Shown here: positions 1 to 64,000 of the stretch, piece by piece | Layout: each line of letters opens with the position of its first letter | Numbering within the stretch: the stretch's first letter is position 1 | Source of the DNA: an uncultured Candidatus Saccharibacteria bacterium | GTDB lineage: Bacteria; Patescibacteriota; Minisyncoccia; Sungbacterales; JACQCQ01 | DNA length: 64,000 nt | Reading direction: 5' to 3' | NCBI GenBank assembly: GCA_964494945.1 | Contig: CAZBTX010000001.1 | Location: forward strand, 3,088 to 67,087 | Program-made: the position numbers and the translations under genes | Notes under the pieces: generated by a model | What the model was told of the DNA's origin: nothing | The model's database searches: none | The model's input: the letters and a program-made list of their open reading frames with translations, nothing else

Positions 1-2
1 GC

Positions 3-128
3 GTGCAAATTTTTCACAAAACTCTCGGCGGTAAAATAATTGAGCTTAAAGGCCGAGGACACTATACCCTTGATGATATGGGGACAGAAGAGTTTCCGGA
101 GTTATTGAGTGAGATAAATCATCAATAA
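3..128 (+). CDS. 3' end of a gene truncated by the window start (hypothetical)
   Basis: Frame 3 is open from the window edge to a TAA at 126-128. Composition matches the AT-richer backbone. Confidence 0.3.
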   Translation: MQIFHKTLGGKIIELKGRGHYTLDDMGTEEFPELLSEINHQ

Positions 129-190
129 TTCACGATCTTGAACGGCGACCCGCCTTCGTTAAAACTTCGGCGGACAAGTAAATGCGTGAA

Positions 191-217
191 CCCCCACACC
201 AAAATTTGGTGTGGGGG
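191..217. repeat. Perfect hairpin CCCCCACACC-aaaattt-GGTGTGGGGG, related to the CCCCACACC-terminus repeat family. Possibly the terminator of the upstream gene.
   Basis: 10-bp perfect inverted repeat with a 7-nt loop, read directly. The same arm sequence forms the ends of the elements at 1248, 6461, 8035 and 14357. Confidence 0.5.
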
Positions 218-310
218 TAGAGCGCGGAGCAAAGAATTTTATTGGACCTAGGTCACAGGCCTGCCTGCCGGTAGGCAGGCTCGATTCCACGCACCGGAGC
301 CATCCTTTAC

Positions 311-334
311 AAAATAGCACAAAAGTGCTATTTT
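311..334. promoter_or_regulatory. Operator-like perfect palindrome AAAATAGCAC-aaaa-GTGCTATTTT
   Basis: 10-bp perfect inverted repeat upstream of the Cys-rich protein gene at 445. Confidence 0.35.
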
Positions 335-358
335 GTTTTTAGTTCATAGAATCATTTC

Positions 359-399
359 TTGGCCGCATGTGCGCATATGTAGTGCGTAGTTGCGGCCAA
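359..399. promoter_or_regulatory. Inverted repeat TTGGCCGCA...TGCGGCCAA flanking a 23-nt core
   Basis: 9-bp perfect inverted repeat read directly. It lies between the palindrome at 311 and the RBS of the 445 CDS. Confidence 0.3.
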
Positions 400-444
400 G
401 AAACCAATCACACGTTCAGAGATGCTAAAGGAGGGAAGCTGTCC

Positions 445-699
445 ATGGCGAACACTAGACCCAACGACATTCCCTGGGGCGGGAACTATCCGAAGGATGC
501 TGTGCAGTGTGATGGCTGTGCTGGTCATGGGTGCGTGGTCTGTGGCAATAAGGGCTGGCTACCGGTTAACCACCCTCGGGGGAAGCGATGTCTATGGGAT
601 AGATGTGGGGCGCCGATTGCACCTCCCCATTGGGGTGTTTATTGCACTTCAACATGTGCTTTCTTGGACGGGAACTTAGATGACTATTGGGGAAATTGA
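445..699 (+). CDS. Small Cys-rich, zinc-ribbon-like protein of about 84 aa
   Basis: ATG at 445 sits behind AAAGGAGGGAAG. Translation is rich in C-x2-C pairs (CDGC, CVVC, CTSTC). The region is GC-rich. Confidence 0.5.
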   Translation: MANTRPNDIPWGGNYPKDAVQCDGCAGHGCVVCGNKGWLPVNHPRGKRCLWDRCGAPIAPPHWGVYCTSTCAFLDGNLDDYWGN

Positions 700-911
700 G
701 CAATTGGTCGTTAAATAATGGGGGCCTGGCCAGCTCCTATTAATTTTGTTTTATAACCATTTCCGTACGTATTTTTCTTATGAGAAAATAGGTCCTGACG
801 TTGTTCAGCAATTGCGAGTGATGTCTTTTACTGTTCGGAGTTGATTGACGAAGGTATAACAAACATGCTTTTGTGTACTTAAGCGGTTATTTGTTCGTTA
901 GGAGGAGACCA

Positions 912-1193
912 ATGGAACAGAGGGAGGAACTGCTCGCCGATGGAAGGTCGGGAGAAGTCGCGGCCATAGCGGAGAACGGTGCGCGGCGTAGCCCCGGTCG
1001 CCCATCCGTAACGGCTCCGTTCGCGTTCGTGATCGGGCGGTGGCTCAATGCCCGGCCGGAGACCTCAGGCGCTGAAGTGTTGCGCCGCGCGCGACGTGTC
1101 GGTTACAGGGGCGGCAAGAGCGCCCTGTATGCCCTGGTCGCGCGCTTGAGAGCGGCCGCCATCTCCTCAACAACCCAGTCCGTCGATGCTTGA
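912..1193 (+). CDS. Small Arg/Ala-rich protein with a GRPS...GYRGGKSALYALVARL segment that resembles a transposase/resolvase-type HTH (hypothetical)
   Basis: ATG at 912 follows GGAGGAGACC. A strong terminator hairpin follows the gene. Confidence 0.4.
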   Translation: MEQREELLADGRSGEVAAIAENGARRSPGRPSVTAPFAFVIGRWLNARPETSGAEVLRRARRVGYRGGKSALYALVARLRAAAISSTTQSVDA

Positions 1194-1198
1194 AGTCA

Positions 1199-1247
1199 GC
1201 CCGTCTCCGCCAATGGCAGTAATGCCAACGGCGGAGACGGGCCATTA
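1199..1247 (+). terminator. Rho-independent-type terminator hairpin
   Basis: 13-bp perfect stem GCCCGTCTCCGCC...GGCGGAGACGGGC directly after the stop at 1193, then an A/T-rich tail. Confidence 0.6.
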
Positions 1248-1360
1248 TATTTATCCCCACACCTTCCTGAATACCCTGCGGTCTTGCCGCGAGGATGAAG
1301 GGCGGATTCAAATTTTTCCCGCGGGGTTCAATGCCCAGTGAGAATGTGTGGGGATAAATA
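1248..1360. mobile_element. MITE-like palindromic element, long form of about 113 bp, with TATTTATCCCCACAC / GTGTGGGGATAAATA terminal inverted repeats
   Basis: 15-bp perfect terminal inverted repeats. The internal sequence is about 85% identical to the copy at 14357-14470 (CCTTCCYGAATACCC..CGGTCTTGCYGCGRGGATGAAGGGCGGATTCARAT). Confidence 0.65.
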
Positions 1361-1425
1361 AAAAAGCGTAATTATTCCAAGCATTTTTCAACTTGGGGAG
1401 CACTTTGATAAACTGTGCAGCGGCA

Positions 1426-1454
1426 TTGACAATAGCATTGCAATATGCTATGCT
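1426..1454 (+). promoter_or_regulatory. Sigma-70-like promoter TTGACA-17 bp-TATGCT
   Basis: Near-consensus -35 and -10 hexamers with 17-bp spacing, about 120 nt upstream of the CDS at 1574. Confidence 0.4.
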
Positions 1455-1573
1455 TTGTGTTGTTCTTTAAGTATGTTTTGCGGTAACAAAAAGTGTGTTT
1501 AAATGCCCTTTTTGTTGTCGCAAAGCGATCAACCATTCCGCAATAAGGCGGGATGCAACCCAGGAGGCGTGCC

Positions 1574-1996
1574 ATGGAACGGTCTTATCAGTCCTTCCAG
1601 GCTCCCCGGGATGTAGTGATCCAGTTCGGTGCCAGCGACAGCGTTGGCAACGAGAAGCCTGGGTCGCTTCACTTCCTCAACCTCAACGGAGTCCAGCCGA
1701 TGTCGAGTCCGTACGGAACGCCTGTCGGCAATCCGGTGGACATCAGCATCGCGCTCTCGCCCCGTCAGGTGGCGCAGATCGTGAAGCACTTCTTCGTAGA
1801 GGTCGTCTTTGCGGGCGGCATCTACCAGAAGTTCTTCGAGCGCCTGATGACGAAGCGCTGGGCGTTGATGACGGCGGCAGAGTACAAGTCGCCCGTCATG
1901 GACTCCGAGGCTTTCCGCGAGATGCACTACCACAAGGACCATCCGAGTGGCCTGGTGCTTCCCGAGGAAGATGTCGACTGGGCGCACCATCGGTAG
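1574..1996 (+). CDS. Hypothetical protein of 140 aa (GC-rich island)
   Basis: ATG at 1574 after CAGGAGGCG. No recognisable family. A terminator follows. Confidence 0.45.
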   Translation: MERSYQSFQAPRDVVIQFGASDSVGNEKPGSLHFLNLNGVQPMSSPYGTPVGNPVDISIALSPRQVAQIVKHFFVEVVFAGGIYQKFFERLMTKRWALMTAAEYKSPVMDSEAFREMHYHKDHPSGLVLPEEDVDWAHHR

Positions 1997-2005
1997 GGGT
2001 TCTAA

Positions 2006-2065
2006 CCCCGCCAGGTGATAGTTTCGCGAAGCCGCGAGACGATTCACCTGGCGGGTGTTGTTATT
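2006..2065 (+). terminator. Terminator hairpin CCCCGCCAGGTGA...TCACCTGGCGGG followed by a T-rich run
   Basis: 12-bp inverted repeat read directly after the stop at 1996. Confidence 0.5.
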
Positions 2066-2285
2066 TCTGGAGACCAAGTTGATTCAAGAGTTTTCAAATC
2101 ACTGACAATTCTTTTCCAATCCAGAATTCTAAACACATCCAGCCGGGAGCTGCATGTAGACGAGATATTGACAGGATAATTTAAGTGTGATATCTTTTAC
2201 ACTAAGTCGGCGCTGGATAAGGCAATGATCGAGGCCTAATTGTCAGCTTGCCGATATATTATTCGCAGAACTTTCTTTTGTATTT

Positions 2286-2486
2286 ATGCCAGAAGGAACC
2301 ATTGCCCGTAAGACCGATAGAGGCTTCGGCTTCATCAAGCGCGCGGGCGAGGAAAAAGACCTCTTTTTCCACTCGAACGAATTGAAGGGAGTTACCTTTG
2401 ATGAACTTCAAGAAGGCGACGCGGTGACATTTGAAGTCGCGGACAGTCCGAAAGGGCCGAACGCGGTGAATGTAAACCGCGCCTAA
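2286..2486 (+). CDS. cspA: Cold-shock protein (CspA family)
   Basis: 66 aa with RNP1-like GFGFI and HxxxL motifs (KTDRGFGFIKRAGEEKDLFFHSNEL). Confidence 0.85.
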   Translation: MPEGTIARKTDRGFGFIKRAGEEKDLFFHSNELKGVTFDELQEGDAVTFEVADSPKGPNAVNVNRA

Positions 2487-2494
2487 CAAAAACA

Positions 2495-2535
2495 AAAAGC
2501 GTCCCGACATGCGTCGGGACGCTTTTTGTTTTTTC
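2495..2535 (+). terminator. Rho-independent terminator
   Basis: AAAAAGCGTCCCGAC-atgc-GTCGGGACGCTTTTT is a perfect stem followed by a T-run. Confidence 0.75.
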
Positions 2536-2613
2536 ATTTTGATTTGACAGGGGAGTGGGTACCATGTGAACCTATACAAAACACCATCAAACGCTCCATG
2601 AAAGGAGGCGCCA

Positions 2614-2976
2614 ATGCAAGCGTTGTACACGAACATCATCGTCTACACCGTCTTTCTGGTTCTCTGTTGTCTGTTGGCGCTGATCTCCGTTTGGAAAGCG
2701 CACAAGCGGAAGTTGCGCTATGTCTGCTGGATAATCTCACGTGGAGAGGGGTACGTCAGCGCGGAGATCATCTGGCGCCGCATGGGGCGGGAGGGCGGCG
2801 GGGTCATGTCGCCAGATTTTCTGAAGAGGTTCCTTCCGAGGTTGCGGAAGGAAGGATACCTCACCATGCAGCGTCCCGCTTTAATTGCGCTCTACCAGCT
2901 GACGGACAGAGGTCAGGCGGAAGCTCTCCGGCACCGCCCCAGGCCTCGTGCTGTCGTAAGGAGCTTGCGAGGATGA
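2614..2976 (+). CDS. Membrane-anchored small protein with an N-terminal TM helix and a basic winged-helix-like C-terminal part (hypothetical regulator)
   Basis: ATG after AAAGGAGGCG. A hydrophobic stretch of about 20 aa is followed by an R/K-rich region. Confidence 0.4.
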   Translation: MQALYTNIIVYTVFLVLCCLLALISVWKAHKRKLRYVCWIISRGEGYVSAEIIWRRMGREGGGVMSPDFLKRFLPRLRKEGYLTMQRPALIALYQLTDRGQAEALRHRPRPRAVVRSLRG

Positions 2977-3209
2977 GAGAAATCATTCGTGGTACGCCAA
3001 GTGTCGCTAGGAAGTACTGCCCGGCGTGCGAGCCGGATGCTGACCCCAGTCGCGAGATTCTGGACGTACTCTGGTGCGAGAAGCACGTGCCTTCGCGGGA
3101 TGGCAAAGACGATGCGTTGGCGAAGACGAGCGACGTGCCTTTATCTAGAAACGCCGAGGCCGGCGGGGACAACAACCGAAGATGGTGCGAAGCACTGCAT
3201 CGGCGTTAA
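2973..3209 (+). CDS. Small Cys-containing protein (CPAC...WCEKH, zinc-ribbon-like), translationally coupled to the preceding gene
   Basis: ATGA start/stop overlap at 2973-2976. Confidence 0.4.
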   Translation: MREIIRGTPSVARKYCPACEPDADPSREILDVLWCEKHVPSRDGKDDALAKTSDVPLSRNAEAGGDNNRRWCEALHRR

Positions 3210-3331
3210 GGGCCGCTGTGGGAATCAACTCCCCGGCGGCCATTTCTTTTTGTTGACATAAGACCCAAAGTGTGCTTCTCTTTGATTACGCGTTTCTAGA
3301 TTTCCCATGGGCAGAAAGAGGAGGCCCGAGT

Positions 3332-3679
3332 ATGAGCGGACGGGCGGTGAAGCACGTGCGGCAGTCGCTCGGCACCAAGCTCCGCGTGCTCCGGAAGTCA
3401 CGTGGGCTCTCGCAGGAGCATCTCGGCGAGAGGTCGAACCTCTCCGGAAAGTTCATCGGCGAAGTGGAGAGGAGCGAGAAGTCCATCTCCGTGGACTCGC
3501 TCTGGAGAGTCGCGGCGGCCCTCGAGATGCCGCTTCGCGACCTCGTGGACGCGGACTGGAGGAAGCCGGTGACGGACCGCGACAAGAAGATCGCCGAAAT
3601 CATGGCGCTTCTCCGCCGGAAGGGGCAGAAGGAGCTCGCCATGGCCTACGCGCTTCTTCAGGCGCTCTTTGGGAGGTAG
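3332..3679 (+). CDS. XRE-family (Cro/CI-type) HTH transcriptional regulator
   Basis: ATG after GAAAGAGGAGG. The translation LRVLRKSRGLSQEHLGERSNLSGKFIGEVERSEKSISVDSLWRVAAAL matches the HTH_XRE pattern. Confidence 0.7.
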   Translation: MSGRAVKHVRQSLGTKLRVLRKSRGLSQEHLGERSNLSGKFIGEVERSEKSISVDSLWRVAAALEMPLRDLVDADWRKPVTDRDKKIAEIMALLRRKGQKELAMAYALLQALFGR

Positions 3680-3768
3680 ACAAGCTTGGGGATATTCCGG
3701 CGCACGCCGCGGTCGTTGTCAGACCGCGGCGTTTTTCTTTTTATAGAAAATGGGTGTATTTTAAGGGC

Positions 3769-4197
3769 ATGAATTACGGAGAAGGATACAGCCCGCCCGA
3801 GTCAAAAAGCCCGCTGACGGCCCATTATTACGGAGATGCCGTAAGACGCCTTTTTCTACTTGGCGGCATCATCATGATTCTAACCCTGCCGTTTTTTTCA
3901 AACCTTATCCCCGTGTCTGGCTGGGTTTCGCTTTTTGCCATAATTGTTGTTGGAGTAGTATCCGGTCTTACGAATCCAATGCATATTTGGGTGGCAGTAT
4001 TCAATCTGGTTATATCTGTTATCGCTTTTGCGGTGTTTGAATATTACGCGGTGTTACAGTACTTGGCGGATGGCAACGCGAAAGAAACGTGGTTTTTCTT
4101 GACCAACCAGGCGCTGGCTCTGATATTTTTTGTCGCAATATACTACGCGACTAAAACCCTCCGCGGGGATCTCTTAAGAAAAAAAGACGCTGTTTAG
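3769..4197 (+). CDS. Small integral membrane protein with 3-4 TM helices (hypothetical). First gene after the return to AT-richer backbone.
   Basis: ATG at 3769. Long hydrophobic segments. Confidence 0.45.
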   Translation: MNYGEGYSPPESKSPLTAHYYGDAVRRLFLLGGIIMILTLPFFSNLIPVSGWVSLFAIIVVGVVSGLTNPMHIWVAVFNLVISVIAFAVFEYYAVLQYLADGNAKETWFFLTNQALALIFFVAIYYATKTLRGDLLRKKDAV

Positions 4198-4236
4198 AAC
4201 TATTGCATACGCGGGGGAATTTGGTTATAGTCCCTC

Positions 4237-4956
4237 GTGGAATTTGATATGGATGACATCCGTGCCGAAGCATCAAGATTTGAGATAATTGAAAGACGCG
4301 AAAAAAATCGGCGCTTTAAGTGCGCGGCTATGTGGCTTTCCGCCGCCGTTTTTGTCTCCGGCGCCGTTGCCGGAACTTTTTGGTTGGCTAAAAATGAAGG
4401 ACCCGCTGTCACCGCTTCTATTTCCGAGGCCGTGTCGGAAAAAGATTGGTCCAGGGGCTCGCCCGACGCCAGAGCGGTACTGGTTGAATACAGCGATTTC
4501 CAATGCCCGGCTTGCGCGGCTTATTACCCCATGGCTGAAGAACTGCAGAAAGAATTTGGAGACAAGCTTCGTTTTGTGTACCGGCATTTCCCGTTGCGAC
4601 AGCACGCCTATGCTAATTTAACCGCTCGGGCTACCGAAGCCGCCGGCAGACAGGGAAAATTTTGGGAGATGTATGGCATAATTTTTGAACATCAAAAAGA
4701 ATGGGCCGCTTCCGACCAAGCCAGCGAGCTTATGGCCGAATATGCCAAAACCCTTAATCTTGATATGGATAAATTCTCCAAAGATCTGGCTTCGGACGAG
4801 GTGAAAGAAAGAGTGGAGAATAATCTTCAGAGCGGATTGAGTTCGCGCGTGGAAGGCACGCCAACTTTTTTCTTGAACGGCTCAAAAATCCAAAACCCCA
4901 GAAACTATGCTGAATTCAAACAACTTATCACCGAAACTCTCGCCGGCGGTTCTTAA
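4237..4956 (+). CDS. DsbA-family thiol-disulfide oxidoreductase, membrane-anchored thioredoxin fold
   Basis: CPAC active-site motif inside a thioredoxin-like context (FQCPACAAYYP). N-terminal TM anchor. Confidence 0.75.
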   Translation: MEFDMDDIRAEASRFEIIERREKNRRFKCAAMWLSAAVFVSGAVAGTFWLAKNEGPAVTASISEAVSEKDWSRGSPDARAVLVEYSDFQCPACAAYYPMAEELQKEFGDKLRFVYRHFPLRQHAYANLTARATEAAGRQGKFWEMYGIIFEHQKEWAASDQASELMAEYAKTLNLDMDKFSKDLASDEVKERVENNLQSGLSSRVEGTPTFFLNGSKIQNPRNYAEFKQLITETLAGGS

Positions 4957-5377
4957 ACGTTTGGCGGTTATTTTTCTGATATTAGGGTCTTTGGGATTTT
5001 TGGACGCCCTGTATTTGAGCGTGAGCTACATTAGCGGCGTTCCGCCCTCTTGCTTCATTACCTCCAGCTGCGACGTTGTGACCACGAGTGAATACGCGGC
5101 CATCTGGGGGATACCGGTAGCAATGCTGGGAGTTTTTTACTATTTTACGGTGTCTCTTTTGGCGCTTTTGACGCTGGATACGAAAAATGAAAAGTTTCTA
5201 TCGGGACTTTCATGGTTCACGCTTCTTGGTTTTTTGGCGTCATTGTGGTTTGTTTACGTACAATTCTTTATTCTTAAGGCCCTTTGCATTTATTGTCTGC
5301 TGTCTGCTCTGATTTCCACCCTGCTTTTTATTTTGGGCGTTTACGTTATATACTTATTTAGGCGCAAAGTCGCGTAA
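4907..5377 (+). CDS. Vitamin K epoxide reductase (VKOR)-family membrane protein. The real start may be the TTG at 4961.
   Basis: Multi-TM protein with a CIYC (CxxC) motif. It immediately follows and overlaps the DsbA-like gene. Confidence 0.6.
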   Translation: MLNSNNLSPKLSPAVLKRLAVIFLILGSLGFLDALYLSVSYISGVPPSCFITSSCDVVTTSEYAAIWGIPVAMLGVFYYFTVSLLALLTLDTKNEKFLSGLSWFTLLGFLASLWFVYVQFFILKALCIYCLLSALISTLLFILGVYVIYLFRRKVA

Positions 5378-5405
5378 TTATTTTCAATAAAAACTTTTAA
5401 ATTAT

Positions 5406-5792
5406 ATGAACATGCGTTTGATTGAATGGGTTTTGCGAATAGCGGTAGCCGGTGAGTTTGCCGGGCATGGCATGATAGCCATGCAAAACCTTAATCCCAA
5501 ATGGTCTCTTTGGATACAGCAATTTTTGCCGTCTTTGTCGCACGAAGCGGCTGTTACGCTTTTATTTTGGATAGGGGTCGCGGACCTTTTGGTGGCTCTT
5601 ATAGTTCTTATAAAACCGATAAGAATAGTTTTATTGTGGGCGGCTTTTTGGGGATTTTGGACGGCCTTAATGCGTCCCTTGGTAGGTGAGCTGGTTTGGG
5701 ATTTCATAGAGCGCTGGGCCAACTGGGGGGCGCCATTGGCGCTGCTTTTAATGCGCGGGTTCTCTTGGAATTTGCGCGGCTGGTTTAGATAA
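5406..5792 (+). CDS. DoxX/MauE-like small membrane protein
   Basis: 4-TM hydrophobic protein next to the DsbA/VKOR pair. The family call is from the general pattern only. Confidence 0.4.
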   Translation: MNMRLIEWVLRIAVAGEFAGHGMIAMQNLNPKWSLWIQQFLPSLSHEAAVTLLFWIGVADLLVALIVLIKPIRIVLLWAAFWGFWTALMRPLVGELVWDFIERWANWGAPLALLLMRGFSWNLRGWFR

Positions 5793-5897
5793 CCGCAAAT
5801 TGGGTATAAATATCTTGCTGATTGACTTAGGGGTAGTAGATTGGTAAGTTGCTAGAGAATCGCGTTCACGTCAAACCAGAAAGGGGGGCGTGGCCCC

Positions 5898-6365
5898 ATG
5901 ATGACAAGCCGGACTCGGCGCAGGATAAGGCGGTTTTTCAGAAGAAACAGACCCTGGATTTTTCTGGCTTCTGTGCTCCTCATGCTGGCAGTAGTCGCGG
6001 TTTTGGGGTGTGCTCCGCGGCGGGAAGTGCCGATGCCGAAGAGTCAGGAAACGATTCCGCGACCGCGCCATGACGACTTCGTGGCACAGTTATCGGGCGA
6101 GAAAGAAATATTCGGGAACGAGCTGGAGTTGCCGCCGCGCACGCATGAGCACGGTCTGCGCCGCGCGCCCATCCCTGACGCGGATAACCCGGCTGTCCCA
6201 CTTGACTACTGGCGGCGCTGCGAGTTCAGCGCCATACCGGAGAATGGACTTTCCATCCTCAACTGCTTCTACCCCAGCGGCCAGAAGTTCCGCTACGGTC
6301 CTATAGCCGGTCACCAAGGGCCCGCGCGACGAACAGCGCGGGCCCTTTTTTTAAGACGTTTTTAA
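5898..6365 (+). CDS. Putative lipoprotein on a GC-rich micro-island
   Basis: ATG after GAAAGGGGGGCG. Signal peptide ending LAVVAVLGC (lipobox-like). The 3' end of the CDS runs through its own terminator hairpin. Confidence 0.45.
   Translation: MMTSRTRRRIRRFFRRNRPWIFLASVLLMLAVVAVLGCAPRREVPMPKSQETIPRPRHDDFVAQLSGEKEIFGNELELPPRTHEHGLRRAPIPDADNPAVPLDYWRRCEFSAIPENGLSILNCFYPSGQKFRYGPIAGHQGPARRTARALFLRRF
6318..6352 (+). terminator. Rho-independent terminator GGGCCCGCGC...GCGCGGGCCC followed by TTTTTTT
   Basis: 10-bp perfect stem and T-run, read directly. It overlaps the last codons of the 5898-6365 CDS. Confidence 0.65.
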
Positions 6366-6389
6366 CGAAGGTGCTATGATTTAATAATT

Positions 6390-7667
6390 ATGAGGAAGTT
6401 GTTATTTATTGCATTGATCGGCATCGGACTTTTACTGGCGCTCGCTTGGGGCGTTGCCTTTTATCCCCACACCTTCCCGAATACTCCGTGGGAGGGTGTG
6501 GGGATTTATTGGGAAAACTTGCGCGGAGCGTGGTTTGCGGTAAAACCCGCCGCACCCAAAATAACTGAAAAAGAGACCGTTTCGGAACTTCCTTTAAAAT
6601 TACCGGCAGACCTTTCCATTTCGTTATTCGCCAAAGACCTTCCCGGCGTTAGAGTCATGGCGCGTGACTCTTTTGGTAACTTTTGGGTAAGTCAGACATC
6701 AGAGGGCGTGATCTCATTTTTGGAAATGGAGGGCGGTAAAGTAAAAAGCCAAAGTATAATACTCAAGAATTTGAAAAAGCCGCACGGTCTGGCCTTTGAC
6801 CCCGAAAATCCTTTTACGCTTTACTTTGCGGAAGAAGATAAGCTCTCAAAAGTGACGGTCTATCCCAACGGGCTCCCACAAAAAATCGCTGATTTGCCGT
6901 CGGGTAGTGGGCACTTTACGCGGACCATTGGATTTGGGCCGGACGGGCGGCTTTATGTTTCCATTGGGTCTTCCTGCAATGTTTGCCGCGAATCTGATAA
7001 CCGGCGCGCCGCTATTTATTCTATGAAAAAAGATGGGTCGGACTTTAAATTATATGCCAGTGGTCTTCGTAACGCCGTATTTTTTACTTGGGCGCAGGAC
7101 GGAAAATTATGGGCGACGGATAACGGTCGTGATCTACTGGGGGATGATCTGCCGCCGGATGAAATCAACATCATTGAATCCGGCAAGAATTATGGTTGGC
7201 CGATTTGCTACGGCAAAAACATACATGACACCGTCTTTGATAAAAATACTTATATTCGCAATCCGTGCATGGAACCGTTTGAAACACCATCTTATATAGA
7301 CCTGCAGGCGCACTCGGCGGCCCTGGGACTCGCTTTTGTACCCCAAAACGGTTGGCCGGAGGATTATCAGGGTAACCTGATAGTGGCTTATCACGGCTCC
7401 TGGAATCGGACCGAGCCGACTGGGTATAAAGTAGTGCGTGTTAAATTGAATTCTTCGGGCGAATTTTTAGGCATTGAAGATTTCATTACCGGTTGGCTCC
7501 GACGCTCCGACGAGAAGTCAGGAGTCGGAGTCCCGACCGTAACGTCGGGACTGACTTCATCGGGCAAAGTTCTAGGCCGTCCGGTTGGAGTTTTCGCCGA
7601 GCCGGGTGGGGTGGTCTACATTACAGACGATAAAGCGGGGATAATATATAAGATAAGCAGAAAATAA
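6390..7667 (+). CDS. PQQ-dependent soluble sugar (glucose/sorbosone) dehydrogenase-like beta-propeller protein
   Basis: Signal peptide. Overall similarity to the YliI/sGDH-type pattern (GPDGRLYVSIG, WATDNGRD, NYGWP). Confidence 0.7.
   Translation: MRKLLFIALIGIGLLLALAWGVAFYPHTFPNTPWEGVGIYWENLRGAWFAVKPAAPKITEKETVSELPLKLPADLSISLFAKDLPGVRVMARDSFGNFWVSQTSEGVISFLEMEGGKVKSQSIILKNLKKPHGLAFDPENPFTLYFAEEDKLSKVTVYPNGLPQKIADLPSGSGHFTRTIGFGPDGRLYVSIGSSCNVCRESDNRRAAIYSMKKDGSDFKLYASGLRNAVFFTWAQDGKLWATDNGRDLLGDDLPPDEINIIESGKNYGWPICYGKNIHDTVFDKNTYIRNPCMEPFETPSYIDLQAHSAALGLAFVPQNGWPEDYQGNLIVAYHGSWNRTEPTGYKVVRVKLNSSGEFLGIEDFITGWLRRSDEKSGVGVPTVTSGLTSSGKVLGRPVGVFAEPGGVVYITDDKAGIIYKISRK
6461..6508. mobile_element. 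Short copy of the ATCCCCACACC-terminus MITE-like family, inserted in-frame near the 5' end of the PQQ-dehydrogenase gene
   Basis: ATCCCCACACCTTCCCGAATACTCCGTGGGAGGGTGTGGGGAT. The same termini and CTTCCCGAATAC core as the copies at 1248 and 14357. It encodes YPHTFPNTPWEGVGIYW within the ORF. Confidence 0.6.
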
Positions 7668-8392
7668 TGGCGGATAACCAATATAACGAGGCCTATATTA
7701 AAGCCAAAGAGCAACAGGCGGAAAAGCACAAGGAGGTTTCTCACGAAAGATCAAAAGACCGCTTGCCGCCCGGCCAAGTACTTACTAAAACCTTTCCCAT
7801 TCTGGATTTGGGTATTAGGCCGACTTTAGACCGTTATCCCAAGTGGACACTGGAGGTTAAGGGTAACGTGGAAAATCCGATCGTATTATCCATTGATGAA
7901 GTGAAAAAAATGGCCGATACCGATATTACGGCTGATTTTCATTGTGTGACGCGTTGGTCGCGGTATGACCTGCATTGGTCGGGGGTCCCATTTTCTAAGA
8001 TCATGGAGCTTGTAAAACCTCGTCTTTCCGCAAACCCCCACACCAAACGAGAACAGCTGGAGAGTATGAATTTTAGTAGTGTCAGTCCTCGTTCTGGTGT
8101 GGGGGTAAAATTCATAGTTTTCCATTCTTTTGACAAATATACGACGAACGTAACTTTGGATGACGTAATGCAAAAGAACGTTATTGTGGCGACAAAACTG
8201 GAAGGCGGCGAAATACCGCCGGAGCACGGCGGGCCGATCAGGATGATACTGCCGCATCTTTACGGCTGGAAATCGGCCAAATTCTTAACGGCGATTGAAT
8301 TTGTGGACGAAGATAAACCCGGTTTTTGGGAGGTACGGGGATACTCCAATAGAGCGCGCCCCTGGATTGAGGAGAGATACAGTGGCGATTAA
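7667..8392 (+). CDS. Sulfite-oxidase-family molybdopterin oxidoreductase (YedY/MsrP-like catalytic subunit)
   Basis: Motifs typical of the SO family, including the CVTRWS cysteine-ligand region. Its ATG overlaps the stop of the upstream gene (TAATG). Confidence 0.7.
   Translation: MADNQYNEAYIKAKEQQAEKHKEVSHERSKDRLPPGQVLTKTFPILDLGIRPTLDRYPKWTLEVKGNVENPIVLSIDEVKKMADTDITADFHCVTRWSRYDLHWSGVPFSKIMELVKPRLSANPHTKREQLESMNFSSVSPRSGVGVKFIVFHSFDKYTTNVTLDDVMQKNVIVATKLEGGEIPPEHGGPIRMILPHLYGWKSAKFLTAIEFVDEDKPGFWEVRGYSNRARPWIEERYSGD
8035..8105. mobile_element. 71-bp palindromic element CCCCCACACCAAACGAGAAC...GTTCTGGTGTGGGGG, inserted in-frame inside the YedY-like gene
   Basis: 15-bp near-perfect inverted repeat whose outer arms equal the 191-217 hairpin and the MITE termini. 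It encodes NPHTKREQLESMNFSSVSPRSGVGVK in the ORF. Confidence 0.55.
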
Positions 8393-8862
8393 TGATTTTG
8401 GCACACCGTTTCGTTTTTAGGCGCGGAGTCAGGCAGTACGGCGTTTAAAACAGAGCTCACAGCATTAACGATAACGCCATTTTTCGGATTTTCCTCCTTT
8501 AACTCTTGGATTAAGACCTTAGCTCCACCCACAGCCGATTGTAGAATTTCTCTTTCTTTTGCCGTTTTGGGTGCCGGAGTTTGGGCGATAACTTGTATCT
8601 CTTTTTCCAGTTTATCTATTATCTCGGCACGCTTTTCCACGGGATTATCTGGTTTTATCCTTTCGGCGATATTGCCGGCGATGGGCGTTATCTTAGCTTT
8701 TAACGGTGGAAGCAGTTTGTCGGGGGAAAAGTTAGAAAGACCCACCGTAGCCATGGCGTTTTGAGCTTTTGCTTTAATGTTCTTTTGTATTTCCGGCGGT
8801 AAGTAGCGAAATCCAATATAGCCGGATACAACTATAGCTGCAATTATAAAAGATGTTTTCAT
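8389..8862 (-). CDS. Membrane-anchored Lys/Ala-rich hypothetical protein
   Basis: N-terminal TM helix followed by a low-complexity region. Convergent with the YedY-like gene. Confidence 0.45.
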   Translation of the reverse strand: MKTSFIIAAIVVSGYIGFRYLPPEIQKNIKAKAQNAMATVGLSNFSPDKLLPPLKAKITPIAGNIAERIKPDNPVEKRAEIIDKLEKEIQVIAQTPAPKTAKEREILQSAVGGAKVLIQELKEENPKNGVIVNAVSSVLNAVLPDSAPKNETVCQNH

Positions 8863-8930
8863 AAGATAAGCAAATTCATAATAGCATAAATTTTGTGGTG
8901 TTTTATGGTGTTCGGGGTCTTATCCCGCCT

Positions 8931-8962
8931 TATATCCCTAATTCGCACGAATTAGGGATATA
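8931..8962. promoter_or_regulatory. Perfect 15-bp inverted repeat TATATCCCTAATTCG-ca-CGAATTAGGGATATA
   Basis: Read directly. It lies in the promoter region of the minus-strand gene 8389-8862. Confidence 0.4.
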
Positions 8963-9111
8963 TTACAATTATCTGCTATAGCATGTTATTGATGTAATTT
9001 TAAAATTCAAGAATATGAAAAAGACACAAAAATTCAATTTGACCAAGCGTAAAGCGCTGTGCTACGAATAAGACGTTCGCTGACATCTGAATATAAAAAC
9101 GAAAGGGGGCG

Positions 9112-10194
9112 ATGCTGGTGGGACGAAAGTTGGTGAGACGAAGGATGGGGGATTTGCCTAGAGTTCTAAAACAGGGCGCTGTTGCCGTTTTTGTCGTTGA
9201 CGCCGCAACTTCATCCGCTAGCATCGTTTCTCACGTTGCTGCTGTTGAGAAGGCGGCACTGAAACTCGCGATTTTCTTAGAGAAAGATGCGAGCGGCAAA
9301 GAAGAAGTACTGGCGGAGATGGGCATCTTTAGGGGACGTCCCTATCGATCGAACCATAAGGCACGCAATTTTGTTGGGATGCGTTCTTATAAGCGCTCAC
9401 TAACAGAGGTTCAAGCGGGGCTGGCGGCGCGGCATATCTGCCTTTTTCTAGACGGCCTAGTGCACCACCGTAGCCAGCAGGAGAAATTGCCAGGCGAGAA
9501 CGGCAGAATGCGCACGCGCGGCTGGGCCCCGCCCGAGATCGATTGGAACTTCAGGCGTCCCTACGGACCTTGTATCACCATCGAAGAGCGCGATTCCGCC
9601 CTACTCCGTCTTTTTGAGGAGCTGGAGACGCTGAATCCGCTTCTCGGCTGGGGAGTGCAGAAGGTAGCGAACGTCGCCAATCATGGTAACTTTCAGAAGA
9701 CCTACCGTGTCCGGAAGAAGGGTGGTAAGTTTCCCAAAAGTTGGTGGGAAGCAGTTGAACTTCTGAAGAAGCGCGACCGGCGGCCGTATTTGAGGCCGCA
9801 TGTTTTGGCGAAAATCGCTTGCCGCGTCAGAAATACTTCCAAGCGGGACAAGCTGTATAACGCGAAGCGTTTCATCGAACTCTGCCGTGAGGAAGAGCTC
9901 GTCGGCCCGTGGGGATACGATCGGGCGCCGCATTATCTCACGCATCCGTACAAGTTTAAGATCCTCCCGCGGGGGGCGGAGTTCTGGGACGTGCTGGAGG
10001 GAAACCACGGCGTGGCCGTAAGTTTCATCCGCAAGATCGAGAGCCGCTACACGATTCGTATCGTGGAGCGAAGAGCAAGTTGGCACAGGAGGAACGAAAA
10101 ACACCAAGCAGCCAACGGTCACACAGAACAAGGTGATCTCTTCGCCGACGATGCGGCGTTCCAAGAGTTCTCACGCATCATTGACGAAGCTTAG
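9112..10194 (+). CDS. Hypothetical 360-aa basic protein, first gene of a GC-rich two-gene island
   Basis: ATG after AAAGGGGGCG. No family recognised. The dense antisense ORFs in the track indicate high GC. Confidence 0.45.
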   Translation: MLVGRKLVRRRMGDLPRVLKQGAVAVFVVDAATSSASIVSHVAAVEKAALKLAIFLEKDASGKEEVLAEMGIFRGRPYRSNHKARNFVGMRSYKRSLTEVQAGLAARHICLFLDGLVHHRSQQEKLPGENGRMRTRGWAPPEIDWNFRRPYGPCITIEERDSALLRLFEELETLNPLLGWGVQKVANVANHGNFQKTYRVRKKGGKFPKSWWEAVELLKKRDRRPYLRPHVLAKIACRVRNTSKRDKLYNAKRFIELCREEELVGPWGYDRAPHYLTHPYKFKILPRGAEFWDVLEGNHGVAVSFIRKIESRYTIRIVERRASWHRRNEKHQAANGHTEQGDLFADDAAFQEFSRIIDEA

Positions 10195-10211
10195 AAGAAA
10201 GGAGGCGCGGC

Positions 10212-11399
10212 ATGGCTAAGCTCGGTACGGGCGCGGCCCTGCCGCGCCCTGATCTCGAACGAGCGGAGTTCGTGTTTCAGAAGCTCGCGAGGGCATGGCG
10301 GGAGCGTGAAAGCGGTGGGTACTTCGGGGGTCTGGTGGCGCCGCAACAACGCTATATGCCCGAAGTCATCAAGAAAAATCCCGACCGCGTCGCGCAGTTC
10401 CTCACGTTTTCCGCCATACTCATGCGCGGCTCGGTTGACTCGGATCATATGTTCGCTTTCGTGGAGAAGTTCTACCGCCTGTACCCTCACTTTTTTGACC
10501 CGCGGGTGCTGGCGCGAACAAAACCGGATGTTTTGGAATCGGTCTTGCGTGAAACCGCGCGCCTTTCTTATCCTAGGGCCTCATATGAGCGCCTCAAAGG
10601 GATAGGCCCGCTCGGGTACAAAGCGGACGAGTTCATACAGCATCTTATCGCCATGGCGCGGGGGATCTGCGATCAATGGGAAGGAGATGCGCGGAATATC
10701 TTCTACGGCGTCAGCAACTTTGACGAGGCGGTGAAGCGCGTCAAGTTCCAGGGCATAGGAGAAAAAATCCTGGCGCTCTGGATGCTGTGGTTCTGGGAGT
10801 TCGGGTTGATACCCAAGGATGTGTCGCTGCCGGGTGTGGCGGACTTTCACTTCCTCCGGATACTTCTCGCCAACCGCATTTGGCAGCCGGAGTTAAAGCC
10901 GCTTCGTGAGGTAGTGCGCGCCGCAGGCCAAAAGCGGTTTCTGCCGCACCTTCTGGAGACGCCGGGCGTGAGGGTTTTAGACAGCACGCGCAATCGCCTG
11001 ATGCGCTGGACGGACGAGTTCCTGCGAGACTTGGGGCTTGACTCTTATGATGTCTCGCACGGTACGTGGTATCTGTCACGGGAGTTCTGCTCGCTCTATC
11101 CCGGGAACAGGGCATCCTCTACCGGTAGGAAAAAGCGAAACGAGATAGTCATAACCGGTTTCGCGGATCTCATAGGGCTTGAGCGCGGCGAGGGCTGGCC
11201 CGATCGTCCCGACTACTGCGGCACCTGCCCGCTCTCATCAACCTGCGAGCTCTCGGTCCCCAACGCGCCGTACTACAGGAACGGCGTAATGGCGGTGGTG
11301 GGGAAGCGCATTCATTCGCCGTTTACGGAACTGCCGGTTATGCGCGAGGTGCCGAGAGACTTTAAGGAAAGGTCATCGGCCTGGAGCCCCGCCCGTTGA
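10212..11399 (+). CDS. HhH-GPD superfamily DNA-glycosylase-like protein with a C-terminal Cys cluster
   Basis: ATG after GAAAGGAGGCGCGGC. FQGIGEKILALWMLWFWEFG...VADFHFLRI aligns by eye with the EndoIII LPGVGRKTA...AVDTHIFRV HhH-GPD segment. A second L-x-GIG hairpin is present. The C-terminal C-x2-C-x5-C is CGTCPLSSTC. Confidence 0.45.
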   Translation: MAKLGTGAALPRPDLERAEFVFQKLARAWRERESGGYFGGLVAPQQRYMPEVIKKNPDRVAQFLTFSAILMRGSVDSDHMFAFVEKFYRLYPHFFDPRVLARTKPDVLESVLRETARLSYPRASYERLKGIGPLGYKADEFIQHLIAMARGICDQWEGDARNIFYGVSNFDEAVKRVKFQGIGEKILALWMLWFWEFGLIPKDVSLPGVADFHFLRILLANRIWQPELKPLREVVRAAGQKRFLPHLLETPGVRVLDSTRNRLMRWTDEFLRDLGLDSYDVSHGTWYLSREFCSLYPGNRASSTGRKKRNEIVITGFADLIGLERGEGWPDRPDYCGTCPLSSTCELSVPNAPYYRNGVMAVVGKRIHSPFTELPVMREVPRDFKERSSAWSPAR

Positions 11400-11430
11400 A
11401 GCACAGCGCGGCGGGGCTCTTTTCTTTTGC
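11387..11430 (+). terminator. Terminator CCCCGCC...GGCGGGG followed by CTCTTTTCTTTTG
   Basis: 7-bp GC stem and T-rich tail after the stop of 10212-11399. Confidence 0.45.
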
Positions 11431-11446
11431 GGGAAAATTGGACATA

Positions 11447-11776
11447 ATGTTCGGGATGATTACACTTGACGATTTTAAGAAAGTTGAAATGAAAGTCGGC
11501 AAAGTTTTGGCGGCCGAACGTGTAGATGACTCGGAGAAACTTTTGAAATTGCGGGTAGATATCGGGAGCGAGAAGCGGCAAATTATCGCGGGTATAGGCA
11601 GCTATTACGCTCCGGAGGAGCTTATGGGGCGAAATATCATAGTTGTCGTGAATTTAGAGCCGCGGATGTTGATGGGCTTAGAATCACAGGGTATGCTACT
11701 CGCAGCTTCCTGTGAGGGCGAAATTTCGATTATTATACCGGATAAAGACGTGGCGCCCGGATCAATTATTCGCTGA
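11447..11776 (+). CDS. tRNA-binding-domain protein (CsaA/Trbp111-like OB fold)
   Basis: LDDFKKVEMKVGKVLAAERVDDSEKLLKLRVDIG...IIAGI matches the tRNA_bind/EMAP-type domain. Confidence 0.65.
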   Translation: MFGMITLDDFKKVEMKVGKVLAAERVDDSEKLLKLRVDIGSEKRQIIAGIGSYYAPEELMGRNIIVVVNLEPRMLMGLESQGMLLAASCEGEISIIIPDKDVAPGSIIR

Positions 11777-11794
11777 TAAAAAGATAAAAACAGT

Positions 11795-12262
11795 ATGGAA
11801 GCGCTATTATCAAAAAAATTTATTCTTATTACTCTTGGGTTTTTAGTTGTGCTGGCACTTGTTACTAGTTTTGGTTTGCGCTGGTATAGCGCTAGGCAGG
11901 AAGCGGCCGGAACCGCTAAAGAAGAAGCGGCTCGTCAAAATGAAACGAATGCCGCCAGGAATATCAAAGAAAATCGTGTGAATTATATCGATGATGGTTT
12001 CTCGCCAAAGGAACTTACTATTGCGGCCGATAGGGGACTGGGTTGCGTGGTGAATGTAGAAAATCAAAGTACTCACGCACTGACGGTTGGTCTTTCGCCG
12101 CATAATCCCGTCAAAGACCCAGGCCAAAATTATCTTCCCGTGCCGCCGGGAGAGAACGTCATGTTTGACCCGCGTTATTCCGGGTACACGGAACTTAGTT
12201 TTCACGACCACGAACGGCCGCAATTTGAATTTACCGTAAAATTTGAGAAGTCATGTCAATGA
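11795..12262 (+). CDS. Membrane-anchored hypothetical protein
   Basis: N-terminal TM helix. No confident family. Confidence 0.4.
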   Translation: MEALLSKKFILITLGFLVVLALVTSFGLRWYSARQEAAGTAKEEAARQNETNAARNIKENRVNYIDDGFSPKELTIAADRGLGCVVNVENQSTHALTVGLSPHNPVKDPGQNYLPVPPGENVMFDPRYSGYTELSFHDHERPQFEFTVKFEKSCQ

Positions 12263-12390
12263 TCTCTTTCTAGGTCAATACTTCGCTATAGCAGAGTATT
12301 GTACGTTCCAATGTTTTGCAGAACATTGGAACATATTTTAGGTTGGTTCGGGTTAATTAGGTCGTAAATTATGTCTGGATTTAGTATCAG

Positions 12391-13284
12391 TCAGTATTGG
12401 TAAGTGTCCACGATGAGGCTGTTTTCGTCGTAGAGGGTTATAATATCGTGGAGTTCGCGCCAGAGTTTTTCGGTGCGGTTTAGATATAGATGCCAGGTGT
12501 TCCTGTAAAAATCTGAAGCATTCCTGAAGTCGTCAACGCACCCCCGGTAATGCATATGATTGGCGATAAATTGGGTACATTCGTCTCCGATGCCGATGGT
12601 GGCCTCACCGGAAATAACGGGTATGCGGCAGGTCGAAAATTTACTTTCTAAAAAGCGCAGGCACACGTCTTTTAAGCTGACAAGTTTGGCAATATCGATC
12701 CGCGGGCACGATTCCGAAAGCCGCGGCGAGAAATCGTTATTTTCGTTAAGGTATCCCGTGCAGGCGTTCTCCCGAAATCCAACATTGACAGGACTGGAAC
12801 CCGTGTGGATGAAAGCTTCTTGATTAGGTTCAAATTTTACCACCGACTTATCAGACACTAACGGGATCAGCGCACCCTCTCCTAAGAGATAACGCTTACC
12901 CTGGGTGTTCGCGAGGGACCAATTGTGAATGTAGATCGGCCCTTTCTTATTCCCCGTATTGTAAATTCTCACGTATTGATCGCGAATCCCGCCGTAGGCC
13001 GCGCCGCTGACGCTTGAAATTTTAACGCTGCCGCGGAAGCCAGAGATGCCAGATTCTGGTTTTAGCACCGGTGCCGGCGGTTCATAACCCGTGCCGCCTG
13101 CCGGAGCCGGTTCTTTAACTCCAGCCGGTGATGAGCCCCAAAACCCGCCGCCGGGTCCGGAGGCGCGGGGGCCGGGAGATAAGAAGTTAAATCCCAAAGT
13201 CCCTTCTTTCACGATGCCAAATCCGCCGGTTGCGATTACCGCGACCGCCACCAAAAGCCCAAAAATTAGAAATACTTTGTCCAT
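12391..13284 (-). CDS. Secreted/membrane-anchored protein with a lamin-tail (LTD)-like domain
   Basis: SVSGAAYGGIRDQYVRIYNTGNKKGPIYIHNWSL is an LTD-like pattern. N-terminal TM anchor. Confidence 0.45.
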   Translation of the reverse strand: MDKVFLIFGLLVAVAVIATGGFGIVKEGTLGFNFLSPGPRASGPGGGFWGSSPAGVKEPAPAGGTGYEPPAPVLKPESGISGFRGSVKISSVSGAAYGGIRDQYVRIYNTGNKKGPIYIHNWSLANTQGKRYLLGEGALIPLVSDKSVVKFEPNQEAFIHTGSSPVNVGFRENACTGYLNENNDFSPRLSESCPRIDIAKLVSLKDVCLRFLESKFSTCRIPVISGEATIGIGDECTQFIANHMHYRGCVDDFRNASDFYRNTWHLYLNRTEKLWRELHDIITLYDENSLIVDTYQY

Positions 13285-13394
13285 CCCGTTAGAAGCAGAT
13301 CGCGATCAGAGTCGCTTTCTGCTTATAATAATCTCTTAATAATGCCATAATTTATTCTTTAAACTTCTTTCGCGATCGCGGCTTCTAACGGGAT
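13283..13394. repeat. Palindromic element of about 110 bp with ATCCCGTTAGAAGC / GCTTCTAACGGGAT termini (repeat family 2)
   Basis: 14-bp perfect terminal inverted repeat. Its arms CCGTTAGAAGCAGATCGCGATCAGAGTCGCTTTCTGC recur in inverted orientation at 17531-17644. Confidence 0.6.
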
Positions 13395-13413
13395 CCATGT
13401 CTAAAGTTTATAT

Positions 13414-14484
13414 TTATAGAAGCACCGCGCCGATGATATCAGGATGTCCGCGTATGAATTCTTCGGCGGTCATCGACTTTCCGCCCGCGGGGCATAATCG
13501 GTCAACGGCCAACGCTCCCTTCGCGGTTTCCACCGCCATAGGCGTTCCCTCGGCTCGCCAGACGGTGCCGGGCGGATTCACCCGAGTACTCGGTATGGCG
13601 CGAGCGGCTTCTATCTTCAAGCGTAGCGCATCACGGTCCCTCTGCCAAAAACAGTGCGATTCGGGCCAGCGGAGGTAAGCCCTGATCTGGCGTTCCAACT
13701 CTTCGGCGGTTTTATCCCACGTGAGCTTGCCGTCCTCTTTTTTCAGTATTTTCGTGTAGGTCGCGAACGCATGGTCTTGCGGAGCCGGTTCTAAACTCCC
13801 TTGAAGCCAGGCCGGAATGGCATTTTTGGCGCACTCCGCGCCAAGTTTCGCCAGCCGCTTTGAAAGCGTTTGTCCGGTATCCCGGTCTTCAATCCGGAGT
13901 CGCGCTTGGGTTAAAATCGGGCCGTGGTCCATTTCTTTGTCCATTAGCATAATAGTGACACCGGTCTCTTTTTCTCCCGCCAGAATAGCGCTTTCAATCG
14001 GGGAAGCGCCGCGATACTTGGGAAGGAGCGACGGATGGATATTCAAAGCGCCGTGCCTGGGAATGCCGAGAATCTCATCGGGAATTATCTTGCCGTAAGC
14101 CGCCACTAAGAAGAGGTCGGAGTCTAGATCGCGCAACATTCTCACAAACTCTGGGTCGCGCAAGGTTTCCGGCTGGAAGATTTTAATACCGTGATTTAGG
14201 GCGAATTCTTTCACGGGGGTAGGGGATAATATTTGGGCTCTCCCCACCGGACGTGGGGGGTTGGTAACTACCGCTACTACCTCCATTCCCGCATTCAAGA
14301 CCTCCGAAAGCGCCGGCACGGAGAATTCAGGGGTGCCCCAAAAAACAATGCGCGGGTTTTTATCCCCACACCTTCCCGAATACCCCACGGTCTTGCTGCG
14401 GGGATGAAGGGCGGATTCAGATCCTTCTCGCGGAGTATAATACCCCGTGGGAAGGTGTGGGGATTTATTAGAAACGTGTTTCAT
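13414..14484 (-). CDS. fmt: Methionyl-tRNA formyltransferase. The six-frame ORF carries an N-terminal extension encoded by the MITE-like element; the functional start is probably near 14350.
   Basis: Core PRIVFWGTPEFSVPALSEVL...HPSLLPKYRGASPI is the Fmt pattern. No ATG or GTG lies between the MITE and the conserved RIVF segment. Confidence 0.85.
   Translation of the reverse strand: MKHVSNKSPHLPTGYYTPREGSESALHPRSKTVGYSGRCGDKNPRIVFWGTPEFSVPALSEVLNAGMEVVAVVTNPPRPVGRAQILSPTPVKEFALNHGIKIFQPETLRDPEFVRMLRDLDSDLFLVAAYGKIIPDEILGIPRHGALNIHPSLLPKYRGASPIESAILAGEKETGVTIMLMDKEMDHGPILTQARLRIEDRDTGQTLSKRLAKLGAECAKNAIPAWLQGSLEPAPQDHAFATYTKILKKEDGKLTWDKTAEELERQIRAYLRWPESHCFWQRDRDALRLKIEAARAIPSTRVNPPGTVWRAEGTPMAVETAKGALAVDRLCPAGGKSMTAEEFIRGHPDIIGAVLL
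14357..14470. mobile_element. MITE-like element, long form of 114 bp, exactly filling the def/fmt junction
   Basis: TTTTTATCCCCACACCTTCCC...GGGAAGGTGTGGGGATTTATTA is a 16-20-bp terminal inverted repeat. The interior is about 85% identical to 1248-1360. Confidence 0.65.
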
Positions 14485-15001
14485 CGGGTGTTATGTCAAA
14501 GAGGCGGACTACCTTGTCAATGAAAAGAATGCCGTCCAGATGGTCCAACTCATGCTGGATGACGCGCGCGAAAAATTTGGAAGCGCCGTGCGAAAATTTT
14601 TTGCCGTTCTCATCATAGGCCTCCACTTCAATTTTTTCCGGCCGCCCGACGATGCCGTATTTGCCGGGCACCGAAAGGCATCCCTCCACGAACTCGGTCT
14701 TTTTTGTTGAGAACTTTTTAATGACAGGATTGATATAAACGTATTGGGCCCAATTTTCGCGCTCCCGCCGCTTAGGGTCTTCAATGAATTTTGCTTCTTC
14801 GGAAACGACAAAAACGCGAAGTGGTATGCCGATTTGCGGCGCGGCAATGCCGATGCCGTCTCGGCTGGCAGAGAGTGCCGCTTTCATGTTTTCAATTTTT
14901 TGAGCAACTTTGGGTGAACCGAGGGAGGCCAAGTCCACCTCTTGAGAACGTCGGCGGAGCAGGGGATTGGGTTCGGTCAATATACGCGGTGTCATGGGCA
15001 T
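14468..15001 (-). CDS. def: Peptide deformylase
   Basis: GIGIAAPQIG, EGCLS and HELDH motifs. Confidence 0.9.
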   Translation of the reverse strand: MPMTPRILTEPNPLLRRRSQEVDLASLGSPKVAQKIENMKAALSASRDGIGIAAPQIGIPLRVFVVSEEAKFIEDPKRRERENWAQYVYINPVIKKFSTKKTEFVEGCLSVPGKYGIVGRPEKIEVEAYDENGKKFSHGASKFFARVIQHELDHLDGILFIDKVVRLFDITPDETRF

Positions 15002-15003
15002 AA

Positions 15004-17013
15004 TTAAAGCAATGATTCCGGCCCCACGTCAATGAGAACCTCCGCGGGCACCGTTTCGGCGATCAGGCGCTTGGCTGATAGCGATTCGCCGGCGCTTATT
15101 ATTTTTACCAGGATATGAAAAATAAAAACGCCCTTTTTCTTCTCTATGTAAGCAGGATAGGGGTTGGTTATTTCTACGATGCCGCGTCCCAGCTGATGTT
15201 CCAGGACCTGCAATAAGCTGTAAAGTTTTTTAACTCGGGAGAGAGCTTTTTCGCGTGATGTATCATTGACAGTTAATTTTATCAGTTCTCCGTAAGGGGG
15301 GTAATTGAATTTTTTTCTTTCTTTTAATTCTTTCTCGGCGAAATATTCAAAACTGCCGTGGAAGAGGTCCGAAAGCACTTCCGGTTCCTTGGCAAAACTT
15401 TGCAGAATGAAGATCTTAAGGGCGAGAGCGCGCACCACGGATAGAATTCTGAAAAGCCGCTCGTTTTGGGCAAAGTCGGGGAGCGATAGCGCCGTGTCAA
15501 TGCTGACCACGGCCGCCAAGTCAAAGGTCGGGAGTTCTATGCCCGAGATGGCAAATTCCGTGCCGACGGCGATGTAAGAACTAAGTTTGTTTAATTTATC
15601 GGAAATGAGCTTTATGTTATCCGCTTTTTTTGATTCTCCCAAACTTACGGGAATAATGGGCATCTCCGGAAACATTTTCTTCAGTTCTTTTACCACGCGT
15701 TCAACGCCGATGCCGTAGAATTTCAGACGGTGTGAGCCGCATTCGCGGCAGACATCGGGCGGACTCTGCTTGGCGCCGCAGTGATGACAGAGAAGGGTAG
15801 ATTCGGACATGGATTCCTGCGTATGGTATACAAGCGGCACGGCGCAGTCGGTACACTTGAAAATATAACCGCATTCTTGGCACAAAATGAAGGGGGCGAA
15901 CCCTTTGCGGTTTACGAACAAGAACGCACGGCCCGCGTCATGTACCAGAGTTCGCAGTTTATCTTTTAGGACTTGAGAAAATATCACAAACCCTTTGGCT
16001 TCCTTAATTTCTTTTTGCATGTCGGCGAATATGGAAACAGCCAACGTGCGGGGTGACGGGAGTATCACGAGGCGTTTGTTGGGTCCGCCGTCCTTGACCA
16101 GTTCGTAAGCGCTAAGCGAGGGAGGCGCTCCGGCCATTATAAGAGTGCTGCCGTGCATGGCTTGGAGTTTCTTGGCCACATCCCGAACGTGATATTTAGG
16201 GGCCTGATCCCAGGATTTATGAGCAGGAGAGCCGTCGTCATCAATTATGACGAGGCCTAGATTAATAAAAGGCAGAAATAGCGCGGCCCTGGTGCCGACA
16301 ATCGCCATGGATTCACCCGTTCTTATCCTATGCCAAGTTTCTCGCAGTCCCTTTTTAGGCAAAACACTGCTGAAATTACGTATCTTATCGGAAGTCAGTG
16401 CGCCAGATATTTCATTAAATAGAGTTTCGCTCTTTGTAATTTCGGGCGCTATGACCAAAACCTGTTCGGACCTGGCTAGAGTTTCCACTACGGCACTTTT
16501 ATATCTTTCTATTGCTCCCGGTCCGATTATGACCTCGGTTCTTGGAATATTGATAGCTGGGCTTTCTAGCCGGGCACCCCAATGATTTATATCACCGGCA
16601 GTAATGAACGAAGGTATCAGCATTTTCAAAATGACGCCAGGCGAAGTTAGGTAATATCGGGATAGCCACCACAACATTTCCACATCACGAGAGCTAAATA
16701 CTGGTTCCTCTTTTAGAACTTTTTTTATTTTTTTCAGCGTAAAAGAAGCGGAACGCAAATTTTGCTTGGCGTGCCGCACCGGGGAGGACTTTATTACAAG
16801 GCCCAAGAGTTTTTGACGACTTATCTCAATTTCAACCAACACCCCCGTGGCCAAGGACGAAGCATGGAAATATGAAAATGACTCCGGCAGCGATTTAGGC
16901 AAACGTGCCAGGGGTATGACTTCAATTAGAAACATAGCTAGGCGTATGATAGCAGAAACCAAGTCTTGCGGCAGTAGGTTATAAGGTAAAACTGACGCGA
17001 GGAGGAAAATCAT
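15004..17013 (-). CDS. priA: Primosomal protein N' (PriA helicase)
   Basis: DEAH-type helicase motifs plus a Cys4-Cys4 zinc-binding insert (CQECG...CTDC...CHHCG...CRECG). Confidence 0.85.
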   Translation of the reverse strand: MIFLLASVLPYNLLPQDLVSAIIRLAMFLIEVIPLARLPKSLPESFSYFHASSLATGVLVEIEISRQKLLGLVIKSSPVRHAKQNLRSASFTLKKIKKVLKEEPVFSSRDVEMLWWLSRYYLTSPGVILKMLIPSFITAGDINHWGARLESPAINIPRTEVIIGPGAIERYKSAVVETLARSEQVLVIAPEITKSETLFNEISGALTSDKIRNFSSVLPKKGLRETWHRIRTGESMAIVGTRAALFLPFINLGLVIIDDDGSPAHKSWDQAPKYHVRDVAKKLQAMHGSTLIMAGAPPSLSAYELVKDGGPNKRLVILPSPRTLAVSIFADMQKEIKEAKGFVIFSQVLKDKLRTLVHDAGRAFLFVNRKGFAPFILCQECGYIFKCTDCAVPLVYHTQESMSESTLLCHHCGAKQSPPDVCRECGSHRLKFYGIGVERVVKELKKMFPEMPIIPVSLGESKKADNIKLISDKLNKLSSYIAVGTEFAISGIELPTFDLAAVVSIDTALSLPDFAQNERLFRILSVVRALALKIFILQSFAKEPEVLSDLFHGSFEYFAEKELKERKKFNYPPYGELIKLTVNDTSREKALSRVKKLYSLLQVLEHQLGRGIVEITNPYPAYIEKKKGVFIFHILVKIISAGESLSAKRLIAETVPAEVLIDVGPESLL

Positions 17014-17459
17014 TGGAAAGTATTTGGGAGTACGTAATACCGTTTTCGAGAGAAGTACTCACGGGAATAGTCACTGACCGAAGTCCCGCGCATATCGGTC
17101 CCTACGCTCATGCTATTGATTTTCTCATGCCGCCTGGTTCAGTAGTCCTCGCGCCACGTGGTGGGCGAGTAATAGCGATGAAAGATGATGGCAGGTTAGG
17201 GGGCCCCAGCCGCTCGTTTGCCGAGCACGCGAACTATGTTACGCTCGCGCATGGCCAGAACGAGTTTTCCGAACTCGTGCATCTCGCACCAGCATCGATT
17301 CGGGTGTCAGTTGGCCAATGGGTCGAGGAAGGAGACCCACTCTGTCTTACTGGACTGACCGGCTGGCTTTATGAGCCCCATCTCCATTTTATGGTCTTTG
17401 TAACACTCCCCGACAGAAGTTTTCAGAGCCGCAGGGCTCGGTTCAGGGTTCCGCTATGA
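17013..17459 (+). CDS. Peptidase M23 (LytM)-domain protein. The start is uncertain: a TTG at 17013 overlaps the priA start codon, and the next in-frame ATG is at 17130.
   Basis: HAIDF...HANYVTLAH...HLHFMV resembles the HxxxD/HxH M23 signature. Confidence 0.5.
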   Translation: MESIWEYVIPFSREVLTGIVTDRSPAHIGPYAHAIDFLMPPGSVVLAPRGGRVIAMKDDGRLGGPSRSFAEHANYVTLAHGQNEFSELVHLAPASIRVSVGQWVEEGDPLCLTGLTGWLYEPHLHFMVFVTLPDRSFQSRRARFRVPL

Positions 17460-17530
17460 TATTGTGCGGGACCCTTTTGTATTTAGATTGACGCATACAT
17501 ATTTCTTTGAGAAGATAGCTTTGATGGAGT

Positions 17531-17644
17531 CCCGTTAGAAGCCGCGATCGCGGTTCGCGGGTTTAAATAGCAATGAAGCTAGAACTAATAAAACAATCTA
17601 ATTCGCAGAAAGCGACTCCGATCGCGATCTGCTTCTAACGGGAT
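17531..17644. repeat. Second copy of repeat family 2 (CCCGTTAGAAGC termini), inverted relative to 13283-13394
   Basis: GCAGAAAGCGACTCCGATCGCGATCTGCTTCTAACGGG is the reverse complement of the left arm of the first copy. ATGGAG lies directly outside both ends. Confidence 0.6.
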
Positions 17645-18842
17645 GGAGCCCGCGGGACGCACAAAAAGATTGATGATAGCGTTGGCGTTTATTGTCGTCG
17701 GCGCTTCTTTCTTTTTGGGGATCGGGGTGGGGTACATCAACCGCCCGGCGGTGGAAAAAGTGGCGGGAATTTTAAATAAAGAAACGGCCAAGCCCGCTGA
17801 AGTGGATTTCAACCAGTTCTGGGACGTCTGGCGCCGCATTGAGGAGAGATACGTGGATAAAGATAAAATTGAGAGAGGTAAACTGATCGACGGAGCGATT
17901 GCCGGTATGGTCAAGGCCGTAGGTGACCCTTATACCGTTTACCTGCCGCCGCAGGAATCCAAAGAATTTCAAGCCGAGATCAAGGGCAGTTTTGAGGGTA
18001 TCGGCGCGGAGATCGGCATCCGCAAAAATATTTTGACGATCATAGCGCCGCTTAAGAATTCACCCGCGGAAAAATCGGGTTTGAAAGCAGGTGATAAAAT
18101 TTTAAAGATTGGAGACACCATAACCGCCGACTTATCCGTGGAAGAAGCCGTGCGTCTGATACGCGGACCCAAAGGTACTAAAGTTAAACTCACTATATTT
18201 CGCGATAACGACGGCGAACCGAAAGAGATATTTGTCACGCGTGACGTTATCGTGGTTCCCAACATTAAAACGGAATTGAAACCCGGTGGCGTTTTCTACA
18301 TACAGCTTTCTCATTTTTCCGAAAATTCATCCAGCGATTTCAAAAAAGCCGTGGCGGAGTTCCAGCGTTCGGGGTCAAACAAGCTGATTTTGGACCTTAG
18401 GAACAATCCCGGCGGCTTTTTGACGGCCGCAGTTGATATCGCCAGCTGGTTTTTGCCGGCCGGAGACACGGTGGTTACGGAACATTGGAGCAACAGCAAA
18501 GACGAGGTTTATCGGAGCAAGGGATATAAAGTTCTCGAGTCAACACCGGTCGTAGTTTTAGTAAATCAAGGGTCGGCTTCGGCCTCCGAGATCGTGGCCG
18601 GTGCTCTACGCGACAAAAGAGGAGCGAAACTCGTTGGCGAAAAAACTTTCGGCAAAGGGTCCGTGCAGGAGCTCCAGGATCTGGCCAAGGGCGCTTCGCT
18701 GAAAATTACCATCGCCAAGTGGTTAACCCCCTCCGGCAAATCCATAAACGAATCGGGGCTGGAGCCGGATTTCGCGGTCGCGGCGACCACGACGCCGGAT
18801 ATTGACCCGGTGCTGGAAAAGGGTCTGGGACTCCTAAGATAA
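17643..18842 (+). CDS. Carboxy-terminal processing protease (S41 family, CtpA-like). The start is probably the ATG at 17673.
   Basis: PDZ domain and S41 catalytic region (GSASASEIVAGAL...KTFGKGSVQ). Confidence 0.85.
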   Translation: MEPAGRTKRLMIALAFIVVGASFFLGIGVGYINRPAVEKVAGILNKETAKPAEVDFNQFWDVWRRIEERYVDKDKIERGKLIDGAIAGMVKAVGDPYTVYLPPQESKEFQAEIKGSFEGIGAEIGIRKNILTIIAPLKNSPAEKSGLKAGDKILKIGDTITADLSVEEAVRLIRGPKGTKVKLTIFRDNDGEPKEIFVTRDVIVVPNIKTELKPGGVFYIQLSHFSENSSSDFKKAVAEFQRSGSNKLILDLRNNPGGFLTAAVDIASWFLPAGDTVVTEHWSNSKDEVYRSKGYKVLESTPVVVLVNQGSASASEIVAGALRDKRGAKLVGEKTFGKGSVQELQDLAKGASLKITIAKWLTPSGKSINESGLEPDFAVAATTTPDIDPVLEKGLGLLR

Positions 18843-19020
18843 TTCAAAAATCAAAATGGAAAATGACGAGTAGAACGACTAATTAACCTAATTTCTAATT
18901 ATTCTAATCAAATCCCAATGTCTAATGACGCAATGATTTAAAATAATAATTAATGAGTCGTTGGACATTCAGGCATTAGACATTGATTAGATTAATTAGA
19001 ATAATTAGATATTCATATGG
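18843..19020. repeat. AT-rich intergenic palindromic element of the CTAAT-motif family
   Basis: Left arm CTAATTAACCTAATTTCTAATTATTCTAATCAAATCCCAATGTCTAATGACG. Right arm CATTAGACATTGATTAGATTAATTAGAATAATTAGATATTC is its approximate reverse complement. Confidence 0.55.
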
Positions 19021-19021
19021 T

Positions 19022-19468
19022 ATGAAGGTAATTCTACTTCAAGACGTTTCAAAAGTTGGCCATAAAGGCGACATAAAGAACGTCTCTGACGGATACGCGC
19101 GGAATTTTCTCCTGGCGCGTAAGCTGGCCGTGGAAGCCACAAAAGAAATGCTCGCCCAAAAAACCAGCGAAGAAAAACGAAATGCCGCAAAAAGACATGA
19201 GGAGGCGAGAAAATACGAATGGCTTCGTGATCGGCTTTTAAGTATCACCATTCCTCTTTCTTTAAAATTGGGCGAGAAAGGCGAGGCCTTCGGCTCGATT
19301 GGGGCGGCAAAAATTCTGGAAGCGCTTTTAAAGCAGAAAATTGAACTGCAAAAGGAATGGCTGGTTCTGCCAAAGGCGTTAAAAACACTGGGCGAGCACC
19401 ATATACCCATTAATTTTCCGTACGGCGTGCAAGCCACCGTTAAGGTAATAATAGAGAAAGCCGCATGA
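19022..19468 (+). CDS. rplI: 50S ribosomal protein L9
   Basis: [31 protein letters not shown] is the L9 N-terminal domain. Confidence 0.9.
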
Positions 19469-19469
19469 T

Positions 19470-19564
19470 AATAAATTCAAAAATCAAAAATCAAAAGTCA
19501 AAATGACAAATCAAAATTCAAAAATAAATTGCCGAAGGCGTACCAAAATTTTGCACTTTGACTT
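19470..19564. repeat. Long imperfect AT-rich hairpin element ending at the pyrG start codon, with a GCCGAAGGC apical hairpin
   Basis: AATCAAAATGACAAATCAAAATTCAAAAAT and TTTGACTTTTGCATTTTGC also occur in 32370-32490 directly upstream of murG. Confidence 0.5.
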
Positions 19565-19585
19565 TTGCATTTTGCATTTGTAACT

Positions 19586-21214
19586 ATGACGCGTTTTATT
19601 TTTGTGGCGGGCGGGGTGATGTCGGGCATCGGCAAGGGCGTGGCCACGGCCTCCATTGGTAAAATTCTCTCCTCGCGTGGATTTCGCGTTTCGGCCGTAA
19701 AGATCGACCCGTATTTGAACGTAGACGCCGGCACCATGAATCCCATTGAGCACGGTGAGGTTTTCGTTACCGACGACGGCGTGGAGTGCGACCAGGACAT
19801 GGGGAATTACGAGCGCTTTTTGGACATAAATCTGCCTAGGGACAATTATATGACGACGGGCTCGGTCTATCAGACGGTGATAACCAGAGAACGCAATTTG
19901 GAATACGGCGGTCGGTGCGTGGAAATCGTGCCGCATATTCCCGAGGAGGTCATCGCGCGCTTGGATAGAGCCGCTAAAAAAGCCAAGGCCGATTTTCTTT
20001 TAGTTGAGGTCGGCGGCACGGTGGGGGAATATCAGAACCTTATTTTTCTGGAAGCCGGGCGCATGATGAATCTGGAGCGGCCGGGGCAGGTGATGTTCGT
20101 TCTGGTTTCATACTTGCCCGTACCTTCCTTCATCGGCGAGATGAAAACCAAGCCCACCCAGCAGGCGGTGAGGACCCTAAACGGCATCGGCATTCAGCCG
20201 GATATGATACTGGCCCGTTCCTCGCATCCTTTGGATGAACCGAGGAAAAGAAAAATATCAATTTTCTGCAACGTGTCGCCACAGGACGTTATCTCGGCGC
20301 CGGATGTTTCTTCCATTTACGATGTGCCGCTTAATTTTGAGAAAGAAGGACTTGGGGACAGAGTATTGGTAAAATTCGGGTTAAAGCGGCGGCGGAACGG
20401 CCGTGATATGAAAGAATGGAAGCGTCTGGTGCTGCGCGCGAAGAGAGTAAAAACGCCGGTGAAAATCGGAATTGTCGGCAAATACTTCGGCACCGGCAAT
20501 TTCACGCTTTCCGATTCGTACCTTTCCGTGATAGAAGCCATTAAGCACGCTTCCTGGGCCGAAGGCCGGAAGCCGGAAATAAAGTGGTTGGACGCCGAAT
20601 CATACGAAAAATCGGCCAAAAATCTGGAAGAGCTTAAAAAGTTTGACGGCATAATCGTGCCCGGCGGATTTGGTTCTCGCGGGATTGAGGGAAAGATAAA
20701 GGTCATTGAATACTGCAGAAAAAAGAAAATCCCGTTTTTGGGATTATGTTATGGGCTTCAATTGGCGGTGATTGAGTTTGCCCGAAATGTTTGCAAGTTG
20801 AGGAGCGCTAACACGACGGAAATTGACGCGAAAACCAAGCATCCAGTGATACACACTCTGCCGGAGCAGTTGATGTACATTCAAGAAAAAAAGATGGGCG
20901 GGTCCATGCGGCTCGGCGCTTACACTTGCGAGTTGAAGCCCGGGACAAAAGCCGCAAGAGCTTATGGCGAGCATATGGTTTCCGAGCGCCACCGCCACCG
21001 CTACGAGGTTAATAATGAGTACCGCGAAATTCTAGAGAAAAAAGGGCTTGTTGTCTCCGGCCTAAATCCAGAGCGGAATTTGATTGAAATCATGGAGCTT
21101 AAAAATCATCCCTTCTTTCTAGGCACCCAAGCGCACCCTGAATTGAAATCTCGGCCGCTTCATCCGCATCCATTGTTTAGAGCGTTCGTCCGGGCCGCGA
21201 AAAACCGTAAATAA
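19586..21214 (+). CDS. pyrG: CTP synthase
   Basis: N-terminal synthetase domain (FVAGGVMSGIGKG) and C-terminal GATase with the GLCYGLQ active-site Cys. Confidence 0.95.
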   Translation: MTRFIFVAGGVMSGIGKGVATASIGKILSSRGFRVSAVKIDPYLNVDAGTMNPIEHGEVFVTDDGVECDQDMGNYERFLDINLPRDNYMTTGSVYQTVITRERNLEYGGRCVEIVPHIPEEVIARLDRAAKKAKADFLLVEVGGTVGEYQNLIFLEAGRMMNLERPGQVMFVLVSYLPVPSFIGEMKTKPTQQAVRTLNGIGIQPDMILARSSHPLDEPRKRKISIFCNVSPQDVISAPDVSSIYDVPLNFEKEGLGDRVLVKFGLKRRRNGRDMKEWKRLVLRAKRVKTPVKIGIVGKYFGTGNFTLSDSYLSVIEAIKHASWAEGRKPEIKWLDAESYEKSAKNLEELKKFDGIIVPGGFGSRGIEGKIKVIEYCRKKKIPFLGLCYGLQLAVIEFARNVCKLRSANTTEIDAKTKHPVIHTLPEQLMYIQEKKMGGSMRLGAYTCELKPGTKAARAYGEHMVSERHRHRYEVNNEYREILEKKGLVVSGLNPERNLIEIMELKNHPFFLGTQAHPELKSRPLHPHPLFRAFVRAAKNRK

Positions 21215-21224
21215 AAAAAATGAG

Positions 21225-21400
21225 GCGGGAGTCACGTCGCTTCTCTTGTCATACCATGCCGCTCTGCGGCCGGTTGCCCGTTAAGGCATGACGTGAGTGC
21301 GCGTTCCCGCCTCTGGGCTCCTAGGAGAGCCCGTTCAGATGGGTGCGAGCCATGGTAGGTACCTCCCCCGCTGGTCTGACCTCCCGATGGGGCTATTGTA
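21225..21400 (+). ncRNA. GC-rich segment with nested helices between pyrG and tRNA-Lys; candidate structured RNA or complex terminator
   Basis: Nested complementary pairs GAGGCGGGA/TCCCGCCTC, TCACGTC/GACGTGA, ATGCC/GGCAT and GGGCTC/GAGCCC, read directly. No known RNA family recognised. Confidence 0.25.
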
Positions 21401-21480
21401 CATATCTAAGGATTCTTGTCAAGGGTCGGAGAATTTAGTAGTATTATTGGGCCTACTTTTAAGCTAAAATCAAATATAAC

Positions 21481-21551
21481 CCTCCCATAGCTCAATGGCA
21501 GAGCAGTTGCCTTTTAAGCAATTGACCTAGGTTCGATTCCTAGTGGGAGGA
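21481..21551 (+). tRNA. tRNA-Lys (anticodon UUU)
   Basis: Manual cloverleaf: acceptor CCTCCCA/TGGGAGG, D-stem GCTC/GAGC, anticodon loop CTTTTAA, T-arm CTAGG-TTCGATT-CCTAG. No encoded CCA. Confidence 0.85.
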
Positions 21552-21559
21552 CAGTATAG

Positions 21560-21596
21560 GGGCCATTAGCATAGTGGCAGTGTCCCGACTTACATT
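21560..21596 (+). pseudogene. 5' half of a tRNA-Ala gene (acceptor, D-arm and part of the anticodon arm), truncated in the anticodon region
   Basis: GGGCCATTAGCATAGTGGCAGTGTCCCGACTTACAT matches 28 of 36 positions of the 5' half of the intact tRNA-Ala at 21970. Its acceptor strand GGGCCAT pairs with ATGGTCC of the 3' remnant at 22055-22095, with a G3:U70 pair. Confidence 0.55.
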
Positions 21597-21684
21597 AATA
21601 AGTTTAATCATAAGAAGTCGCGGATGCTCGATTTTCTTAAGAAAATCGAGCATCCGGTTTGTCCCGATTTATACAAATTTTTAA

Positions 21685-21930
21685 ATGTTTTATCTTTATG
21701 TTTTAAAATCAATTCAATTTGGGACCTACTATATTGGTAGTTGTAAAGATTTGCAGATTCGGCTAAGACAGCATAATAGAGGCAAGGTGAAGTCAACAAA
21801 GTTTCGAAAGCCATGGGAACTAGTACATTCAGAACGATTTATGACTTTATCTAAAGCTCGATCAAGAGAACTAGAACTCAAATCTTTAAAAAAGCGTATC
21901 GCATTGGAAAGGTTGATAAAACATTTCTAA
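21685..21930 (+). CDS. Small GIY-YIG nuclease-domain protein (COG2827/UPF0213-like, YhbQ-type)
   Basis: FYLYVLKS...GTYYIGSCKDLQIRLRQHNRG fits the GIY-(x10)-YIG motif plus the conserved R and HN/E region. It sits between tRNA-gene halves. Confidence 0.7.
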   Translation: MFYLYVLKSIQFGTYYIGSCKDLQIRLRQHNRGKVKSTKFRKPWELVHSERFMTLSKARSRELELKSLKKRIALERLIKHF

Positions 21931-21969
21931 AATTTGTGAAATAAATCGAAGATTCTCGACGGCAGAGGT

Positions 21970-22040
21970 GGGCCCTTAGCTTAGTGGCAGAGCACCCGGT
22001 TTGCATCCGGGAGATAGGAGTTCGATTCTCCTAGGGTCCA
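21970..22040 (+). tRNA. tRNA-Ala (anticodon UGC) embedded in a 13-bp extension of its acceptor stem
   Basis: Manual cloverleaf: G3:U70, anticodon loop TTTGCAT, T-arm AGGAG-TTCGATT-CTCCT. Flanking CGACGGCAGAGGT/ACCTCTGCCGTCG extends the acceptor helix. No encoded CCA. Confidence 0.8.
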
Positions 22041-22054
22041 CCTCTGCCGTCGGA

Positions 22055-22095
22055 ACATCCGGAAGGCGGGAGTTCGATTCTCCCATGGTCCACCA
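22055..22095 (+). pseudogene. 3' half of a tRNA-Ala gene (anticodon-stem 3' strand, variable loop, T-arm, acceptor 3' strand plus CCA)
   Basis: ACATCCGGAAGGCGGGAGTTCGATTCTCCCATGGTCCACCA is highly similar to the 3' half of the tRNA at 21970 and complementary to the acceptor strand of the 21560 remnant. Confidence 0.55.
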
Positions 22096-22096
22096 A

Positions 22097-22130
22097 TCTC
22101 AAAAACGCGCCCGCGGGCGCGTTTTTGAGA
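22097..22130. terminator. Bidirectional terminator TCTCAAAAACGCGCCCGC-GGGCGCGTTTTTGAGA
   Basis: 17-bp perfect palindrome with A/T runs on both sides. Confidence 0.7.
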
Positions 22131-22229
22131 TTGACCTCTGTTGCTCGTTGACGGCCGGTTTTTTGTATGCTATAGCTTGCGAAACGGTTTAAACGCCCTT
22201 TACCAATTTGGGAGAAGGAGAGGTGACCA

Positions 22230-23057
22230 GTGAAACAGAAATGGGGACGGATTCCGTTCGTTCTTCTGGCCGCGGCGGCCGTCATGCTGGCGGGGGTGCC
22301 TACTCTCGCCCGCGCTTTTGAGCCGACACGGCTTCTGCAGTGGAATCAGGAAGAGCGCCTTTCCGCGAATATCCTCGGCCGCTACTTTCTCCTGAACAAC
22401 CGGCCGGTCCAGCGGGGCACGCCGGAAAGCAGCTCCTCGGCGGCCTGGGAATACGGCCTGCGGCTGCAGTACCGCATTCTGGAAGTCCCGTCGCTCGGCA
22501 AGCTTGAGGCCTATGCCGACAGCGAGGGCTTCACGCACGAGGACGTTTTTGACAGCTGGCAGGTTCTGGTTCAGCTCGGCTGGACGCTGCGTAACTTCCG
22601 GGTTTCACTCGGGCACTTGCGCGAGCTGAATGTCGGACGCGGCAACCAGCACGGCGACGGAAGGCACGGCGCGTTCCAGCTTTGGGTGGGACCGGATGTC
22701 AAAGTCGTAGATACCGAGAAGTGGCTGGTTGACGCTTACGGACGTTATTTCATCAAGGCGAACATCCAGGCCTCCGTGAGCAACCGGCTGGACGAGGGGA
22801 ATGCGATGCTGGGAGAAGTCGGACTGCACGCGACCTATCGTCTCCTTCCTTACCTTTCCTTGAACGCATCTCCCTACGTTCTCGCGGACGACAAGGTTGA
22901 ACGCCTCGGTGTCTATCCTGCTGTCATCTTTGACGTAAGCAAGAAACTGCCGTTCGTTCCCGCGGGTATGTCGCTTGAGCTCGGGGGCAACTTCGGCTCT
23001 TCCGTTCATCGGCGCGAAGAAGTGGTTTGGTTCGGCCTTAACTGGAAACTGAAGTAG
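22230..23057 (+). CDS. Putative outer-membrane beta-barrel-type protein (MipA/OmpV- or DUF481-like). On a GC-rich island.
   Basis: Signal peptide, alternating amphipathic beta-strand pattern and a C-terminal aromatic-rich strand (VVWFGLNWKLK). RBS GGAGAAGGAGAGG. Confidence 0.35.
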   Translation: MKQKWGRIPFVLLAAAAVMLAGVPTLARAFEPTRLLQWNQEERLSANILGRYFLLNNRPVQRGTPESSSSAAWEYGLRLQYRILEVPSLGKLEAYADSEGFTHEDVFDSWQVLVQLGWTLRNFRVSLGHLRELNVGRGNQHGDGRHGAFQLWVGPDVKVVDTEKWLVDAYGRYFIKANIQASVSNRLDEGNAMLGEVGLHATYRLLPYLSLNASPYVLADDKVERLGVYPAVIFDVSKKLPFVPAGMSLELGGNFGSSVHRREEVVWFGLNWKLK

Positions 23058-23080
23058 CGTGCCGGCCAGCGGATTTGTGG

Positions 23081-23125
23081 GCGGCCTCGCCATCGGGCGA
23101 GGCCGCCTCTTCTTTTTGTTTTTTT
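23081..23125 (+). terminator. Terminator GGCGGCCTCGCC...GGCGAGGCCGCC followed by a T-run
   Basis: Perfect GC stem and TCTTCTTTTTGTTTTTTTG tail. Confidence 0.7.
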
Positions 23126-23292
23126 GTGCATGAAATGGCCTGTTTAGAAAACCATTTTTACTTTACTGGTAAACCGATTGCAAAAATACGGTTTTTATTG
23201 TATTTTCAAGATAAGTAGCAGTCCTTTGATGTGCTGGTCTTCAAGTGGGGACCTAACATAAATTTCGCAGGATCTGGAAAGAGAGGTGAGTC

Positions 23293-23658
23293 ATGAAGAG
23301 GTTCGTCGCCGTACTTCTCGTCGTCATCGCTGTCGCGATGCTGGCCGGGCCGGTCGAGGCGCACCGCCACCACTGGGGCGGCCACCACCACTGGGGTGGT
23401 TCGTACTGGTGGGGACCCGGTCCCTACTGGGCTCCAAACCCCCTCTGGGCACTGCCGTATTACGTTCCGCCGCCCGTCGTGCGGGAGAGGGTCATCGTCG
23501 TTCCGGCCCCACAAGAGGAGCCGCAGACCTACGTCCAGCAACAGTCGCCGCCCGTGCAGTACTACTGGCACTTCTGCCGAAGTGCGAATGGGTACTACCC
23601 CTACGTGCCAACGTGTCCGGAAGCGTGGGAGCGAATCCCAACACAACCGCCTAAGTAG
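23293..23658 (+). CDS. Secreted His/Pro/Trp-rich small protein with a C-terminal YYWHFC...YYPYVPTCPEAW motif
   Basis: Signal peptide. HRHHWGGHHHWGG repeat. The C-terminal aromatic/Cys motif is recalled from proteobacterial periplasmic proteins. Confidence 0.4.
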   Translation: MKRFVAVLLVVIAVAMLAGPVEAHRHHWGGHHHWGGSYWWGPGPYWAPNPLWALPYYVPPPVVRERVIVVPAPQEEPQTYVQQQSPPVQYYWHFCRSANGYYPYVPTCPEAWERIPTQPPK

Positions 23659-23680
23659 CGGCTAGAGAGGAGGTACGGAG

Positions 23681-24235
23681 ATGTTGAGAAAAAGCGCCAC
23701 GAGGGCTGTTGCTCTTCTCTTGCTTGCGGTCTTCGCCGCCGGTTGCGTATCGCTGCCGCGCGAGGGTCCGTCCAATCCTGCCTTGATGGGACATGGGAAG
23801 AATGTCGCCCAGTACTACCAGGACGACCAGAACTGCCGAAATCTGGCGCTGGCAAGAGTCGGAAAGTCGCCGCAGGAAGCCGCCAACGAAAGTCAGGTGG
23901 CAAGCACTATCATCGGTACTATCATCGGTGCGGCGGTGGGTGCGGCGATTGGCGCCGCCACTGGTAACGCCGGTGCTGGCGCTGCCATAGGCGCTGGCAC
24001 TGGTTTCGTCGGAGGCACAGCAGCTGGCGCAAGCGCTGCCGCCGAGTCGGCAGTTGCCTACCAGCGGCGGTACGATGCAGAATACAACGTCTGCATGTAC
24101 AACGCCGGTCACCAGGTCCTAGGGCGTCAGGCGGTTCCGCAGTACGCGCCGCCGCCCTCACCTCCTCCGGGTTATGCGCCCCCGCCTCCTCCCGGTACAC
24201 CGCCACCGCCCCCTCCGGGAGTTCTGCCCCGGTGA
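23681..24235 (+). CDS. Lipoprotein with a glycine-zipper domain (SlyB / 17-kDa-antigen-like) and a proline-rich tail
   Basis: Lipobox LAVFAAGC. IIGTIIGAAVGAAIGAATGNAGAGAAIGAGTG is a GxxxG zipper. C-terminal PPPxP repeats. Confidence 0.55.
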   Translation: MLRKSATRAVALLLLAVFAAGCVSLPREGPSNPALMGHGKNVAQYYQDDQNCRNLALARVGKSPQEAANESQVASTIIGTIIGAAVGAAIGAATGNAGAGAAIGAGTGFVGGTAAGASAAAESAVAYQRRYDAEYNVCMYNAGHQVLGRQAVPQYAPPPSPPPGYAPPPPPGTPPPPPPGVLPR

Positions 24236-24293
24236 ACGCTGGTCTCGCAAGAGTCCATGGCGGGGTGCAAGTGAGAATCATTCGAAGGCCGTC

Positions 24294-24347
24294 GCGGCCG
24301 GGCAGATGTAGTTGCTCTACATCTCGCCCGGCCGCTCTTTGTTTTTT
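24294..24347 (+). terminator. Terminator GCGGCCGGGCAGATGTAG...CTACATCTCGCCCGGCCGC followed by a T-run
   Basis: Long GC-rich perfect inverted repeat, read directly. Confidence 0.6.
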
Positions 24348-24408
24348 AAGTAGCAACCGCAAGTTTATCGTGATAAAATGCCTACAGTACGAATAATTTC
24401 TGGATATT

Positions 24409-25806
24409 ATGCAAAGGACGCTAACTCAAGAAACACCGGATAAAAAAGGGGAGACCGTTACCATAAAAGGCTGGGTGGACGGCAGGCGCGACCACGGAAA
24501 AATAATCTTTATTGACTTACGCGACCGCACAGGCCTTGTGCAGGTTGTTTTTACTCCCGCGGGCGGAGAAGTTTACGACCTGGCGAATCAGCTAAGGGAC
24601 GAATGGGTGGTGGAGATCAAGGGAGTTGTCGCCAAGCGCCCGGAAAATATGCGAAATCCCGAATTAGCCACGGGCGAAATTGAACTGCAGGCATCCGAAC
24701 TCCGCGTTTTGAACCAGTCCCAGACGCCGCCCTTCCCCATTCACGGCGACGGACGCGAAATTGAAGAGGAGTTGCGTTTGAAATATCGTTACTTGGATTT
24801 GCGAAGAAGTCGGCTTCAGAAGAATTTAAGATTGCGGCATGAAATCATCCTCTTTTTGCGGAATTACTTGACTAAAGCGGGGTTTGTGGAAGTGGAAACG
24901 CCGATCCTGACCAAGGGCACGCCCGAGGGGGCGCGCGAATATGTCGTGCCCTCGCGCATTTATCCTGGGAATTTCTATGTTTTGCCCCAGTCTCCCCAGC
25001 AGTATAAACAGCTTCTGATGGTGGCGGGCTTGGAGAAATATTTTCAGATCGCCCGATGTTTTCGCGACGAGGACCAAAGAGGCGACAGACAGCCAGAATT
25101 TACTCAATTGGATCTCGAAATGAGTTTTGTAACCCAAGAAGATGTTTTAAAACTTGGAGAAGAACTTATGAGCGCCTTAGTTAGCGCCGTGATGCCGCAT
25201 AAGAAAATCTCCCAGATGCCCTGGCCGCGCCTGACGTATAAAGAAGCCATGGATAAATTCGGCACCGACAAACCCGACTTGCGGCGCGACAAAAATGATC
25301 CGGATGAACTGGCGTTTTGCTGGATTCACGATTTTCCCATGTTTGAGAAGAACGAGGACGGCGAGATCCAAACCGTACATCATCCCTTTACGCGGCCGCA
25401 TCCGGAAGATGAGGCGCGGCTTGAACCCGATCCTTTAGGCGTCCGGGCCCTGGCCTATGATATCGTTTTGAACGGATATGAAATTTCGTCAGGCAGTATT
25501 CGCGTGCATGAGAGAGCATTGCAGAACCGGATCTTTAAGATGCTGGGGCTTTCGGATGAAGAAATCCAATTAAAATTCGGCCATATGCTGGAAGCTTTCG
25601 CATACGGCGCGCCGCCCCACGGCGGGTTCGCGCCGGGGCTTGACAGGATCATCATGATACTAGCCGGTGAGCCGAATATTCCCGAAGTCATAGCTTTTCC
25701 CAAAACCGGCAACGCCCGTGACCCAATGATGGGCTCTCCGGCCCCGCTAAATCCCAAGCAACTTAAGGAACTTCATTTAAAGACAGAAAAAAAGATAGAA
25801 AAATAA
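24409..25806 (+). CDS. aspS: Aspartate--tRNA ligase, short (archaeal/non-discriminating-type) form
   Basis: N-terminal OB anticodon-binding domain and class II core motifs (FRDEDQRGDRQPEFTQLD, GGSIR). 465 aa, with no bacterial insertion domain. Confidence 0.85.
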   Translation: MQRTLTQETPDKKGETVTIKGWVDGRRDHGKIIFIDLRDRTGLVQVVFTPAGGEVYDLANQLRDEWVVEIKGVVAKRPENMRNPELATGEIELQASELRVLNQSQTPPFPIHGDGREIEEELRLKYRYLDLRRSRLQKNLRLRHEIILFLRNYLTKAGFVEVETPILTKGTPEGAREYVVPSRIYPGNFYVLPQSPQQYKQLLMVAGLEKYFQIARCFRDEDQRGDRQPEFTQLDLEMSFVTQEDVLKLGEELMSALVSAVMPHKKISQMPWPRLTYKEAMDKFGTDKPDLRRDKNDPDELAFCWIHDFPMFEKNEDGEIQTVHHPFTRPHPEDEARLEPDPLGVRALAYDIVLNGYEISSGSIRVHERALQNRIFKMLGLSDEEIQLKFGHMLEAFAYGAPPHGGFAPGLDRIIMILAGEPNIPEVIAFPKTGNARDPMMGSPAPLNPKQLKELHLKTEKKIEK

Positions 25807-25817
25807 GCATTATCTAT

Positions 25818-25840
25818 AAGTTCAATAGAATATTCTATTG
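25818..25840. promoter_or_regulatory. Operator-like site AAGTTCAATAGAATATTCTATTG containing the perfect palindrome CAATAGAATATTCTATTG
   Basis: 18-bp perfect palindrome 13 bp upstream of the ATG of the TrpR-like gene. Its inverted twin is at 26278-26299. Confidence 0.5.
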
Positions 25841-25852
25841 TACCAATTACGG

Positions 25853-26266
25853 ATGCCTAAGGTTTCCCGCAATATATTATCAGAAGAAGTGCATCATCAG
25901 ATAATGGATGGGCTGGTTAGAAGTTTTGCCAGAACCAGCGACGAAGCCAAAATTAAGAAGTTCATGAATGATCCATTTACCCCCACAGAAAAAATCATGT
26001 TAGCCAAACGGCTTATGGCGTCTGTGCTTTTACAAAGAGGATATGGGTATTTGGCGATTTGTCGGATGCTTAAGCTTAGCAAGGCGACTGTAAACTTCAT
26101 TAAACGCGACATTGAGCGTTCCGGAGAAGGATACCGCTTGATTTATGAGAGTATTTTTAAGGAGAAGGGAAGTCGCTTGAATAAATGGCTTGAGGCATTG
26201 CGTTTACCTATGAAGGGATCACGCCGTGACATGCGCCGCTGGAAAAAGGCTCTTTACGAGCTTTGA
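25853..26266 (+). CDS. TrpR-related (YerC/YecD-family) small DNA-binding protein
   Basis: FTPTEKIMLAKRLMASVLLQRGYGYLAICRMLKLSKATV is the Trp-repressor-like HTH pattern. A paralog is at 39813-40235. Confidence 0.6.
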   Translation: MPKVSRNILSEEVHHQIMDGLVRSFARTSDEAKIKKFMNDPFTPTEKIMLAKRLMASVLLQRGYGYLAICRMLKLSKATVNFIKRDIERSGEGYRLIYESIFKEKGSRLNKWLEALRLPMKGSRRDMRRWKKALYEL

Positions 26267-26277
26267 GCTAAAGGTAT

Positions 26278-26299
26278 GATAGAATATTCTATTGAACTT
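26278..26299. promoter_or_regulatory. Inverted twin GATAGAATATTCTATTGAACTT of the site at 25818
   Basis: Shares ATAGAATATTCTATTGAACTT, the reverse complement of the upstream site. Immediately upstream of scpA. Confidence 0.45.
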
Positions 26300-26301
26300 A
26301 T

Positions 26302-27024
26302 ATGAGGCCGAAGTATTACGTAAAGCAGGAAAAGTTTGAAGGTCCGTTGGACCTTCTTTTGGAGTTGATAACCAAGGAAAAACTTCCGATAAACGAGATT
26401 TCTCTTTCCAGTGTCACCGAAGAATATTTGGCGGAAGTGAAAAAGATGGAAACGATTGACCAGGAAGCGCTGGCCGAATTCTTGGTGATAGCGGCCCAGC
26501 TTATGCTTTTAAAATCCAGATCGCTTCTACCGCATCTGGCCTTGTCGGAAGAGGAAGAAGAATCCATTAGCGACCTGGAAAGACGTTTGCAAGAATATGC
26601 CAAGATCAAAGAACTTGCCAAAGAGCTGAAATTTATAGAGAGTCGGGGTAATCACATTTTTTCACGTGAGCCGTATCTTGGGTTACCTGTGGTATTTTAT
26701 CCGCCACCGGGGCTTAGAGCAGGCGTTCTCGCGTTCATTTTCCAGACGCTTTTGGCGGCCATCCCCGCCGTAAAGTCGCTGGCCGAAGAAAAAATAAAGA
26801 GAGTAATTTCACTGGAAGAAAAGATACGTGAGATCCAGTCGCTGCTGACGGCCAAAGTTGAGCGGGTATTCTCGGATATCATAAAAGGCAGCAAGGAAAA
26901 AATTGAAGTAGTGGTATCTTTTCTCGCCATTTTGGAATTGGCCAAACAAAAGCTTATCTCGCTGCACCAAGATGAGGCCTTCAATGATATTATGATAAGA
27001 GCCAACAGCCATGAAAAACCTTAA
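26302..27024 (+). CDS. scpA: Segregation and condensation protein A
   Basis: YYVKQEKFEGPLDLLLELI N-terminal ScpA signature. Overlaps scpB downstream. Confidence 0.8.
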   Translation: MRPKYYVKQEKFEGPLDLLLELITKEKLPINEISLSSVTEEYLAEVKKMETIDQEALAEFLVIAAQLMLLKSRSLLPHLALSEEEEESISDLERRLQEYAKIKELAKELKFIESRGNHIFSREPYLGLPVVFYPPPGLRAGVLAFIFQTLLAAIPAVKSLAEEKIKRVISLEEKIREIQSLLTAKVERVFSDIIKGSKEKIEVVVSFLAILELAKQKLISLHQDEAFNDIMIRANSHEKP

Positions 27025-27562
27025 ATCCAAAATTGAAAGCATCTTATTTTTGGCGGGCGAGCCGATGGCTTTGGCTCGTTTGGCAAAGATCGTTAAAGAA
27101 AAACCTAATGCCGTAGAAGCAGCGCTTAAAGAACTGGAACGCGAGTACAATGAGCGAGGTATCAGGATATTGCGCCATGACGGCGAATGGCAGTTAGGCA
27201 CCGCTCCAGAAAATGCGCCGGTTCTGGAGGATTTGGTGAAGAGCGAGTTTACCGAAGAGCTTTCCCGCGCGGCACTGGAAACTATCTCTGTCATCGCTTA
27301 TAAGGGGCCTATGACGAGGGCCGAAATTGAGCATATCCGTGGAGTGAATTCGTCATTTTCCTTGCGCAACTTGTTGCTTAGGGGCTTGGTGGAAAGAATT
27401 GAAAATCCCAAAGATGCCCGGTCTTATTTATATAACGTCAGCATGGATTTTCTGAAATATCTGGGCCTCGCTAACCGCGAAGCCCTACCGGAGTGGCGAA
27501 CTCTTAAAGAAGCAAAAACTCCCCAAATTGATGAGGTCGCGAATAAAGACGCGGCCGGGTAA
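27011..27562 (+). CDS. scpB: Segregation and condensation protein B
   Basis: IESILFLAGEP...ALETISVIAYKGPMTRAEIEHIRGV is the ScpB winged-helix pattern. Confidence 0.8.
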   Translation: MKNLKSKIESILFLAGEPMALARLAKIVKEKPNAVEAALKELEREYNERGIRILRHDGEWQLGTAPENAPVLEDLVKSEFTEELSRAALETISVIAYKGPMTRAEIEHIRGVNSSFSLRNLLLRGLVERIENPKDARSYLYNVSMDFLKYLGLANREALPEWRTLKEAKTPQIDEVANKDAAG

Positions 27563-28508
27563 ACCAAATATGCCAAATTTTAAATTATGGCTTCCCGCGT
27601 TTGTTTTTCTGACGTCTTTGCTAGGAACGTCAATTTGGATAAGTCAAAAAGAGCGGGAACTTAATCTTAAAAATTCCGGGGCGGCAATTTATAATCCCGT
27701 ACCAGTAGCTACTGGAAAACATTCATTGCCGACATTGAATACAGCAGATATAAAAGCCGAAGCGTTTGTGGTCGGCACGGCATCCGGCAAGATAATTGCC
27801 GAAAAAAATAAAGACGTTAAAGTTCCAATTGCTAGTATCACTAAAATTATGACGGGGCTCCTCCTGGAAGAACGGGGGAGTGATGCCGTGATTTGGCTAA
27901 CACCTGAAGCCAAAAAAGCCAAACCGAAATTGAGCGCTTTTCCGGCCGGCACCATACTTTCCAAAGACGTAGCCGCAACGCTTCTCTTGGTTGAATCGGA
28001 CAACGACATAGCCGAGTCGATCGCTCGAACTCTCGGCATATTTTTTGATGCCAAAGTGTCGTTCCCGCGCGAGTCATTTATTAAGGGTATGAATAGAAAA
28101 GCCGTCTCACTCGGCATGCAAAATACCCATTTTGCAAATCCTACGGGCCTGGATAGTCCGGAACATTATTCCACGGCTTCCGACATATTCCGCTTGGTAC
28201 AGTACGTTTCTCAAAAATATCCTGGTTTTTGGGATCGCACCGCGAACCCGCCTGATAGTGTCGCCTCTCTTTCCGGGGCCAAAATTGACTTGACGAGTTC
28301 CAATTTGCTGGCCGGGTATCCGGGACTTATCGGCGGCAAGACCGGCCTCACCGACGAAGCGCTGGGAGCGCTGGTGCTTAAATACCGCACCGAATATTTT
28401 CCCGAGGATTTGATCATAGTCATTCTCCGGTCTGCCGACCGTTTTAAAGACGGAGAAGCGTTTTTGCGCGAAATAGAAAAAGCGTTTAAAAAGAGCATCG
28501 GCCGCTGA
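27528..28508 (+). CDS. D-alanyl-D-alanine carboxypeptidase (S11, PBP5-like). The start is probably at 27570.
   Basis: SITK (SxxK), SDN and KTG motifs in order. Confidence 0.8.
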   Translation: MMRSRIKTRPGKPNMPNFKLWLPAFVFLTSLLGTSIWISQKERELNLKNSGAAIYNPVPVATGKHSLPTLNTADIKAEAFVVGTASGKIIAEKNKDVKVPIASITKIMTGLLLEERGSDAVIWLTPEAKKAKPKLSAFPAGTILSKDVAATLLLVESDNDIAESIARTLGIFFDAKVSFPRESFIKGMNRKAVSLGMQNTHFANPTGLDSPEHYSTASDIFRLVQYVSQKYPGFWDRTANPPDSVASLSGAKIDLTSSNLLAGYPGLIGGKTGLTDEALGALVLKYRTEYFPEDLIIVILRSADRFKDGEAFLREIEKAFKKSIGR

Positions 28509-28577
28509 CGCTTCACGTCCGGCTTGATTTTACGTATCTCGCCATAAATTTTAGAGCAAGGTATAATAAGCCCATAA

Positions 28578-29663
28578 TTGGGCGTATTTATGGGCGGAGA
28601 ACGAGAACTCATTTTAAACGTGTTGAAGGTCTTTGGATTGGCTGCTTTTGCCTTTTTGGTTGCCATGGCTTGGACGCCGGTGCTCACGAATTTTCTTTAC
28701 AAGCATCGTCTGTGGAGGAAGAAAGCCAGAACTCACTCTCCCGACGGCACCACGACACCGATCTTTAATTCGATGCACAAGGAGAAGGAAGTTTCGGTGC
28801 CGCGGCTCGGCGGCCTTTTAATTTGGGGAACGACGCTCGGAATTACTCTGGGGTTTTGGCTTTTAACATATTTTACGGATATACCGCTTTTGGGAAAGAT
28901 GAATTTTCTTTCGCGAAATCAGACCTGGTTGCCGCTTTTCACGCTGGTGGCCGCTTCGCTTTTAGGGTTGGCCGACGACATTTTGCAAATTTACGAACGC
29001 GGAGGATACATCGCCGGGGGCGTGCCTTATCGCATACGTTTGGCCTTAGTCGCGCTGATAGGTGTCGCGGGCGGATGGTGGTTCCACTATAAATTGGGAT
29101 TCTCCGCGCTATATGTTCCGTTTCTCGGCGACATTCCCATTGACGGTCTTTATATACCTCTTTTTGTGATAGTCATGGTTGCGATGTTTTCTTCAAGCGT
29201 GATTGATGGATTGGACGGCCTGGCGGGCGGCGTTTTTGCTTCCATTTTTGCCGCTTTTGGAGGCATAGCGTTTTTTCAGAATCAGATAGACCTGGCGGCT
29301 TTCTCGGCCGTGATGCTGGGGTCTCTTTTGGCCTTCCTTTGGTTCAATATTCCGCCGGCGCGGTTTTACATGGGAGAGACGGGTAGCTTGGGGCTGGTCG
29401 CGGTCATTACGGTGCTGGCGTTTCTCACCAATTCCGTGATCGTTCTTCCCATCATCGGCTTATTGCTGGTGGTGGAATCGCTTTCGGTAATTTTGCAGTT
29501 CGCTTCTAAAAAGTTCAGAGGCAAGAAAGTATTTCTAGTGGCACCCATTCATCACCACTTTGAAGCCAAGGGCTGGCCGGCCTATAAAGTTACCATGCGT
29601 TTTTGGGTGGTGAGCGTGGTATTTGCCATTATTGGGATGGTCATAGCCCTGGTCGGCAGGTAA
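28578..29663 (+). CDS. mraY: Phospho-N-acetylmuramoyl-pentapeptide transferase
   Basis: Multi-TM protein. DD-x2-D motif region (GLADDILQ) and the PIHHHFE-like C-terminal motif. Confidence 0.85.
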   Translation: MGVFMGGERELILNVLKVFGLAAFAFLVAMAWTPVLTNFLYKHRLWRKKARTHSPDGTTTPIFNSMHKEKEVSVPRLGGLLIWGTTLGITLGFWLLTYFTDIPLLGKMNFLSRNQTWLPLFTLVAASLLGLADDILQIYERGGYIAGGVPYRIRLALVALIGVAGGWWFHYKLGFSALYVPFLGDIPIDGLYIPLFVIVMVAMFSSSVIDGLDGLAGGVFASIFAAFGGIAFFQNQIDLAAFSAVMLGSLLAFLWFNIPPARFYMGETGSLGLVAVITVLAFLTNSVIVLPIIGLLLVVESLSVILQFASKKFRGKKVFLVAPIHHHFEAKGWPAYKVTMRFWVVSVVFAIIGMVIALVGR

Positions 29664-29667
29664 ACAT

Positions 29668-31236
29668 ATGTTGGATCTGATTATCAGAGACGGAACTATC
29701 ATTGATGGCACGGGCAGGGCTGGATTTTCAGCCGATGTCGGCGTAAAAGATGGGCTCATTAGCGAGATAAGGAACTTAAACGAGGTCAAAGCGGAAAAAA
29801 TCATTGAAGCGGGTGGGCGATATGTGACTCCCGGTTTTATTGACATCACCAACCACTCCGACGTCACAGCGGCCATATTTCAGGCACCCCTGATGGAAAA
29901 TTTAATGCGTCAGGGCATTACCACGATTATCGGCGGGAACTGCGGTGTGTCTTTGGCGCCCTTAACGGACCCGGACGTGATACACGGCATCAGAAAATGG
30001 GTTCAAACCTCGTCAATCAACGTTAATTGGCTCACGGTAGGGGAGTACTTGGCTCAAATAGAGAGTTTGGGTATTGGCATAAATTTTGGGACGCTGGTAG
30101 GTCATGGCACGATACGCCGAGGCGTTACGCATGATGCCGTTCGTCCCTTAAAACTGGAAGAGTTAGCCAAAGTAAAACTCATGCTGCAAGACGCTATCCG
30201 CCAGGGCGCTTTGGGATTCTCCACCAATCTTGCAAGTTCCCATGAGCTTCACGCTACCACCGAAGAACTAATAGAGATGGCGCGCGTGCTTGCAACCGAG
30301 GGCGGTGTTTATAAGACCCACTTAAGAGATGAAGGAGCCAATTTAATATCGGCGGTCAATGAAGCACTCCGTATCGGCGCTGAAGCCGGGGCGCCGGTCA
30401 TCATATCTCATTTAAAAGCCATAGGCAGGCAATCTTGGCCTCTCATGAAACGTGCCGTCAAAATGATAGAAACGGATTCCAAAAGCGGGCATAAAGTCAT
30501 GTTTGACATTTCTCCTTACCGCACCACCGGCTCGCAGCTTTATATGTTGTTGCCGGCATGGGCGCGCGAAGGCGGATTTTCTGCCATGTTGCCGCGACTT
30601 CGCGACGCCACCTTAAGACCTAGAATTGTCGCTGATTTAAAGGCGTTATCTTTGCATTTCGGTAAATTCTGGGTGTCTGAAGCCGAGGACGGTTTAAGTA
30701 CGGGGAAAACGCTAGAAGCTCTGGCCGAGAAGATGGGTACGGACCCGCACGAGACGGTATTGGAACTTTTGATCGCCAATCGCGGCCGCGTCTCTATTAT
30801 TGGAAAAACACTTCATCCCAAGAACGTTGAAATAGGCATAAAAAGCGCTTTTAGTATGGTTGCTTCCAACGGCAGCGCTTATGATATGGCCGCCATACCT
30901 CTGGATTTCCCGCATCCGAGGTCTTTCGGCTCTTTTCCGCATTTCCTGCACGTTTACACGAGGGACAAGCAAATTCTTTCCTGGGAAGACGCGGTCATGA
31001 AAATAACTTCAGCGCCCGCAGAAGCAATGAGGATTAAGAATCGCGGTAAGATCCTTAAAAATTATGCAGCCGATATGGTCGTGCTTAACCCTGATACCAT
31101 TTGTGATGAAGCGACGTATAAGAATCCTTTCCGCGTTCCCGAAGGCATTGATGCCGTGGTAGTTAATGGAGGAGTCGCGCTGGAAAAAGGACAAACTGCG
31201 GGTATTCGTAAGGGTAAGATAATACGCAATTCGTAA
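29668..31236 (+). CDS. N-acyl-D-amino-acid deacylase (D-aminoacylase) family amidohydrolase
   Basis: LIIRDGTIIDGTG...PGFIDITNHSD is a metal-binding amidohydrolase start. Length and pattern are typical of D-aminoacylases. Confidence 0.7.
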   Translation: MLDLIIRDGTIIDGTGRAGFSADVGVKDGLISEIRNLNEVKAEKIIEAGGRYVTPGFIDITNHSDVTAAIFQAPLMENLMRQGITTIIGGNCGVSLAPLTDPDVIHGIRKWVQTSSINVNWLTVGEYLAQIESLGIGINFGTLVGHGTIRRGVTHDAVRPLKLEELAKVKLMLQDAIRQGALGFSTNLASSHELHATTEELIEMARVLATEGGVYKTHLRDEGANLISAVNEALRIGAEAGAPVIISHLKAIGRQSWPLMKRAVKMIETDSKSGHKVMFDISPYRTTGSQLYMLLPAWAREGGFSAMLPRLRDATLRPRIVADLKALSLHFGKFWVSEAEDGLSTGKTLEALAEKMGTDPHETVLELLIANRGRVSIIGKTLHPKNVEIGIKSAFSMVASNGSAYDMAAIPLDFPHPRSFGSFPHFLHVYTRDKQILSWEDAVMKITSAPAEAMRIKNRGKILKNYAADMVVLNPDTICDEATYKNPFRVPEGIDAVVVNGGVALEKGQTAGIRKGKIIRNS

Positions 31237-31240
31237 CGCG

Positions 31241-32335
31241 ATGAGGTCAAGTTACGCTTTTAAAGAAAAATGGTTGCTTGTGATAACCGCCGTGCTTTTG
31301 GTCGGCGGGCTTTTTTTGGTGTCTTCGGCCTCTGTCGCATTTTCACAGCGGCTTTACGGTTCAATTTCTTTTATCGCTTTTCGCCAGTTGCTTTGGGCGT
31401 TGGTTGGGCTTGCGGCGTTTTTTACAGTGCAGCTGATACCCTATAAAGTTTGGAAATGGTCAGCCCCCTTTTTATTTTTGCTGTCATTGATATTGCTTTC
31501 GGCTGTTTTTTTGCCCGATATCGGCTTTGAATTAAAGGGGGCTCACCGCTGGATACAGATCGGCTCATTTAATTTCCAGCCATCGGAAATCGCCAAACTT
31601 TGTCTTGTTATCTTTCTGGCTTGGTGGTTAGACAGGCAAAAGGGACGGGCAGCCACGATGCGATATGGAGCGCTTCCATTTCTTGGTATTATGGTTGTGG
31701 TCGGTGTTTTGATTATTAAAGAGCCGGATTTGGGGACTCTCGGCGTTATATCCGCCACAGGCCTTCTCATGTTTTTTGCCGGCGGCGGCAAGTTGACGCA
31801 CCTCTTTGGACTTTTGGTTTTAGGGGTATTCGCGATACTAGCCGTTGCCTGGTTCATGCCGCATTCAGTAGATCGTCTGCGTGTTTTTTGGGATTCCAGC
31901 GTAGACCCCGGCGGCATTGGCTATCAGGTGCGCCAGGCGTCCATCGGCATCGGCTCGGGCGGTTTCTGGGGTGTCGGGTACGGGGAGTCACGCCAAAAAG
32001 AAGGATACTTGCCTGAACCCATTGGGGATTCAATTTTTGCGGTAGTCGCCGAGGAGTTCGGGTTTCTGGGGGCGAGTGCGGTCGTCATAGTTTTTGTGCT
32101 CCTTTTGTGGCGCGGAATAATTATAGCCAAAAACGCCCCGGATACGTTCGCTAAACTCTTGGCTTTGGGTATTACGGGCACAATAGTCATCCAGGCCTTT
32201 ATTAACATAGGAGCTATTTCCGGCCTTTTGCCGCTGACCGGCATACCTTTACCCTTTATTTCATACGGCGGCACGGCCTTGGCGGTCAATTTAGCGGGAC
32301 TTGGAATGGTCTATCAGATAGCCAAGCACTCTTAA
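31241..32335 (+). CDS. ftsW: Peptidoglycan glycosyltransferase FtsW/RodA (SEDS family)
   Basis: 10-TM SEDS pattern. Its position between mraY and murG argues for FtsW. Confidence 0.8.
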   Translation: MRSSYAFKEKWLLVITAVLLVGGLFLVSSASVAFSQRLYGSISFIAFRQLLWALVGLAAFFTVQLIPYKVWKWSAPFLFLLSLILLSAVFLPDIGFELKGAHRWIQIGSFNFQPSEIAKLCLVIFLAWWLDRQKGRAATMRYGALPFLGIMVVVGVLIIKEPDLGTLGVISATGLLMFFAGGGKLTHLFGLLVLGVFAILAVAWFMPHSVDRLRVFWDSSVDPGGIGYQVRQASIGIGSGGFWGVGYGESRQKEGYLPEPIGDSIFAVVAEEFGFLGASAVVIVFVLLLWRGIIIAKNAPDTFAKLLALGITGTIVIQAFINIGAISGLLPLTGIPLPFISYGGTALAVNLAGLGMVYQIAKHS

Positions 32336-32369
32336 CAAATTCGAAATTTAAAAATCCTTATACGGCCGA

Positions 32370-32490
32370 GCCGTCAGGCTGTAGGCAAAAATCAAAATGA
32401 CAAATCAAAATTCAAAAATTAAACACTCTATAATTATCCCGAAGGGATACCTTAATTTTGACTTTTGCATTTTGCCTTTTAAATTTATTG
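32370..32490. repeat. AT-rich imperfect hairpin element ending at the murG start codon, with a TCCCGAAGGGA apical hairpin; related to 19470-19564
   Basis: Shares AATCAAAATGACAAATCAAAATTCAAAAAT and TTTTGACTTTTGCATTTTGC with the pyrG-upstream element. Confidence 0.5.
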
Positions 32491-32491
32491 T

Positions 32492-33616
32492 ATGAGAATA
32501 CTTTTTACTGGCGGCGGAACGGGAGGGCACTTTTTCCCGATCGTGGCTATCGCGAGAGAACTTCACCGCATTGCCGAAGCAGACAGGATTTTGAACGTGG
32601 AACTTTATTACATCGGGCCGGATGGTTTCGGCCGCGATGTTATGCTTCGCGAAGAAATCATTCCCGATACCATACCGGCCGGCAAAGTGCGCCGCTACTT
32701 TTCGCTGGTAAATTTTTCTGATACCTTAAAAACGATTTGGGGCGTTCTGGTGGCGCTCTGGAAATTATTCGTAATGATGCCTGACTTAGTATTCTCCAAG
32801 GGGGGATACGGCAGTTTCCCGGTGCTGGTTGTGGCGCGCCTCTACCATATTCCAGTGATAATTCATGATTCTGACGCTGTGCCGGGCCTGGTCAGTAAAT
32901 GGTCGGCGAAATTCGCCAAACGCATCGGGGTGGCTTTCCCCGGGGCGATAGAATATTTTCCCAAAGAAAAGACGGCGGTAGTGGGTAATCCTATACGTTC
33001 TCGGATCTTGGGCGGTATTAGGGAGAACTCGAGAGAGCATCTGGCTGTATTCTCTCAAAAGCGGGTACTGCTTATTTTGGGCGGCAGTCAGGGCGCTGAA
33101 CCCATTAATCAGATGATACTCTCGGGCCTCTCTGACTTCGTGAAAGAGTATGAAATTATACACCAAACGGGAGAAAAAAATTTTGCTGATGTATCACAGC
33201 AAGCGAATATTGTTCTATCCAGTGAAACTAAGCTCCTTTACCACCCCTTCCCATTCCTCAATGAGACGCAATTAAGAGAAGCGTTGGCGGCCTGTGATCT
33301 CATAATTGCCCGAGCTAGTGCCGGCAATATTTTTGAAATTGCCGCTGCGGGCAAACCGTCGATTCTTATTCCCTTACCGCACTCAGCCCAAGATCACCAA
33401 CGCGCCAACGCTTATGAATACGCCAAAGTAAGTGCCGCTTTGGTCGTCGAACAAAATAACGCCACGCCGAATTTGATTCTGCATACTCTTATGCGGATCT
33501 TTGAATCGCCGGAGGAATCAAAAAAGATGACCGAAGGCGCCCAGAGATTCGCCAGAATTGACGCGGCGGAAATTATCGCGCGCGAAATACTTAATCTGGC
33601 GCTGCATAAAGCTTAA
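32492..33616 (+). CDS. murG: UDP-N-acetylglucosamine--N-acetylmuramyl-(pentapeptide) pyrophosphoryl-undecaprenol GlcNAc transferase
   Basis: GGTGGHFFP N-terminal motif. GT28 family architecture. Confidence 0.9.
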   Translation: MRILFTGGGTGGHFFPIVAIARELHRIAEADRILNVELYYIGPDGFGRDVMLREEIIPDTIPAGKVRRYFSLVNFSDTLKTIWGVLVALWKLFVMMPDLVFSKGGYGSFPVLVVARLYHIPVIIHDSDAVPGLVSKWSAKFAKRIGVAFPGAIEYFPKEKTAVVGNPIRSRILGGIRENSREHLAVFSQKRVLLILGGSQGAEPINQMILSGLSDFVKEYEIIHQTGEKNFADVSQQANIVLSSETKLLYHPFPFLNETQLREALAACDLIIARASAGNIFEIAAAGKPSILIPLPHSAQDHQRANAYEYAKVSAALVVEQNNATPNLILHTLMRIFESPEESKKMTEGAQRFARIDAAEIIAREILNLALHKA

Positions 33617-33631
33617 TTTGGTACCCAACCT

Positions 33632-35113
33632 ATGAACGTTCGTGTTCGCATTGCGCCTTCTCCCACCGGACATCTGCATGTCGGCACCGCGCGTTCGGCG
33701 CTTTTTAATTATTTGTTCGCCAAAAAAGCAGGCGGCGAATTTATTTTGCGCATTGAAGACACCGACCGCGAGCGGTCAAAAAAAGAATACGAAGAGGGGA
33801 TTATTGAATCACTAAAGTGGCTTGGCCTTGATTGGGATGAGGGGCCGATCAGACAAAGTGAACGAGTTGATATTTATAAGAAATATATTTCTCAATTGCT
33901 AAAAAATGGTAAGGCATTTGCCTGTTTTTGCGAAAAAAATATTATCGAAAAAGAATTAAAGGACGACCAGCATTATATGCATTATTGTCCATCGAGGAAT
34001 GATGCTTTTAATTCAAATGAAATAAGGCCATTCGTTATTGCCTATAAGAACGACGACTTTGGAGAGCAGCAAAAACAACTTAAACACGAATTACAAAATA
34101 CAAAAAAGATTGGTGGTTTTAGGACTGTGAGTTTACCAACTGAAACAAAAACGTGGATAGAATTTAGCGATGAAATTAGGGGGGAGTTCAGTTTTCCTAA
34201 AGAAATATTTGGTGATTTTATCATCGCAAAAAGTCTCGAGGAGCCACTCTATAACTTTGCGGCAGTTGTTGATGATTATGAGATGAAAATATCGGATGTG
34301 ATCAGAGGAGAGGACCACCTCCCTAATACACCTAAACAGATTCTTCTTTATGGGGCACTTGGTTGGCAACCACCAAAGTTTGCCCATCTTCCGCTTCTTT
34401 TGGGAACTGATCGTTCAAAGCTTTCTAAACGTCACGGAGCGACTTCGGTGATTGAGTTTCGGAAAGAAGGATATTTACCCGAAGCTTTAATCAATTTCCT
34501 GGCGTTACTCGGCTGGAACCCCGGGGGCGAGCAAGAAATCTTCTCACTTAATGAGTTAATTGAAAAATTCTCGCTTGATAAAGTAAATAAGTCGGGTGCT
34601 ATTTTTGACATAGCGAAGCTTGATTGGATGAACGGCGAATATATCCACAAGATGGCTGTCTCTAAACTTGCGGATTTGCTTTCGCCGTTCATGGATAATG
34701 CCGGACTGGATGCCGCTAAGATGCCGAAAGAAAAATTAGAAAAAATAGTGGCTTTGGAGCAGCCCCGCCTTAAGCGCCTTGCCGAGATAGGGGAGAAGGT
34801 AAAATATTTTTTCCGCCAGCCGGAATATGATAAAGAGTTGCTGCGGTGGAAGAATATGAGCGATGAGGAAGTTGCTGACTGTCTTAAAACGGCGGAAAAA
34901 ATAATTTCCAATTTCCAATTTCCAATTTCCAAAGCGGTGATTGAAAAGGCCTTTTTACATGAGATAGGGGAGGGGGACAAAGGGAGAGTTCTTTGGCCGC
35001 TGCGGGTGGCGTTAACCGGTCTTCGATCTTCACCCGGCCCTTTTGATATCATTGAGATCCTGGGACGGGACGAGTCAATTTCGCGCCTAAGGCGCGCCAT
35101 AAATTTGCTCTGA
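33632..35113 (+). CDS. gltX: Glutamate--tRNA ligase
   Basis: HLHVGTARSALFN (HIGH) and KLSKRHG (KMSKS) class I motifs. Confidence 0.9.
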   Translation: MNVRVRIAPSPTGHLHVGTARSALFNYLFAKKAGGEFILRIEDTDRERSKKEYEEGIIESLKWLGLDWDEGPIRQSERVDIYKKYISQLLKNGKAFACFCEKNIIEKELKDDQHYMHYCPSRNDAFNSNEIRPFVIAYKNDDFGEQQKQLKHELQNTKKIGGFRTVSLPTETKTWIEFSDEIRGEFSFPKEIFGDFIIAKSLEEPLYNFAAVVDDYEMKISDVIRGEDHLPNTPKQILLYGALGWQPPKFAHLPLLLGTDRSKLSKRHGATSVIEFRKEGYLPEALINFLALLGWNPGGEQEIFSLNELIEKFSLDKVNKSGAIFDIAKLDWMNGEYIHKMAVSKLADLLSPFMDNAGLDAAKMPKEKLEKIVALEQPRLKRLAEIGEKVKYFFRQPEYDKELLRWKNMSDEEVADCLKTAEKIISNFQFPISKAVIEKAFLHEIGEGDKGRVLWPLRVALTGLRSSPGPFDIIEILGRDESISRLRRAINLL

Positions 35114-35129
35114 ATGTTATACTGGCTAT

Positions 35130-36458
35130 ATGCGTGCGTATGCTCTTTCTCGGGGGAGTTTATTTTTGTGCTTGGCGGCCGTAAGCGTTTTTTTAGCTTG
35201 TCCCGTCCAAATTGGGGCGGCCGAACCCGCGCCCGGTGAATTGCAAAGTCAAATTGAAGCCAAAACAAAGGAAATCAAGGCCCTGGAAGCCGAAGCGGAA
35301 AAATACCGGCAAACTATAGCTACTACAGAGGCCCAAGCCAATACGCTGAAAAATCAGATCGCCAGGATAAACTCCGCCATCGCCAAGCTTCAAAATGACA
35401 TTAAACTTACCGAGCGGCAGATTCAAAGAACCAATCTTGAGATAAAGAGTTTAAAGTTCCAAATCACAGATACAGCATCTGACATCAGTGAGCACCAGGA
35501 ACGCCTTAAGGAGTTGGTGCGGCTTTTGGATATTTACGACCATGAGCATCCGTTGGAGATCCTTTTAAAGAACAGGCAATTATCGGAATTTTTTAATAGA
35601 ATACAGTCAACCATAAATCTGCAGGACGAGGTCAGGACGGTTATAGATGAACTGCGAACTCTAAAAGGCGACCTTTCACATAAGAAATCGGCTTCGGAGG
35701 TCAAGGTCATTGAATTAAAACGCGAAGGTGAGCGCTTGAACGACGCTAAGGCCCTGCAGGTGAATGCACAGAGTGAAAGAGCGAAGATCTTAGCCGAGAC
35801 GCAAAATCAAGAAAAAAAATATCAAGAGCTTTTGGCCGAAAATGAACGGAGGCGCGGGGAACTGGAAGCGGAAGTATTCGCTTTTGAGAATAAATTGCGC
35901 ATAACGCTTGACCCCAATGCGTTGCCCAAACGCGCCTCGGGCGTTTTGGATTGGCCTCTGCCCAAATTGGCCCAATCATTGTTCCAGTGCGGCCATACGG
36001 TTTTGGCATTTTTAACGCAGTGTTTTGGAGATACTTCATTCGCAAGATCCGGCGGCTATAATGGTAAGGGACATAATGGGGTGGATTTTCGAGCTAACGC
36101 GACCACCGAAATATATTCGGCCGAGAAAGGAGTGGTGCGCGGGGTTGGGGACACGGATACGGCTTGCCGGGGCGCCTCATACGGCCGATGGGTGTTAATC
36201 GACCACGAAAACGGCTTGGCCACGCTTTACGCGCACCTTTCTTTGGCCAGGGTCTCCCCGGGCCGAACTGTGGAGCGCGGCGAGGTAATTGGATACGCCG
36301 GTAAAACCGGCTACGCCACCGGGCCGCATCTGCATTTCTCGGTATTTGCCAGGTCAGCGGTCAATATTGGCGTTTTGCCGAGCCGCGTATGCAAAAGGAA
36401 CATGACATTACCGCTTTCACCCTTTAACGGTTACTTGAATCCGCTGGATTACTTATAG
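35130..36458 (+). CDS. Secreted M23 peptidase with an N-terminal coiled-coil region (EnvC-like)
   Basis: Signal peptide, about 250 aa of heptad-rich sequence, then GHNGVDF...HLHFSV M23 motifs. Confidence 0.8.
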   Translation: MRAYALSRGSLFLCLAAVSVFLACPVQIGAAEPAPGELQSQIEAKTKEIKALEAEAEKYRQTIATTEAQANTLKNQIARINSAIAKLQNDIKLTERQIQRTNLEIKSLKFQITDTASDISEHQERLKELVRLLDIYDHEHPLEILLKNRQLSEFFNRIQSTINLQDEVRTVIDELRTLKGDLSHKKSASEVKVIELKREGERLNDAKALQVNAQSERAKILAETQNQEKKYQELLAENERRRGELEAEVFAFENKLRITLDPNALPKRASGVLDWPLPKLAQSLFQCGHTVLAFLTQCFGDTSFARSGGYNGKGHNGVDFRANATTEIYSAEKGVVRGVGDTDTACRGASYGRWVLIDHENGLATLYAHLSLARVSPGRTVERGEVIGYAGKTGYATGPHLHFSVFARSAVNIGVLPSRVCKRNMTLPLSPFNGYLNPLDYL

Positions 36459-36475
36459 GCCTCGCTTAGATCTTT

Positions 36476-36964
36476 GTGGTTGTTTATAATAAATATATGC
36501 CATCAGATTTACCCCCACACCGGGAAGCCACAGCTAGAAGGCTACGGAGTAATAATCGTCCGCTCCCAGAGGGAAATTACTTAGACGCCACACTCGTAAA
36601 GGCGTGGTATGGGGGTTTACGATATCGCACCTGGGTCGCGGCATCCTTGCTTTTGCCGTCTTTGGCGCTGGCAGGCACTATACAGATGACCCCCTTAAGG
36701 ATCTTAACGCCGGATGAATTTCTGCGAACGCTTGGTTTTCAAATTTCAGCCGGTGAAGTGAGTGGCCGCGCCCAGAATATCCTTCAAGACATAGAGGCAA
36801 GATTCAGGCAAAGCAGGGGAATGGAGTTGGTGCAATATGTGGAAAAAGATACGGGCATTAATCTAATAGCGCTCGTAAGAAATATTTTGACCATTTCAGC
36901 GTACCTTTTCGTACAAATATTCGCGATTATTTCCGATATTGCTTCTAAACTAGCCGCGCCTTAG
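36476..36964 (+). CDS. Hypothetical protein. Its 5' part overlaps a degenerate CCCCACACC...GGTATGGGGG segment.
   Basis: ORF only. No family recognised. Confidence 0.3.
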   Translation: MVVYNKYMPSDLPPHREATARRLRSNNRPLPEGNYLDATLVKAWYGGLRYRTWVAASLLLPSLALAGTIQMTPLRILTPDEFLRTLGFQISAGEVSGRAQNILQDIEARFRQSRGMELVQYVEKDTGINLIALVRNILTISAYLFVQIFAIISDIASKLAAP

Positions 36965-37263
36965 AAAATAAGTCCGGGGGAGTATAAGTTGTACCTATAA
37001 GCTATAAGGTCGTTTAATCTGCATTGTACGACGTAGTTCATAGGCCGCAGGGCGTTCTCCCCCACAGATATTACACGGCCAATTTCCCGGCAGCATTTTT
37101 TATTATTTATTATTTTAATGTCTCCCAGTGAGTGATGTTCACTATCTAAACCGAGCAATGTCCCCCCAATACATGCTTCGGGATACTTAGCCGGGAAAAG
37201 GGTGTCTAGTGGTCTCTCGCCAACCCCGCCTAATCTTTCCAGAATAAGATTCTCCGGGGTCAT
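36961..37263 (-). CDS. Hypothetical 100-aa protein
   Basis: ORF only. Upstream on the minus strand is a GTCATAGAAT direct repeat and a TAATGTTAACAA...TTGTTAACATTA inverted repeat. Confidence 0.3.
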   Translation of the reverse strand: MTPENLILERLGGVGERPLDTLFPAKYPEACIGGTLLGLDSEHHSLGDIKIINNKKCCREIGRVISVGENALRPMNYVVQCRLNDLIAYRYNLYSPGLIF

Positions 37264-37420
37264 AGAATTTGACTACTGGATAGGGTCATAGAATAATGTT
37301 AACAAATAACAAGCGACCGCAACAGAGTTGTTAACATTAGCTCGGGGATTAGAAAATAAATAAGGGGCGGCGCGCTGCGCCGCCCCTCGCTGGATCTTGA
37401 AACTCTCCCCCACCTCTCCC

Positions 37421-37666
37421 TTAGACGACCTTCTCCACTTGGTCGGGGGGCAGCCAGATGTGCTTATCGGCGCCGTCAATGCCCAGAATCTTGCCGTCTT
37501 CGGTAGAAAGTGGGTTCCTGAGCTCCGTTATGGTCACCACAACAACATCCTCACCGCGGCTCACCCTCACCTTATCACCGATGTAGAACCTTCTTCCCAC
37601 CCCGTCGACTATACCTACGATACGGCCCTCCTCTTCGCATGGCGGTTGCCGGTTGGCTACAGTCAT
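37421..37666 (-). CDS. Small GC-rich protein of 81 aa with a predicted beta-rich, OB/swapped-hairpin-like pattern (hypothetical)
   Basis: ATG after GAAAGGAGATCC on the minus strand. Followed on the minus strand by a GGGGCGGCGC...GCGCCGCCCC terminator at about 37345-37375. Confidence 0.45.
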   Translation of the reverse strand: MTVANRQPPCEEEGRIVGIVDGVGRRFYIGDKVRVSRGEDVVVVTITELRNPLSTEDGKILGIDGADKHIWLPPDQVEKVV

Positions 37667-37753
37667 CTGTGCAGGATCTCCTTTCTTTTATCTGCGGCCC
37701 ACATCATAATATACCGAGAAAAGCCATTTGCAAGTTTGCAAAGCCATTAATTT

Positions 37754-38926
37754 ATGCGCACTTCTTATTCAGCGCTGGCCACCTTCAAGCAGTGCCCCAA
37801 GCGCTTCCAATTCAAGATTTTGGACAAAGTCAAAGAGCCCAAGACCAAAGAGCAGGTCTTCGGGACGCTTATTCACGATTGCCTCCACTTTATGTTTCAG
37901 CATGATCCCCTGTTTCCTACTCTGGATCAAGTGCTGGAGCATTATTATGAGAATTTTCCATCCGACGGTTGGCAAGAATCGGAAGCCGAGATTTATAAGA
38001 AACAAGGTGAAACTATGCTTAAGAAATTCTACGCGCATAATCAGCCGTGGAACTTCGTGGTACTTGACTTGGAATCGCGTTTTGAAGTGACGCTGGAGGA
38101 CGCCCAAGGCGGTACCACACATATTTTAGCCGGTATTATGGATAGGATTGATAAACTGCCCGACGGCCGAATTGAGATCATTGATTACAAAACGCAAAAA
38201 CGCATTCCCCCGCAAGACACGGTGGATAAAGATCTCCAACTTTCCATTTACGCTATGGGGCTTAAAAAACGCTGGCCCCATATTGAAGCTGGCAATATAA
38301 AGTTGTCCCTGCAATTTTTGAAGCATGACGAAAAGTTAACCACCACGCGATCCGAGGACGATTTTAAGAGAACCGAAGCTGAAGTGTTGAGGATGATTAA
38401 GGACATTGAATCTCGCGTTGCCGCGGGGCGCGGTTTTGAGCCACGCGTTTCCCCTCTTTGCGACTTTTGCGGGTATAAGCCGCTCTGCCCCGCCTGGAAG
38501 CATTTATATAAGAATGTAAAAAATGAAACAATTGACGGCGCTAAAATCTCCGGGGTCATCAAGGAATATTTTTCTTTGCGTGAAGAAAAACAAAAAGCCG
38601 AAGTCCGCCTAAAAGAGCTGGGGGTTCTGCTCACCCGCTATTTGGCCCAGGAAGAGATTGACAGGGTTTTTGATGAGGTCGGCGTGATCTCTAAGCGCCT
38701 TTTGGAAAAATACTCTTATGACTTTGAAAAGATACGTTCTATCCTGGAGCCGCTGGGCAAATGGCAGGACATTCTGAAAGCTGACGAGGCCAGATTGAAA
38801 AATATTATGAAGGAAATTCCCGAGTGGGCCCGAGAAGAGATAAAAAAGTCCCGTTCATTGGTTCATTCATCAATTACGCTTGCGGCTACCAAAAAGAAGA
38901 TTAAGTTGCCCGAGGCCAGTGGTTAG
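37754..38926 (+). CDS. PD-(D/E)XK-superfamily nuclease (RecB/Cas4-like) with a C-terminal Cys cluster
   Basis: GIMDRID...EIIDYKT resembles the D...E-x-K nuclease core. CDFCGYKPLCP resembles the Cas4/AddB-type Fe-S Cys motif. Confidence 0.6.
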   Translation: MRTSYSALATFKQCPKRFQFKILDKVKEPKTKEQVFGTLIHDCLHFMFQHDPLFPTLDQVLEHYYENFPSDGWQESEAEIYKKQGETMLKKFYAHNQPWNFVVLDLESRFEVTLEDAQGGTTHILAGIMDRIDKLPDGRIEIIDYKTQKRIPPQDTVDKDLQLSIYAMGLKKRWPHIEAGNIKLSLQFLKHDEKLTTTRSEDDFKRTEAEVLRMIKDIESRVAAGRGFEPRVSPLCDFCGYKPLCPAWKHLYKNVKNETIDGAKISGVIKEYFSLREEKQKAEVRLKELGVLLTRYLAQEEIDRVFDEVGVISKRLLEKYSYDFEKIRSILEPLGKWQDILKADEARLKNIMKEIPEWAREEIKKSRSLVHSSITLAATKKKIKLPEASG

Positions 38927-39375
38927 TTTCCGGATAACCCGGAGCAGTTGGCGGCGGGCCTGTATCCAGCTGCCCTGGCTTCAGCTTCGGTGGTAAAACC
39001 TATCTTATTTTCCAGTTTGATGCGGTTGGCTCCGGCGCAACTTTCCAGGTAATAGGCCGAGCCGTTTTTGCTGGCCACATATGCCCCCACTGGCGTCACC
39101 GCTTGTGATACCGCGGCGTCATTTTTAGTGTCCCCCGTCACTTGGGCACCGGCATCTATTGCATCAGACGGCATTTCAATCTTGATTGGCGCGTGCGGCG
39201 CCCAAACAACCGACAGTCGCCCTAATCCAAAACTTGCCAAACTTATCAAAACAACCGCAAGTCCCAGAATTAAGTCAGTTTTATAGACACTCCCCCACTT
39301 CTTGACCCTCTCGATAAATTCTGCTATCATCTTAGGGTTATTATACCTGAAATTATCAACGAATATCGAATCCAA
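38923..39375 (-). CDS. Membrane-anchored protein with a C-terminal Ada-like zinc-binding domain
   Basis: YYLESCAGANRIKLENKIGFTTEAEARAAGYRPAANC matches the Ada_Zn_binding pattern. Confidence 0.5.
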   Translation of the reverse strand: MDSIFVDNFRYNNPKMIAEFIERVKKWGSVYKTDLILGLAVVLISLASFGLGRLSVVWAPHAPIKIEMPSDAIDAGAQVTGDTKNDAAVSQAVTPVGAYVASKNGSAYYLESCAGANRIKLENKIGFTTEAEARAAGYRPAANCSGLSGN

Positions 39376-39431
39376 AACGAATAAACGAATTCGTATATTC
39401 GCAAAAATTCGTTATTCGTTGATGCATCGTT

Positions 39432-39716
39432 ATGGCCACAGCCAAATCCGCCGGAGCAGCCAAATACGGACGCGACTCAAATCCCAAATACCTGGGGGTT
39501 AAACTGCATGACGGCGAATTTGCCAAGCCCGGTAGTATCATTATTCGCCAAAGAGGCCGGCATTATTTCGCGGGTGCCAACGTCCGTGCTGGAGGAGATG
39601 ATACGCTTTATGCCACGACTTCGGGGAAAGTAAAATTCATCACTCGGCACAAAAAGCGCTTTGACGGAAACAGAAAAATAGCTAAAATTGTAAGAGTCAT
39701 ACCTTTGAAATCCTAG
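39432..39716 (+). CDS. rpmA: 50S ribosomal protein L27
   Basis: AKSAGAAKYGRDSNPKYLGVKLHDGEFAKPGSIIIRQRG is the L27 signature. Confidence 0.9.
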   Translation: MATAKSAGAAKYGRDSNPKYLGVKLHDGEFAKPGSIIIRQRGRHYFAGANVRAGGDDTLYATTSGKVKFITRHKKRFDGNRKIAKIVRVIPLKS

Positions 39717-39791
39717 GCACTAAATTCTAAATCGTGTAAAGATCGTATTAAGTTCTAATCCCTAAAATAGAAAAAAATAGAAAATAAAGTG

Positions 39792-39821
39792 TCACTTTAA
39801 TACTGTACAGTATTAAAGTGA
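39792..39821. promoter_or_regulatory. 30-bp perfect palindrome TCACTTTAATACTGTACAGTATTAAAGTGA
   Basis: Read directly. It overlaps the stop codon of the TrpR-like gene 39813-40235. Confidence 0.55.
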
Positions 39822-40235
39822 GCGCCTACGGGGCATATACGCAATCTTGGGAAGTCTGCGGATAGCTTCCTCTAGTTTTTCTAAAGGTTTCGCGAAATTT
39901 CTTAAGATGGTATCAATTTTTTCTTTGCGCTCCAGTTGTTTTATGGCAGCGCGGAATCCCCGTCCGCCTACTTTTAAACGCTCACTCACTGAACCGATCG
40001 TCGGGTCAGACACTTTTAACCTTTGCCGTATATCTAAGTAGGAAAGGCCCCGTTCAAGCATAACTGCAATTAAAAGTCGTTTTCCTAGCATGACTTTTTC
40101 AGTTGTTGAGAGAAGATCATGAAAGAACGACTGTAAATCTTCCCGATTTCGCAAGAGAAAAGATACATCAACCACGCGTTGACTTAGCTCATCAATTTGG
40201 CTATTTGAAAGTTTGTATTTAGATATATGAGGCAT
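39813..40235 (-). CDS. TrpR-related (YerC/YecD-family) DNA-binding protein, paralog of 25853-26266
   Basis: TTEKVMLGKRLLIAVMLERGLSYLDIRQRLKVSDPTI is a Trp-repressor-like HTH. Confidence 0.6.
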   Translation of the reverse strand: MPHISKYKLSNSQIDELSQRVVDVSFLLRNREDLQSFFHDLLSTTEKVMLGKRLLIAVMLERGLSYLDIRQRLKVSDPTIGSVSERLKVGGRGFRAAIKQLERKEKIDTILRNFAKPLEKLEEAIRRLPKIAYMPRRRSL

Positions 40236-40242
40236 ATGCTTT

Positions 40243-40270
40243 TACTTTAATACTGTACAGTATTAAAGTA
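40243..40270. promoter_or_regulatory. 28-bp perfect palindrome TACTTTAATACTGTACAGTATTAAAGTA, 8 bp upstream of the TrpR-like start codon
   Basis: Same 20-bp core TTAATACTGTACAGTATTAA as the sites at 39792 and 40463. Confidence 0.6.
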
Positions 40271-40462
40271 AAGAAAAGGAAGGATTTCTAGTGACCATTC
40301 TAATAATCATGTTGACATATTGGGGTGCAAAACCTTGTATTTTTTGGACGAGTTTATGGCGGTAAATTTAGAAATTGTCCGCCGGAGACGGATCCGCCTT
40401 TGGCGGAAAAATTTTGATCAGCTGCTAGGCGTTGAACTGGCTGTGGTGACTAGAGAAGAGTT

Positions 40463-40494
40463 CTCACTTAAATACTGTACAGTATTTAAGTGAG
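40463..40494. promoter_or_regulatory. 32-bp perfect palindrome CTCACTTAAATACTGTACAGTATTTAAGTGAG
   Basis: Variant of the same operator-like core. It lies between the giant-protein gene stop at 40550 and the TrpR-like promoter. Confidence 0.55.
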
Positions 40495-40549
40495 GGTAAC
40501 TAGGTAAACTGTTGAGCGTTGAGCGTTAAGTGGTGGAAGGTTTTAAAAG

Positions 40550-43500
40550 TTAACTGCTTGGCGTGGAACTGGCGGTGGCAGTGGTGGATGAGGCGGTGTC
40601 GGTGGTTGAGGCAGCGTCAGCTCCGACGCTAGCGTTCGGAGCCCCGACCCCTTCGGGCGTCAGGGTTGTTGTCGGCGTTGTGATTGTGGTGTCGGTTGAG
40701 TCGGCAGTCGGCGTGGTGCTGGCCGTGTCTGTCGGCGTGAATGAAGCTATGGGGCTTACGTCCGAGATCGGCGGCAAGCCGTCGCAATTTCCCGAAATGG
40801 TGCTGACGGCGCCACGCTCTATGAATACGCAATATGCCGCTTTGGTGGCGCGATCAAAAAGCGTAATGCCGGTCGGGGCTTCAGTAGAGCCGACGGTTAA
40901 GTGGTCGGTTTCGATATACTTCATCGTCATGCGCCCCGTCTCGTCAATTTTCCAAAGGCCGTTTTGCGAGACGATTTGTCCGACTCCCAAGAGGGCATTG
41001 CCGTTTAAGTTCACATCCCCGTAGAAGTTGACATTCACCTTGCCCGTAGTCTGATCCACCGACCAGCCATTAGTCGCTATTCCCTGTTCGCTATTCGCTG
41101 CTAGCTGGGTCGTTCCTTCATCAAGCTTTGAGTAGCCGAGGTTGATGAAAACCAGGATTTTGCCGGTTTTCACCGTCTGGCCGTCGGGAAGTCCGACTTC
41201 GGCGGTGTTTGAAGTCGGACTTCCAACAGTTGAGTCGTCAAAGTTTTCTAGAGCTATACCCACTGTCACGCCGGATACGGTAGCTTTCATGCCTACTCCT
41301 GCAAGCGAGGAGGAAGTTATCCTGTCGCCTATCTTGATGGGGCCGGATTCGGTGGAAACCTTAACGGGAACGCGGCCGTTCAAAGCAACGGGAAGTTTGT
41401 TTATGGTTTCGGGAAGATTCTTTCCTGCCGAGGTAAAATCAGAGTAATTATTTGAGGTGATGCCAAGGAGGTTTGATTGATAAGCGGTAGTGGAACGCTT
41501 AAGTTCGGAAACATATCCCAAGTGAGGCAGGGTGGAACTTGCGCTTCCCTTCTCGTCGCTGGCATAGGTTTCAATCATTTTACTGCCATCTCCCAAAGCC
41601 ACGATCTCGCCGTATTCAATTCCTTGTTCAACCGGATAAAGCTCGGCATAGTCGGCTCCACCGGAAGTGCAGTCGCCGATGCCGCGCAACGCGTCTGCGG
41701 AAAGTTCAGCGCCGCTATAACACATAGCAACGTTAGAAATTTCGTCATCTAGCATGGCCTGCACGGGGTTGCTAGCTGCATTGGCGTCTACTATAAGCCC
41801 ATTAGTCCAGGTGATGGCGTCACCCGCAGTTCCTGATGGCGCCGTGCGAAGAGTTATATCGGCGCCGCTATAATAGATTTGTTGCGCGGGATTTGTAATC
41901 TTATATCTCCAACTTCCGTCGTAGTATATATTTGCGCCAAGTCCCCCATCAACGCTACCAATATTCGTGAGCGAAAGCGTTCTTCCCGCCGAACTATTCC
42001 CAATAACGAGCGCTGGTATAGTCCATCCTGGATCTGAAGGTACGACACCGAGAAATATTTGCTGGTCGGCATTCGGGAGTTGCAAGGTGGGGCCGGCAGT
42101 GTTCACTGTGAGAATGCCATCAGTATCTATTGTCATCCGATAAGCCGCCGCAGTTATATCTCGAATCTGAAATAACCCTGTATCTTGTACACCTACAATC
42201 CAATCCCTACTTGCTTTATTGGAAAATCGTAAACCTACGCTGTTGGTTGCGTCCTGATTCCGTATATTTAATTGAGGCGTACTCGAGTCCAAACTCGACA
42301 TGCCAGAACCAGAAACAGCCAGCACTCCAAACGGACTCGTCGTCCCGATGCCGACGTTGCCGCTTCCATCAATCCTCATCTTTTCTGCCATAGTTGACGC
42401 TGAATTTTGAGTGAAAAACGTAAGTGATCCTGCCGTGCCTCCGACGGCCTCTCGCATCAATCCTATTAGAGCTGCTGGATTACCATTACCAGCGGCGCGA
42501 AACTTAATTTTAGAGCCAGCCCCGACTACGTTAGAGTCGGACAAAAGGTTCAATTCCGTATTATTGTCGTCATAGTATGAAGCCCCGGTCGCTATAGTCG
42601 AGCTTGAAATGTTGAATGTTGCACTCCCCGTATCGCCAGCCGCACTAGTTCCAACCAAAATCCTGCCGTCGCTTCTTATTCGCATACGCTCAGTCGAAAT
42701 ATTAGCGTTATCGGCACGTGTAAAAAACGCAAGGATTCCACCTCGTTTGGTTGCCGTTGTCCCGCTGAGATTAGAGCTGATTCGCGCCACCTCTTTGGAG
42801 AAAGTTCCTCCAGACTGGGCATCTGCGTGAAAAGAAATAACTCCAACATTATCCGCGTCAGCATCAGCGGTAAGGTTGCCGAGCCGCAGGATTCCGTAAT
42901 CGTTCGTAGCATCAAGCACACTAAAGAACGAATTTCCTGAACCATAAGGACTGGTGGTAATTAGCGATGCATCAGCAGCATCACCACTTCCAAAAATACC
43001 GTTACCCACAACCGATAACTTGGAGCCCGGACTCGTCGTCCCGATGCCGACGTTGCCGTTGGGAAAGTTAACGCTCGAAATCGTCGCCCCACTGCGCTTC
43101 ACATTCAGCCAAGAATTGGCCGTGGCAAGGGAATCATTTAATGCTCGAAAATCAAATTCGCCCGCCGTCAGCATCCCTGGCCCAAAATCCCAAATCTTGT
43201 TGTCAGCGGTGGCATTGGTGTTATTCATCACAATGCCGGTGGTCGCCCCCTGGATTTCCAACTTGCCATCATGCCCCGGCCCGATACGCGCCGTGCCTCC
43301 GATCTGCACATCCGCTGTACCAGAACCAGCCGCTTTCAAGATATGCAAGCCAGAGGCCGGATTCGTTGTCCCGATGCCGACGTTGCCGGATGTTTGCTGA
43401 ACCACGAATTGATTTGTCCCCACAGTAAAGCCGCCCGTAGCTATTGTAGAAGTAGCGGTAGTAGAAGTGGCAGAGAAGTTGTTGGAAACAATTTGGCCGG

Positions 43501-46500
43501 TGACTGAAAGCATGGCATAAGGAGATGTCGTCCCGATGCCGACGTTGGCTCCGCTTCCGAGGATCAACGAGTTGGATTGAGTTACCACGGCGTTGTAACC
43601 GATGGCCGTCGCGTTGGTGAGGTTGGCGGAGGTAAGACCGAAGGTACTATCGTCTTGAGCGCCAATAAACGTATTGGTTGACCCCGTGGTATTGGCACGC
43701 CCGGCGTTTCTGCCGACCGCTACGTTATTGCCGGCGGTGGTATTTAGCAACGAGTATATGCCAATCGTAGTGTTCTGGATGCCGCTGATGTTATTAAACA
43801 GACTATCAAAACCAACAGCCGTATTTTCACTGCCACCGGTGTTTAGCTTCATCGCCTCAAATCCTACGGCGGTATTAGAACTATTAGTATTGCTCGTTAG
43901 TGCCGAGCTCCCTAAAGCCGTGTTATTACTGCCGGAAACATTGGCGGCAAGGGCTCTGTCGCCAACAGCCGTGTTGTCGTCCCCCGTAGTGTTTAAGGTA
44001 AGGGCGTTATAGCCAACGGCGGTGAGCGAGGTGGCCGCAGTGGTGAGCGAGGCAAGGGCATTAGTGCCAACCGCAGTATCTCTCTGGGAGTCCGTGTCCA
44101 TGGTCAAGTTCCCCGCGCTGACCCCAACAAAAGTGTTGTTAGTGCCGAAAGTATGCAGAAGCGTATTTGCAGCCGACTTGATAATGCCTACGGTGGCTGT
44201 GGTGGCCGGTAGCGTGATCGTTCCCGTTGCCGTGATATTAGCAACCGAGGTGATATTTCCGGAAATCAAGGCATTCCCCTGCACCGAGAGGGTTGTTGCC
44301 GGACTCGTCGTCCCGATGCCGACGTTGCCTGAGTTTTTTACTATGAACCTGTTCCCGTCGGTCCCATCATCACTGGATAGCATGAAAAGATCGGATGCTC
44401 CTGCTGATGCACTGACCTCCAAAAGCGCATCTGGATTTATGTCTCCGATGCCGATGTTGCCGCCCTCAAGAACAGAGAACACCTCGTCGTTCGTGCCTGC
44501 ATAAAATCTTGCCCTGTCGGCATCAAATCTTAACGTTGCCACTGTGGTGCCCCCGCCTTCAATACTCCACCCCGTACTTTGAGATATGAAACTGAGGCGT
44601 ATTTGCGCATCAGCGTTTGCTGAATCAAATGCTGTACAACTGGAAACGCCGCAATCAACACTCACTCTGCCACCGACAATATCCAGTTTTTGACTCGGAT
44701 TCGCCGTCCCAATTCCCACATTCCCGGAATTCAGAACCGTGAAGAGCGTCGTGGTCGCTGAAGCCGTTGACGAAGCGATGGTCAAGAGAGGTTGAGTGGA
44801 ATCGGTCGCAAGATTCGCGATGGAAAGTTTTGAATAAGGCGAGGTGGTGCCAATGCCGACGTTGCCAGAGTTTACAATCCGCATCGCCTCGGTGGCTCCG
44901 TTGTTGCCGACTAAGAATTTAATGAAGTCAGTGGTGCCAACGCCCGAGGTGGACTGTAAAGATAGTGAAGAGCCAACTGCGCTCCCGCCGATCAAAAGTG
45001 GGTCAATGATGGAGGTGCCGAAGTAGCCAGTTTTAATGAGATTGGTGGATTTTCCGATATCGGAGCCATTGTTGGCCTCCGGATAAAATCCGGATGAGTT
45101 GTCAATGTTCCAACGAGTGCTGCCCATGTTTTCAGATAACTGGAGAATTCCGCCACCCGCGCCGATGTTTAAGTTCTGCGTGCCTGGGCTTCCCGCTCTC
45201 TCAATGCCCAGAAAGTGACTGCCGTCGCTGTTTCTGGAGTTTATGCTGAACCGAACGTAGTTGGAGGCATTGGTGTAGGTTGAATATATATTCAGGCCCT
45301 GTTCTTGCGTGCCGTTTTGGAGCGCAACGCCTTTGACTAAGTTTCCTCCAGAGCTTGAGAATTGTTCCTTTTGCAAAAGCACATCCGCGGTTCCCGCGCC
45401 GTTGTCCCAGCCGATGATACTTGAGGAAGCCACGGTGAGCGCTTGGCTTGGATTAGAAATCCTAATCCCCACATTCCCGGAAGCATCCACAATGAAGGAG
45501 GTGGCGGTTGAGGAGCCAATGGCGAACGCGGTCTGGGTGGTTCCGGCCGGGGACTGAATGGAGAGCGTGGCAAAGGGCGAAGAAGTGCCAATACCCACTC
45601 TCCCGAAAGGCGAGGATGAAGTGTCCAAAGAAAGCAGAGGATTGGCGGCTGTGGTGCTTGTCGCCAGAGACCAGGCATTGACCGTCAGGTTGGGAATGGT
45701 GCTTGTCGCCCGATTGTTGTAGACAATGTTCCCGGAGTTGATGGAGAAAAGGTCTCCGATGGCATCACCCACATATAAAGAACCCTCCACCAGCAAAGAG
45801 GAGGCGGAAGTGGAGGCCACGGTGACTGAACCGGCCGAGGTCAGGGAATTGACATACACATCCCCCTCGGCATCCACCAGGAACTTGGTAGAGCCATTGA
45901 CCGCCAGACCCAGGAGATTGGTATCGGAGACGGCTGATGCGGGATTGATATACAGGGAAGAGTTGGACACCGCCGCATTGGCCACTCCCGTGGCCCAGGC
46001 GGGAAAGGTGTGGGGCGTTACGGGGACATAGGTAGCCACCACCTGGCCGGAACTGGTGGTGGTGGCCGAGACGGATAGAGTTCCGTTATTAGCCGAGAAC
46101 ACCCCGCCCACCGAGAGCGCCCCGTGGATCTGGGTGTCTCCCGATACTTCAAAGTTGCCGGAGGTGGTGGTGGAGACACCCACCCCCAAGCCCCCGGTGA
46201 GATATGTATGGCCGGATACGGAAAGAAGCTGGGAGGGTGAAGAAGTGCCGATGCCCACTTTATTCCCCCCAAAATCAACCACCAGAGTATCGGTGTCTAT
46301 GGTCAGTCCTCCCGCCATGGTGGAAGTGGAGGTGGTATCGGTCAGGGTCAATTTAGAGGCGGTAACTCCTGCTGTTACCGTGAGCGACCCCGTGCTCACC
46401 ATAAGATCACCGGTTCTCACGGTGGCGCCGTTATAAATGTCCAGGGAGTCCAGCTTGTCTATTCTCTGCGAGACGGTCACCATCTGGAGGGAAGAGCCGG

Positions 46501-47617
46501 CCACGCGGGAAGTATTATTCAAGTCCCCCCGCACGGTGAAGAGGTCATGGGAGAGGGAGGCCAGTTCCACTCTGATTTTGTTGTTTTCCTGCTGAAAGAG
46601 TTGAGAGAGCTCTTGCTTAAGACCGGCGGTGTCCGTTATGACCAGTTGTCTTTCTATGATGGTGGAGGGTTGCTCTTGCTTTTCGGCAGATGCGGCTGGT
46701 TTCTCCGGCTCTTGGCCGTTTAGCGTAAATTCAACTGTTCCCGATGGCAGGGTCAGCGGCTCGCGAATTCTAGAGCCCAAAAGCAAATTGGAGAAGAAAG
46801 GCCGGATGTTCTTGAAGAGTCCCGCGATGTTGCCTTCGCTTTGGATGATACGCGCGACATTCTGCCCGGTGTCTTGGGTGGCGGTGAGGCCGGATTGATA
46901 GAAATTCAGGGAGGCCTCGGTTAGAGAATTTCCCAGCGAATCAATTAGGTTGCTTTTTAAAGCGGCGGGATTTTTAAAATAGCCGCCAAGGCCGGTTAGA
47001 ATGAGATTTGCCGTATCCGGCGTGCCCGAAGTGATATCGGAGATGCTTAGCCGATTTTGGGTTTCAGCCGGTAAAATTTGGCGATGGGATGTTGAAACAG
47101 CTAAAGAACGCAAGTGCTCCCCGGCGTCTTTTGCCAATTGAGCCAGGTCTGCTCGGGCATTGAACCCAATCCCGATAGCCGCCGCCAGCAGAATTAGCGC
47201 GCCAACCAGCTTAAAATTTGATACGTATCTTAATCTATCTAAATATTCAGTTAAATCGTATCTTTTTTCACTTTTAAGAATATGTTCTTTAATTCTATCG
47301 TCATTAAGTATTGCCAGCAGGTTCTCCTTTTTAACAGCCAACAGCGTTTCCGAAGGTCTGTAATATTTTTTAGCTTCTCTTCCGTCACGAGCAGTTAAAA
47401 TTTGGCTCCCAGCCGGTTCCGCGGGCTCAATATAGGCCCCTTTTGCCTTTTTCTTACGCCCGGAGAGGTAATCAAGTAGATCTTTTTCCGCAACGAACCA
47501 GTCGCGACCAACTTTCACTCCCCTTAACGATTTGCGGTTGATAAGAACTCTTAAATAATCCTGGTGAACACCGGAAAATTTTGCCGCCGCTTTGAGTCCG
47601 ATCAATTTTTGCTCCAT
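40550..47617 (-). CDS. Giant 2355-aa surface protein: an N-terminal excisionase/MerR-like HTH, one TM helix, then about 2200 aa of Gly/Thr/Ser/Asn-rich beta-repeat sequence with at least 11 GNVGIGTTSP-type repeats
   Basis: One uninterrupted ORF. N-terminal LKAAAKFSGVHQDYLRVLINRKSLRGVKVGRDWFV. TM segment LVGALILLAAAIGIGF. Recurrent GNVGIGTTSPxxxLxVxG motif. C-terminal Thr/Ser/Ala-rich tail. Confidence 0.75.
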   Translation of the reverse strand: MEQKLIGLKAAAKFSGVHQDYLRVLINRKSLRGVKVGRDWFVAEKDLLDYLSGRKKKAKGAYIEPAEPAGSQILTARDGREAKKYYRPSETLLAVKKENLLAILNDDRIKEHILKSEKRYDLTEYLDRLRYVSNFKLVGALILLAAAIGIGFNARADLAQLAKDAGEHLRSLAVSTSHRQILPAETQNRLSISDITSGTPDTANLILTGLGGYFKNPAALKSNLIDSLGNSLTEASLNFYQSGLTATQDTGQNVARIIQSEGNIAGLFKNIRPFFSNLLLGSRIREPLTLPSGTVEFTLNGQEPEKPAASAEKQEQPSTIIERQLVITDTAGLKQELSQLFQQENNKIRVELASLSHDLFTVRGDLNNTSRVAGSSLQMVTVSQRIDKLDSLDIYNGATVRTGDLMVSTGSLTVTAGVTASKLTLTDTTSTSTMAGGLTIDTDTLVVDFGGNKVGIGTSSPSQLLSVSGHTYLTGGLGVGVSTTTSGNFEVSGDTQIHGALSVGGVFSANNGTLSVSATTTSSGQVVATYVPVTPHTFPAWATGVANAAVSNSSLYINPASAVSDTNLLGLAVNGSTKFLVDAEGDVYVNSLTSAGSVTVASTSASSLLVEGSLYVGDAIGDLFSINSGNIVYNNRATSTIPNLTVNAWSLATSTTAANPLLSLDTSSSPFGRVGIGTSSPFATLSIQSPAGTTQTAFAIGSSTATSFIVDASGNVGIRISNPSQALTVASSSIIGWDNGAGTADVLLQKEQFSSSGGNLVKGVALQNGTQEQGLNIYSTYTNASNYVRFSINSRNSDGSHFLGIERAGSPGTQNLNIGAGGGILQLSENMGSTRWNIDNSSGFYPEANNGSDIGKSTNLIKTGYFGTSIIDPLLIGGSAVGSSLSLQSTSGVGTTDFIKFLVGNNGATEAMRIVNSGNVGIGTTSPYSKLSIANLATDSTQPLLTIASSTASATTTLFTVLNSGNVGIGTANPSQKLDIVGGRVSVDCGVSSCTAFDSANADAQIRLSFISQSTGWSIEGGGTTVATLRFDADRARFYAGTNDEVFSVLEGGNIGIGDINPDALLEVSASAGASDLFMLSSDDGTDGNRFIVKNSGNVGIGTTSPATTLSVQGNALISGNITSVANITATGTITLPATTATVGIIKSAANTLLHTFGTNNTFVGVSAGNLTMDTDSQRDTAVGTNALASLTTAATSLTAVGYNALTLNTTGDDNTAVGDRALAANVSGSNNTALGSSALTSNTNSSNTAVGFEAMKLNTGGSENTAVGFDSLFNNISGIQNTTIGIYSLLNTTAGNNVAVGRNAGRANTTGSTNTFIGAQDDSTFGLTSANLTNATAIGYNAVVTQSNSLILGSGANVGIGTTSPYAMLSVTGQIVSNNFSATSTTATSTIATGGFTVGTNQFVVQQTSGNVGIGTTNPASGLHILKAAGSGTADVQIGGTARIGPGHDGKLEIQGATTGIVMNNTNATADNKIWDFGPGMLTAGEFDFRALNDSLATANSWLNVKRSGATISSVNFPNGNVGIGTTSPGSKLSVVGNGIFGSGDAADASLITTSPYGSGNSFFSVLDATNDYGILRLGNLTADADADNVGVISFHADAQSGGTFSKEVARISSNLSGTTATKRGGILAFFTRADNANISTERMRIRSDGRILVGTSAAGDTGSATFNISSSTIATGASYYDDNNTELNLLSDSNVVGAGSKIKFRAAGNGNPAALIGLMREAVGGTAGSLTFFTQNSASTMAEKMRIDGSGNVGIGTTSPFGVLAVSGSGMSSLDSSTPQLNIRNQDATNSVGLRFSNKASRDWIVGVQDTGLFQIRDITAAAYRMTIDTDGILTVNTAGPTLQLPNADQQIFLGVVPSDPGWTIPALVIGNSSAGRTLSLTNIGSVDGGLGANIYYDGSWRYKITNPAQQIYYSGADITLRTAPSGTAGDAITWTNGLIVDANAASNPVQAMLDDEISNVAMCYSGAELSADALRGIGDCTSGGADYAELYPVEQGIEYGEIVALGDGSKMIETYASDEKGSASSTLPHLGYVSELKRSTTAYQSNLLGITSNNYSDFTSAGKNLPETINKLPVALNGRVPVKVSTESGPIKIGDRITSSSLAGVGMKATVSGVTVGIALENFDDSTVGSPTSNTAEVGLPDGQTVKTGKILVFINLGYSKLDEGTTQLAANSEQGIATNGWSVDQTTGKVNVNFYGDVNLNGNALLGVGQIVSQNGLWKIDETGRMTMKYIETDHLTVGSTEAPTGITLFDRATKAAYCVFIERGAVSTISGNCDGLPPISDVSPIASFTPTDTASTTPTADSTDTTITTPTTTLTPEGVGAPNASVGADAASTTDTASSTTATASSTPSS

Positions 47618-47628
47618 CTAACGCGCAC

Positions 47629-47658
47629 TGATACGTAAACGTATCTTTGATACGCATC
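47629..47658. promoter_or_regulatory. Overlapping palindromes GATACGTAAACGTATC and GATACG-c-ATC in the promoter/5'-UTR of the giant-protein gene
   Basis: Read directly, 12-40 bp upstream (minus strand) of the start codon at 47617. Confidence 0.35.
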
Positions 47659-47954
47659 TTCATCATACATCTGTATGAAAAAATTTTTCTTGTGGATAAG
47701 TTTATTTTTACAAAATTTATTTTTAATAAATTGTTCATAAGTTTAAGTTCTCATTGCTTATATTACCCAATATGATAATGGGATTAACCGGCAAGATAAC
47801 TCGTCATACTTATTTATTAGAAAGTCATTTGATTACTCATTAAAACAAAAGAGTTTTTCAATGCATTGCTATAGCATTAAATTGAAAAAACGCTTTATTC
47901 TAATAAGCGCGATTGAGTAAGCCGTATTGGCGGCTTAAATTAGCTTAAGTCACC

Positions 47955-48545
47955 TTATCCTCTTAAACTGAAGAATTTTTTAGCCGCATTTTCCTCCGTG
48001 CCCAGGGACCTTACTTCAAGGCAGTTGACTCCCCCATCAAGGCCGAAAACCTCGCAAATGAATTCAATTTCATCTTCGCAGGGCAGGAAATGCGCGAAGA
48101 CACTTTTTTGGAGTTTATAAAAATTCATGTCATTTAATTTTTTGGACAGGGCGTCGCGCGCCTGTTTTTTATTTTCAGGAATATCAAACATCACTACGCG
48201 CCAGAGGCCGTCCCAGCGCGGTGTATTTTTTAATTTGAGATTCTCTAGATTATATTGGCGCAACCTTTTCTCTCCGGTTGCCGTTAGACGCAACAATGTT
48301 TTGTTGCCGGAATTTTCATGTTCCAAAAACTTTTGCCGGCGCAGGCGTTCAATCGCCACACGAATGCTGTTTTTTCGTTTTCTGCCAATGCCAATTTTTT
48401 CCAGCCGCGGGAGAAAAAGATCACTGATGGAAGCGTCTCTTCGCGAAGAAAACGCGGCGGGGCGGTCGCGCAAAATAGAAAGTATTTCTTTGGCGATAGT
48501 CCCCTTTTTTAAATTTTCCCCGCGCTCAACAGCGATTTTGGGCAT
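47955..48545 (-). CDS. PaaX-like architecture: N-terminal winged helix fused to a C-terminal Cas2/VapD-like ferredoxin-fold domain. Putative regulator, not CRISPR-associated.
   Basis: C-terminal WRVVMFDIPENKKQARDALSKKLNDMNFYKLQKSVFAHF matches the Cas2-like pattern (hhhh-FDI...R..L...G-F..LQ-SVF). The N-terminal 100 aa is basic and HTH-like. No cas1 or repeat array in the window. Confidence 0.4.
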   Translation of the reverse strand: MPKIAVERGENLKKGTIAKEILSILRDRPAAFSSRRDASISDLFLPRLEKIGIGRKRKNSIRVAIERLRRQKFLEHENSGNKTLLRLTATGEKRLRQYNLENLKLKNTPRWDGLWRVVMFDIPENKKQARDALSKKLNDMNFYKLQKSVFAHFLPCEDEIEFICEVFGLDGGVNCLEVRSLGTEENAAKKFFSLRG

Positions 48546-48651
48546 ATTGTTTTAAGCATAGAATTAAGTAATTAAATACACAATGGCTCGCTATAGCGAG
48601 CCATTGTGTATTAGATGTGGATGAAACGGGGGTTACCCGCGCGATTTGGCC

Positions 48652-49758
48652 TTACAGTCCTTCCATTCTTAATTTTTCCATGAGTTCTCGGAGTTGTTTT
48701 GATATCCTGCGCGGTATTTCCACTTTGATTTCCACCAGTAGGTCCCCGTGCTGATAACCGCGGGCTTCCGGCACGCCCTTGCCTCTGACTCTTAAAATAT
48801 CTCCCGATTGGGTGCCTTCCGGGATTTTTAAATTAATTTCCCCTTCCAGTGTTTGAACGGCAACGGTACTCCCCAGTATGGCTTGCGATATTTTAACCGG
48901 TAGTTTCATAACAAGGTCATCCCCTTGCCGGCTGAAGACCCTATGCGGCGTGACTTTGAGCCGAATATAAAGGTCGCCCGGCGTTCCGGTCGGATCGGAT
49001 ATATCCCCCTTACCGGTCAATTTAATACTCTCATCCGGCCGTATGCCCTTAGGGATAATAAGCTCCAGCGTTTCTTCCTTTTTCTGTGCACCCTTACCGG
49101 AGCAGGTAGTGCATGGTTTTGACGGTATTTCTCCTTTACCGCGGCAGGCAGGGCAGGTTTCCACACGAGTTATTGAGCCGAGAAAAGTTCGCTCGTTATG
49201 CTGGATATTGCCTTTGCCGCCGCAGGTATTGCAGGTTATGGTCTTGGCCCCAGGTTCGCCCCCCATCCCCCCGCAATGAGTACAGCGTACAACCCGCCTT
49301 AGAGCTATGCTTTCTTTTCCACCCAGAATACTTTCCTCAAATGGTATGGTTAGCTCCACGACAATATCTTTACCACGCTTTTTCTTGGATCCACGGTTTG
49401 CACTAAAGCCAAACACACCCTCTAAAATGTCGCCTATATCAAAGTCAGTTGAACTGTTTTCTCCAAAGTCAAACTTAATGCCGCCAGTTTGTCCGTGCGC
49501 CTTGAAAATATCTCCCCAATCAAACCCGCCGCCAAATCCTCCCCCGGAATTAAACGCTTGGCCGAAGTTATCATATTGTTGACGCTTTTTTTCATCACCC
49601 AATACTTGGTAGGCCTCATTGATCTCTTTGAATTTTGCGTCGTCTCCCCCGCCTTTGTCGGGATGATACTGATGTGCCAGTTTGCGGTAGGCCTTCTTGA
49701 TCTCTTCTTGAGAGGCGTTTTTGGGTATTCCCAGAACTGAATAAAAATCTTTTGGCAT
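48652..49758 (-). CDS. dnaJ: Chaperone DnaJ. The six-frame ORF extends to 49800 through the flanking CTAAT element; the real start is MPKDFYSVLGI at 49758.
   Basis: J-domain with HPD, G/F region, four CxxCxGxG zinc-finger repeats and a C-terminal domain. Confidence 0.95.
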   Translation of the reverse strand: MPKDFYSVLGIPKNASQEEIKKAYRKLAHQYHPDKGGGDDAKFKEINEAYQVLGDEKKRQQYDNFGQAFNSGGGFGGGFDWGDIFKAHGQTGGIKFDFGENSSTDFDIGDILEGVFGFSANRGSKKKRGKDIVVELTIPFEESILGGKESIALRRVVRCTHCGGMGGEPGAKTITCNTCGGKGNIQHNERTFLGSITRVETCPACRGKGEIPSKPCTTCSGKGAQKKEETLELIIPKGIRPDESIKLTGKGDISDPTGTPGDLYIRLKVTPHRVFSRQGDDLVMKLPVKISQAILGSTVAVQTLEGEINLKIPEGTQSGDILRVRGKGVPEARGYQHGDLLVEIKVEIPRRISKQLRELMEKLRMEGL

Positions 49759-49759
49759 G

Positions 49760-49820
49760 AAGTTAGACGAATGTCTAATTAACCTAATTATTCTAATCAA
49801 TACTCAATGTTTGAATGTCT
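49760..49820. repeat. CTAAT-family element AGTTAGACGAATGTCTAATTAACCTAATTATTCTAATCAA...TGTCTAATGAC, left flank of the IVS-protein gene
   Basis: Shares CTAATTAACCTAATT(TCTAATT)ATTCTAATCAA with 18843-19020 and, inverted, with 50200-50243. Confidence 0.55.
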
Positions 49821-50199
49821 AATGACCAATTTTCTTCTTCCTAAGGTTTCTGGTAATACTGTTAAATATCAAATTCAATTCCTTTGCTTCTTGCCAAAGT
49901 TTTCTAGCTTCTTCTCTCGGTTCGGGAACAGCAATTGCTGTCATTCGTAGCCAATGCTTTGTTTCTCTCGCTTCTTTTTTACAAATGCCAATTTTGTGTT
50001 TGAAGTCCCGGCCCGATTCGGCGTCATCGGCTTCGCAATAATTAGCTCCCACACTTGTCCCAGATTTTACTAACTGGTTAATGATCGGCAGAGTTATCGG
50101 ATTCATTGGTAATTTCTTGGCAAATTTAATGATATCTTCACCAAATTTAGCCGTTCTTTCCTCAAGATCATATTTATTTTTGACCGTATCATTGGTCAT
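49819..50199 (-). CDS. Four-helix-bundle protein of the 23S-rRNA-intervening-sequence-protein family
   Basis: DIIKFAKKLP...LVKSGTSVGANYCEADDAESGRDFKHKIGICKKEARETKHWL is the TIGR02436-type pattern. Confidence 0.7.
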   Translation of the reverse strand: MTNDTVKNKYDLEERTAKFGEDIIKFAKKLPMNPITLPIINQLVKSGTSVGANYCEADDAESGRDFKHKIGICKKEARETKHWLRMTAIAVPEPREEARKLWQEAKELNLIFNSITRNLRKKKIGH

Positions 50200-50243
50200 T
50201 GGGGCTTGATTAGGATAATTAGAAATTAGGTTAATTAGTCATT
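50200..50243. repeat. CTAAT-family element in inverted orientation (GGATAATTAGAAATTAGGTTAATTAG), right flank of the IVS-protein gene
   Basis: Reverse complement AAAATGACTAATTAACCTAATTTCTAATTATCC matches the left-flank element. Confidence 0.55.
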
Positions 50244-51167
50244 TTACAAGGAGTACTTAGTGGCAGGAACACTGGAGGCCGATTCTTGGATGACGCCAGT
50301 TTTTCTCCCAAGCGTAAAAAGTAGAGAAGCTATCAGCAATGTCAGCCAATATATGGGAAGAAATATTCCTTTAACGGTCAAAAATACGGCAATGGTATAA
50401 ATCAGCGGCATATATGCTTCATAGGGCTTGGTAAATTCAGCCGATTTGCGGCCTATAAGGTCATAGAAAACGTCTCCCAGGCGTTCCCCGCCGCCCAAAT
50501 GAGTTCCGAGTTGCTGGGAAAGATTATTTCTGGCCTCGGCCAAAAATGAATTTATTTTTGCCGGAGGAAGCGATTTTATGTCTATACCCGGCCCTATTTC
50601 TGGCTTGGTAATATCTAACAAAAGCTCATTTACTGTCCTATCCTTATCCAATGAGATACCCGCGGAAATTACACCAGCAAGTCCCTTAGCGATGTATGGG
50701 AATGAAATGTCAAATACGGAACGCGGCAGAATGACCACATTTTCTTTTTGCGCGCTGGTGGTGTAGTAAAATAACGCCGCTAAGATAGCCATGCCGGTAA
50801 ATAGCGACGGCAGGCCGGAGCGCAGTATTCTTCTTACTCCAAAAAGGAAGGTAAAATCGCGCTGTTTGGATATCTCCCACCATCCAAGCGCCGCGGATAT
50901 AAAGCCCGCGAATACCCAAGCGTATGTCCACTGGTTCAACGGCAGAAAATAAAATGAGGCCGCGAAGGGAATTCCAAGGCCAAGCCATTTCCAATAAAGT
51001 GAGTTCATCAAAATAGCTCCCAAGCCGTAACAAACGGCGAAGACCAGGATCAGTCCAAGAGTACTTAGCGAGAAAAGTCCTTGCTTATTGCCCGCCCAGA
51101 GTGCGCCCAAGCCCAATAACGCCGTTAATGCCGCAAGTCCCGCTTCCTTATAATAGGTGCTTATCAT
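50244..51167 (-). CDS. Polytopic membrane protein of unknown function, overlapping the dnaK stop by 4 bp
   Basis: About 8 hydrophobic helices. No family recognised. Confidence 0.5.
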
Positions 51168-53050
51168 TTTTTATCATTATCGTTTTCTTTCGGCTTCTCT
51201 TCAAACTCCGCTTCTTTGGTACCCGATGGGGTATCTTTATTTTCTTGATTGGCTTTATATAAGATTTCCCCAATTTTTTGGAGTGCCATTGATAGAGATT
51301 GCGAGCTTTTTTCTATCTCCGATTTTCCGTCGGTTTCTTTAGCTTTTTTTAACTCGGCAATTTTGCTCTCAATATCGGCTTTTACTTCGGCTGGAACTTT
51401 ATCGCCAGCATCACGGAGCGCTTTTTCGGAGGTGTAGATAAGCGCGTCTGCCGCGTTTTTTACTTCAATTTCTTCTTTCTTTTGCTTATCTTCAGCCGCG
51501 TGCAACTCCGCGTCTTTCTTCATTTTTTCTATTTCTTCCTTGGAAAGCGAAGATGAGGCCTCAATTCTTACCGATTGCTCTTTAGAAGTCGCTTTATCTT
51601 TGGCCTTGACCGAAAGAATGCCGTTGGCGTCAATGTCAAACGTTACTTCCACTTGCGGCATACCGCGGGGTGAAGGCGGAATACCGTCCAAAACGAACCG
51701 CGCCAGGGTCTTGTTATCATGCGCCATTTCGCGCTCGCCCTGTAAAACATGAATTTCCACCTGCGTTTGGTTGTCGGCGGCGGTTGAAAAGATCTGTGAT
51801 TTGGCGGTCGGGACCGTGGTGTTCCTTTCTATGATCTTGGTGAACACACCACCCAGCGTTTCGATGCCGAGCGACAGGGGCGTTACGTCAAGCAGTAAAA
51901 TGTCTTTTACGTCGCCCTGCATGATACCGGCCTGAATGGCGGCGCCCATCGCCACAACCTCATCGGGGTTTATGGTTTTGTTCGGTTCTTTGCCGAAGAG
52001 GTCTTTAACGGCGTTTTGTATGGCCGGCATTCTGGTCTGCCCCCCGACCATGATTATTTCGTTGATGGTTGATAATTGGAATCCGGCAGCTGATACGGCG
52101 CGCTTAGTAATTTCAATTGAGCGGTCAATGTCGGGCTTGACCAAGGCCTCAAGTGTGGCGCGCGAGAATTTCATAGCCAGGTGTTTAGGCCCGGAAGCGT
52201 CAGAAGTGATGAAGGGAATATTTATCTCGGTCTGTAACGTGGAAGAAAGCTCGTGCTTGGCTTTTTCGGCAGATTCTTTCAGCCGCTGCAGTGCCAAGAT
52301 GTCTTTGGAAATATCAATGCCCTGGTCTTTCTTAAATTCAGTGATTATCCAATTTATTATCTTTTGGTCAAAATCATCACCGCCCAAATGCGTGTCGCCG
52401 TCGGTGGATTTCACTTCAATCGTATCGTCGCCGATCTCAAGCACCGAGATGTCAAATGTTCCTCCGCCGAAATCGTAAACTACGATCTTTTCATCTTTCT
52501 TTTTATTCAAGCCATAAGCCAGGGCCGCGGCCGTGGGCTCATTAATGATGCGTTTGACCGCAAATCCCGCGATCTCTCCGGCCGCTTGCGTGGCCTTTCT
52601 TTGGGAATCGTCAAAATAAGCCGGCACCGTAATAACGGCTTCGGTGATCTTTTGTCCCAGGCGCTCTTCAGTGTCGTGTTTTATTTTTTGAAGGATCATG
52701 GCGGAAATCTCTTCGGGTCTAACCCATTTATCCCCCATCTTGGCCTCAACTCCGCCATTAGCCGATTGACGAAGTTCATAGGGCAGAAGTTTTAGGTCTT
52801 TTTGCACTTCTGCATCAGCAAACTTGCGGCCAATCAGGCGCTTAATGGAATAGAATGTGTTTTGCGGATTGGTAACCGCCTGGCGTTTGGCCAAAAGCCC
52901 GACCAATCTATCCCCCGCCTTAGAGAGCGCCACCACTGATGGCGTGGTGCGATTGCCCTCTTTGTTCTCAATGATTTTGGGCTCACTCGCTTCTACGACA
53001 GCTACAGCTGAATTGGTGGTACCGAGGTCTATGCCGATGATTTTAGACAT
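51164..53050 (-). CDS. dnaK: Chaperone DnaK (Hsp70)
   Basis: [18 protein letters not shown] and VGGQTRMP signatures. Confidence 0.97.
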
Positions 53051-53150
53051 AATATCAATTAATTTTTAATTTCTAATTACTAATTTCTAATCAAACTTAA
53101 ATATCTAATGACCAACTTAAAGATTTAAAAATTTGGGAATTAATCATTGA
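53051..53150. repeat. CTAAT-family AT-rich palindromic intergenic element between dnaK and grpE
   Basis: TTTCTAATCAAACTTAAATATCTAATGACC and an inverted GGACATT..GATTAGGAATTAGGGATTAGATATTGG partner. Confidence 0.5.
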
Positions 53151-53702
53151 TTAGGAATTAGGGATTAGATATTGGACATTTTTATAGACTTTTACCTTGG
53201 CGGGACGCAGGACACGCCCGCCGCGCATGTACCCTCTTTGCATTTCTTCCGCGATGATTCCCTGCTCGTGGTCTTTAGATTCAATTTCATCAATGGCTTC
53301 ATGCAGTTCTGGATCAAATTTAGTGCCGGCAGTTTTTAATGGTTCTACTCCCAGACGCCGCAGGATCTCCAGGCACTGCGACTGGATTAAGTAAAATCCT
53401 TTTCCCGCTTCGTTGGATAGATGTTTTTTATGCTCTTCTCCCAGGGCTAGGTCAAAACTGTCCAAGACCGAAAGAAATTCCAGAATTAATTCGTCTTCCA
53501 GCCGGTCCTTCCAGATTCGTAACCGTTTTTCATCATCTTTTCTGGAATTAATTATATCCGCCTTTGCTCTTTGCCACCCGTCCAGATACTCTTTCTTGTC
53601 ATTTTCGCAGATAGCCAATTTCTCTTTTAATTGTTTTATCTTAGCGACAGGATCGGGGTGAGCGGATTCACCATATTCTTCATTAATTTCCAAGTCATCC
53701 AT
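53151..53702 (-). CDS. grpE: Nucleotide exchange factor GrpE
   Basis: Coiled-coil N-terminus and a conserved C-terminal beta domain (RRLGVEPL...KVKVYK-like). Confidence 0.9.
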   Translation of the reverse strand: MDDLEINEEYGESAHPDPVAKIKQLKEKLAICENDKKEYLDGWQRAKADIINSRKDDEKRLRIWKDRLEDELILEFLSVLDSFDLALGEEHKKHLSNEAGKGFYLIQSQCLEILRRLGVEPLKTAGTKFDPELHEAIDEIESKDHEQGIIAEEMQRGYMRGGRVLRPAKVKVYKNVQYLIPNS

Positions 53703-53705
53703 GTT

Positions 53706-54431
53706 TTAATTCTCTTGCATTATCTCATCTAACACACTAAGAAGTGAAAGTCCTCTGTCGTAATGCATACGTTTTGAACCGACTAGGGCTATAACGCCCG
53801 TGTCTTTGCCGCGCTTCAAGGTTTTTATGATCATACTGTAGGGTCGCGCCTCGCGGATGGGATTTTCGCGGCCAATAAAAACTCGCGGCGCACTAAAATC
53901 CTCTCCTTTTATGAGAATTCGCATATCCCTGTCAATGGAATCCATCATTGTTCCGAATTGGTTGCGAATATCGTTATCGGAAAATTCTGGGTCAGCCAGT
54001 ATTTGGCCAAATCCGCTTTTATAGAACGGCTCCATGTCTTCGGCTAAGCTGCCCCCTATAACTAAAGATTGCGTTAGACGAGCAAAGATTTCCGTGGAAA
54101 TTCTGAAGAAGTCGTCTGAGTCATCCAGATGGGCATCCAGCGCTTCGTGGAGCGAACGCAAGTCGTCCCTATTGGGTTTCATGGGGACGGCTGACTCTGC
54201 CGCGTACCAACGGTATCCATTATCAGTGGGAACGCGACCGGCGGAAGTATGCGGTTGAGAAAGGAAGCCCCGCCGCGAGAGGTCCGAAAGCTCGTTCCTA
54301 ATAGTAGCGGGGCTGTAGGGCAGGCGGTAGCGTTTTCTAAGGTCGTCAGAAGACACTGGATTCCCGGTTCTGATATATTCGGCAACGGTGGCCGAAAGCA
54401 GGTCTTTTTGGCGTTCAGTGAGAGAATTCAT
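53706..54431 (-). CDS. hrcA: Heat-inducible transcription repressor HrcA (short form)
   Basis: LTERQKDLLSATVAEYIRTGNPVSSDDL is the N-terminal winged helix. Position upstream of grpE-dnaK. Confidence 0.8.
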   Translation of the reverse strand: MNSLTERQKDLLSATVAEYIRTGNPVSSDDLRKRYRLPYSPATIRNELSDLSRRGFLSQPHTSAGRVPTDNGYRWYAAESAVPMKPNRDDLRSLHEALDAHLDDSDDFFRISTEIFARLTQSLVIGGSLAEDMEPFYKSGFGQILADPEFSDNDIRNQFGTMMDSIDRDMRILIKGEDFSAPRVFIGRENPIREARPYSMIIKTLKRGKDTGVIALVGSKRMHYDRGLSLLSVLDEIMQEN

Positions 54432-54548
54432 GCAAGAAAAAGTTTAGCATAGTTAGCAATCTGCGGTCAAGAGTGCTAATCCCTCGGTCAGTTTAGGGCT
54501 AAAATGAAGAGCCCACACGGTGAGCTGTGTGTGGCTCCCCATGTGGGC

Positions 54549-54719
54549 TTACTGCCCCGCTTGCTTCTTGCAAAGCATGTCCAGCGCTACCTGGTCCGTG
54601 ACGGGAAACCCCTCGTCATCCAGGAAACCCCGTGAGCACGCTTGTAGCGACAGTTCCTTCGCTATTGCGAGACGCAGCGGGTCAGGGCCGATGGGAGCAT
54701 TCGCCAATTTCATACCCAT
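54549..54719 (-). CDS. 56-aa hypothetical protein, second gene of a GC-rich two-gene micro-operon
   Basis: ATG after AAGAAGGAGATAT on the minus strand. A GC-hairpin plus T-run terminator follows at about 54490-54548. Confidence 0.4.
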   Translation of the reverse strand: MGMKLANAPIGPDPLRLAIAKELSLQACSRGFLDDEGFPVTDQVALDMLCKKQAGQ

Positions 54720-54732
54720 ATCTCCTTCTTAC

Positions 54733-54909
54733 TTACGAGGACGCATGACGGACCACTAGCATCAGTTGCCGGAGTTTTCGCTCCAGCTTTTGGAAATACG
54801 CTGTGCACTTCGGGCAGGAGTCAATATGGGATGTTGCAGCCGCGACATCCCTCTCCGCCACTTCTGCTTCGTCTTTCTGGAACAGCTCAAGCGCCGCAGT
54901 GCAATCCAT
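54733..54909 (-). CDS. 58-aa protein with an H-x3-C-x2-C zinc-finger (zf-HC2 anti-sigma-factor-like motif HIDSCPKC)
   Basis: ATG after TAAGGAGGTAGAGCA on the minus strand. Not in the track (under 60 aa); found by reading the minus strand. Confidence 0.4.
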   Translation of the reverse strand: MDCTAALELFQKDEAEVAERDVAAATSHIDSCPKCTAYFQKLERKLRQLMLVVRHASS

Positions 54910-55082
54910 TGCTCTACCTCCTTACTAATTTGAATACAGTATTGTAAACTATATGTCAATAGCACTAACAGGACTAAGATGTTCGCGTGAGTTTACGGTG
55001 TGTTAGTATAAAAACATATGCCCGCCTAAGTTTTTGGCCGGGCTTCGTCAGATTATTACATAAGCTAAAAATTTAGGCGGGT

Positions 55083-55994
55083 ATGGAAGTTATCAAGCAC
55101 AAAAATATTTCTTGGGTGGATATCAGGAATCCCGGCGACCGGGATTTGGAATTTTTAAAGAAAGAGTATGGCGTGCACGATGATCCCCTGCGCGAATTAG
55201 CCATAGAGACCGCCACACCCAAAATCGACCATTTTGACAATCAGCTATACGTCGTCCTACATTTTCCCGTTTTCAATTATGACAAACGCACCAGCGAAGG
55301 AAAAGAGGTTGATTTTATCGTCACCAAGGAGACTTTGGTTACGGTGCGCTACGATGAAATCGCGCCGCTGGAAGAATTAAGCCGCACCTGCGGCATCTCG
55401 CCTGGCGTTCGCGAGGAATGCTTCGGCGATACTCCCACCCACCTTCTTTTCATCATTCTCTCGCATATGTACGACTATTTGATGCGCGAATTGGGTCATA
55501 TCAAGAAAAACATTGACGAGGTTGATTCTACGCTTTTCCGAGTGAAGGAAAACCAGCTGGTGCGTAAAATTTTAGAAATTCGCAGAGACATCCTTAACTT
55601 CCGAAGAACTTTGGCTCCCCAAAAACAAATTTTGGAGTCCATGGCCGAGCGCGGCGGTGAGCTCTTGGGCCGCAGGTCGCGCGAGTCGTTTCAAGATCTT
55701 ATGGAGGCTTATAATCGCGTCTGGAGTCTTCTGGAGTACCACAAGGAAGCGATTGAGGCGATGCATGAAACCAACAATTCTCTCTTGTCTTCGCGCCAGA
55801 ACGATACCATCCAGACCCTCACCATTCTTTCCGTAACCGCGTTTTATCTTACGCTGATTGCGGCTGTATTCGCCGTAGACGCCGTTTACAAGCCCATAGT
55901 CGGCAGCCGTTACGATTTCTGGGTAATCCTGGCCTTTATGGGAGCGGCAGCGGTAATACTGCTCGGGTTTTTCAAATGGAAAAAGTGGTGGTGA
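55083..55994 (+). CDS. corA: Magnesium/cobalt transporter CorA
   Basis: C-terminal two TM helices with a GMN-type loop region. Overall CorA architecture. Confidence 0.75.
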   Translation: MEVIKHKNISWVDIRNPGDRDLEFLKKEYGVHDDPLRELAIETATPKIDHFDNQLYVVLHFPVFNYDKRTSEGKEVDFIVTKETLVTVRYDEIAPLEELSRTCGISPGVREECFGDTPTHLLFIILSHMYDYLMRELGHIKKNIDEVDSTLFRVKENQLVRKILEIRRDILNFRRTLAPQKQILESMAERGGELLGRRSRESFQDLMEAYNRVWSLLEYHKEAIEAMHETNNSLLSSRQNDTIQTLTILSVTAFYLTLIAAVFAVDAVYKPIVGSRYDFWVILAFMGAAAVILLGFFKWKKWW

Positions 55995-55998
55995 TAAT

Positions 55999-57393
55999 AT
56001 GCCAATTAGGTTTAGAAACACTCTAACCAGAAAAAAAGAAGTTTTTAAGCCACGTCACTCCAGTCGTGCGGATTTTTTTGTATGCGGGCCCACGGTTTAC
56101 GACCATTCGCATATCGGGCATGCTCGCACTTACGTTGCTTTTGACGGCATAGTTTCTTATCTTCGTCTCCGGGGATATAAGGTCAAATACGTGATGAATA
56201 TAACCGACATTGATGACAAGATCATCAATCGCGCCCGAGAGATCAACGTCGATCCGCTTCAAATGTCGCGCCGATTCACCGAAAATTTTTATGAAGACAT
56301 GCGGCGTCTGGGCGTTAAAAGCGTTTCAAACTACGCGCCGGCCAGCAAATACATTCCGCAAATAATAAAACAGATAAAGCGTCTGATAAAGCGCGGATAT
56401 GCCTATGAGTCGTATGGGTCTGTTTATTTTTCAGTGAATAAATTCAAGGGTTACGGTAAGCTTTCGCATCAGGTTATTTCTAAATTAAAAAAATTTACAC
56501 GTTTGGAAATAGACCCAGCCAAACGTGAATCACTTGATTTTGTGCTTTGGAAGGCGGCAAAACCAAATGAGCCGTCATGGCCGTCACCGTGGGGGCCGGG
56601 ACGCCCGGGCTGGCACATTGAAGATACGGCTATTTCCGAATCATTTTTCGGATCGCAATACGACATTCACGGCGGCGCCGTTGATTTGATATTTCCTCAT
56701 CACGAATCGGAGATCGCCCAGCAGGAAGCCGCTTCCGGCAAAAAACCATTTGTGAGGATTTGGCTGCACACGGGACTCTTGAACATCGGCGGCCAAAAAA
56801 TGGCAAAATCATTAAAAAACTTCATTCCCATAAAAAACATGCTGGCGCGACACTCCCCCGAGGACTTCCGTATGCTGGTGTTTCGCGCGCACTACCGTTC
56901 GCCCTTAAACTATACAGAGGAACTTTTAAAAGAAGCGCACAGATCGGTAGAGCGTCTGGGAACGACCATTAGGCGGCTTAGGTTGGTCAAAGAAAAAACA
57001 GGACGAGAATATTTTAGCCGAAAGATTAAAGATGAATTTATAAAACGTCTGGATGACGATTTTGACACGCCCCAATTTCTAGCTTACCTTTTTTCGGCTT
57101 CGCGCGGGATAAATTCGGCTATGGATAAGCGCCGATTATCCAAGACGGAGGCTCTTAGCATTATTAAAGTTCTGTGTAATATTAACAGCGTGCTTAAAAT
57201 TATGCCTCTCAAGTTGTCTAAGTTTGATACGGCTCTAACCGCGGAAATAAAAGAACTGTTCAGAAAGCGCGAAGTAGCCCGTAAAGCCAAGAATTGGCGT
57301 GAGTCCGACGCGCTCCGCGATAAAATAATAGCGCTTGGCTGGTCGGTAAAAGACACGCCGTCCGGCAGTATATTAGAAAAAGTCCAGGGCTAA
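55999..57393 (+). CDS. cysS: Cysteine--tRNA ligase
   Basis: CGPTVYDHSHIGHARTY (HIGH), KMAKSLKN (KMSKS) and the zinc-binding Cys/His pattern. Confidence 0.9.
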   Translation: MPIRFRNTLTRKKEVFKPRHSSRADFFVCGPTVYDHSHIGHARTYVAFDGIVSYLRLRGYKVKYVMNITDIDDKIINRAREINVDPLQMSRRFTENFYEDMRRLGVKSVSNYAPASKYIPQIIKQIKRLIKRGYAYESYGSVYFSVNKFKGYGKLSHQVISKLKKFTRLEIDPAKRESLDFVLWKAAKPNEPSWPSPWGPGRPGWHIEDTAISESFFGSQYDIHGGAVDLIFPHHESEIAQQEAASGKKPFVRIWLHTGLLNIGGQKMAKSLKNFIPIKNMLARHSPEDFRMLVFRAHYRSPLNYTEELLKEAHRSVERLGTTIRRLRLVKEKTGREYFSRKIKDEFIKRLDDDFDTPQFLAYLFSASRGINSAMDKRRLSKTEALSIIKVLCNINSVLKIMPLKLSKFDTALTAEIKELFRKREVARKAKNWRESDALRDKIIALGWSVKDTPSGSILEKVQG

Positions 57394-57439
57394 GTTACCT
57401 ACCTTAAATTATCATGCACAGCTTATAAACTGGCCGTCT

Positions 57440-58873
57440 TTGGCCTTAGGGTCTATTCTGTTTTATAGTCAAGAAACAAAAATGGCGTCTCAAAATCCAA
57501 AATCTATCCCCTCTCCCATATCCTCCAATATTCAGGAGGGGCGCATGCCGCCGCAATCCGTTGACGCGGAAATGTCGGTGCTGGGTTCTTTGATGCTGGA
57601 CCAGGAGGCCATTTACCGCGTTTCCGATATTCTTTCGGTGAGAGATTTTTATAAACCGGGGCATCAGGTCATTTATGAGGCGATGCTGGACCTTTTCAAA
57701 TCCCGAGAGCCGCTGGATATTGTTTCGGTCTCGTCTCGGCTCCGCGAAAAGAATGTTTTGGAGGATATCGGCGGGTCAGCTTATCTTACGAGTTTGGTGA
57801 ATCTTGTGCCTACGGCTTCGCACGTCCAGCATTACGCCAAAATCGTGCATAAAAAGCGCGTGCTGCGGGATCTCATTGACGCTTCATACCACATCGCCGA
57901 GCTTGGTTATAAGGAAGAAGAAGGCGTGGAAACATTACTGGACGAAGCCGAGCAGAGAATCTTCGCCATTTCACAGACCTCGCTTCAGCAAGAATTTTTC
58001 GCGGTCAAAGACGCGCTGGATGACGCCTGGGAGCGCATTGACAGAATTCACAAGGAGGGCTCGGCGCTTAGGGGTGTCACCACCGGATTTAATGATCTGG
58101 ATAATTTGATCGGCGGTTTGCAAAAATCGGATCTGATAATTCTCGCTTCGCGTCCGAGTTTAGGCAAAACATCCTTAGCGTTGGATATCGCAAGAAACGC
58201 CGCGTTAAAAGCCGGGGCTTCGGTGGGAATTTTCAGTTTGGAAATGTCCAGGGACCAGCTGGTTGATCGTCTGATAGCCGCCCAGTCCCATGTGGATCTA
58301 TGGAAATTGCGCACGGGGCGGCTTTCGGCCGAAGGCGATGACAATGATTTCGTAAAAATTCGCGACGCCATGGAAGAGCTTTCCCGGGTGCCTATTTTTA
58401 TTGACGACGCCGCTATGCCAACGGTGATGCAAATAAGGGCTATGGCAAGACGCTTGCAGGCGGAGCACGGCTTGAGTTTAGTGGTAGTTGATTACCTGCA
58501 GCTTATTAAAGGCGAAGGCAATTCGGATAATCGCGTGCAAGAGGTAAGCGAGATATCCCGTTCGTTGAAAGCCATGGCTAAAGAACTTAACGTGCCGGTA
58601 TTGGCACTCTCACAACTTTCCCGCGCCGTAGAGATGCGCTCCTCCGCCATTCCTAAATTATCGGACCTTCGCGAGTCAGGTTCATTGGAACAGGACGCGG
58701 ACCTTGTGGTGTTCATCTATCGCGAGGATAAAAACAAAGAAAATTCAGAACGCAAGAATATTGCCGAGCTCCGGATAGAAAAACACAGGAACGGACCCAC
58801 CGGCATAGTTGAACTTTATTTCAATCCCGAACAAACTTCCTTCCGCTCCATCACCAAGCATTATGATTACTAA
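57440..58873 (+). CDS. dnaB: Replicative DNA helicase DnaB
   Basis: N-terminal DnaB domain (VDAEMSVLGSLMLD). Walker A GSRPSLGKTSLAL and RecA-like motifs. Confidence 0.9.
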   Translation: MALGSILFYSQETKMASQNPKSIPSPISSNIQEGRMPPQSVDAEMSVLGSLMLDQEAIYRVSDILSVRDFYKPGHQVIYEAMLDLFKSREPLDIVSVSSRLREKNVLEDIGGSAYLTSLVNLVPTASHVQHYAKIVHKKRVLRDLIDASYHIAELGYKEEEGVETLLDEAEQRIFAISQTSLQQEFFAVKDALDDAWERIDRIHKEGSALRGVTTGFNDLDNLIGGLQKSDLIILASRPSLGKTSLALDIARNAALKAGASVGIFSLEMSRDQLVDRLIAAQSHVDLWKLRTGRLSAEGDDNDFVKIRDAMEELSRVPIFIDDAAMPTVMQIRAMARRLQAEHGLSLVVVDYLQLIKGEGNSDNRVQEVSEISRSLKAMAKELNVPVLALSQLSRAVEMRSSAIPKLSDLRESGSLEQDADLVVFIYREDKNKENSERKNIAELRIEKHRNGPTGIVELYFNPEQTSFRSITKHYDY

Positions 58874-58994
58874 ATTCCTAATTACTAATTTCTAATACCT
58901 AATCAATGTCCAATCTTCAATGCTTAATCTTTCTTCTTCCCGCTTTTGTCATTAGTCATTAGGATTTGATTAGAAATTAGTCATTAGAAATTAA
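58874..58994. repeat. CTAAT-family AT-rich palindromic intergenic element between dnaB and recR
   Basis: TTCTAATACCTAATCAATGTCCAAT and an inverted CATTAGTCATTAGGATTTGATTAGAAATTAG partner. Confidence 0.5.
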
Positions 58995-59636
58995 ATGTTT
59001 CGCGAGATGTATCCCAAACCTATACAGCGTCTTATAGAACTGCTATCAAAATTGCCGGGCGTTGGTCCGAGGCAGGCCGGTCGCATGGTCTTTTTTATTT
59101 TGCGCGAGTCAAACGGATACGTAACTGATCTGGCCGATGCCGTAAATAATCTTAAAAGGAATGTAGCGGCTTGCAAGGAGTGTTTTCATTTTATGGAGAA
59201 GGATGAGTCGGATCTTTGCGAGTTTTGCAGAAATCCCAAGCGAGATAAAACTTTGATCTCTGTTGTGGAGAAAGAGGCAGACTTGGCTAATATTGAAAAA
59301 ACCGGAGGATATCACGGCCTGTATCACGTCTTAGGCGGCACATTCGCGCCCTTAGACCCGGATTCCCCAAAGAAACTCCGATTGGAGGATTTTTATAGTC
59401 GGATAGAGCGCCATGCAAAAAACGGCAATACTTTAGAGGTAATAATAGCTACCAGCCAAACTACCGAGGGCGAAGCGACCGCCAGATACCTGGAACGCAT
59501 GTTAGAGCCGCTCGCTAAACGCTACCCGGCGCTTAGCGTTTCGCGCCTGGGCCGGGGCATGTCCATGGGTTCAGAGATCGAATATGCCGATGAAACAACG
59601 CTCCATGAAGCATTCAATCATCGAATAAAGCTGTAA
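58995..59636 (+). CDS. recR: Recombination protein RecR
   Basis: HhH LPGVGPRQAGRM, C4 zinc finger CKECFHF...CEFC and Toprim domain. Confidence 0.9.
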   Translation: MFREMYPKPIQRLIELLSKLPGVGPRQAGRMVFFILRESNGYVTDLADAVNNLKRNVAACKECFHFMEKDESDLCEFCRNPKRDKTLISVVEKEADLANIEKTGGYHGLYHVLGGTFAPLDPDSPKKLRLEDFYSRIERHAKNGNTLEVIIATSQTTEGEATARYLERMLEPLAKRYPALSVSRLGRGMSMGSEIEYADETTLHEAFNHRIKL

Positions 59637-59689
59637 TAGAAATTATTCAAAAACTCCGACGCATGTCGGGGTTTTTGAATGAACAGTTA

Positions 59690-60016
59690 TTAGCTCTTTC
59701 GCAGTATCTTTTTTATGAGTACCTCGGTAAAATGCTGGCGGTGCCCTTTCTTTTTGCGATATCGGGTCTTGGCGTGGTACTTAAAAACTATAACTTTTCT
59801 GTCTCTCCCCTGTTTTAGTATTTCTCCGCTAACGGTTGCCTGTGATACTAATGGTTTCCCAACCTCCGTTGTTTTGTCGTCAAAAATCATAAGTATTCTA
59901 GGGAACAAAATAGCGCCCCCTTCTTTCCCGGAGAGCTTTTCAATGTGTATCTTCTGATTTTCCTTGACGAGATATTGTTTCCCGCCGGTTTCAATTACGG
60001 CAAACATAGCGGTCAC
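59690..60016 (-). CDS. rplU: 50S ribosomal protein L21
   Basis: MFAVIETGGKQYLVKENQ is the L21 signature. Confidence 0.9.
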   Translation of the reverse strand: MTAMFAVIETGGKQYLVKENQKIHIEKLSGKEGGAILFPRILMIFDDKTTEVGKPLVSQATVSGEILKQGRDRKVIVFKYHAKTRYRKKKGHRQHFTEVLIKKILRKS

Positions 60017-60234
60017 TCGATAACTTTTTGGAAAGCGTATAAAAATCCCAGCGAGATTTTTATCCTCGCCGCGCTCCTCATCGTCCCGACTGCGTCGGGA
60101 ACCATGCCGATTCGTCGCGCGAGCGTTTCCAGAAAAGCTATCTTCACTTAGGTATTTTCTGAAGGTAGCCCTATGGGCTCTTTATTTATAAACGCCAAAG
60201 CAATGTAGCAAATCATTGAGATACTTGCAAGCGT

Positions 60235-61275
60235 CTACCGCAACTCCGCTTCTTCCGGCGCCGGGCGCTGAAGTTCCAGGGGCTCAATCCCCGCATCTTT
60301 ACTGGTAATGCGTAAAATATCTTTATCAACTTTTCCCAGTTCTTTGTAGGCGGTGTTATATGCGTTTACCGTAGTTCCGAGATTTGAACCAAGCTTTTTC
60401 ATGTAGGTCTCATAAGCATCCAGATGCCGGCGGAGGTCTTCCACGCGTTTCCTTATCTCCTTGGCCGATTCTTCAATTTGCATAGCTTTCAACCCTTGAA
60501 GCACCGTTTGCAAATAGGCAAGGAACGAGGTAGGAGAAACAATCACCACGTGTTTTTCCGCCATAGCGTACTCAATTAAGTCACGAGTGTTGCTTTTAAT
60601 AGCGCCTATCTTATTTACCAAAAGGTCGTAATAAACGGCTTCGGCTGGGATGAACATAAAAGCAAACTCCATGGTGCCCTCCGATGGTTTGACATACTTG
60701 GCGGTTTCATCAATGCGGAGCTTCAAGTCGCCTTTGAATGCTTCCTCCAGTCGCTTACGTTCCGCCTCATCTCGTGTTTCCAAAAGACGTTGGTAATTTT
60801 CCAAACTGAACTTGGAGTCAATGGGTATCACGCGGTCTTTCACGCGAATAATGTAATCAACGATACTGCCGTCTTTAAAGCGATATTGCTTTTCATAATT
60901 ATGCGGGAAGAAATTGTCCAATATCACTTCTAATGAGTATTCACCGAGCATTCCGCGTTGTTTGGGATTTTTCAGGATATCCTGGAGATTTCGTAATTGA
61001 TCGGCAAACCCAACCACTTGGCGGTTTGTTTCCTCAAGTTTCGCCAACTTTTCGGTAACTTCCCTTGTAATTTGTGCCGTGGTTCCGAATTGACTTTGGA
61101 ACATCTTAGCTGACTCACCCATTTGGGTATTTAGGGTTCTATTCATTTCAGCTATCTGATTTTGTAGAAGAACTAGCGGCTGGTCGGGTGTTTTAGATTT
61201 TTGCCCGCGCCAAATTAAAAAGCCAATGACGGCAAATCCGATAACAACAATGATTCCCAATATAATAGCGTCCAT
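60235..61275 (-). CDS. rmuC: DNA recombination protein RmuC
   Basis: N-terminal TM helix, long coiled-coil and a C-terminal RmuC domain pattern. Confidence 0.75.
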   Translation of the reverse strand: MDAIILGIIVVIGFAVIGFLIWRGQKSKTPDQPLVLLQNQIAEMNRTLNTQMGESAKMFQSQFGTTAQITREVTEKLAKLEETNRQVVGFADQLRNLQDILKNPKQRGMLGEYSLEVILDNFFPHNYEKQYRFKDGSIVDYIIRVKDRVIPIDSKFSLENYQRLLETRDEAERKRLEEAFKGDLKLRIDETAKYVKPSEGTMEFAFMFIPAEAVYYDLLVNKIGAIKSNTRDLIEYAMAEKHVVIVSPTSFLAYLQTVLQGLKAMQIEESAKEIRKRVEDLRRHLDAYETYMKKLGSNLGTTVNAYNTAYKELGKVDKDILRITSKDAGIEPLELQRPAPEEAELR

Positions 61276-61277
61276 GC

Positions 61278-62624
61278 TTATTTAACTAATTTTTCAATTT
61301 CACGCCAACGCGACTGCATCTCGTGCTCCGTATCTGCCTCAATGGTGAGGCGAAGAATTGGTTCCGTTCGCGACATTCTTATATTAAACCACCACGAAGG
61401 GTATTGCACGCTAAGGCCGTCTAATTTAGAGCTAATATGTTTTTTATGTTTTCTTTCCAGGATTTTTAGGACTCGCGCTGGATTTTTTAGGCGGATTTCA
61501 AATTGGTGGAAAGTCGAGCGCGAAACGCTTCCGACGATTTGCGACAAAGGTTTTTTAAAACTGGAAACAAGCCGCAATACCTTAAGCATAGTCAAAAGTC
61601 CGGAATCAATATTATGCATATCGCCGTGATAGATATGCGCCGATATCTCGCCGCCGAGAACCGCCTTCGCTTCTTTCATCTTGCTGCGCACATGCACTCC
61701 GCCGACCTTGCTGGTATGCAGTATGCCTCCGTGCGCGGCGATATAGGGGCCGAGAAAGCGCGACTGCGTCAATTCAAATACGAAATTGAGACCCCTACGG
61801 CCGGTGAGAGCTTCAGATGCCAGCAGGGCAAAAATTATATCGTCCCTAATTCTCTTGCCCCTCTCGTCAAAAAAAGAAACACGGTCTCCGTCGCCGTCAA
61901 AAGACATACCTATGCGGTAGTTTCCCCTTTTGCTCTCGTGCACCATTATTTTTTCCACTTCGGGAGATAAGGGGTTGGGAATATGGCCCGCAAACATCGG
62001 GTCGGGATTAAAAAACAGCGGCTTATAGAAAATTGGGTAATGGCTTAAAAGCTCCGGGAGCATGAACGAGACCGTCCCGCCGCCCGCGTCTATCAGTGCT
62101 CGTAGCGGCTCAATTTTGGGCACCAGCCGTTTCAGGGCCTTTAAATAGCGCTCCTTTTCTCGAGTCAGTAGGTTAATCCCGCCTAAATATGGCTTATGTT
62201 TGAATTTGCCGGCTAGGACAAATTTTTTGACTTGGTTCAATCCTTCTTCCGCGCCTATCTCGCCATGTTTAGCCAAAACAAATTTAAACCCGTTATACTC
62301 CGGGGGATTGTGAGAGGCCGTGATGATGACAGCCCCGTCCATGTCCGGCCGGGTTTCGACTGAAAAATAAAATTGGGGCGTTGTCGCTATACCCATATCG
62401 TGGACGTGAGCCCCGTATGATAAGACCCCTTCTATTAAATTTTGACGCAGGATATCAGAAGAGGCGCGGGTGTCTCGCGCTATCAAGAGATTGGGATGCC
62501 GGGTGCGCGATTTTTGAGACACGAATTTGGCAAAAGCGTATCCTATGCGCTTGGCCGCTTCCGGGGTTAAATCGTTGGGATAGACGCCCCTTACGTCGTA
62601 ATCGCGGAAAATGGCTGGATTCAT
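61278..62624 (-). CDS. Phosphomannomutase/phosphoglucomutase (alpha-D-phosphohexomutase family)
   Basis: Active-site TASHNPPEYNGFKF and metal-binding FDGDGDR loops. Confidence 0.85.
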   Translation of the reverse strand: MNPAIFRDYDVRGVYPNDLTPEAAKRIGYAFAKFVSQKSRTRHPNLLIARDTRASSDILRQNLIEGVLSYGAHVHDMGIATTPQFYFSVETRPDMDGAVIITASHNPPEYNGFKFVLAKHGEIGAEEGLNQVKKFVLAGKFKHKPYLGGINLLTREKERYLKALKRLVPKIEPLRALIDAGGGTVSFMLPELLSHYPIFYKPLFFNPDPMFAGHIPNPLSPEVEKIMVHESKRGNYRIGMSFDGDGDRVSFFDERGKRIRDDIIFALLASEALTGRRGLNFVFELTQSRFLGPYIAAHGGILHTSKVGGVHVRSKMKEAKAVLGGEISAHIYHGDMHNIDSGLLTMLKVLRLVSSFKKPLSQIVGSVSRSTFHQFEIRLKNPARVLKILERKHKKHISSKLDGLSVQYPSWWFNIRMSRTEPILRLTIEADTEHEMQSRWREIEKLVK

Positions 62625-62816
62625 GGTTCTAAATTTCTAATTCCCAATATCTAATTTCTAATCAAATCAAAATGCCCAATGACCAATTTGAAAATTTGAG
62701 CATTAGTCATTGATTGGTGATGGCGAATTGGACATTAGACATTTCATGGCGTTGCTGTTATTACTATTATACCAGCGTCTAGAAATTAGTAATGGCGAAC
62801 TGGAAATTTTTCTGTC
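62625..62816. repeat. CTAAT-family AT-rich palindromic intergenic element between the PGM/PMM gene and ychF
   Basis: TTTCTAATCAAATCAAAATGCCCAATGACC ... CATTAGTCATTGATTGG ... GGACATTAGACATTTC with inverted-repeat organisation. Confidence 0.5.
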
Positions 62817-63899
62817 ATGGGACTCAAAATGGGCATCGTAGGCATGCCGAATGTAGGCAAATCAACTCTTTTTCGCGCCTTAACGGCCAAGCCGGTATTG
62901 ATCGCCAATTATCCTTTCGCGACCATTGACCCCAATGTGGGGGTCGTGGAGGTACCTGATGAGCGATTGAATAAATTGGCACAGCTTTCGCGTTCCAGGA
63001 AAGTTGTTCCGGCCGTCATAGAGTTCGTAGACATTGCCGGGTTGGTTAAGGGAGCGGCCGCGGGGGCCGGTCTCGGGAACGCATTCCTCTCACATATCCG
63101 TGACACGGATGCGATCCTACACGTGGTCAGAGTATTCAAGAATGCCGACATTATTCACGTGGATAAAGAACCGGACCCGGGGCGTGATTTCGAGACCATT
63201 TGTTTAGAGCTTATATTAAAAGATCTAGAAACGGCTTCCAGGGCTCTGACTAAGTTGGAATCGGACGCTAAAAGCGGCGATGCGCAAAAAATAGAACGTA
63301 GAGACGCGTTATCTCGTCTTAAGTCAAACTTAGAAAAAGAATTACTGCTTTCCCGCGTGGGTTTATCGGAAGAAGAAAAGATAGTGGCCGCGGAGGTCGG
63401 ACTGCTGACGCAAAAGCCGATACTTGTCGTATTCAATATATCGGATGAGGAATTGCGTGATAATTGGCAGCCAGATAAAGTGCTTTTAGAAAGACTGGAT
63501 GGGATTCCTTATTTGGCTTTCCCTATTGGCATTGAGGGTGAGGCCATCGGGCTCTCGGAAGCAGAAGCCAGGGAATTCAGGAACTTAGCGGGTATTAAAG
63601 AACGCGGACTTGATACTTTGATACGAAAAAGCTACGAAGTGCTTGGCTTAATTACTTTTCTTACCACGGGAGAAGATGAGACGCGGGCCTGGACTATTCC
63701 GGCGGGGTCCAAAGCCCCGCGCGCGGGTCGCGCCATTCATTCCGACTTCGAAGATAAATTTATTCGTGCTGAAATAATCTATTGGGAAAAACTCTTGGAA
63801 GCTGGTTCTTGGGCCAAAGCGCGCGAACTCGGAGCTATTCGCACCGAGGGCAAAGAATACGTCGTTAAAGATGGCGATGTAATAGAATTCAAAATATAA
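62817..63899 (+). CDS. ychF: Ribosome-binding ATPase YchF (Obg-family GTPase)
   Basis: GIVGMPNVGKSTLF P-loop, DIAGLV G3 motif and C-terminal TGS domain. Confidence 0.9.
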   Translation: MGLKMGIVGMPNVGKSTLFRALTAKPVLIANYPFATIDPNVGVVEVPDERLNKLAQLSRSRKVVPAVIEFVDIAGLVKGAAAGAGLGNAFLSHIRDTDAILHVVRVFKNADIIHVDKEPDPGRDFETICLELILKDLETASRALTKLESDAKSGDAQKIERRDALSRLKSNLEKELLLSRVGLSEEEKIVAAEVGLLTQKPILVVFNISDEELRDNWQPDKVLLERLDGIPYLAFPIGIEGEAIGLSEAEAREFRNLAGIKERGLDTLIRKSYEVLGLITFLTTGEDETRAWTIPAGSKAPRAGRAIHSDFEDKFIRAEIIYWEKLLEAGSWAKARELGAIRTEGKEYVVKDGDVIEFKI

Positions 63900-64000
63900 C
63901 TCGCTGCCGCCATTATCGCCGCCATTATCATCGCCGCTATCACTCTTCACTTCAATATTAGTTCCACTCCAATACTAGCGAGTATTGGAGTGGAGAGTTT

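Follow-up and report, generated by a model that had tools for sequence, protein, structure and literature searches.

Rickettsia palindromic elements (RPEs) are palindromic repeats of ~100-150 bp that exist in many copies and lie in frame within unrelated genes, including housekeeping genes, without destroying the host protein (PMC10969869). The element described here, which is located between def and fmt in a 64-kb stretch of DNA (the whole of which is called the window below), is likewise palindromic and multi-copy and adds a peptide segment by in-frame insertion. It differs from RPEs in its hosts, which are CPR bacteria of many phylum-level lineages rather than members of one genus, and in its sharp 16-nt terminal inverted repeats (TIRs), its TTTAT flanking repeat and the position of most copies outside long open reading frames (ORFs). 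The likeness is one of behaviour; a sequence relationship is not expected, and membership in the RPE families is not claimed. With Correia elements and other MITEs (ERIC, RUP, BOX), the element shares a size in the range of ~100-155 bp, TIRs and a putative short A/T-rich target duplication, as well as co-transcription with its neighbours, with a long hairpin in the mRNA. It has a different TIR sequence, a 5-nt TTTAT-type flank instead of TA and no predicted promoter or terminator activity on the operon strand, and it lies in frame, whereas Correia elements are mostly intergenic or disruptive. Like the GC clusters of yeast mitochondria and the byp elements of Magnusiomyces, it is a short GC-rich palindrome that invades coding sequences and leaves the flanking codons duplicated. 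However, the ribosome skips byp elements, which often disrupt the frame, whereas every coding copy in CPR keeps it, which points to read-through. REP/BIME sequences mobilised by RAYT were considered and rejected, as the element is longer (103 nt, as compared with 20-40 nt), lacks a GTAG head and is often intragenic.

All genes of the locus are minus-strand genes, with priA (17013..15004) followed by def, fmt and a gene for an LTD-domain protein. The end of def is at 14468, where the initial annotation had placed it, and its C-terminal length agrees with that of def in relatives. The fmt product carries the Pfam domains Formyl_trans_N (PF00551) and Formyl_trans_C (PF02911), and its residues 45-353 align to residues 6-311 of the solved Fmt 4iqf (E = 3.7e-68); these domains and the full-length alignment identify it as methionyl-tRNA formyltransferase. 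The identical NCBI entry MBI2055146.1 is labelled 'partial' because its contig (JACOYZ010000021.1, from the second public assembly GCA_016181625.1) begins at the fmt ATG. The synteny priA-def-fmt-LTD is kept in five relatives: two have a 4-nt overlap of def and fmt, two a gap of 6-7 nt and one a distance of 148 nt. The comparison with the junctions of relatives that had been suggested at the outset showed tight coupling of def and fmt in four of the five. In the window, both priA-def and def-fmt are packed for coupling, and a 17-nt overlap of def and fmt is nothing unusual for coupled genes.

On the mRNA strand, the junction reads GAT GAA ACA CGT TTC TAA TAA ATCCCCACACCTTCCC...GGGAAGGTGTGGGGAT AAAAACCCGCGC ATT GTT TTT TGG, and a palindromic element occupies the stretch that leads to the conserved Fmt core, as initially annotated. 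The two TIR arms are 100% complementary, and the TIR motif ATCCCCACACCTTCCC has seven matches in the 64-kb window, as compared with 0.24 expected. The element is real, but the 114 bp first assigned to it (14357-14470) need correction: it measures 103 bp when delimited by its TIRs, or 105 bp between the flanking direct repeats. The 114-nt junction stretch folds at -56 kcal/mol as RNA (z = -6.5), on either strand. A known structured RNA family was rejected on the basis of the missing covariance-model match: no Rfam family reached the gathering score anywhere in the window, and a threshold of E <= 10 at the locus brought up nothing but noise. On the operon strand, no promoter-like sites were predicted at the element, and two weak terminator-like matches were within chance. 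As in other MITEs, the element is small (103 nt, with <~500 bp as the limit) and has no transposase ORF, its perfect 16-nt TIR is conserved (in 37 loci), and dispersed copies are present, with at least three in the window. It is best explained as a copy of a palindromic, MITE-like and apparently non-autonomous mobile element that occurs widely in CPR/Patescibacteria. The features of the locus and the further copies in the window are listed in the table.

Table. Coordinates of genes, candidate start codons and palindromic elements in the window.
Feature	Position	Strand	Basis or remark
def (peptide deformylase) CDS	14468..15001	-	stop TAA 14470-14468; ORF list
fmt ORF, 356 aa from ATG 14484	13414..14484	-	ORF list; identical to NCBI MBI2055146.1
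In-frame ATG, proposed fmt start (presumed use)	14482..14484	-	14 nt upstream of def stop; 17-nt overlap ATGAAACACGTTTCTAA
In-frame GTG inside element, alternative start (MGYSGRCGDKNPRIVF...)	14386..14388	-	GC-rich paired part of predicted fold
In-frame ATT (Ile46 of RIVF)	14347..14349	-	frame reading; initial non-canonical candidate
Inserted palindromic element, 103 nt TIR to TIR (ATCCCC...GGGGAT); core ~100 nt	14362-14464; core 14364..14463	.	TIRs, family comparison, fold
TIR arm ATCCCCACACCTTCCC, 16 nt	14362..14377	.	perfect complement of other arm
TIR arm GGGAAGGTGTGGGGAT, 16 nt	14449..14464	.	perfect complement of other arm
Direct repeat ATAAA, def-side	14464..14468	-	overlaps final base of def stop; read from sequence
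Direct repeat ATAAA, fmt-side	14359..14363	-	105 nt (35 codons) from def-side copy
Second long copy, 103 nt	1253..1355	.	TIR motif; no long ORF across copy
Short 43-nt copy in ORF 6390-7667 (GSDH-like)	6463..6505	.	in frame; encodes FYPHTFPNTPWEGVGIY just past N-terminal hydrophobic segment
Related palindrome ACCCCCACACC...GGTGTGGGGGT in ORF 7667-8392 (molybdopterin oxidoreductase domain)	8034..8106	.	
29-nt minimal hairpin ACCCCCACACCAAAATTTGGTGTGGGGGT	190..218	.	terminal core shared with element

The fmt frame contains a stop at 14493-14491, followed by ATG 14484-14482, GTG 14388-14386 and ATT 14349-14347. As initially reported, the ORF reads through the element (...SPHLPTGYYTPREGSESALHPRSKTVGYSGRCGDKNPRIVFWGTPEF), and ATG, GTG and TTG are absent between the element border and RIVF, where only the in-frame ATT is found. 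The element had further been thought to supply the only in-frame start. This is mistaken, since ATG 14484 lies outside the element, within the last codons at the 3' end of def, and the GTG inside the element had been overlooked. The 31 nt around ATG 14484 are unstructured (dG 0). A Shine-Dalgarno (SD) sequence precedes 8 of 48 long ORFs, a frequency equal to background, and starts in this genome usually follow A/T-rich, SD-less sequence. Because the genome is SD-poor, the lack of an SD before ATG 14484 is normal, and a choice among the fmt starts based on SD sequences was uninformative. The element, its in-frame position and the canonical ATG are seen in the sequence; we infer that fmt probably starts at ATG 14484, giving rise to an Fmt with a repeat-encoded leader, and that this extended Fmt is active. 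ATG 14484 is favoured because of its unstructured surroundings and its coupling to def, whereas the GTG is located in a GC-rich paired segment and the ATT is poorly placed.

Deletion of the 105 nt between the ATAAA repeats in silico yields ATG AAA CAC GTT TCT AAT AAA AAC CCG CGC ATT GTT TTT TGG, corresponding to an empty def/fmt junction of TTTCTAATAAAAACCCGCGCATTG and a pre-insertion Fmt N-terminus of MKHVSNKNPRIVFWGTPEF, with nine residues ahead of the conserved Arg. The number of residues at this position is mostly 5-12 in the 19 closest homologues (alignment A1) and 2-13 in solved Fmts; judged by this comparison, the restored N-terminus would be of normal length. The repeat-encoded leader initially described as 45 residues long does exist in the ORF, although it comprises 44 residues, 35 of them contributed by the insertion. 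In the proposed sequence of events, ancestral fmt would have begun at ATG 14484 with a 17-nt overlap with def, placing the target within the first fmt codons, and the element would have been inserted at an ATAAA target directly after the tandem stop TAATAA of def, after fmt codon 7. Exactly 105 nt (35 codons) would have been added without a stop in the fmt frame, so that the reading frame would have survived. Roughly one in two reading frames of the element is open in any case, and the open fmt frame is therefore weak evidence of selection. A 22-mer from the def-side junction, used to search for an empty-site allele, had no matches in metagenome contigs, and the nearest Fmt homologue is only 57% identical, which leaves no near-isogenic comparison; for these reasons, the insertion event is reconstructed rather than observed.

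Since the insertion comes after the fmt start as well as the def stop, it would leave the geometry of def-fmt coupling unchanged. Ribosomes would begin at ATG 14484, either afresh on the unstructured A/U-rich stretch or by re-initiation after termination of def 14 nt downstream, and would unwind the hairpin while translating it. This hairpin (-56 kcal/mol), which begins 20 nt past the ATG, could hinder the first steps of elongation or become a target of RNase III. The product would be an Fmt with a disordered N-terminal tail that carries the 35-residue repeat-encoded insertion before strand beta-1 (RIVFWGTPEF); when read through from ATG 14484, it would contain MKHVSNKSPHLPTGYY..., including the peptides MKHVSNKSPHLPTGYYTPR and EGSESALHPR. 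AlphaFold (20-sequence alignment; mean pLDDT 86.9) gave a pLDDT of <50 for residues 1-40, placed beta-1 at residues 45-50 and modelled the core at >90, and thus predicts that the extra 35 residues would form a floppy N-terminal tail while the Fmt core stays intact. Among the three explanations initially offered for the junction, the repeat-encoded leader fits best; given a canonical ATG and an unchanged coupling geometry, neither a non-canonical start nor coupling across a structured spacer is needed. The long Fmt leader of one homologue (P0100) was considered as a further case of the same element and rejected, as its extension differs from the element.

The family was defined by scanning one genome per species for ATCCCCACACCTTCC-N60-90-GTGTGGGGAT, which returned 37 loci with exact termini. 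The host MAGs are labelled Saccharibacteria, Falkowbacteria, Sungiibacteriota, Kerfeldbacteria, Nomurabacteria, Liptonbacteria, Kuenenbacteria and Parcubacteria, and one Saccharibacteria MAG (CAYNAP...) contains at least nine near-identical copies. With the internal sequence used to orient the family copies, TTT-AT...AT-TTAT flanks were seen in 33 of 40. This near-invariant TTTAT direct repeat could represent a target-site duplication, a preferred target or a part of the element. Its tie to the internal orientation is reminiscent of IS200/IS605-derived PATE, which have subterminal hairpins but no TIRs and insert strand-specifically 3' of a fixed pentanucleotide, and from which the CPR element differs by its long perfect TIRs and by the lack of a strand bias among wobble pairs (56 GT vs 47 AC). 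The symmetry of the wobble pairs indicates a constraint at the level of DNA or one that is symmetric between the strands, and a function of RNA from one strand was left unsupported. The internal sequence has diverged, with two inner hairpins being kept by compensatory changes (e.g. one pair AU:11/GC:11). When specified by hand, these inner hairpins were 87.5% paired, as compared with ~50% after sliding of the partners; RNAalifold, applied to a MAFFT alignment, recovered only the outer stem. Viral contigs lacked the long element, and the short hairpin alone was present in eight of them. No transposase was detected by Pfam in nine ORFs beside element copy A. A literature search of incomplete coverage returned no earlier description of palindromic elements or MITEs in CPR, and the family behind the fmt insertion appears to be undescribed so far.

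About one quarter of the family copies lie within long open frames. In tsaD (L006, L037), the element has the reading frame that it has in fmt (SSPHL...GRCGDK) and forms a clean insertion of 33 residues between residues 125 and 126 of the solved T. maritima TsaD (6n9a), with the Pfam TsaD domain being split at the element position. In comparison with solved homologues, the insertions in TsaD and at the Fmt N-terminus are thus both clear. Another copy (L002) interrupts a UvrD-type helicase in its N-terminal domain, past the GAGTGKT motif, and further in-frame hosts are a GT2 glycosyltransferase (L009), a PMT_2 membrane protein (L034) and a NUDIX protein (L023). The added length is a multiple of three in 9/9 coding copies, as compared with 17/30 copies without a spanning long ORF, and the 3-nt periodicity of the coding copies matches an insertion length of L+2. 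These host proteins require ribosomes to read through the element, and no other evidence speaks more strongly for read-through in fmt. Judged by these sequences, the family behaves like RPEs, lying in frame and keeping the ORF open in several proteins. The def/fmt junction had been called unusual; this holds true for fmt, but the arrangement is normal for the element family, other copies of which are in frame in essential genes.

The same in-frame insertion could also be combined with translation from GTG 14388-14386, in which case the element would supply a working start and Fmt would be of normal length, with its first 11 residues being repeat-encoded. The codon is in frame, and its leader of 12 residues equals the lengths found in homologues such as MKERRAQSPKHHRIVFF. 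We nevertheless regard its use as unlikely, because it is buried in the GC-rich paired segment of the -56 kcal/mol fold and has no SD, no A/U-rich leader and GC-rich sequence upstream, unlike the typical starts of this genome, and because ribosomes coming from ATG 14484 would pass straight through it. Far less probable still is the synthesis of Fmt from the non-canonical ATT 14349 or from a processed mRNA, with the hairpin being cut (e.g. by RNase III) and ribosomes loading on the freed 3' arm with GGAAGGUG. Long MITE stems are RNase III substrates, as established for the Correia elements of Neisseria, the 3' arm of the element has an SD-like GAAGGTG, and ATT 14349 is in frame at the conserved Fmt core. 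However, the distance of 14-20 nt between the SD-like motif and the ATT is too large, and the genome shows no SD usage; a start at this codon would drop residues before beta-1 that all homologues keep, while a canonical ATG is at hand, and cleavage would be lethal in essential genes with element copies, such as tsaD.

Translational bypass, in which peptidyl-tRNA-Lys leaves AAA 14466-14464 and lands on AAA 14361-14359 to restore the ancestral MKHVSNK-NPRIVF, would have parallels in T4 gene 60 or the mitochondrial byp elements of Magnusiomyces. The putative target-site duplication has indeed placed identical codons (AATAAA/GATAAA) on both sides of a stable hairpin, but the gap has neither a stop codon nor a frameshift to make a bypass necessary, and all nine coding copies are open and add a multiple of three nucleotides, a constraint that would be needless if the element were bypassed; we consider this mechanism highly improbable. 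It is just as hard to believe that the junction is an assembly artefact or fmt a decaying pseudogene: the contig of the second MAG breaks at the element repeat, but this assembly still contains the identical junction and element over about 120 nt, and Fmt retains its complete core, with every conserved motif and a confident predicted fold. Initiation at ATG 14484 and read-through of the element thus provide the preferred account of the locus.

Elements of ~300 bp that encode an 81-aa GIY-YIG nuclease were observed to share CCCCACACC termini with the palindromic family. In one of them (L030), a terminal core of ACCCCCACACC...GGTGTGGGGGT, a perfect 18-nt inverted repeat, is placed around the 81-aa ORF, whose product is a GIY-YIG nuclease (Pfam PF01541, E = 3.9e-16). 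An exact inverted repeat of at least 9 nt tightly surrounds the ORF in 72 of 80 metagenomic loci encoding relatives (span about 280-320 nt), with CCCAC being contained in the repeat at 42 of the 80 loci, usually as ACCCCCACACC, and a terminal core of CCCCACACC(TT). Flanking direct repeats of at least 4 nt were detected in about half of 53 distinct GIY-YIG elements, as compared with ~4% in a shuffled control; some correspond to the 5' end of a tRNA gene, and others are found in TGTGGATAA, a DnaA-box-like 9-mer. The minimal hairpins resemble two joined inverted-repeat arms and also occur nested in the 103-nt element (L035, L006, L037). Like free-standing GIY-YIG homing endonuclease genes, the gene for the 81-aa protein encodes the GIY-YIG domain alone and is found in many genomic contexts. 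It differs from them in that 9-24-nt inverted repeats beginning CCCCCACACC closely frame the ORF, often with short direct repeats on either side, a transposon-like architecture. No element with the full ATCCCCACACCTTCCC TIR plus an ORF was found, and the 280-310-nt GIY-YIG form was absent from viral contigs. The literature search (incomplete in coverage, with the broader topic judged among the matches listed) gave no description of GIY-YIG elements with inverted repeats in CPR.

The shared terminal core of 9-11 nt and the co-occurrence of the two types, which form the sole basis for linking the GIY-YIG elements to the fmt element, suggest at the sequence level that hairpin elements and GIY-YIG mini-elements may constitute one mobile system. 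It is conceivable, if doubtful, that the fmt insertion is a non-autonomous member of a CPR-wide class whose autonomous form is ~300 bp long and comprises an 81-aa GIY-YIG gene, CCCCCACACC inverted repeats and short target duplications.

If fmt starts at ATG 14484, its apparently missing start has an ordinary cause: the ATG was kept, and the 44-residue leader would be the scar of a mobile element. A highly conserved palindromic element crosses phylum-level lineages in the small, streamlined genomes of CPR bacteria and is found in frame in core genes (those for Fmt, TsaD and a UvrD-like helicase), a parallel to what RPEs do in a different group with reduced genomes. The family breaks assemblies, inflates protein lengths and can mislead start-codon calling, and it can be used to trace horizontal exchange between CPR lineages. 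Should the GIY-YIG link prove true, the elements would represent a new class of mobile element of very small size. In such a system, a GIY-YIG nuclease would drive transposition or homing, and the hairpin derivatives would spread through genomes, where essential genes would tolerate them in frame.

In compact elements from other genomes and metagenomes, an 81–87-aa GIY-YIG nuclease ORF was closely enclosed by perfect inverted repeats beginning with (A)CCCCCACACC. An inverted repeat of at least 9 nt surrounded the ORF at 72 of 80 metagenomic loci, and direct repeats of at least 4 nt flanked approximately half of 53 distinct elements, as compared with ~4% in a shuffled control. Several of these mini-elements (loci L049, L060, L061, L067 and L070) were hosted by a perfect DnaA-box-like 9-mer, with TGTGGATAA abutting CCCCCACACC at one junction, GGTGTGGGGG abutting ATAAC at the other, and ATAA/TTAT duplicated. 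The same 9-mer plus two extra C residues was formed by the end and flank (TTATCCCCACA) of the 103-nt palindromic MITE-like element located in frame at the start of fmt. In another GIY-YIG subfamily, carrying the inverted repeat GCCCCTCAC (L089, L091, L094, L101, L111 and L114), the 7–9-nt flanking direct repeats were the 5'-terminal sequence of a tRNA gene (e.g. GGGCCCTTAGCTTAGT), which suggests insertion at the starts of tRNA genes.

The GIY-YIG ORF of the window was situated between two tRNA genes and preceded by a sequence resembling the 5' half of a tRNA and by a perfect palindrome; its own flanking inverted repeat was without the CCCCACACC core. Further members of the palindromic family were found in frame within two other proteins encoded in the window. 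At three loci, two of them in TsaD (L006 and L037), the middle of a 103-nt-type element was substituted by a minimal CCCC(C/T)ACACC hairpin, which shows, as judged from sequence, that palindromic hairpins can insert into one another. A 27–40-nt hairpin (ACCCCCACACC-N-GGTGTGGGGGT) was present in eight viral contigs from IMG/VR (L124–L131); neither the long 103-nt element nor the GIY-YIG form was found in the viral contigs of this database.

Coordinates of the features identified in the window and at loci from other genomes and metagenomes (L-numbers)
Feature	Position	Strand	Remark
Palindromic family member	6463-6505		in frame in GSDH-like protein, directly after N-terminal hydrophobic segment
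Palindromic family member	8034-8106		in frame in protein with molybdopterin-oxidoreductase domain
LTD gene	12391-13284	minus	
Inverted repeat arms	13280-13393 and 17530-17647		62 nt at 85%, 23 nt at 100%
ORF	17643-18842	plus	
tRNA-Lys	21481-21552		one side of GIY-YIG ORF
GIY-YIG ORF region	21553-21960		
tRNA 5' half-like sequence	about 21553-21600		
Perfect palindrome	21621-21656		18+18 nt
Inverted repeat of GIY-YIG ORF	21675-21694 / 21915-21934		85%
GIY-YIG ORF	21694-21903		
tRNA-Ala	21970-22042		other side of GIY-YIG ORF
Very large ORF	40550-47617	minus	2355 aa
Nested elements	L035:5617-5703; L006:945-1041; L037:4486-4582		
Compact GIY-YIG elements	L030:138-456; L007:577-864; L044-L123		~300 bp
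def-fmt spacer of a relative	L041:2853-3000		148 nt

The whole fmt-def-priA block was bracketed by inverted repeats, each arm of which contained two copies of CGCGATC..GCTTCTAACGGG and lay upstream of one of two divergent reading frames (the LTD gene and the plus-strand ORF). These repeats may represent a common regulatory leader or an inversion site. Across the whole window, Shine-Dalgarno-like motifs preceded only 8 of the 48 long ORFs, equivalent to the background rate, and most starts followed A/T-rich sequence, so that initiation in this organism appears to be largely Shine-Dalgarno-independent.

In a second metagenome-assembled genome of the same organism (GCA_016181625.1), the contig carrying the def/fmt junction (JACOYZ010000021.1; L043) stopped precisely at the fmt ATG, ~123 nt past the repeat edge that faces fmt. 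The 'partial' annotation of Fmt is due to this break, and the palindromic element fragments assemblies. The def-fmt spacer of one relative contained two unrelated imperfect palindromes, so that the def/fmt junction has been invaded or expanded independently within this clade.

Follow-up and report, generated by a model that had tools for sequence, protein, structure and literature searches.

A putative self-complementing mobile element with a minimal GIY-YIG nuclease and a replacement tRNA in a split bacterial tRNA-Ala gene

In the 64,000-nt stretch of DNA analyzed here (the window), which is from a Sungbacteria (CPR) genome, a resident tRNA-Ala(UGC) gene is split by a 394-nt cassette whose two hairpins carry a gene for an 81-aa GIY-YIG nuclease and a complete tRNA-Ala(UGC) gene. 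The explanation that we favor, with slightly more confidence than doubt, is that the cassette is a selfish DNA element that inserted in the resident gene and brought with it a replacement for the gene it destroyed. In this reading, the element is mobile and self-complementing, has defined ends, and is driven by a minimal Slx1-like nuclease; its cutting, target choice, and joining are inferred. The family to which the cassette belongs is widespread and overwrites tRNA genes of bacteria time after time. The original prediction of a nuclease-plus-tRNA cassette inserted into a resident tRNA-Ala gene was essentially right, as borne out by an empty site in a relative (L095) and by recurrence of the cassette elsewhere.

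The resident tRNA-Ala gene is interrupted at two positions

The interrupted gene lies on the forward strand behind a tRNA-Lys(UUU) gene (21481–21551, same strand), which was called by ARAGORN and by Rfam (73.2 bits) and is identical to the gene upstream of tRNA-Ala in two relatives, L095 and L099. This tRNA-Lys gene precedes tRNA-Ala in the same tRNA operon and lies outside the element; its region, which has a promoter-like match at 21416–21444, probably supplies the promoter for the operon. The resident tRNA-Ala(UGC) gene is distributed over three forward-strand pieces. The first (21560–21582) comprises nt 1–23, with the 5′ strand of the acceptor stem, the D-stem, and the D-loop, and agrees with the L095 gene at 23 of 23 positions. 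The second, CATCCGGTTTG (21651–21661; 11 of 11 positions), contains the end of the D-stem 3′ strand, position 26, the 5′ strand of the anticodon stem, and the loop up to anticodon nt 35, and its TCCGG pairs with CCGGA at 22059–22063. The third (22056–22095) runs from nt 36 to nt 76, agrees with L095 at 38 of 39 shared positions, and consists of CAT, the 3′ strand of the anticodon stem, the variable loop, the T-arm, the 3′ strand of the acceptor stem, and ACCA. Two interruptions separate these pieces, one of 68 nt in the D-arm and one of 394 nt between anticodon nt 35 and 36.

Once joined, the pieces were called tRNA-Ala(tgc) by ARAGORN and are identical to the L095 gene at 72 of 73 positions, which argues against a chance similarity. 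Left separate, they drew no ARAGORN call in intron and low-threshold modes and no Rfam match at E ≤ 10, as expected from lengths of just 23, 11, and 40 nt. The original prediction had described two tRNA-Ala halves, both broken in the anticodon-arm region. The halves are genuine tRNA-Ala, but their extents needed correction: the 5′ part is two pieces, the 3′ piece starts at 22056, and bases 21583–21596, which had been counted as tRNA, belong to the 68-nt insertion. The second break (21661/21662 … 22055/22056) is in the anticodon arm as predicted, whereas the first is in the D-arm. The proposed intron-mode run of ARAGORN made no call on the halves or the split gene, and only the joined pieces were recognized. 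When the halves as first drawn were joined by brute force, 719 tRNA calls resulted, and their anticodons were many and varied; such a join test is uninformative before the true breakpoints are known.

A perfect palindrome of 20 + 20 nt with internal A5/T5 runs, detected by an inverted-repeat search, spans positions 22094–22133. It is host sequence outside the element and probably serves the tRNA operon as a bidirectional terminator; a simple terminator scan missed it because it has no loop of 3–8 nt. In a second assembly, the contig ends at this palindrome.

A relative carries the uninterrupted gene

The empty site was reached via relatives sharing pyrG and not via the downstream 275-aa protein, for which the orthologue search returned the protein itself as the sole match. 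If the cassette is an insertion, an uninterrupted tRNA-Ala had been predicted to occur in a related genome, and L095 has one: it shares with the window the gene order peptidase-S41, L9, pyrG, and tRNA-Lys (pyrG is 80% identical), and its tRNA-Ala(UGC) gene at 4436–4508 is continuous (Rfam, 67.1 bits). Both the 68-nt insertion (ins1) and the 394-nt insertion (ins2) are missing from L095, and the flanks of ins2 rejoin to an intact gene without a repeated, lost, or overlapping base.

These observations bear on two alternatives already named in the original prediction. Two tRNA-Ala-like sequences inside 540 bp could stem from a tandem duplication of tRNA-Ala that has since decayed, the small gene between the copies being unrelated. 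However, the outer copy is cleanly divided by the inner one and its pieces fit together with nothing missing or overlapping, the inner copy is an allele that has diverged, with differences at 10 of 71 positions (mostly compensatory changes), and the nested arrangement is repeated in about 20 unrelated contigs. The empty site and this recurrence effectively refute a duplication, to which we attach next to no credence.

The other alternative is that the interrupted gene remains functional at the RNA level, either as a split or permuted gene whose halves are trans-joined or with the double hairpins acting as a new bacterial tRNA intron, the inner tRNA then being an extra. The old pieces are indeed almost unchanged relative to the relative's gene (72/73), the insertions are in loops, as with archaeal non-canonical introns, and the 35/36 position is also a favored group I intron site in Patescibacteria tRNAs (PMC13011429). 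Those introns resemble the element in occurring in the same phylum and at the same site and in sometimes carrying a homing endonuclease gene, but they are self-splicing ribozymes of 184–894 nt that encode HNH enzymes when coding (PMC13011429), whereas the element has no intron core, has the wrong boundary nucleotides, and restores function by a second gene instead of by splicing. A search of positions 20800–22800 with permissive filters found no group I intron or other Rfam intron family at E ≤ 10. Group I introns require that a U precede the 5′ splice site and that the intron end in G; here, the 5′ flank ends in …TTTG and the insert in …TCGGAA. As read from the sequence alone, bulge-helix-bulge junctions are absent; the junctions are at the foot of a 6-bp helix that the insert ends form, and not in 3-nt bulges. 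Nor is the interrupted gene the sole source of its tRNA, as an intact tRNA with the same anticodon lies inside the insert, and every tRNA-borne full copy of the element comes with cargo of the same isoacceptor. With the gene uninterrupted in relatives, older interrupted copies truncated or decayed to stumps, and no excess of G·U over A·C mismatches in the hairpin arms (11 versus 8), we consider RNA-level rescue of the split gene very improbable.

The cassette consists of two hairpins that enclose a nuclease gene and a tRNA gene

ins2 (21662–22055, forward strand) is the whole autonomous cassette, made up of hairpin A and hairpin B. It is located between anticodon nt 35 and 36 (TTTG/…/CAT) without a target-site duplication, has the termini TCCCGA…TCGGAA in the window, and leaves only about 80 nt outside the ORF and the tRNA. 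The general plan of such elements is 5′-TCCCGA (hairpin A) TCG(N)GGA·TCC(N)CGA (hairpin B) TCGGGA-3′. With the interiors of ORF and tRNA removed, ins2 folds into two hairpins with z = −16.3, the z-scores of the hairpin elements ranging from −5 to −16. GC content is 28–39% over the ORF region (100-nt windows, 21600–21949) versus about 55–65% in the flanks.

The left arm of hairpin A, a terminal inverted repeat at 21662–21694 (forward strand), extends from the end of the element, TCCCGATTT, into the region of the start codon, ATGTTTTATC, and pairs with the right arm, GATAAAACATTTCTAAAATTTGTGAAATAAATCGAAGA (21915–21952, forward strand), which overlaps the last codons of the nuclease gene (…LIKHF stop). 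The inverted repeats of ~35 nt extend into both coding ends of the ORF, such that ATAAAACAT, which codes for I-K-H, is complementary to ATGTTTTAT, which codes for M-F-Y. Watson-Crick pairs occupy 31 of 35 aligned positions in the window, and 20 elements with differing arm sequences have 620 such pairs versus 87 mismatches. G·U and A·C mismatches in the hairpin A arms number 11 and 8, respectively, and so provide no signal for either RNA-level or DNA-level selection.

The left arm of hairpin B, TTC TCGACGGCAGAGGT (21953–21969, forward strand), abuts G1 of the cargo tRNA and forms 13 contiguous Watson-Crick pairs with 22040–22052; the right arm together with the right end of the element, CCTCTGCCGTCGGAA, occupies 22041–22055 on the same strand, as detected by the inverted-repeat search. 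The cargo is a forward-strand tRNA-Ala(UGC) at 21970–22040 with G3:U70 and A73, called by ARAGORN and by Rfam (68.3 bits); its 3′ end is ACCT, leaving CCA incompletely encoded. CGACGGCAGAGGT and ACCTCTGCCGTCG extend its acceptor stem by a perfect 13-bp helix, and the arms including the acceptor stem are 20 nt long and 95% complementary, the single non-Watson-Crick pair being G3:U70. The intact tRNA, this helix, and the nuclease ORF had all been predicted and are all confirmed. Among 18 cargo tRNAs, 15 have hairpin B arms of at least 11 bp, with two to four Watson-Crick pair types at each position. In both hairpins, A and B, it is the structure and not the sequence that is conserved.

The cargo and the resident tRNA-Ala are identical at 61 of 71 positions. 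The differences are mostly compensatory and located in stems, which indicates that the cargo is a foreign allele. The anticodon loop, TTTGCAT, is the same in cargo and target, leaving the self-immunity of the element unexplained. No other copies of the element were found in the 64-kb window, where the central motif shows no enrichment and a third TGTCCCGA, at 43367 within a coding region, is no more than chance would give (3 occurrences against 1.65 expected).

The nuclease is a minimal Slx1-like protein with tRNA genes as neighbors

The nuclease gene (21685–21930, forward strand) encodes 81 aa that amount to a catalytic domain alone, of the Slx1-like or UPF0213 type. Pfam PF01541 matches residues 1–71 at 53.9 bits (cut-off 22.6), and a profile built from 11 homologues (47–100% identity) matches PDB entries 1zg2 (3e-13) and 1ywl (5e-11), SLX1 chains (about 1e-4), and I-TevI at only 3e-3. 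Residues Y5, Y16, G18, R26, H30, N31, and E62 are invariant across the 11 homologues; the putative active site is thus conserved, and catalysis itself is inferred. Pfam detected no DNA-binding module in the protein and, besides PF01541, only a weak overlapping match to the T5orf172 family, and an NCBIfam search gave nothing above cut-offs. The element encodes no transposase of a recognized family (DDE, HUH, serine, or tyrosine) and has the GIY-YIG domain alone; the 394-bp insert contains no integrase, the nuclease being its only ORF with a family match, and is not flanked by a direct repeat. To our knowledge, GIY-YIG enzymes are hydrolytic nucleases without strand-transfer chemistry, so this nuclease alone cannot be a complete transposase.

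More than 531 homologues were matched in GTDB at one genome per species. In GTDB genomes from many phyla, 56 of 80 homologous genes have a tRNA gene on the same strand within 150 bp and only one has a tRNA gene on the opposite strand within that distance, the background tRNA density being about 0.045 per 300 bp. Partial tRNA copies flanking homologous nuclease genes number 67.

We also considered that the hairpin element is moved by another enzyme, host-encoded or unlinked, with the GIY-YIG gene merely cargo or performing a host function in tRNA-gene or repair biology. ORF-less copies are common, activity data are absent, and bacterial Slx1-like proteins, among them the ~80–100-aa standalone domains 1zg2 and 1ywl that belong to the same family by sequence, are regarded in the literature as vertically inherited and probably repair-related (PMC1564403). 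Yet it is the nuclease gene, not the hairpins, that is constant beside duplicated or split tRNAs across phyla (56 of 80 loci, as against inverted repeats around the ORF at only about 20 of the 87 loci scored), the ORF ends form part of the inverted repeat, and the nuclease protein tree largely follows cargo type. Movement by another enzyme therefore appears improbable to us; contrary to the vertical inheritance described in the literature, a large branch of the family here behaves as a tRNA-gene-associated mobile element.

The same architecture recurs at other tRNA genes

The cassette was found at other tRNA genes, as the original prediction suggested it might be, and with cargo matched to the split gene (Ala-UGC, Ala-CGC, Ser-GGA, and Thr-UGU). 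The same architecture is present in L013 and L014 and in 21 metagenomic loci. Beyond the window, at least 18 loci share the termini TCCCGA…TCGGGA, the insertion position, and a cargo that matches the gene they split. In 18 of the 21 metagenomic loci, the cargo tRNA begins 14–22 nt past the central GGATCC; nine of these cargoes are Ala-CGC, seven Ala-UGC, one Ser-GGA, and one Thr-UGU. The 5′ flanks end in TTCG, TTTG, or CTTG and the 3′ flanks start with CAT, CAA, GAAA, or TAAA, which places the break, free of duplication, at anticodon position 35/36 (34/35 for Ser). Joining the flanks restores a tRNA with the anticodon of the cargo in L014, L113, L144, and L151. About 59 of the 80 loci obtained in the metagenome pattern scan are not full elements and represent chance matches or miniature hairpins at non-tRNA sites.

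The 68-nt insertion in the D-arm, ins1 (21583–21650), is an ORF-less double hairpin that is absent from L095, with a boundary ambiguous by 2–3 nt. It is composed of TCCCGAC…GTCG(C)GGA followed by a palindrome, TGCTCGATTTTC TTAA GAAAATCGAG(CA), whose 18-nt arms are perfect, and folds as DNA into two hairpins (z = −5.0). ins1 is a miniature, non-autonomous copy of the element. Miniatures of its design occupy the D-arms of split tRNAs in L003 (two identical copies), L013, L138, L169, and L176, and when T-loops are included, miniatures in split tRNAs are known from the window, these five loci, and L122. They contain neither ORF nor tRNA, and the tRNA copies whose D- and T-loops they occupy are already dead. 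Autonomous copies without cargo are located at non-tRNA sites in L002, L116/L123, and L142, and the termini TCCCGA…TCGGGA are common to full, miniature, and cargo-less copies. Neither ins1 nor the double-hairpin design with its conserved termini, the miniature copies, or membership in a large family featured in the original prediction.

Comparison of relatives, resting on sequence alone, indicates that the tRNA-Ala locus itself has been invaded repeatedly, with nested remnants of earlier invasions. In L099, an intact tRNA-Ala inside a 13-bp helix lies between older halves. The remnant behind the L095 tRNA-Ala is the 3′ 34 nt of the L099 tRNA, the L095 tRNA-Ala is itself within a 23-bp helix, and the allele that is split in the window is the L095 allele. 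Four generations are traceable at this locus, and the same nesting is seen in L113.

Proposed mechanism and the possibility of homing alone

We propose that mobility is driven by the encoded nuclease, which, having no DNA-binding domain, would cut at positions defined by structure: the loop-coding DNA of tRNA genes when it forms hairpins by extrusion or as single strands, and the bases of the hairpins in the element itself. Insertion would be completed by host repair or ligation. The halves of the tRNA gene could then serve as homology arms, so that the element might spread to uninterrupted alleles by break repair in a homing-like manner. Only insertions whose cargo substitutes for the disrupted single-copy tRNA would survive, which would explain why cargo and target are matched isoacceptors. 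The cassette would be transcribed from the promoter of the tRNA operon, and the long stem of hairpin A may hide the start codon and hold nuclease expression low. After fixation, the ORF would decay, and the cargo tRNA would become the new resident gene and the next target. No fixed target motif was found in the flanks; T-loop sites are TTC/GA, and the left flank usually terminates in G (TTG, TCG, GTG, TAG, or GAG). Given flanks without a strict motif, structure-directed targeting is an inference from the loop positions.

A stronger proposal, which we put forward tentatively and would sooner doubt than assert, is that the cassette is the first recognized member of a new class of mobile DNA in prokaryotes. 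Such an element would be a double hairpin with an Slx1-like GIY-YIG nuclease of ~80 aa as its sole protein, would choose its targets not by sequence but by shape (tRNA-gene loops in cruciform or single-stranded form), would have defined ends and create no target duplication, would spawn miniature copies, and would be rendered harmless by its own working tRNA copy.

A less likely but still possible account is that the cassette is a homing endonuclease cassette and nothing more. The nuclease would recognize a sequence in the anticodon region and make a double-strand break, and repair would copy the cassette with the halves acting as 'exons'; the hairpins would serve expression or processing, and the ends would be shared by descent. 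Precise, duplication-free insertion at one conserved position of one gene family fits homing, as do related genomes with filled and empty alleles and the loss of ORFs followed by re-invasion, the usual life cycle of homing genes. In L138 and L144, the old 3′ half beside the junction is identical to the 3′ part of the cargo, a resemblance to co-conversion that is no more than a hint. However, the protein is only 81 aa and consists of the catalytic domain alone, whereas characterized GIY-YIG homing enzymes such as I-TevI and SegB have a separate DNA-binding domain, SegB carrying added DNA-binding modules. The same termini on D- and T-loop miniatures in several tRNA species and on cargo-less copies at non-tRNA sites cannot be produced by allelic homing, and the anticodon loop is shared by cargo and target. 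For the exact element of the window, no population-level filled/empty polymorphism was seen, and all data are metagenome assemblies.

Precedents for homing come from two systems. SegB of phage T4, like the element, is a GIY-YIG gene among tRNA genes that promotes its own inheritance and that of neighboring tRNA sequence (PMC2330249), but it is a phage protein with a specific cut site and lies between intact genes, with no split target, replacement gene, or inverted repeats (PMC2330249). The analogy to free-standing T4 GIY-YIG enzymes drawn in the original prediction is thus a loose one, considering the lack of a DNA-binding domain and the defined inverted repeats at the ends of the element. 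In fungal mitochondria, mobile endonuclease ORFs (mORFs) bring along a foreign version of the gene end they displace, in atp6 of Allomyces macrogynus and in atp6, atp9, cox2, and nad3 of Glomus (PMC3630166). As in the element, a nuclease gene (GIY-YIG in Glomus atp9) enters an essential gene with a foreign replacement part, leaving downstream a native remnant that matches the gene of the closest relative, while the inserted copy is divergent (PMC3630166). By contrast, mORFs affect organellar protein-coding genes and replace only the C-terminal part, in frame (PMC3630166), whereas the element splits a bacterial chromosomal tRNA gene in the anticodon, supplies a whole new tRNA, and has hairpin-forming inverted-repeat ends, miniature derivatives, and a domain-only Slx1-like nuclease.

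Relation to other mobile DNA, significance, and distribution

The double-hairpin elements of Allomyces mitochondrial DNA, along with other repetitive hairpin-forming elements, are similar in other respects. According to PMC2800124, which summarizes Paquin et al. (2000), they are short mobile units of two adjacent hairpins without flanking duplications, lie in and between RNA genes, and, in Allomyces, co-occur with a mobile GIY-YIG ORF; they occur in mitochondria, and no encoded protein has been attributed to them. The bacterial element differs in that its hairpin loops carry a nuclease gene and a tRNA and its targets are tRNA loops. Integrase-borne islands and prophages also target tRNA genes (anticodon loop, T-loop, and 3′ end), restore a working tRNA from their own sequence, and leave partial copies, but they are 10–100 kb in size, use a tyrosine integrase, and are bounded by direct repeats of the tRNA 3′ part (PMC9897764). 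Unlike them, the element is 394 bp long, has no integrase or direct repeat, brings a complete tRNA, and leaves both old halves in place. Transposons bounded by terminal inverted repeats with MITE derivatives are similar in that termini are common to autonomous and miniature copies at different sites, and the element differs from them in having no target-site duplication and no recognized transposase. IS200/IS605 elements likewise have hairpin-forming ends, insert without target duplication, and give rise to small non-autonomous derivatives, all features shared with the element. They depend for movement on an HUH tyrosine transposase, whose chemistry is covalent, and their insertion sites lie 3′ of a fixed 4–5-nt motif, whereas our element has a hydrolytic GIY-YIG nuclease as its sole protein and shows no evident fixed motif.

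We found no description of bacterial GIY-YIG-plus-tRNA cassettes in the full-text literature searched, in agreement with the earlier suspicion that the element type is undescribed; most subscription journals were not covered, and absence is not proof. Gene-end-replacing mobile ORFs and double-hairpin elements are otherwise known from fungal mitochondria alone, and the element is their counterpart in bacteria. With it, minimal bacterial GIY-YIG proteins, usually annotated 'GIY-YIG nuclease family protein', gain a role that is concrete and can be tested, and tRNA gene fragments and hairpin-flanked tRNAs that confuse annotation in CPR and other genomes are explained. The locus shows that foreign alleles can serially replace single-copy tRNA genes of reduced genomes, which bears on tRNA phylogeny and on the tolerance of essential genes for mobile DNA. 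Structure-directed targeting by an 81-aa nuclease, if true, would be of interest to enzymology and possibly as a tool, and if the shape-targeting class is real, a large proportion of the 'hypothetical' UPF0213/COG2827 bacterial proteins would be tRNA-gene parasites and their elements would drive horizontal turnover of tRNA genes.

Among 2.9 million viral contigs (IMG/VR), only four weak relatives of this family were detected, one of them beside tRNA-Cys. The long flank helix is limited to a CPR subset (the Ala and Lys lineages) and is missing at most of the 80 GTDB loci, which rules it out as a family-wide trait. Members outside CPR, mostly without inverted repeats and flank helix, may move differently.

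The split tRNA-Ala gene and its empty allele

The locus is flanked upstream by genes for peptidase S41, ribosomal protein L9 and CTP synthase (pyrG) and downstream by a gene for a class II aminoacyl-tRNA synthetase; because these neighbors are all housekeeping genes, it is chromosomal. ARAGORN and Rfam detected a tRNA-Lys(UUU) at 21481-21551 (73.2 bits) and an intact tRNA-Ala(UGC) at 21970-22040 (68.3 bits), and the 81-aa ORF at 21685-21930 matched the GIY-YIG family (PF01541, 53.9 bits). GC content drops from about 55-65% in the flanks to 28-39% over the ORF region. An identical 81-aa protein occurs only in GCA_016181625.1 (contig JACOYZ010000003.1). Taken singly, the fragments of the old tRNA-Ala were called by neither ARAGORN nor Rfam, and their status as tRNA therefore rested on cross-genome comparison.

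A search for an empty site among the closest pyrG relatives of the window identified a locus, L095, with 80% pyrG protein identity and the same upstream gene order, in which tRNA-Lys is followed by an uninterrupted tRNA-Ala(UGC) (67.1 bits). Aligned to this gene, the resident tRNA-Ala of the window falls into three pieces (21560-21582, 21651-21661 and 22056-22095) that, when joined, are 72/73 identical to the L095 gene and are called tRNA-Ala(tgc) by ARAGORN. The resident gene thus carries two insertions, a 68-nt one in the D-arm (ins1, 21583-21650) and a 394-nt one located exactly between anticodon nt 35 and 36 (ins2, 21662-22055; TTTG/…/CAT, slashes marking breaks). In an empty allele, TTTG would be joined straight to CATCCGGAAGG; the alignment to L095 revealed no target-base duplication at either insertion. 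The original prediction, a nuclease gene and an intact replacement tRNA inserted into a tRNA-Ala gene, had named an uninterrupted copy in a relative as its confirmation; both components are present and L095 supplies that copy, so that the finding is real and its reading is supported and extended here. The predicted 5′ half is indeed tRNA-Ala, except for bases 21583-21596, which the alignment assigns to an insert.

Downstream of the pyrG stop codon and ahead of the promoter region of tRNA-Lys, positions 21222-21400 form a GC-rich (~65%) stretch with a long stem (GAGGCGGGA…UCCCGCCUC), whose fold is slightly more stable than those of shuffled sequences (z = -2.35). This stretch has no Rfam match, and its sequence is not conserved in L095.

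Anatomy of the insert

The larger insertion consists of two hairpins side by side. Hairpin A opens with TCCCGATTT at the left end and closes with AAATCGAAGA; its arms of ~35 nt flank the ORF and extend into the coding ends, the ORF start region ATGTTTTAT being complementary to ATAAAACAT, the codons for the C-terminal I-K-H. Hairpin B, TTCTCGACGGCAGAGGT – tRNA – (A)CCTCTGCCGTCGGAA, lengthens the acceptor stem of the intact tRNA, hereafter the cargo, by 13 bp; this helix is perfect, as predicted. With the interiors of ORF and tRNA trimmed, ins2 adopts a two-hairpin fold with z = -16.3, and the ORF-less ins1 has the same type of design without cargo (z = -5.0).

The cargo and the resident tRNA-Ala are identical at 61/71 positions, including the whole anticodon loop. 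Where they differ, the changes mostly compensate each other within stems (6:67, 12:23, 27:43 and the T-stem), and the cargo is therefore a working foreign allele of the same isoacceptor rather than a decayed duplicate.

Recurrence of the element

A metagenome scan with the ORF end and element centre as query gave 80 loci, of which 21 share this design, as do two Saccharibacteria loci reached via the protein (L013 and L014). From the left, the common layout reads old 5′ half, TCCCGATTT, inverted repeat, ORF, inverted repeat and AAATCGAGGA, followed by ·TCC(N)CGAT plus arm, cargo tRNA, arm plus ATCGGGA, and the old 3′ half. Of the 21 metagenomic loci, 18 have a cargo tRNA that begins 14-22 nt past GGATCC (nine Ala-CGC, seven Ala-UGC, one Ser-GGA and one Thr-UGU). 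Breaks at 35/36 read TTCG/CAT, TTTG/CAT or CAA, and TTTG/TAA, while the Ser gene is broken at 34/35 (TTG/GAAA). Wherever both could be read, the cargo has the anticodon of the split gene. Joining the flanks restored a callable tRNA with the cargo's anticodon at L014, L113, L144 and L151; at the remaining loci the halves are truncated or bear further miniature insertions.

The ends and both hairpins are conserved, the latter as structures: arms of hairpin B vary among elements with complementarity kept (at least 11 bp in 15/18; 2-4 pair types per position), as do those of hairpin A (620 Watson-Crick pairs versus 87 mismatches in 20 elements). The nuclease tree resolves mostly by cargo type, into three clades: one with Ala-UGC cargo, to which the window belongs, one with Ala-CGC cargo and one with Ser, Thr or no cargo. 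There are a few cargo switches, indicating that nuclease gene and cargo mostly travel together. At five loci (L014 at 1860-1870, L113, L144, L167 and L169), 7-10 extra nt separate the cargo 3′ terminus from the right hairpin B arm and resemble the last bases of another tRNA-Ala (…GGTCC, …GAGCCC before ACCA), which suggests that recombination has replaced the cargo inside hairpin B on at least one occasion.

Successive invasions downstream of pyrG

A second relative, L099 (81% pyrG identity), carries an intact tRNA-Ala within a 13-bp helix ending …ATCGGAA/CAT, with 5′ and 3′ remains of an even older tRNA-Ala on either side; its hairpin A has lost the ORF. The tRNA-Ala of L095 lies in a 23-bp helix, behind which a 34-nt remnant matches the 3′ portion of the L099 tRNA exactly, and it is the L095 allele that is split in the window. 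Four tRNA-Ala generations are thus readable from the nesting of these three loci, documenting repeated invasion, and the same nesting is found at L113. In a neighboring Sungbacteria MAG (GCA_016181565.1; L102, 4100-4640), it is the adjacent tRNA-Lys(UUU), at the corresponding position downstream of pyrG, whose anticodon loop is interrupted; the GIY-YIG cassette there is another, more divergent one, with a replacement tRNA-Lys in a 17-bp helix and old halves on both sides. The small tRNA cluster downstream of pyrG is a hot spot for such elements.

Miniature copies and entry into new sites

Miniature derivatives with the element termini occur in D-arms at six loci (the window, L003, L013, L138, L169 and L176), with two identical copies at L003, one in tRNA-Ile and one in an old tRNA-Ala, and in T-loops between nt 56 and 57 at four (L122, L138, L169 and L176). 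Those borne by tRNA genes are always in already split copies and never in the cargo. Autonomous copies with a tRNA-less hairpin B (L002, L116/L123 and L142) lie at sites other than tRNA genes. The metagenome scan also recovered 49-62-nt double hairpins with the centre TCG(N)GGATCC(N)CGA and no tRNA nearby (L121, L127, L166 and L217); miniature elements are therefore not confined to tRNA genes.

Copying into an allelic site cannot have produced the miniatures and cargo-less copies; the unit delimited by TCCCGA…TCGGGA must have the capacity for entry into new sites. No strict motif is common to the insertion sites compared; their common feature is location in tRNA-gene loops or at stem-loop junctions. 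Loop position without a motif points to recognition of folded DNA, an inference that fits a nuclease consisting of an Slx1-like catalytic domain alone (PMC1564403).

The wider nuclease family

More than 531 relatives, a lower bound, were confirmed in a one-genome-per-species GTDB set, and neighborhoods were scored for the best 80, which span CPR, Bacteroidota, Ignavibacteriota, Poribacteria, Acidobacteriota, Chloroflexota, Gammaproteobacteria and others. The family is tied to tRNA genes: 56 of these 80 have a same-strand tRNA within 150 bp and only one an opposite-strand tRNA, 18 tRNA types lie beside them, and 67 partial tRNA copies flank the nuclease genes, with end points clustered at about nt 14-22, 34-36 and 52-61, the three tRNA loops. 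Inverted repeats surround the ORF at only ~20 of 87 loci scored, nearly all CPR. Non-CPR members are mostly arranged as partial copy, ORF, intact tRNA or as intact tRNA, ORF, partial copy, with some repeats 100% identical, and may insert differently. Only four viral relatives were found in 2.9 million viral contigs.

Comparison with known systems and possible mechanism

The nearest functional parallel is provided by fungal mitochondrial mobile endonuclease ORFs, which arrive with a foreign copy of the C-terminal gene part while the native end stays behind downstream (PMC3630166), and the nearest parallel in form by the double-hairpin elements of Allomyces, which show no target duplications (summarized in PMC2800124). 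T4 SegB, likewise a GIY-YIG homing endonuclease encoded among tRNA genes (PMC2330249), differs in being a phage protein of greater size with sequence specificity. Restoration of the entered tRNA is also known from integrase-borne islands (PMC9897764), which differ in size and chemistry. Group I introns occupy position 35/36 of Patescibacteria tRNAs (PMC13011429), the position of ins2; an intron is ruled out here by the absent Rfam match and the boundary nucleotides. In a 2006 survey of the GIY-YIG superfamily, bacterial Slx1-like proteins were considered to be inherited vertically and to have a probable role in repair (PMC1564403). A full-text literature search, which did not reach most subscription journals, found no description of a bacterial nuclease-plus-tRNA cassette.

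The mechanism, including nuclease activity itself, is inferred. The nuclease would drive mobility by cutting at structure-defined positions, with host functions finishing the insertion, and the tRNA halves could provide homology for spread into empty alleles. Cargo may match target because an insertion into a single-copy tRNA gene survives only if it is self-complementing. Transcription would proceed from the tRNA operon, as judged from a promoter-like site (21416-21444, a promoter-type match) and a terminator-like palindrome (22094-22133, inverted-repeat evidence), and the start codon is predicted to be sequestered in the hairpin A stem. How the cargo, with the target's anticodon loop, would escape cutting is unaccounted for. 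Among known kinds, the element can be classed as an endonuclease-driven selfish cassette or as a TIR-bounded element that has miniature derivatives; the chance that its mode of mobility is of a new kind is appreciable.

Related arrangements

A second CPR class, with ends CCCCCACACCAA…TTGGTGTGGGGG, lies in the acceptor stem or past the tRNA 3′ end and has short duplications. These repeats and variants surround homologous ORFs at ten CPR loci (L086, L063, L088, L069, L062, L074, L081, L038, L072 and L068); at L086 and L063 the unit is in the 5′ acceptor stem of tRNA-Ala(GGC), where its terminal G run rebuilds the tRNA 5′ end, and at L072 and L068 repeats of this class also occur as ORF-less palindromes. 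On a Poribacteria chromosome (OY282444.1; L037, 224-1476), a single tRNA-Pro precedes a tandem array of 11 tRNA-like units (107-bp period), to which ARAGORN could assign no anticodon. The array lies directly upstream of a homologous GIY-YIG ORF with another partial copy past it, and looks as if a tRNA unit had been amplified locally and serially next to the nuclease gene. A ~30-nt mini double hairpin (TCACCC…GGGTGA·CCACCC…GGGTGG) lies between anticodon nt 35/36 of extra tRNA-Glu copies adjoining GIY-YIG ORFs (L008, 2990-3020 and 3362-3392; L036, 1447-1478 and 1788-1820; L066, 1449-1480; L077), past the old 3′ half at L179, and in one case in the T-loop of a tRNA-Ala. Comparable hairpin pairs of other sequence are found in tRNA-Ser (L021), tRNA-Gln (L057) and tRNA-Lys (L102).

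Follow-up and report, generated by a model that had tools for sequence, protein, structure and literature searches.

The GC-rich segment that lies between a tRNA/GIY-YIG locus and aspS (positions 22134-24347 of the window, i.e., the whole 64,000-nucleotide stretch of DNA analysed) is probably genuine Candidatus Sungbacteria DNA that carries two foreign, independently transcribed units 3' of a rearranged tRNA cluster; we put the probability of this reading at roughly 0.7. The segment contains three plus-strand ORFs, all with predicted exported products. These were the only ORFs with homology support in 22134-24347, antisense ORFs being taken as shadow frames. The segment and its edges are laid out as follows:

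22094-22133, no strand: perfect 40-nt palindrome with a G+C-rich core between A/T runs (inverted repeat analysis)
22230-23057, plus strand: ORF1, 275 aa, signal peptide and predicted 12-stranded beta-barrel (ORF call, AF2 model)
23079-23124, plus strand: intrinsic terminator of ORF1, a 13-bp stem (11 of its pairs GC) followed by a T-run (hairpin proper, 23079-23108)
23125-23275, plus strand: AT-rich spacer between the GC-rich units, GC about 0.38 (composition)
23293-23658, plus strand: ORF2, 121 aa, signal peptide, His-rich units, Pro/Tyr/Trp-rich linker and two-Cys motif (ORF call, family motif)
23681-24235, plus strand: ORF3, 184 aa, glycine-zipper lipoprotein (Pfam, family alignment)
24294-24347, plus strand: intrinsic terminator shared by ORF2 and ORF3, a hairpin at 24294-24335 (-37 kcal/mol, z = -6) followed by a T-run
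24409-25806, plus strand: aspS, aspartyl-tRNA synthetase, the backbone gene to the right (Pfam families)

CPR/Patescibacteria are regarded as monoderm epibionts. The NCBI name attached to ORF1 is 'Candidatus Sungbacteria bacterium' (CPR), which agrees with the earlier note's reading of the backbone as a CPR genome. The 64-kb window contains housekeeping and peptidoglycan genes; no outer-membrane or BAM/Omp85 genes were found in it.

The segment is compositionally foreign to this backbone, and the earlier note's description of a GC-rich segment encoding three secreted proteins was borne out. The GC contents of ORF1, ORF2, and ORF3 are 0.60, 0.65, and 0.65, compared with 0.491±0.041 for backbone genes. 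The corresponding GC3 values are 0.73, 0.78, and 0.63, compared with 0.521±0.064, placing ORF1 and ORF2 3-4 sd over the backbone and ORF3 merely 1.7 sd over it; the GC of ORF3 is inflated because of its Gly/Ala/Pro-rich composition. The window has further GC-rich genes, e.g., that at 10212-11399 (GC3 0.72).

The segment consists of two units, not three: ORF1 is monocistronic, whereas ORF2 and ORF3 are joined in an operon that ends in a single terminator. A Shine-Dalgarno-like sequence precedes each ORF, as had been noted earlier; on the other hand, the proposal that each gene also has its own terminator did not hold, ORF2 and ORF3 sharing the hairpin at 24294-24335. No hairpin was found in the 22-nt gap between these two genes. 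The spacer at 23125-23275 is presumably the promoter region of the operon. The palindrome, which is terminator-like on both strands, forms the left boundary of the segment and the operon terminator forms the right one.

ORF1 is predicted to be a Sec-exported, outer-membrane-type beta-barrel of 12 strands. Its N-terminus (MKQKWGR, a hydrophobic core, and LARA/FEP) has the makings of a Sec signal peptide with predicted cleavage after A29, and A29, F30, and P32 are invariant among close relatives; the mature part has about 245 residues and no Cys. The AF2 model built with 20 relatives shows 12 long antiparallel strands (pLDDT 88.3, pTM 0.81); single-sequence AF2 (pLDDT 32) was not usable. The model gave 120 PDB matches at E ≤ 1e-3, of which the best 50 listed were all outer-membrane barrels, among them OmpG (2f1c), KdgM/NanC (4fqe, 2wjr), PcoB (7pge), OMPLA (1qd6), and autotransporter beta-domains; TM-scores were just 0.44-0.49. 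The matches listed from BFVD were likewise outer-membrane barrels, and the hydrophobic/polar alternation of the strands was 2.38 versus 1.40±0.30 in shuffles (3.3 sd over). A beta-barrel-like protein, as first proposed, is thus what the modeling supports. The aromatic C-terminal strand claimed for it stands in part: the last strand (VVWFGLNWKLK) is amphipathic and Trp-rich, but its terminal residue is Lys, not an aromatic.

ORF1 and most of its relatives end in Lys/Arg (family consensus WxRLxWEL[KR]), and a C-terminal beta-signal with a terminal aromatic residue, of the classical BAM type, is absent from ORF1. ORF1 had no match in Pfam or NCBIfam, nor did the family profile match any PDB sequence. 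The closest curated match in the family was DUF481 (E = 0.15, for one of 21 sequences), and DUF481/YdiY is possibly kin of ORF1. Like small diderm barrels, ORF1 has a Sec signal peptide, 12 long amphipathic strands, and no cysteine; unlike them, it lacks sequence-level membership, has a Lys/Arg C-terminus instead of Phe/Tyr/Trp, and belongs to a family several of whose hosts are CPR.

An exhaustive HMMER scan of 1.84 billion representatives returned 20 ORF1 relatives, at 27-43% identity; a word-indexed homologue search matched ORF1 itself alone. Metagenomes were scanned for the family with an 8-sequence alignment; the full 21-sequence alignment has no conserved stretch. One relative is in locus L096; the M48 peptidase encoded there has an exact NCBI entry under 'Patescibacteria group bacterium'. 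Other relatives are in low-GC contigs, of which two stem from Hainich groundwater (0.1 µm-filtered), and the family also occurs in some high-GC soil bacteria. The relatives in CPR/CPR-like contigs, a class in which only two family hosts have an explicit CPR label, match the GC of their surroundings, and dN/dS for the family pair L096 and L092 was 0.135, which denotes purifying selection. Because its relatives are partly in such contigs at native GC and under such selection, ORF1 is not simply a diderm import, and the view of ORF1 as a specifically diderm protein must be given up. No relatives of ORF1 or ORF3 were found in viral contigs, and tblastn gave no match in plasmids, where low-complexity masking may have hidden ORF3.

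ORF2 has a signal peptide, probably cleaved after VEA23, a tandem His-rich unit (HRHHWGG / HHHWGG), and a C-terminal two-Cys motif, YYWHFCRSANGYYPYVPTCPEAW. Residues 92-112, WHFCRSANGYYPYVPTCPEAW, fit the pattern [YW]W[YH][YF]C-x5-YYPY[VI]-x2-C-x2,3-W. The family motif, a consensus from 60 ORFs, is YWYYC-x5-YYPYV-x2-CPGGW, and ORF2 keeps its conserved positions, with conservative substitutions at a few. The His/Pro/aromatic-rich character and the motif given in the earlier note were therefore confirmed, the motif being the hallmark of a real family. No family was found for ORF2 in Pfam or NCBIfam, and a literature search for the core motif string (YYPYV) found no paper.

ORF3, which starts 22 nt 3' of ORF2, has a lipobox (LLLAVFAAG-C22) whose C22 is invariant in 24 sequences, and a glycine zipper that exceeds the Pfam gathering scores of PF13441 (30.5 vs 28.9 bits) and PF13436 (29.7 vs 27). 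It also has a conserved pair, C52/C138, a QRRYD...CMY motif, and a poly-Pro tail. The full-length family alignment has 29 invariant columns, and ORF3 keeps every invariant residue. Comparison glycine-zipper proteins were E. coli YcfJ/YmgG, SlyB/Pcp, and the Rickettsia 17-kDa antigen. ORF3 had no match to SlyB or Rick_17kDa, scored 26 bits against the 99-bit cut-off of NCBIfam YcfJ (PRK11280), and was far below the cut-off for YiaD. Of the label 'SlyB/17-kDa-antigen-like', the glycine-zipper domain thus survives and the named families do not. ORF3 resembles the lipoproteins with Gly-zipper_YMGG (PF13441) and Gly-zipper_OmpA (PF13436) domains in its lipobox Cys and GxxxG/AxxxG zipper, but is set apart, in a well-conserved subfamily of its own, by an additional Cys pair, a QRRYDxAYxQCMYAKGN box, a poly-Pro tail, and pairing with an ORF2-type gene. 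The original assignment of the three products to envelope or secreted proteins of diderm-associated types is supported.

This pairing is the rule elsewhere. ORF3 relatives occur at no fewer than 503 genome loci, of which 79 were kept for analysis, and 75-77 of these have an ORF2-like gene directly upstream in the same orientation; at one locus (L007) the two genes overlap at their start/stop codons. The cassette is widespread in Proteobacteria, Desulfobacterota, and Nitrospirota. ORF2-ORF3 is a tightly conserved, translationally linked cassette, and the diderm affinity suggested for this pair is supported: the kept loci carry labels of diderm lineages, bar two oddly labelled co-assembly bins, and none is labelled CPR, although the scan pattern (QCMY[AS][KA]G[NH]) does not match the window's own ORF3, so that divergent CPR copies could have been missed.

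The genes might be transient, non-functional acquired DNA en route to loss. Their unameliorated composition is compatible with this, as is the expectation that a CPR cell has no BAM-type partner for the barrel; moreover, all population copies are 100% identical, so there is no variation to reveal selection. We nevertheless consider transience unlikely, since none of the three ORFs is disrupted, signal peptides and ribosome-binding sites are in place, the terminators are strong, the family-defining residues of ORF3 and the motif positions of ORF2 have been retained, and ORF1 relatives in CPR-like genomes are under purifying selection.

Less probable still is a reading of the three as normal envelope genes of CPR, passed down vertically, whose GC reflects amino-acid composition or expression level. 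Several CPR/CPR-like genomes carry the ORF1 family at native GC, with purifying selection acting on it, and GC3 is similarly high in other genes of the window, which would fit vertical inheritance. But ORF1 and ORF2 exceed backbone GC3 by the margin given above, the relatives of ORF2-ORF3 in the 79 loci include no CPR label, and the CPR-like loci with ORF1 relatives have none of ORF2-ORF3. Also telling against vertical descent, the ORF1 family is very rare (20 clusters among the 1.84 billion representatives), its tree has a star-like shape, and synteny is lacking among its genomic contexts.

A very improbable alternative is that one outer-membrane module was transferred together, made up of a barrel, a SlyB-like lipoprotein encasing it, and a periplasmic partner. 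SlyB and other glycine-zipper lipoproteins do associate with outer-membrane barrels, and the three genes are adjacent, on the same strand, and similarly high in GC. However, no ORF1 relative was found within ±4 kb of the 79 cassettes, no ORF2 or ORF3 relative adjoins any ORF1 relative, CPR-like loci included, and a terminator and AT-rich spacer part the two units. A three-protein functional module is thus largely refuted by absent co-occurrence, and the idea of one three-gene island acting as a unit fails on the same ground: at the other loci, genes of the ORF1 family and the ORF2-ORF3 cassette never occur linked.

As the earlier note had placed it, the segment lies directly 3' of a tRNA/GIY-YIG locus, where tRNA-Lys, a GIY-YIG ORF, and tRNA-Ala precede it:

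21481-21552, plus strand: tRNA-Lys(UUU), backbone (ARAGORN; Rfam tRNA, 73 bits)
21560-21580, plus strand: disrupted second tRNA-Ala(UGC), piece 1, acceptor 5' strand and 5' part of the D-arm (90% identity to the 5' end of the intact tRNA-Ala)
21648-21661, plus strand: disrupted tRNA-Ala, piece 2, D-stem 3' strand, anticodon stem 5' strand, and loop to G35 (repeat analysis, reconstruction)
21685-21930, plus strand: GIY-YIG nuclease ORF, 81 aa (Pfam GIY-YIG, E = 2e-14)
21970-22042, plus strand: intact tRNA-Ala(UGC) (ARAGORN, Rfam)
22056-22096, plus strand: disrupted tRNA-Ala, piece 3, 3' part of the anticodon loop to CCA (direct repeat, 85% identical to the intact tRNA in its 3' half)

The 81-aa ORF sits within an interruption of the tRNA-Ala anticodon loop, and the three tRNA-Ala pieces, when joined, were called as tRNA-Ala(tgc) by ARAGORN. 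The acceptor stem of the intact tRNA-Ala is lengthened by 13 base pairs from its flanks (21957-21969 / 22040-22052). The additional tRNA 3' half that borders the segment on its left belongs to the GIY-YIG-split tRNA-Ala and is not an att site. A group I intron was also considered for the GIY-YIG insertion, and was set aside as Rfam gave no match at E ≤ 1. Free-standing GIY-YIG homing endonuclease genes occur in tRNA clusters, e.g., phage T4 SegB. The window's GIY-YIG ORF is like such genes in lying in a tRNA cluster, where a resident tRNA-Ala gene is broken at the very site of the cassette, but unlike them in that the protein is a bare 81-aa catalytic domain and the cassette brings a complete replacement tRNA-Ala.

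The notion of a tRNA integration hotspot found neither an integrase nor a distal repeat to support it. No integrase (tyrosine or serine recombinase) or transposase was found in the segment, and no repeat family joins the tRNA to 24236-24408, the sole tRNA 3' repeat being the proximal one at 22056-22094. Integrase-mediated tRNA-adjacent islands are similar to the segment in position (just 3' of tRNA genes), deviant GC, and accessory surface genes. They differ in having an integrase and, on their distal side, a direct repeat of the tRNA 3' end, and the segment, at just 2.2 kb, is far below their typical size.

The contamination or chimeric assembly that had been considered is unlikely to explain these junctions. 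Three independent Logan assemblies, each of a single run (SRR12113430, SRR12113420, SRR12113383), reproduce the junction from segment to aspS with 100% identity, and their contigs extend into aspS, a Trp-repressor-like gene, and scpA. Both junctions are spanned by two contigs from NCBI MAGs, 23 kb and 135 kb long; L001 and L102 (GCA_016181625.1) match the window at 100% identity. In the Logan assemblies, the contigs begin at 22104, within the 40-nt palindrome, so the left junction is outside their coverage; this break is probably the expected behavior of a k = 31 graph at a perfect palindrome of that length. No island-less allele was found, every contig with the same aspS carrying the segment. 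That an assembly or binning artefact fused a co-occurring diderm fragment to a CPR contig at a tRNA repeat is therefore extremely unlikely, for although GC jumps at both edges and the left edge coincides with the repeated tRNA pieces and the palindrome that breaks the Logan contigs, the right junction recurs unchanged in the single-run assemblies, both junctions recur in the MAG contigs, the break fits the graph, and no contig with this aspS lacks the segment.

Taking the segment as Sungbacteria DNA with two foreign units, both would be horizontal acquisitions that left behind neither an integrase nor an att scar, with a diderm lineage as the ultimate source of ORF2-ORF3. The two lines of evidence that point to insertion are the composition of the segment and its phyletic pattern. 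Recent transfer from a diderm host or neighbor, as initially suggested, was not borne out: among billions of proteins, the closest relatives of ORF1, ORF2, and ORF3 are just 43%, 44%, and about 52% identical, and with best identity at about 50% no donor has been sampled. Once expressed, all three products would cross the cytoplasmic membrane via Sec, ORF3 would be lipid-anchored following Lgt/Lsp processing, and ORF2 and ORF3 may work as a disulfide-stabilized envelope complex. Because Patescibacteria are reported to have no outer membrane (PMC12102498, PMC8871954), the ORF1 barrel would most likely act outside the producer's own cytoplasmic membrane; speculatively, it could work on a diderm partner cell, at its surface or in its outer membrane.

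A recurrent, selected family of outer-membrane-type barrels is hard to square with a cell that lacks an outer membrane and BAM. One explanation, to which we give low odds, is that Sec-exported barrels without a BAM signal are kept by selection in several CPR lineages since they insert, at the contact site, as an effector channel into the outer membrane of a diderm host for metabolite uptake, the ORF2-ORF3 cassette having been taken from such hosts. A less likely one is an unrecognised outer lipid layer in some CPR lineages. A literature search on Patescibacteria with porins in episymbiosis found no such report. If the barrel is mispredicted or inert cargo, the finding becomes an ordinary small horizontally acquired islet. 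Otherwise, the barrel family offers a tangible candidate, amenable to cloning, for a pore directed at the host or for some unrecognised feature of the envelope. ORF2-ORF3, for its part, defines a very widespread envelope cassette (Proteobacteria, Desulfobacterota, Nitrospirota), and its presence in a CPR genome would be a clean example of diderm-to-CPR gene flow.

The GC-rich segment between the tRNA/GIY-YIG locus and aspS (22134-24347) is made up of two unrelated units, laid out as follows.

22230-23057, + strand: ORF1, 275 aa, GTG start
23079-23124: ORF1 terminator, a strong hairpin with a T-run
~23125-23275: AT-rich spacer (GC ~0.38) dividing the segment into two GC-rich blocks
23293-23658, + strand: ORF2, 121 aa
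23681-24235, + strand: ORF3, 184 aa
24294-24347: terminator common to ORF2 and ORF3 (-37 kcal/mol, z = -6)
24409-25806: aspS, downstream of the island

All three genes are intact, with ribosome-binding sites, export signals and terminators. Because ORF1 has its own terminator and ORF2 and ORF3, separated by 22 nt containing a ribosome-binding site only, share one, there are two transcription units and not three, as the earlier note had it in giving each gene a terminator of its own. Antisense ORFs were treated as high-GC shadows because homology backs the plus-strand frames. GC contents of ORF1, ORF2 and ORF3 are 0.60, 0.65 and 0.65 (GC3 0.73, 0.78 and 0.63), against averages of 0.491±0.041 (GC3 0.521±0.064) for 45 other long ORFs in the window. 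This deviation is real, yet not unique in the window: the ORF at 10212-11399 (GC 0.59) has a GC3 of 0.72. Like those at 9112-10194 (GC 0.55) and 5898-6365 (GC 0.59), it belongs to no Pfam family; all three products are apparently cytoplasmic, and the ORFs may represent further foreign DNA in the contig.

The possibility that the segment is contamination or a chimeric assembly is dismissed by a second NCBI MAG contig (GCA_016181625.1, 23 kb), identical to the window across 14650-33057, and by three independent single-run Logan assemblies (SRR12113430, SRR12113420, SRR12113383), also 100% identical; the segment is no assembly chimera. The two longest Logan contigs start at 22104, cross the island and enter aspS, one of them reaching scpA. 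Support for the left island junction comes from the two MAG assemblies only, the independent Logan assemblies all breaking inside the 40-nt palindrome at 22094-22133; the break probably arose in the assembly graph and does not mark a biological boundary. The NCBI entry for ORF1 reads 'hypothetical protein HYT39_00310 [Candidatus Sungbacteria bacterium]'. Elsewhere the window encodes housekeeping and peptidoglycan functions (PriA, L9, CTP synthase, ScpA/B, MraY, FtsW, MurG, GluRS, CysRS, DnaK/GrpE/HrcA/DnaJ, DnaB, RecR, GlmM), many family-less proteins, one lamin-tail-domain protein and one 2355-aa protein. The ORF for the last (40550-47617, minus strand) has an N-terminal HTH_17 as its sole match, and its wider neighbourhood includes a PD-(D/E)XK/Cas4-like nuclease (37754-38926) and a PaaX-central/Cas2-like protein (47955-48545). 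No outer-membrane biogenesis genes were found within the 64-kb window, and the literature describes Patescibacteria as bacteria without an outer membrane (PMC12102498; PMC8871954).

ORF1 matched nothing in Pfam or NCBIfam, and a word-indexed homologue search returned only ORF1 itself. When 1.84 billion representatives were scanned exhaustively with HMMER, 20 relatives came up (27-43% identity), mostly of 260-300 aa and with the same signal-peptide junction, A-x-A/F-E-P. The structure model depends on this family alignment, a single-sequence model being useless; built from the 20-relative alignment, it has 12 long strands (pLDDT 88.3, pTM 0.81). Foldseek returned 120 PDB matches at E <= 1e-3 with TM-scores of 0.44-0.49, and all of the 50 matches listed are outer-membrane barrels (among them OmpG, KdgM/NanC, PcoB, OMPLA, autotransporter and intimin beta-domains, and FapF). 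A viral structure library gave the same barrel class, including a DUF481 protein. Hydrophobic/polar alternation in the predicted strands is 2.38, versus 1.40±0.30 in shuffled controls, and the mature protein has no cysteines. The last strand is amphipathic and Trp-rich; unlike the classical OMP beta-signal, which ends in an aromatic residue, ORF1 and most relatives end in Lys or Arg.

Relatives of ORF1 fall into seven groups with genomic context.

Occurrence of the ORF1 family
Group 1: the window, Candidatus Sungbacteria
Group 2: L096 (from MAG GCA_964362625.1), L097, L098, L091, L092
Group 3: L101, L093; syntenic BipA-PyrB-CdaA surroundings, GC 0.39-0.40, DUF5652 adjoining
Group 4: L100; GatB, MgtE, a DUF5715 protein (also in L096), tRNA-Gly 240 nt upstream
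Group 5: L094, L095; between uvrA and groES-groEL, near rpoBC, on a 43-kb contig
Group 6: L099; low-GC contig with amino-acid permease, NifU, Fe-SOD and ferredoxin
Group 7: L087-L090; soil contigs of high GC (0.63)

Explicit CPR labels are confined to groups 1 and 2, where NCBI files the exact M48 peptidase of L096 under 'Patescibacteria group bacterium'; the other four members, L091, L092, L097 and L098, are contigs assembled from Hainich groundwater (filter fractions of 0.1 and 0.2 µm). Groups 3-6 are probably CPR as well, judging from the domains encoded nearby, their GC and, for L093 in group 3, the filter fraction. In groups 2-7 the GC of the gene roughly equals that of its surroundings, the Patescibacteria pair L096 and L092 has a dN/dS of 0.135 over 180 codons, and the neighbour-joining tree is star-like, the window copy having no close partner. 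On this basis we take ORF1 to belong to a rare family maintained by several CPR lineages. Recent transfer from a diderm, as first proposed, is not shown: no recent donor is visible, and CPR genomes themselves keep the barrel family. The GC3 of 0.73 suggests that ORF1 arrived in this genome comparatively recently, possibly from another lineage with the same family. In L100, another low-GC contig, the relative (8001-8897) lies ~240 nt downstream of tRNA-Gly (7688-7759), as with the tRNA in the window; two of seven contexts are too few for a pattern. Adjoining the high-GC soil relative in L087 is a gene (2982-3395, minus strand) for a small secreted Pro/Tyr-rich protein (137 aa, with PPPPPP runs and many Tyr at the C-terminus), loosely similar in composition to ORF2 and lacking its Cys motif.

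The second unit has a different distribution. ORF3 scores above the Pfam gathering thresholds for Gly-zipper_YMGG and Gly-zipper_OmpA and has ~2000 full-length relatives (45-53% identity), which share the lipobox Cys22, a GPS motif, the Cys52/Cys138 pair, the zipper, a QRRYDxAYxQCMYAKGN box and a poly-Pro tail. They occur at at least 503 loci in a scan of one genome per species. The 79 loci kept come from Desulfobacterota, Nitrospirota, Beta- and Gammaproteobacteria, Methylomirabilia, Hyphomicrobiaceae and two oddly labelled co-assembly bins, and none has a CPR label. An ORF2-like gene lies directly upstream on the same strand in 75-77 of the 79 (in L007 the two overlap by 4 nt), and no other neighbour is conserved. 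Direct searches with ORF2 detected just three relatives, all alike at the C-terminus. The motif given in the earlier note is real and diagnostic for the family, with the consensus YWYYC-x4-G-YYPYV-K-x-CPGGW-x2-V-x-P-x-P across 60 ORFs; the family has no Pfam or NCBIfam model, and a full-text literature search for its core motif returned nothing. ORF1 relatives were never found beside these cassettes, nor cassettes beside ORF1 relatives. The closest ORF3 relatives (~52%) form a subclade (P0006, P0008, P0039) with an extra C-terminal domain. That domain (~100 aa, …GDPTRGQFxNxTRW…GWSLxFxExDFR) is seen in P0006, P0007, P0008 and L104, whose gene (7998-8879) has no ORF2-type partner upstream; P0039 likewise lacks the partner and adjoins a DUF748/AsmA-like gene, a diderm context.

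Upstream of the island, the tRNA locus has the following layout.

21481-21552: tRNA-Lys
21560-21580, 21648-21661, 22056-22096: second tRNA-Ala(UGC), in three pieces
21662-22055: anticodon-loop interruption of the second tRNA-Ala, holding the GIY-YIG ORF and the intact tRNA-Ala
21685-21930: GIY-YIG ORF, 81 aa
21970-22042: intact tRNA-Ala(UGC), acceptor stem lengthened by 13 flanking base pairs
22094-22133: perfect 40-nt palindrome (CAATCTCAAAAACGCGCCCG / CGGGCGCGTTTTTGAGATTG), directly after the third tRNA piece

The three pieces, once joined, fold into a cloverleaf that carries compensatory changes when compared with the intact copy and that ARAGORN identifies as a tRNA-Ala. The extra tRNA 3' half (22056-22096) was considered as an att site and rejected, being the third piece of this split tRNA. 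Both interruptions start with TGTCCCGAYTTAYA, and Rfam gave no group I intron there; the arrangement looks like a free-standing GIY-YIG cassette that carried in its own replacement tRNA. The palindrome looks like a bidirectional terminator. We found no integrase, transposase or direct repeat joining the tRNA to the right island boundary and no island-less allele, and neither phages nor plasmids yielded relatives. Mobile DNA has clearly reshaped the locus; this is consistent with a spot prone to recombination but gives no direct evidence on the route by which the island genes came in. We rate the segment as a small horizontally acquired islet.

All three proteins would be exported through Sec. 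In this monoderm cell ORF3 would receive a lipid anchor and sit on the outer side of the cytoplasmic membrane; in diderm hosts, lacking Asp at +2, it would go to the outer membrane. With two invariant cysteines in ORF2 and two more in ORF3, the pair could make up an envelope complex stabilised by disulfides; the window also has a gene for a DsbA-like protein (4237-4956). Metal may be bound by the His-rich repeat of ORF2, and 23 of 60 relatives have at least four His in this stretch. The predicted barrel is without an obvious home in a cell lacking an outer membrane; speculatively, it might insert into the outer membrane of a partner cell, reside in an unrecognised outer layer, or have no function.

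The original observation was thus largely correct and its interpretation half right: it stands that a CPR genome carries foreign-looking DNA for envelope proteins of the diderm type, and contamination, a single unit and a visible recent donor do not stand. The main surprise is the occurrence of the ORF1 family across CPR and other contigs, and of the questions raised by the island, the one worth pursuing is the presence of this barrel family in CPR genomes.
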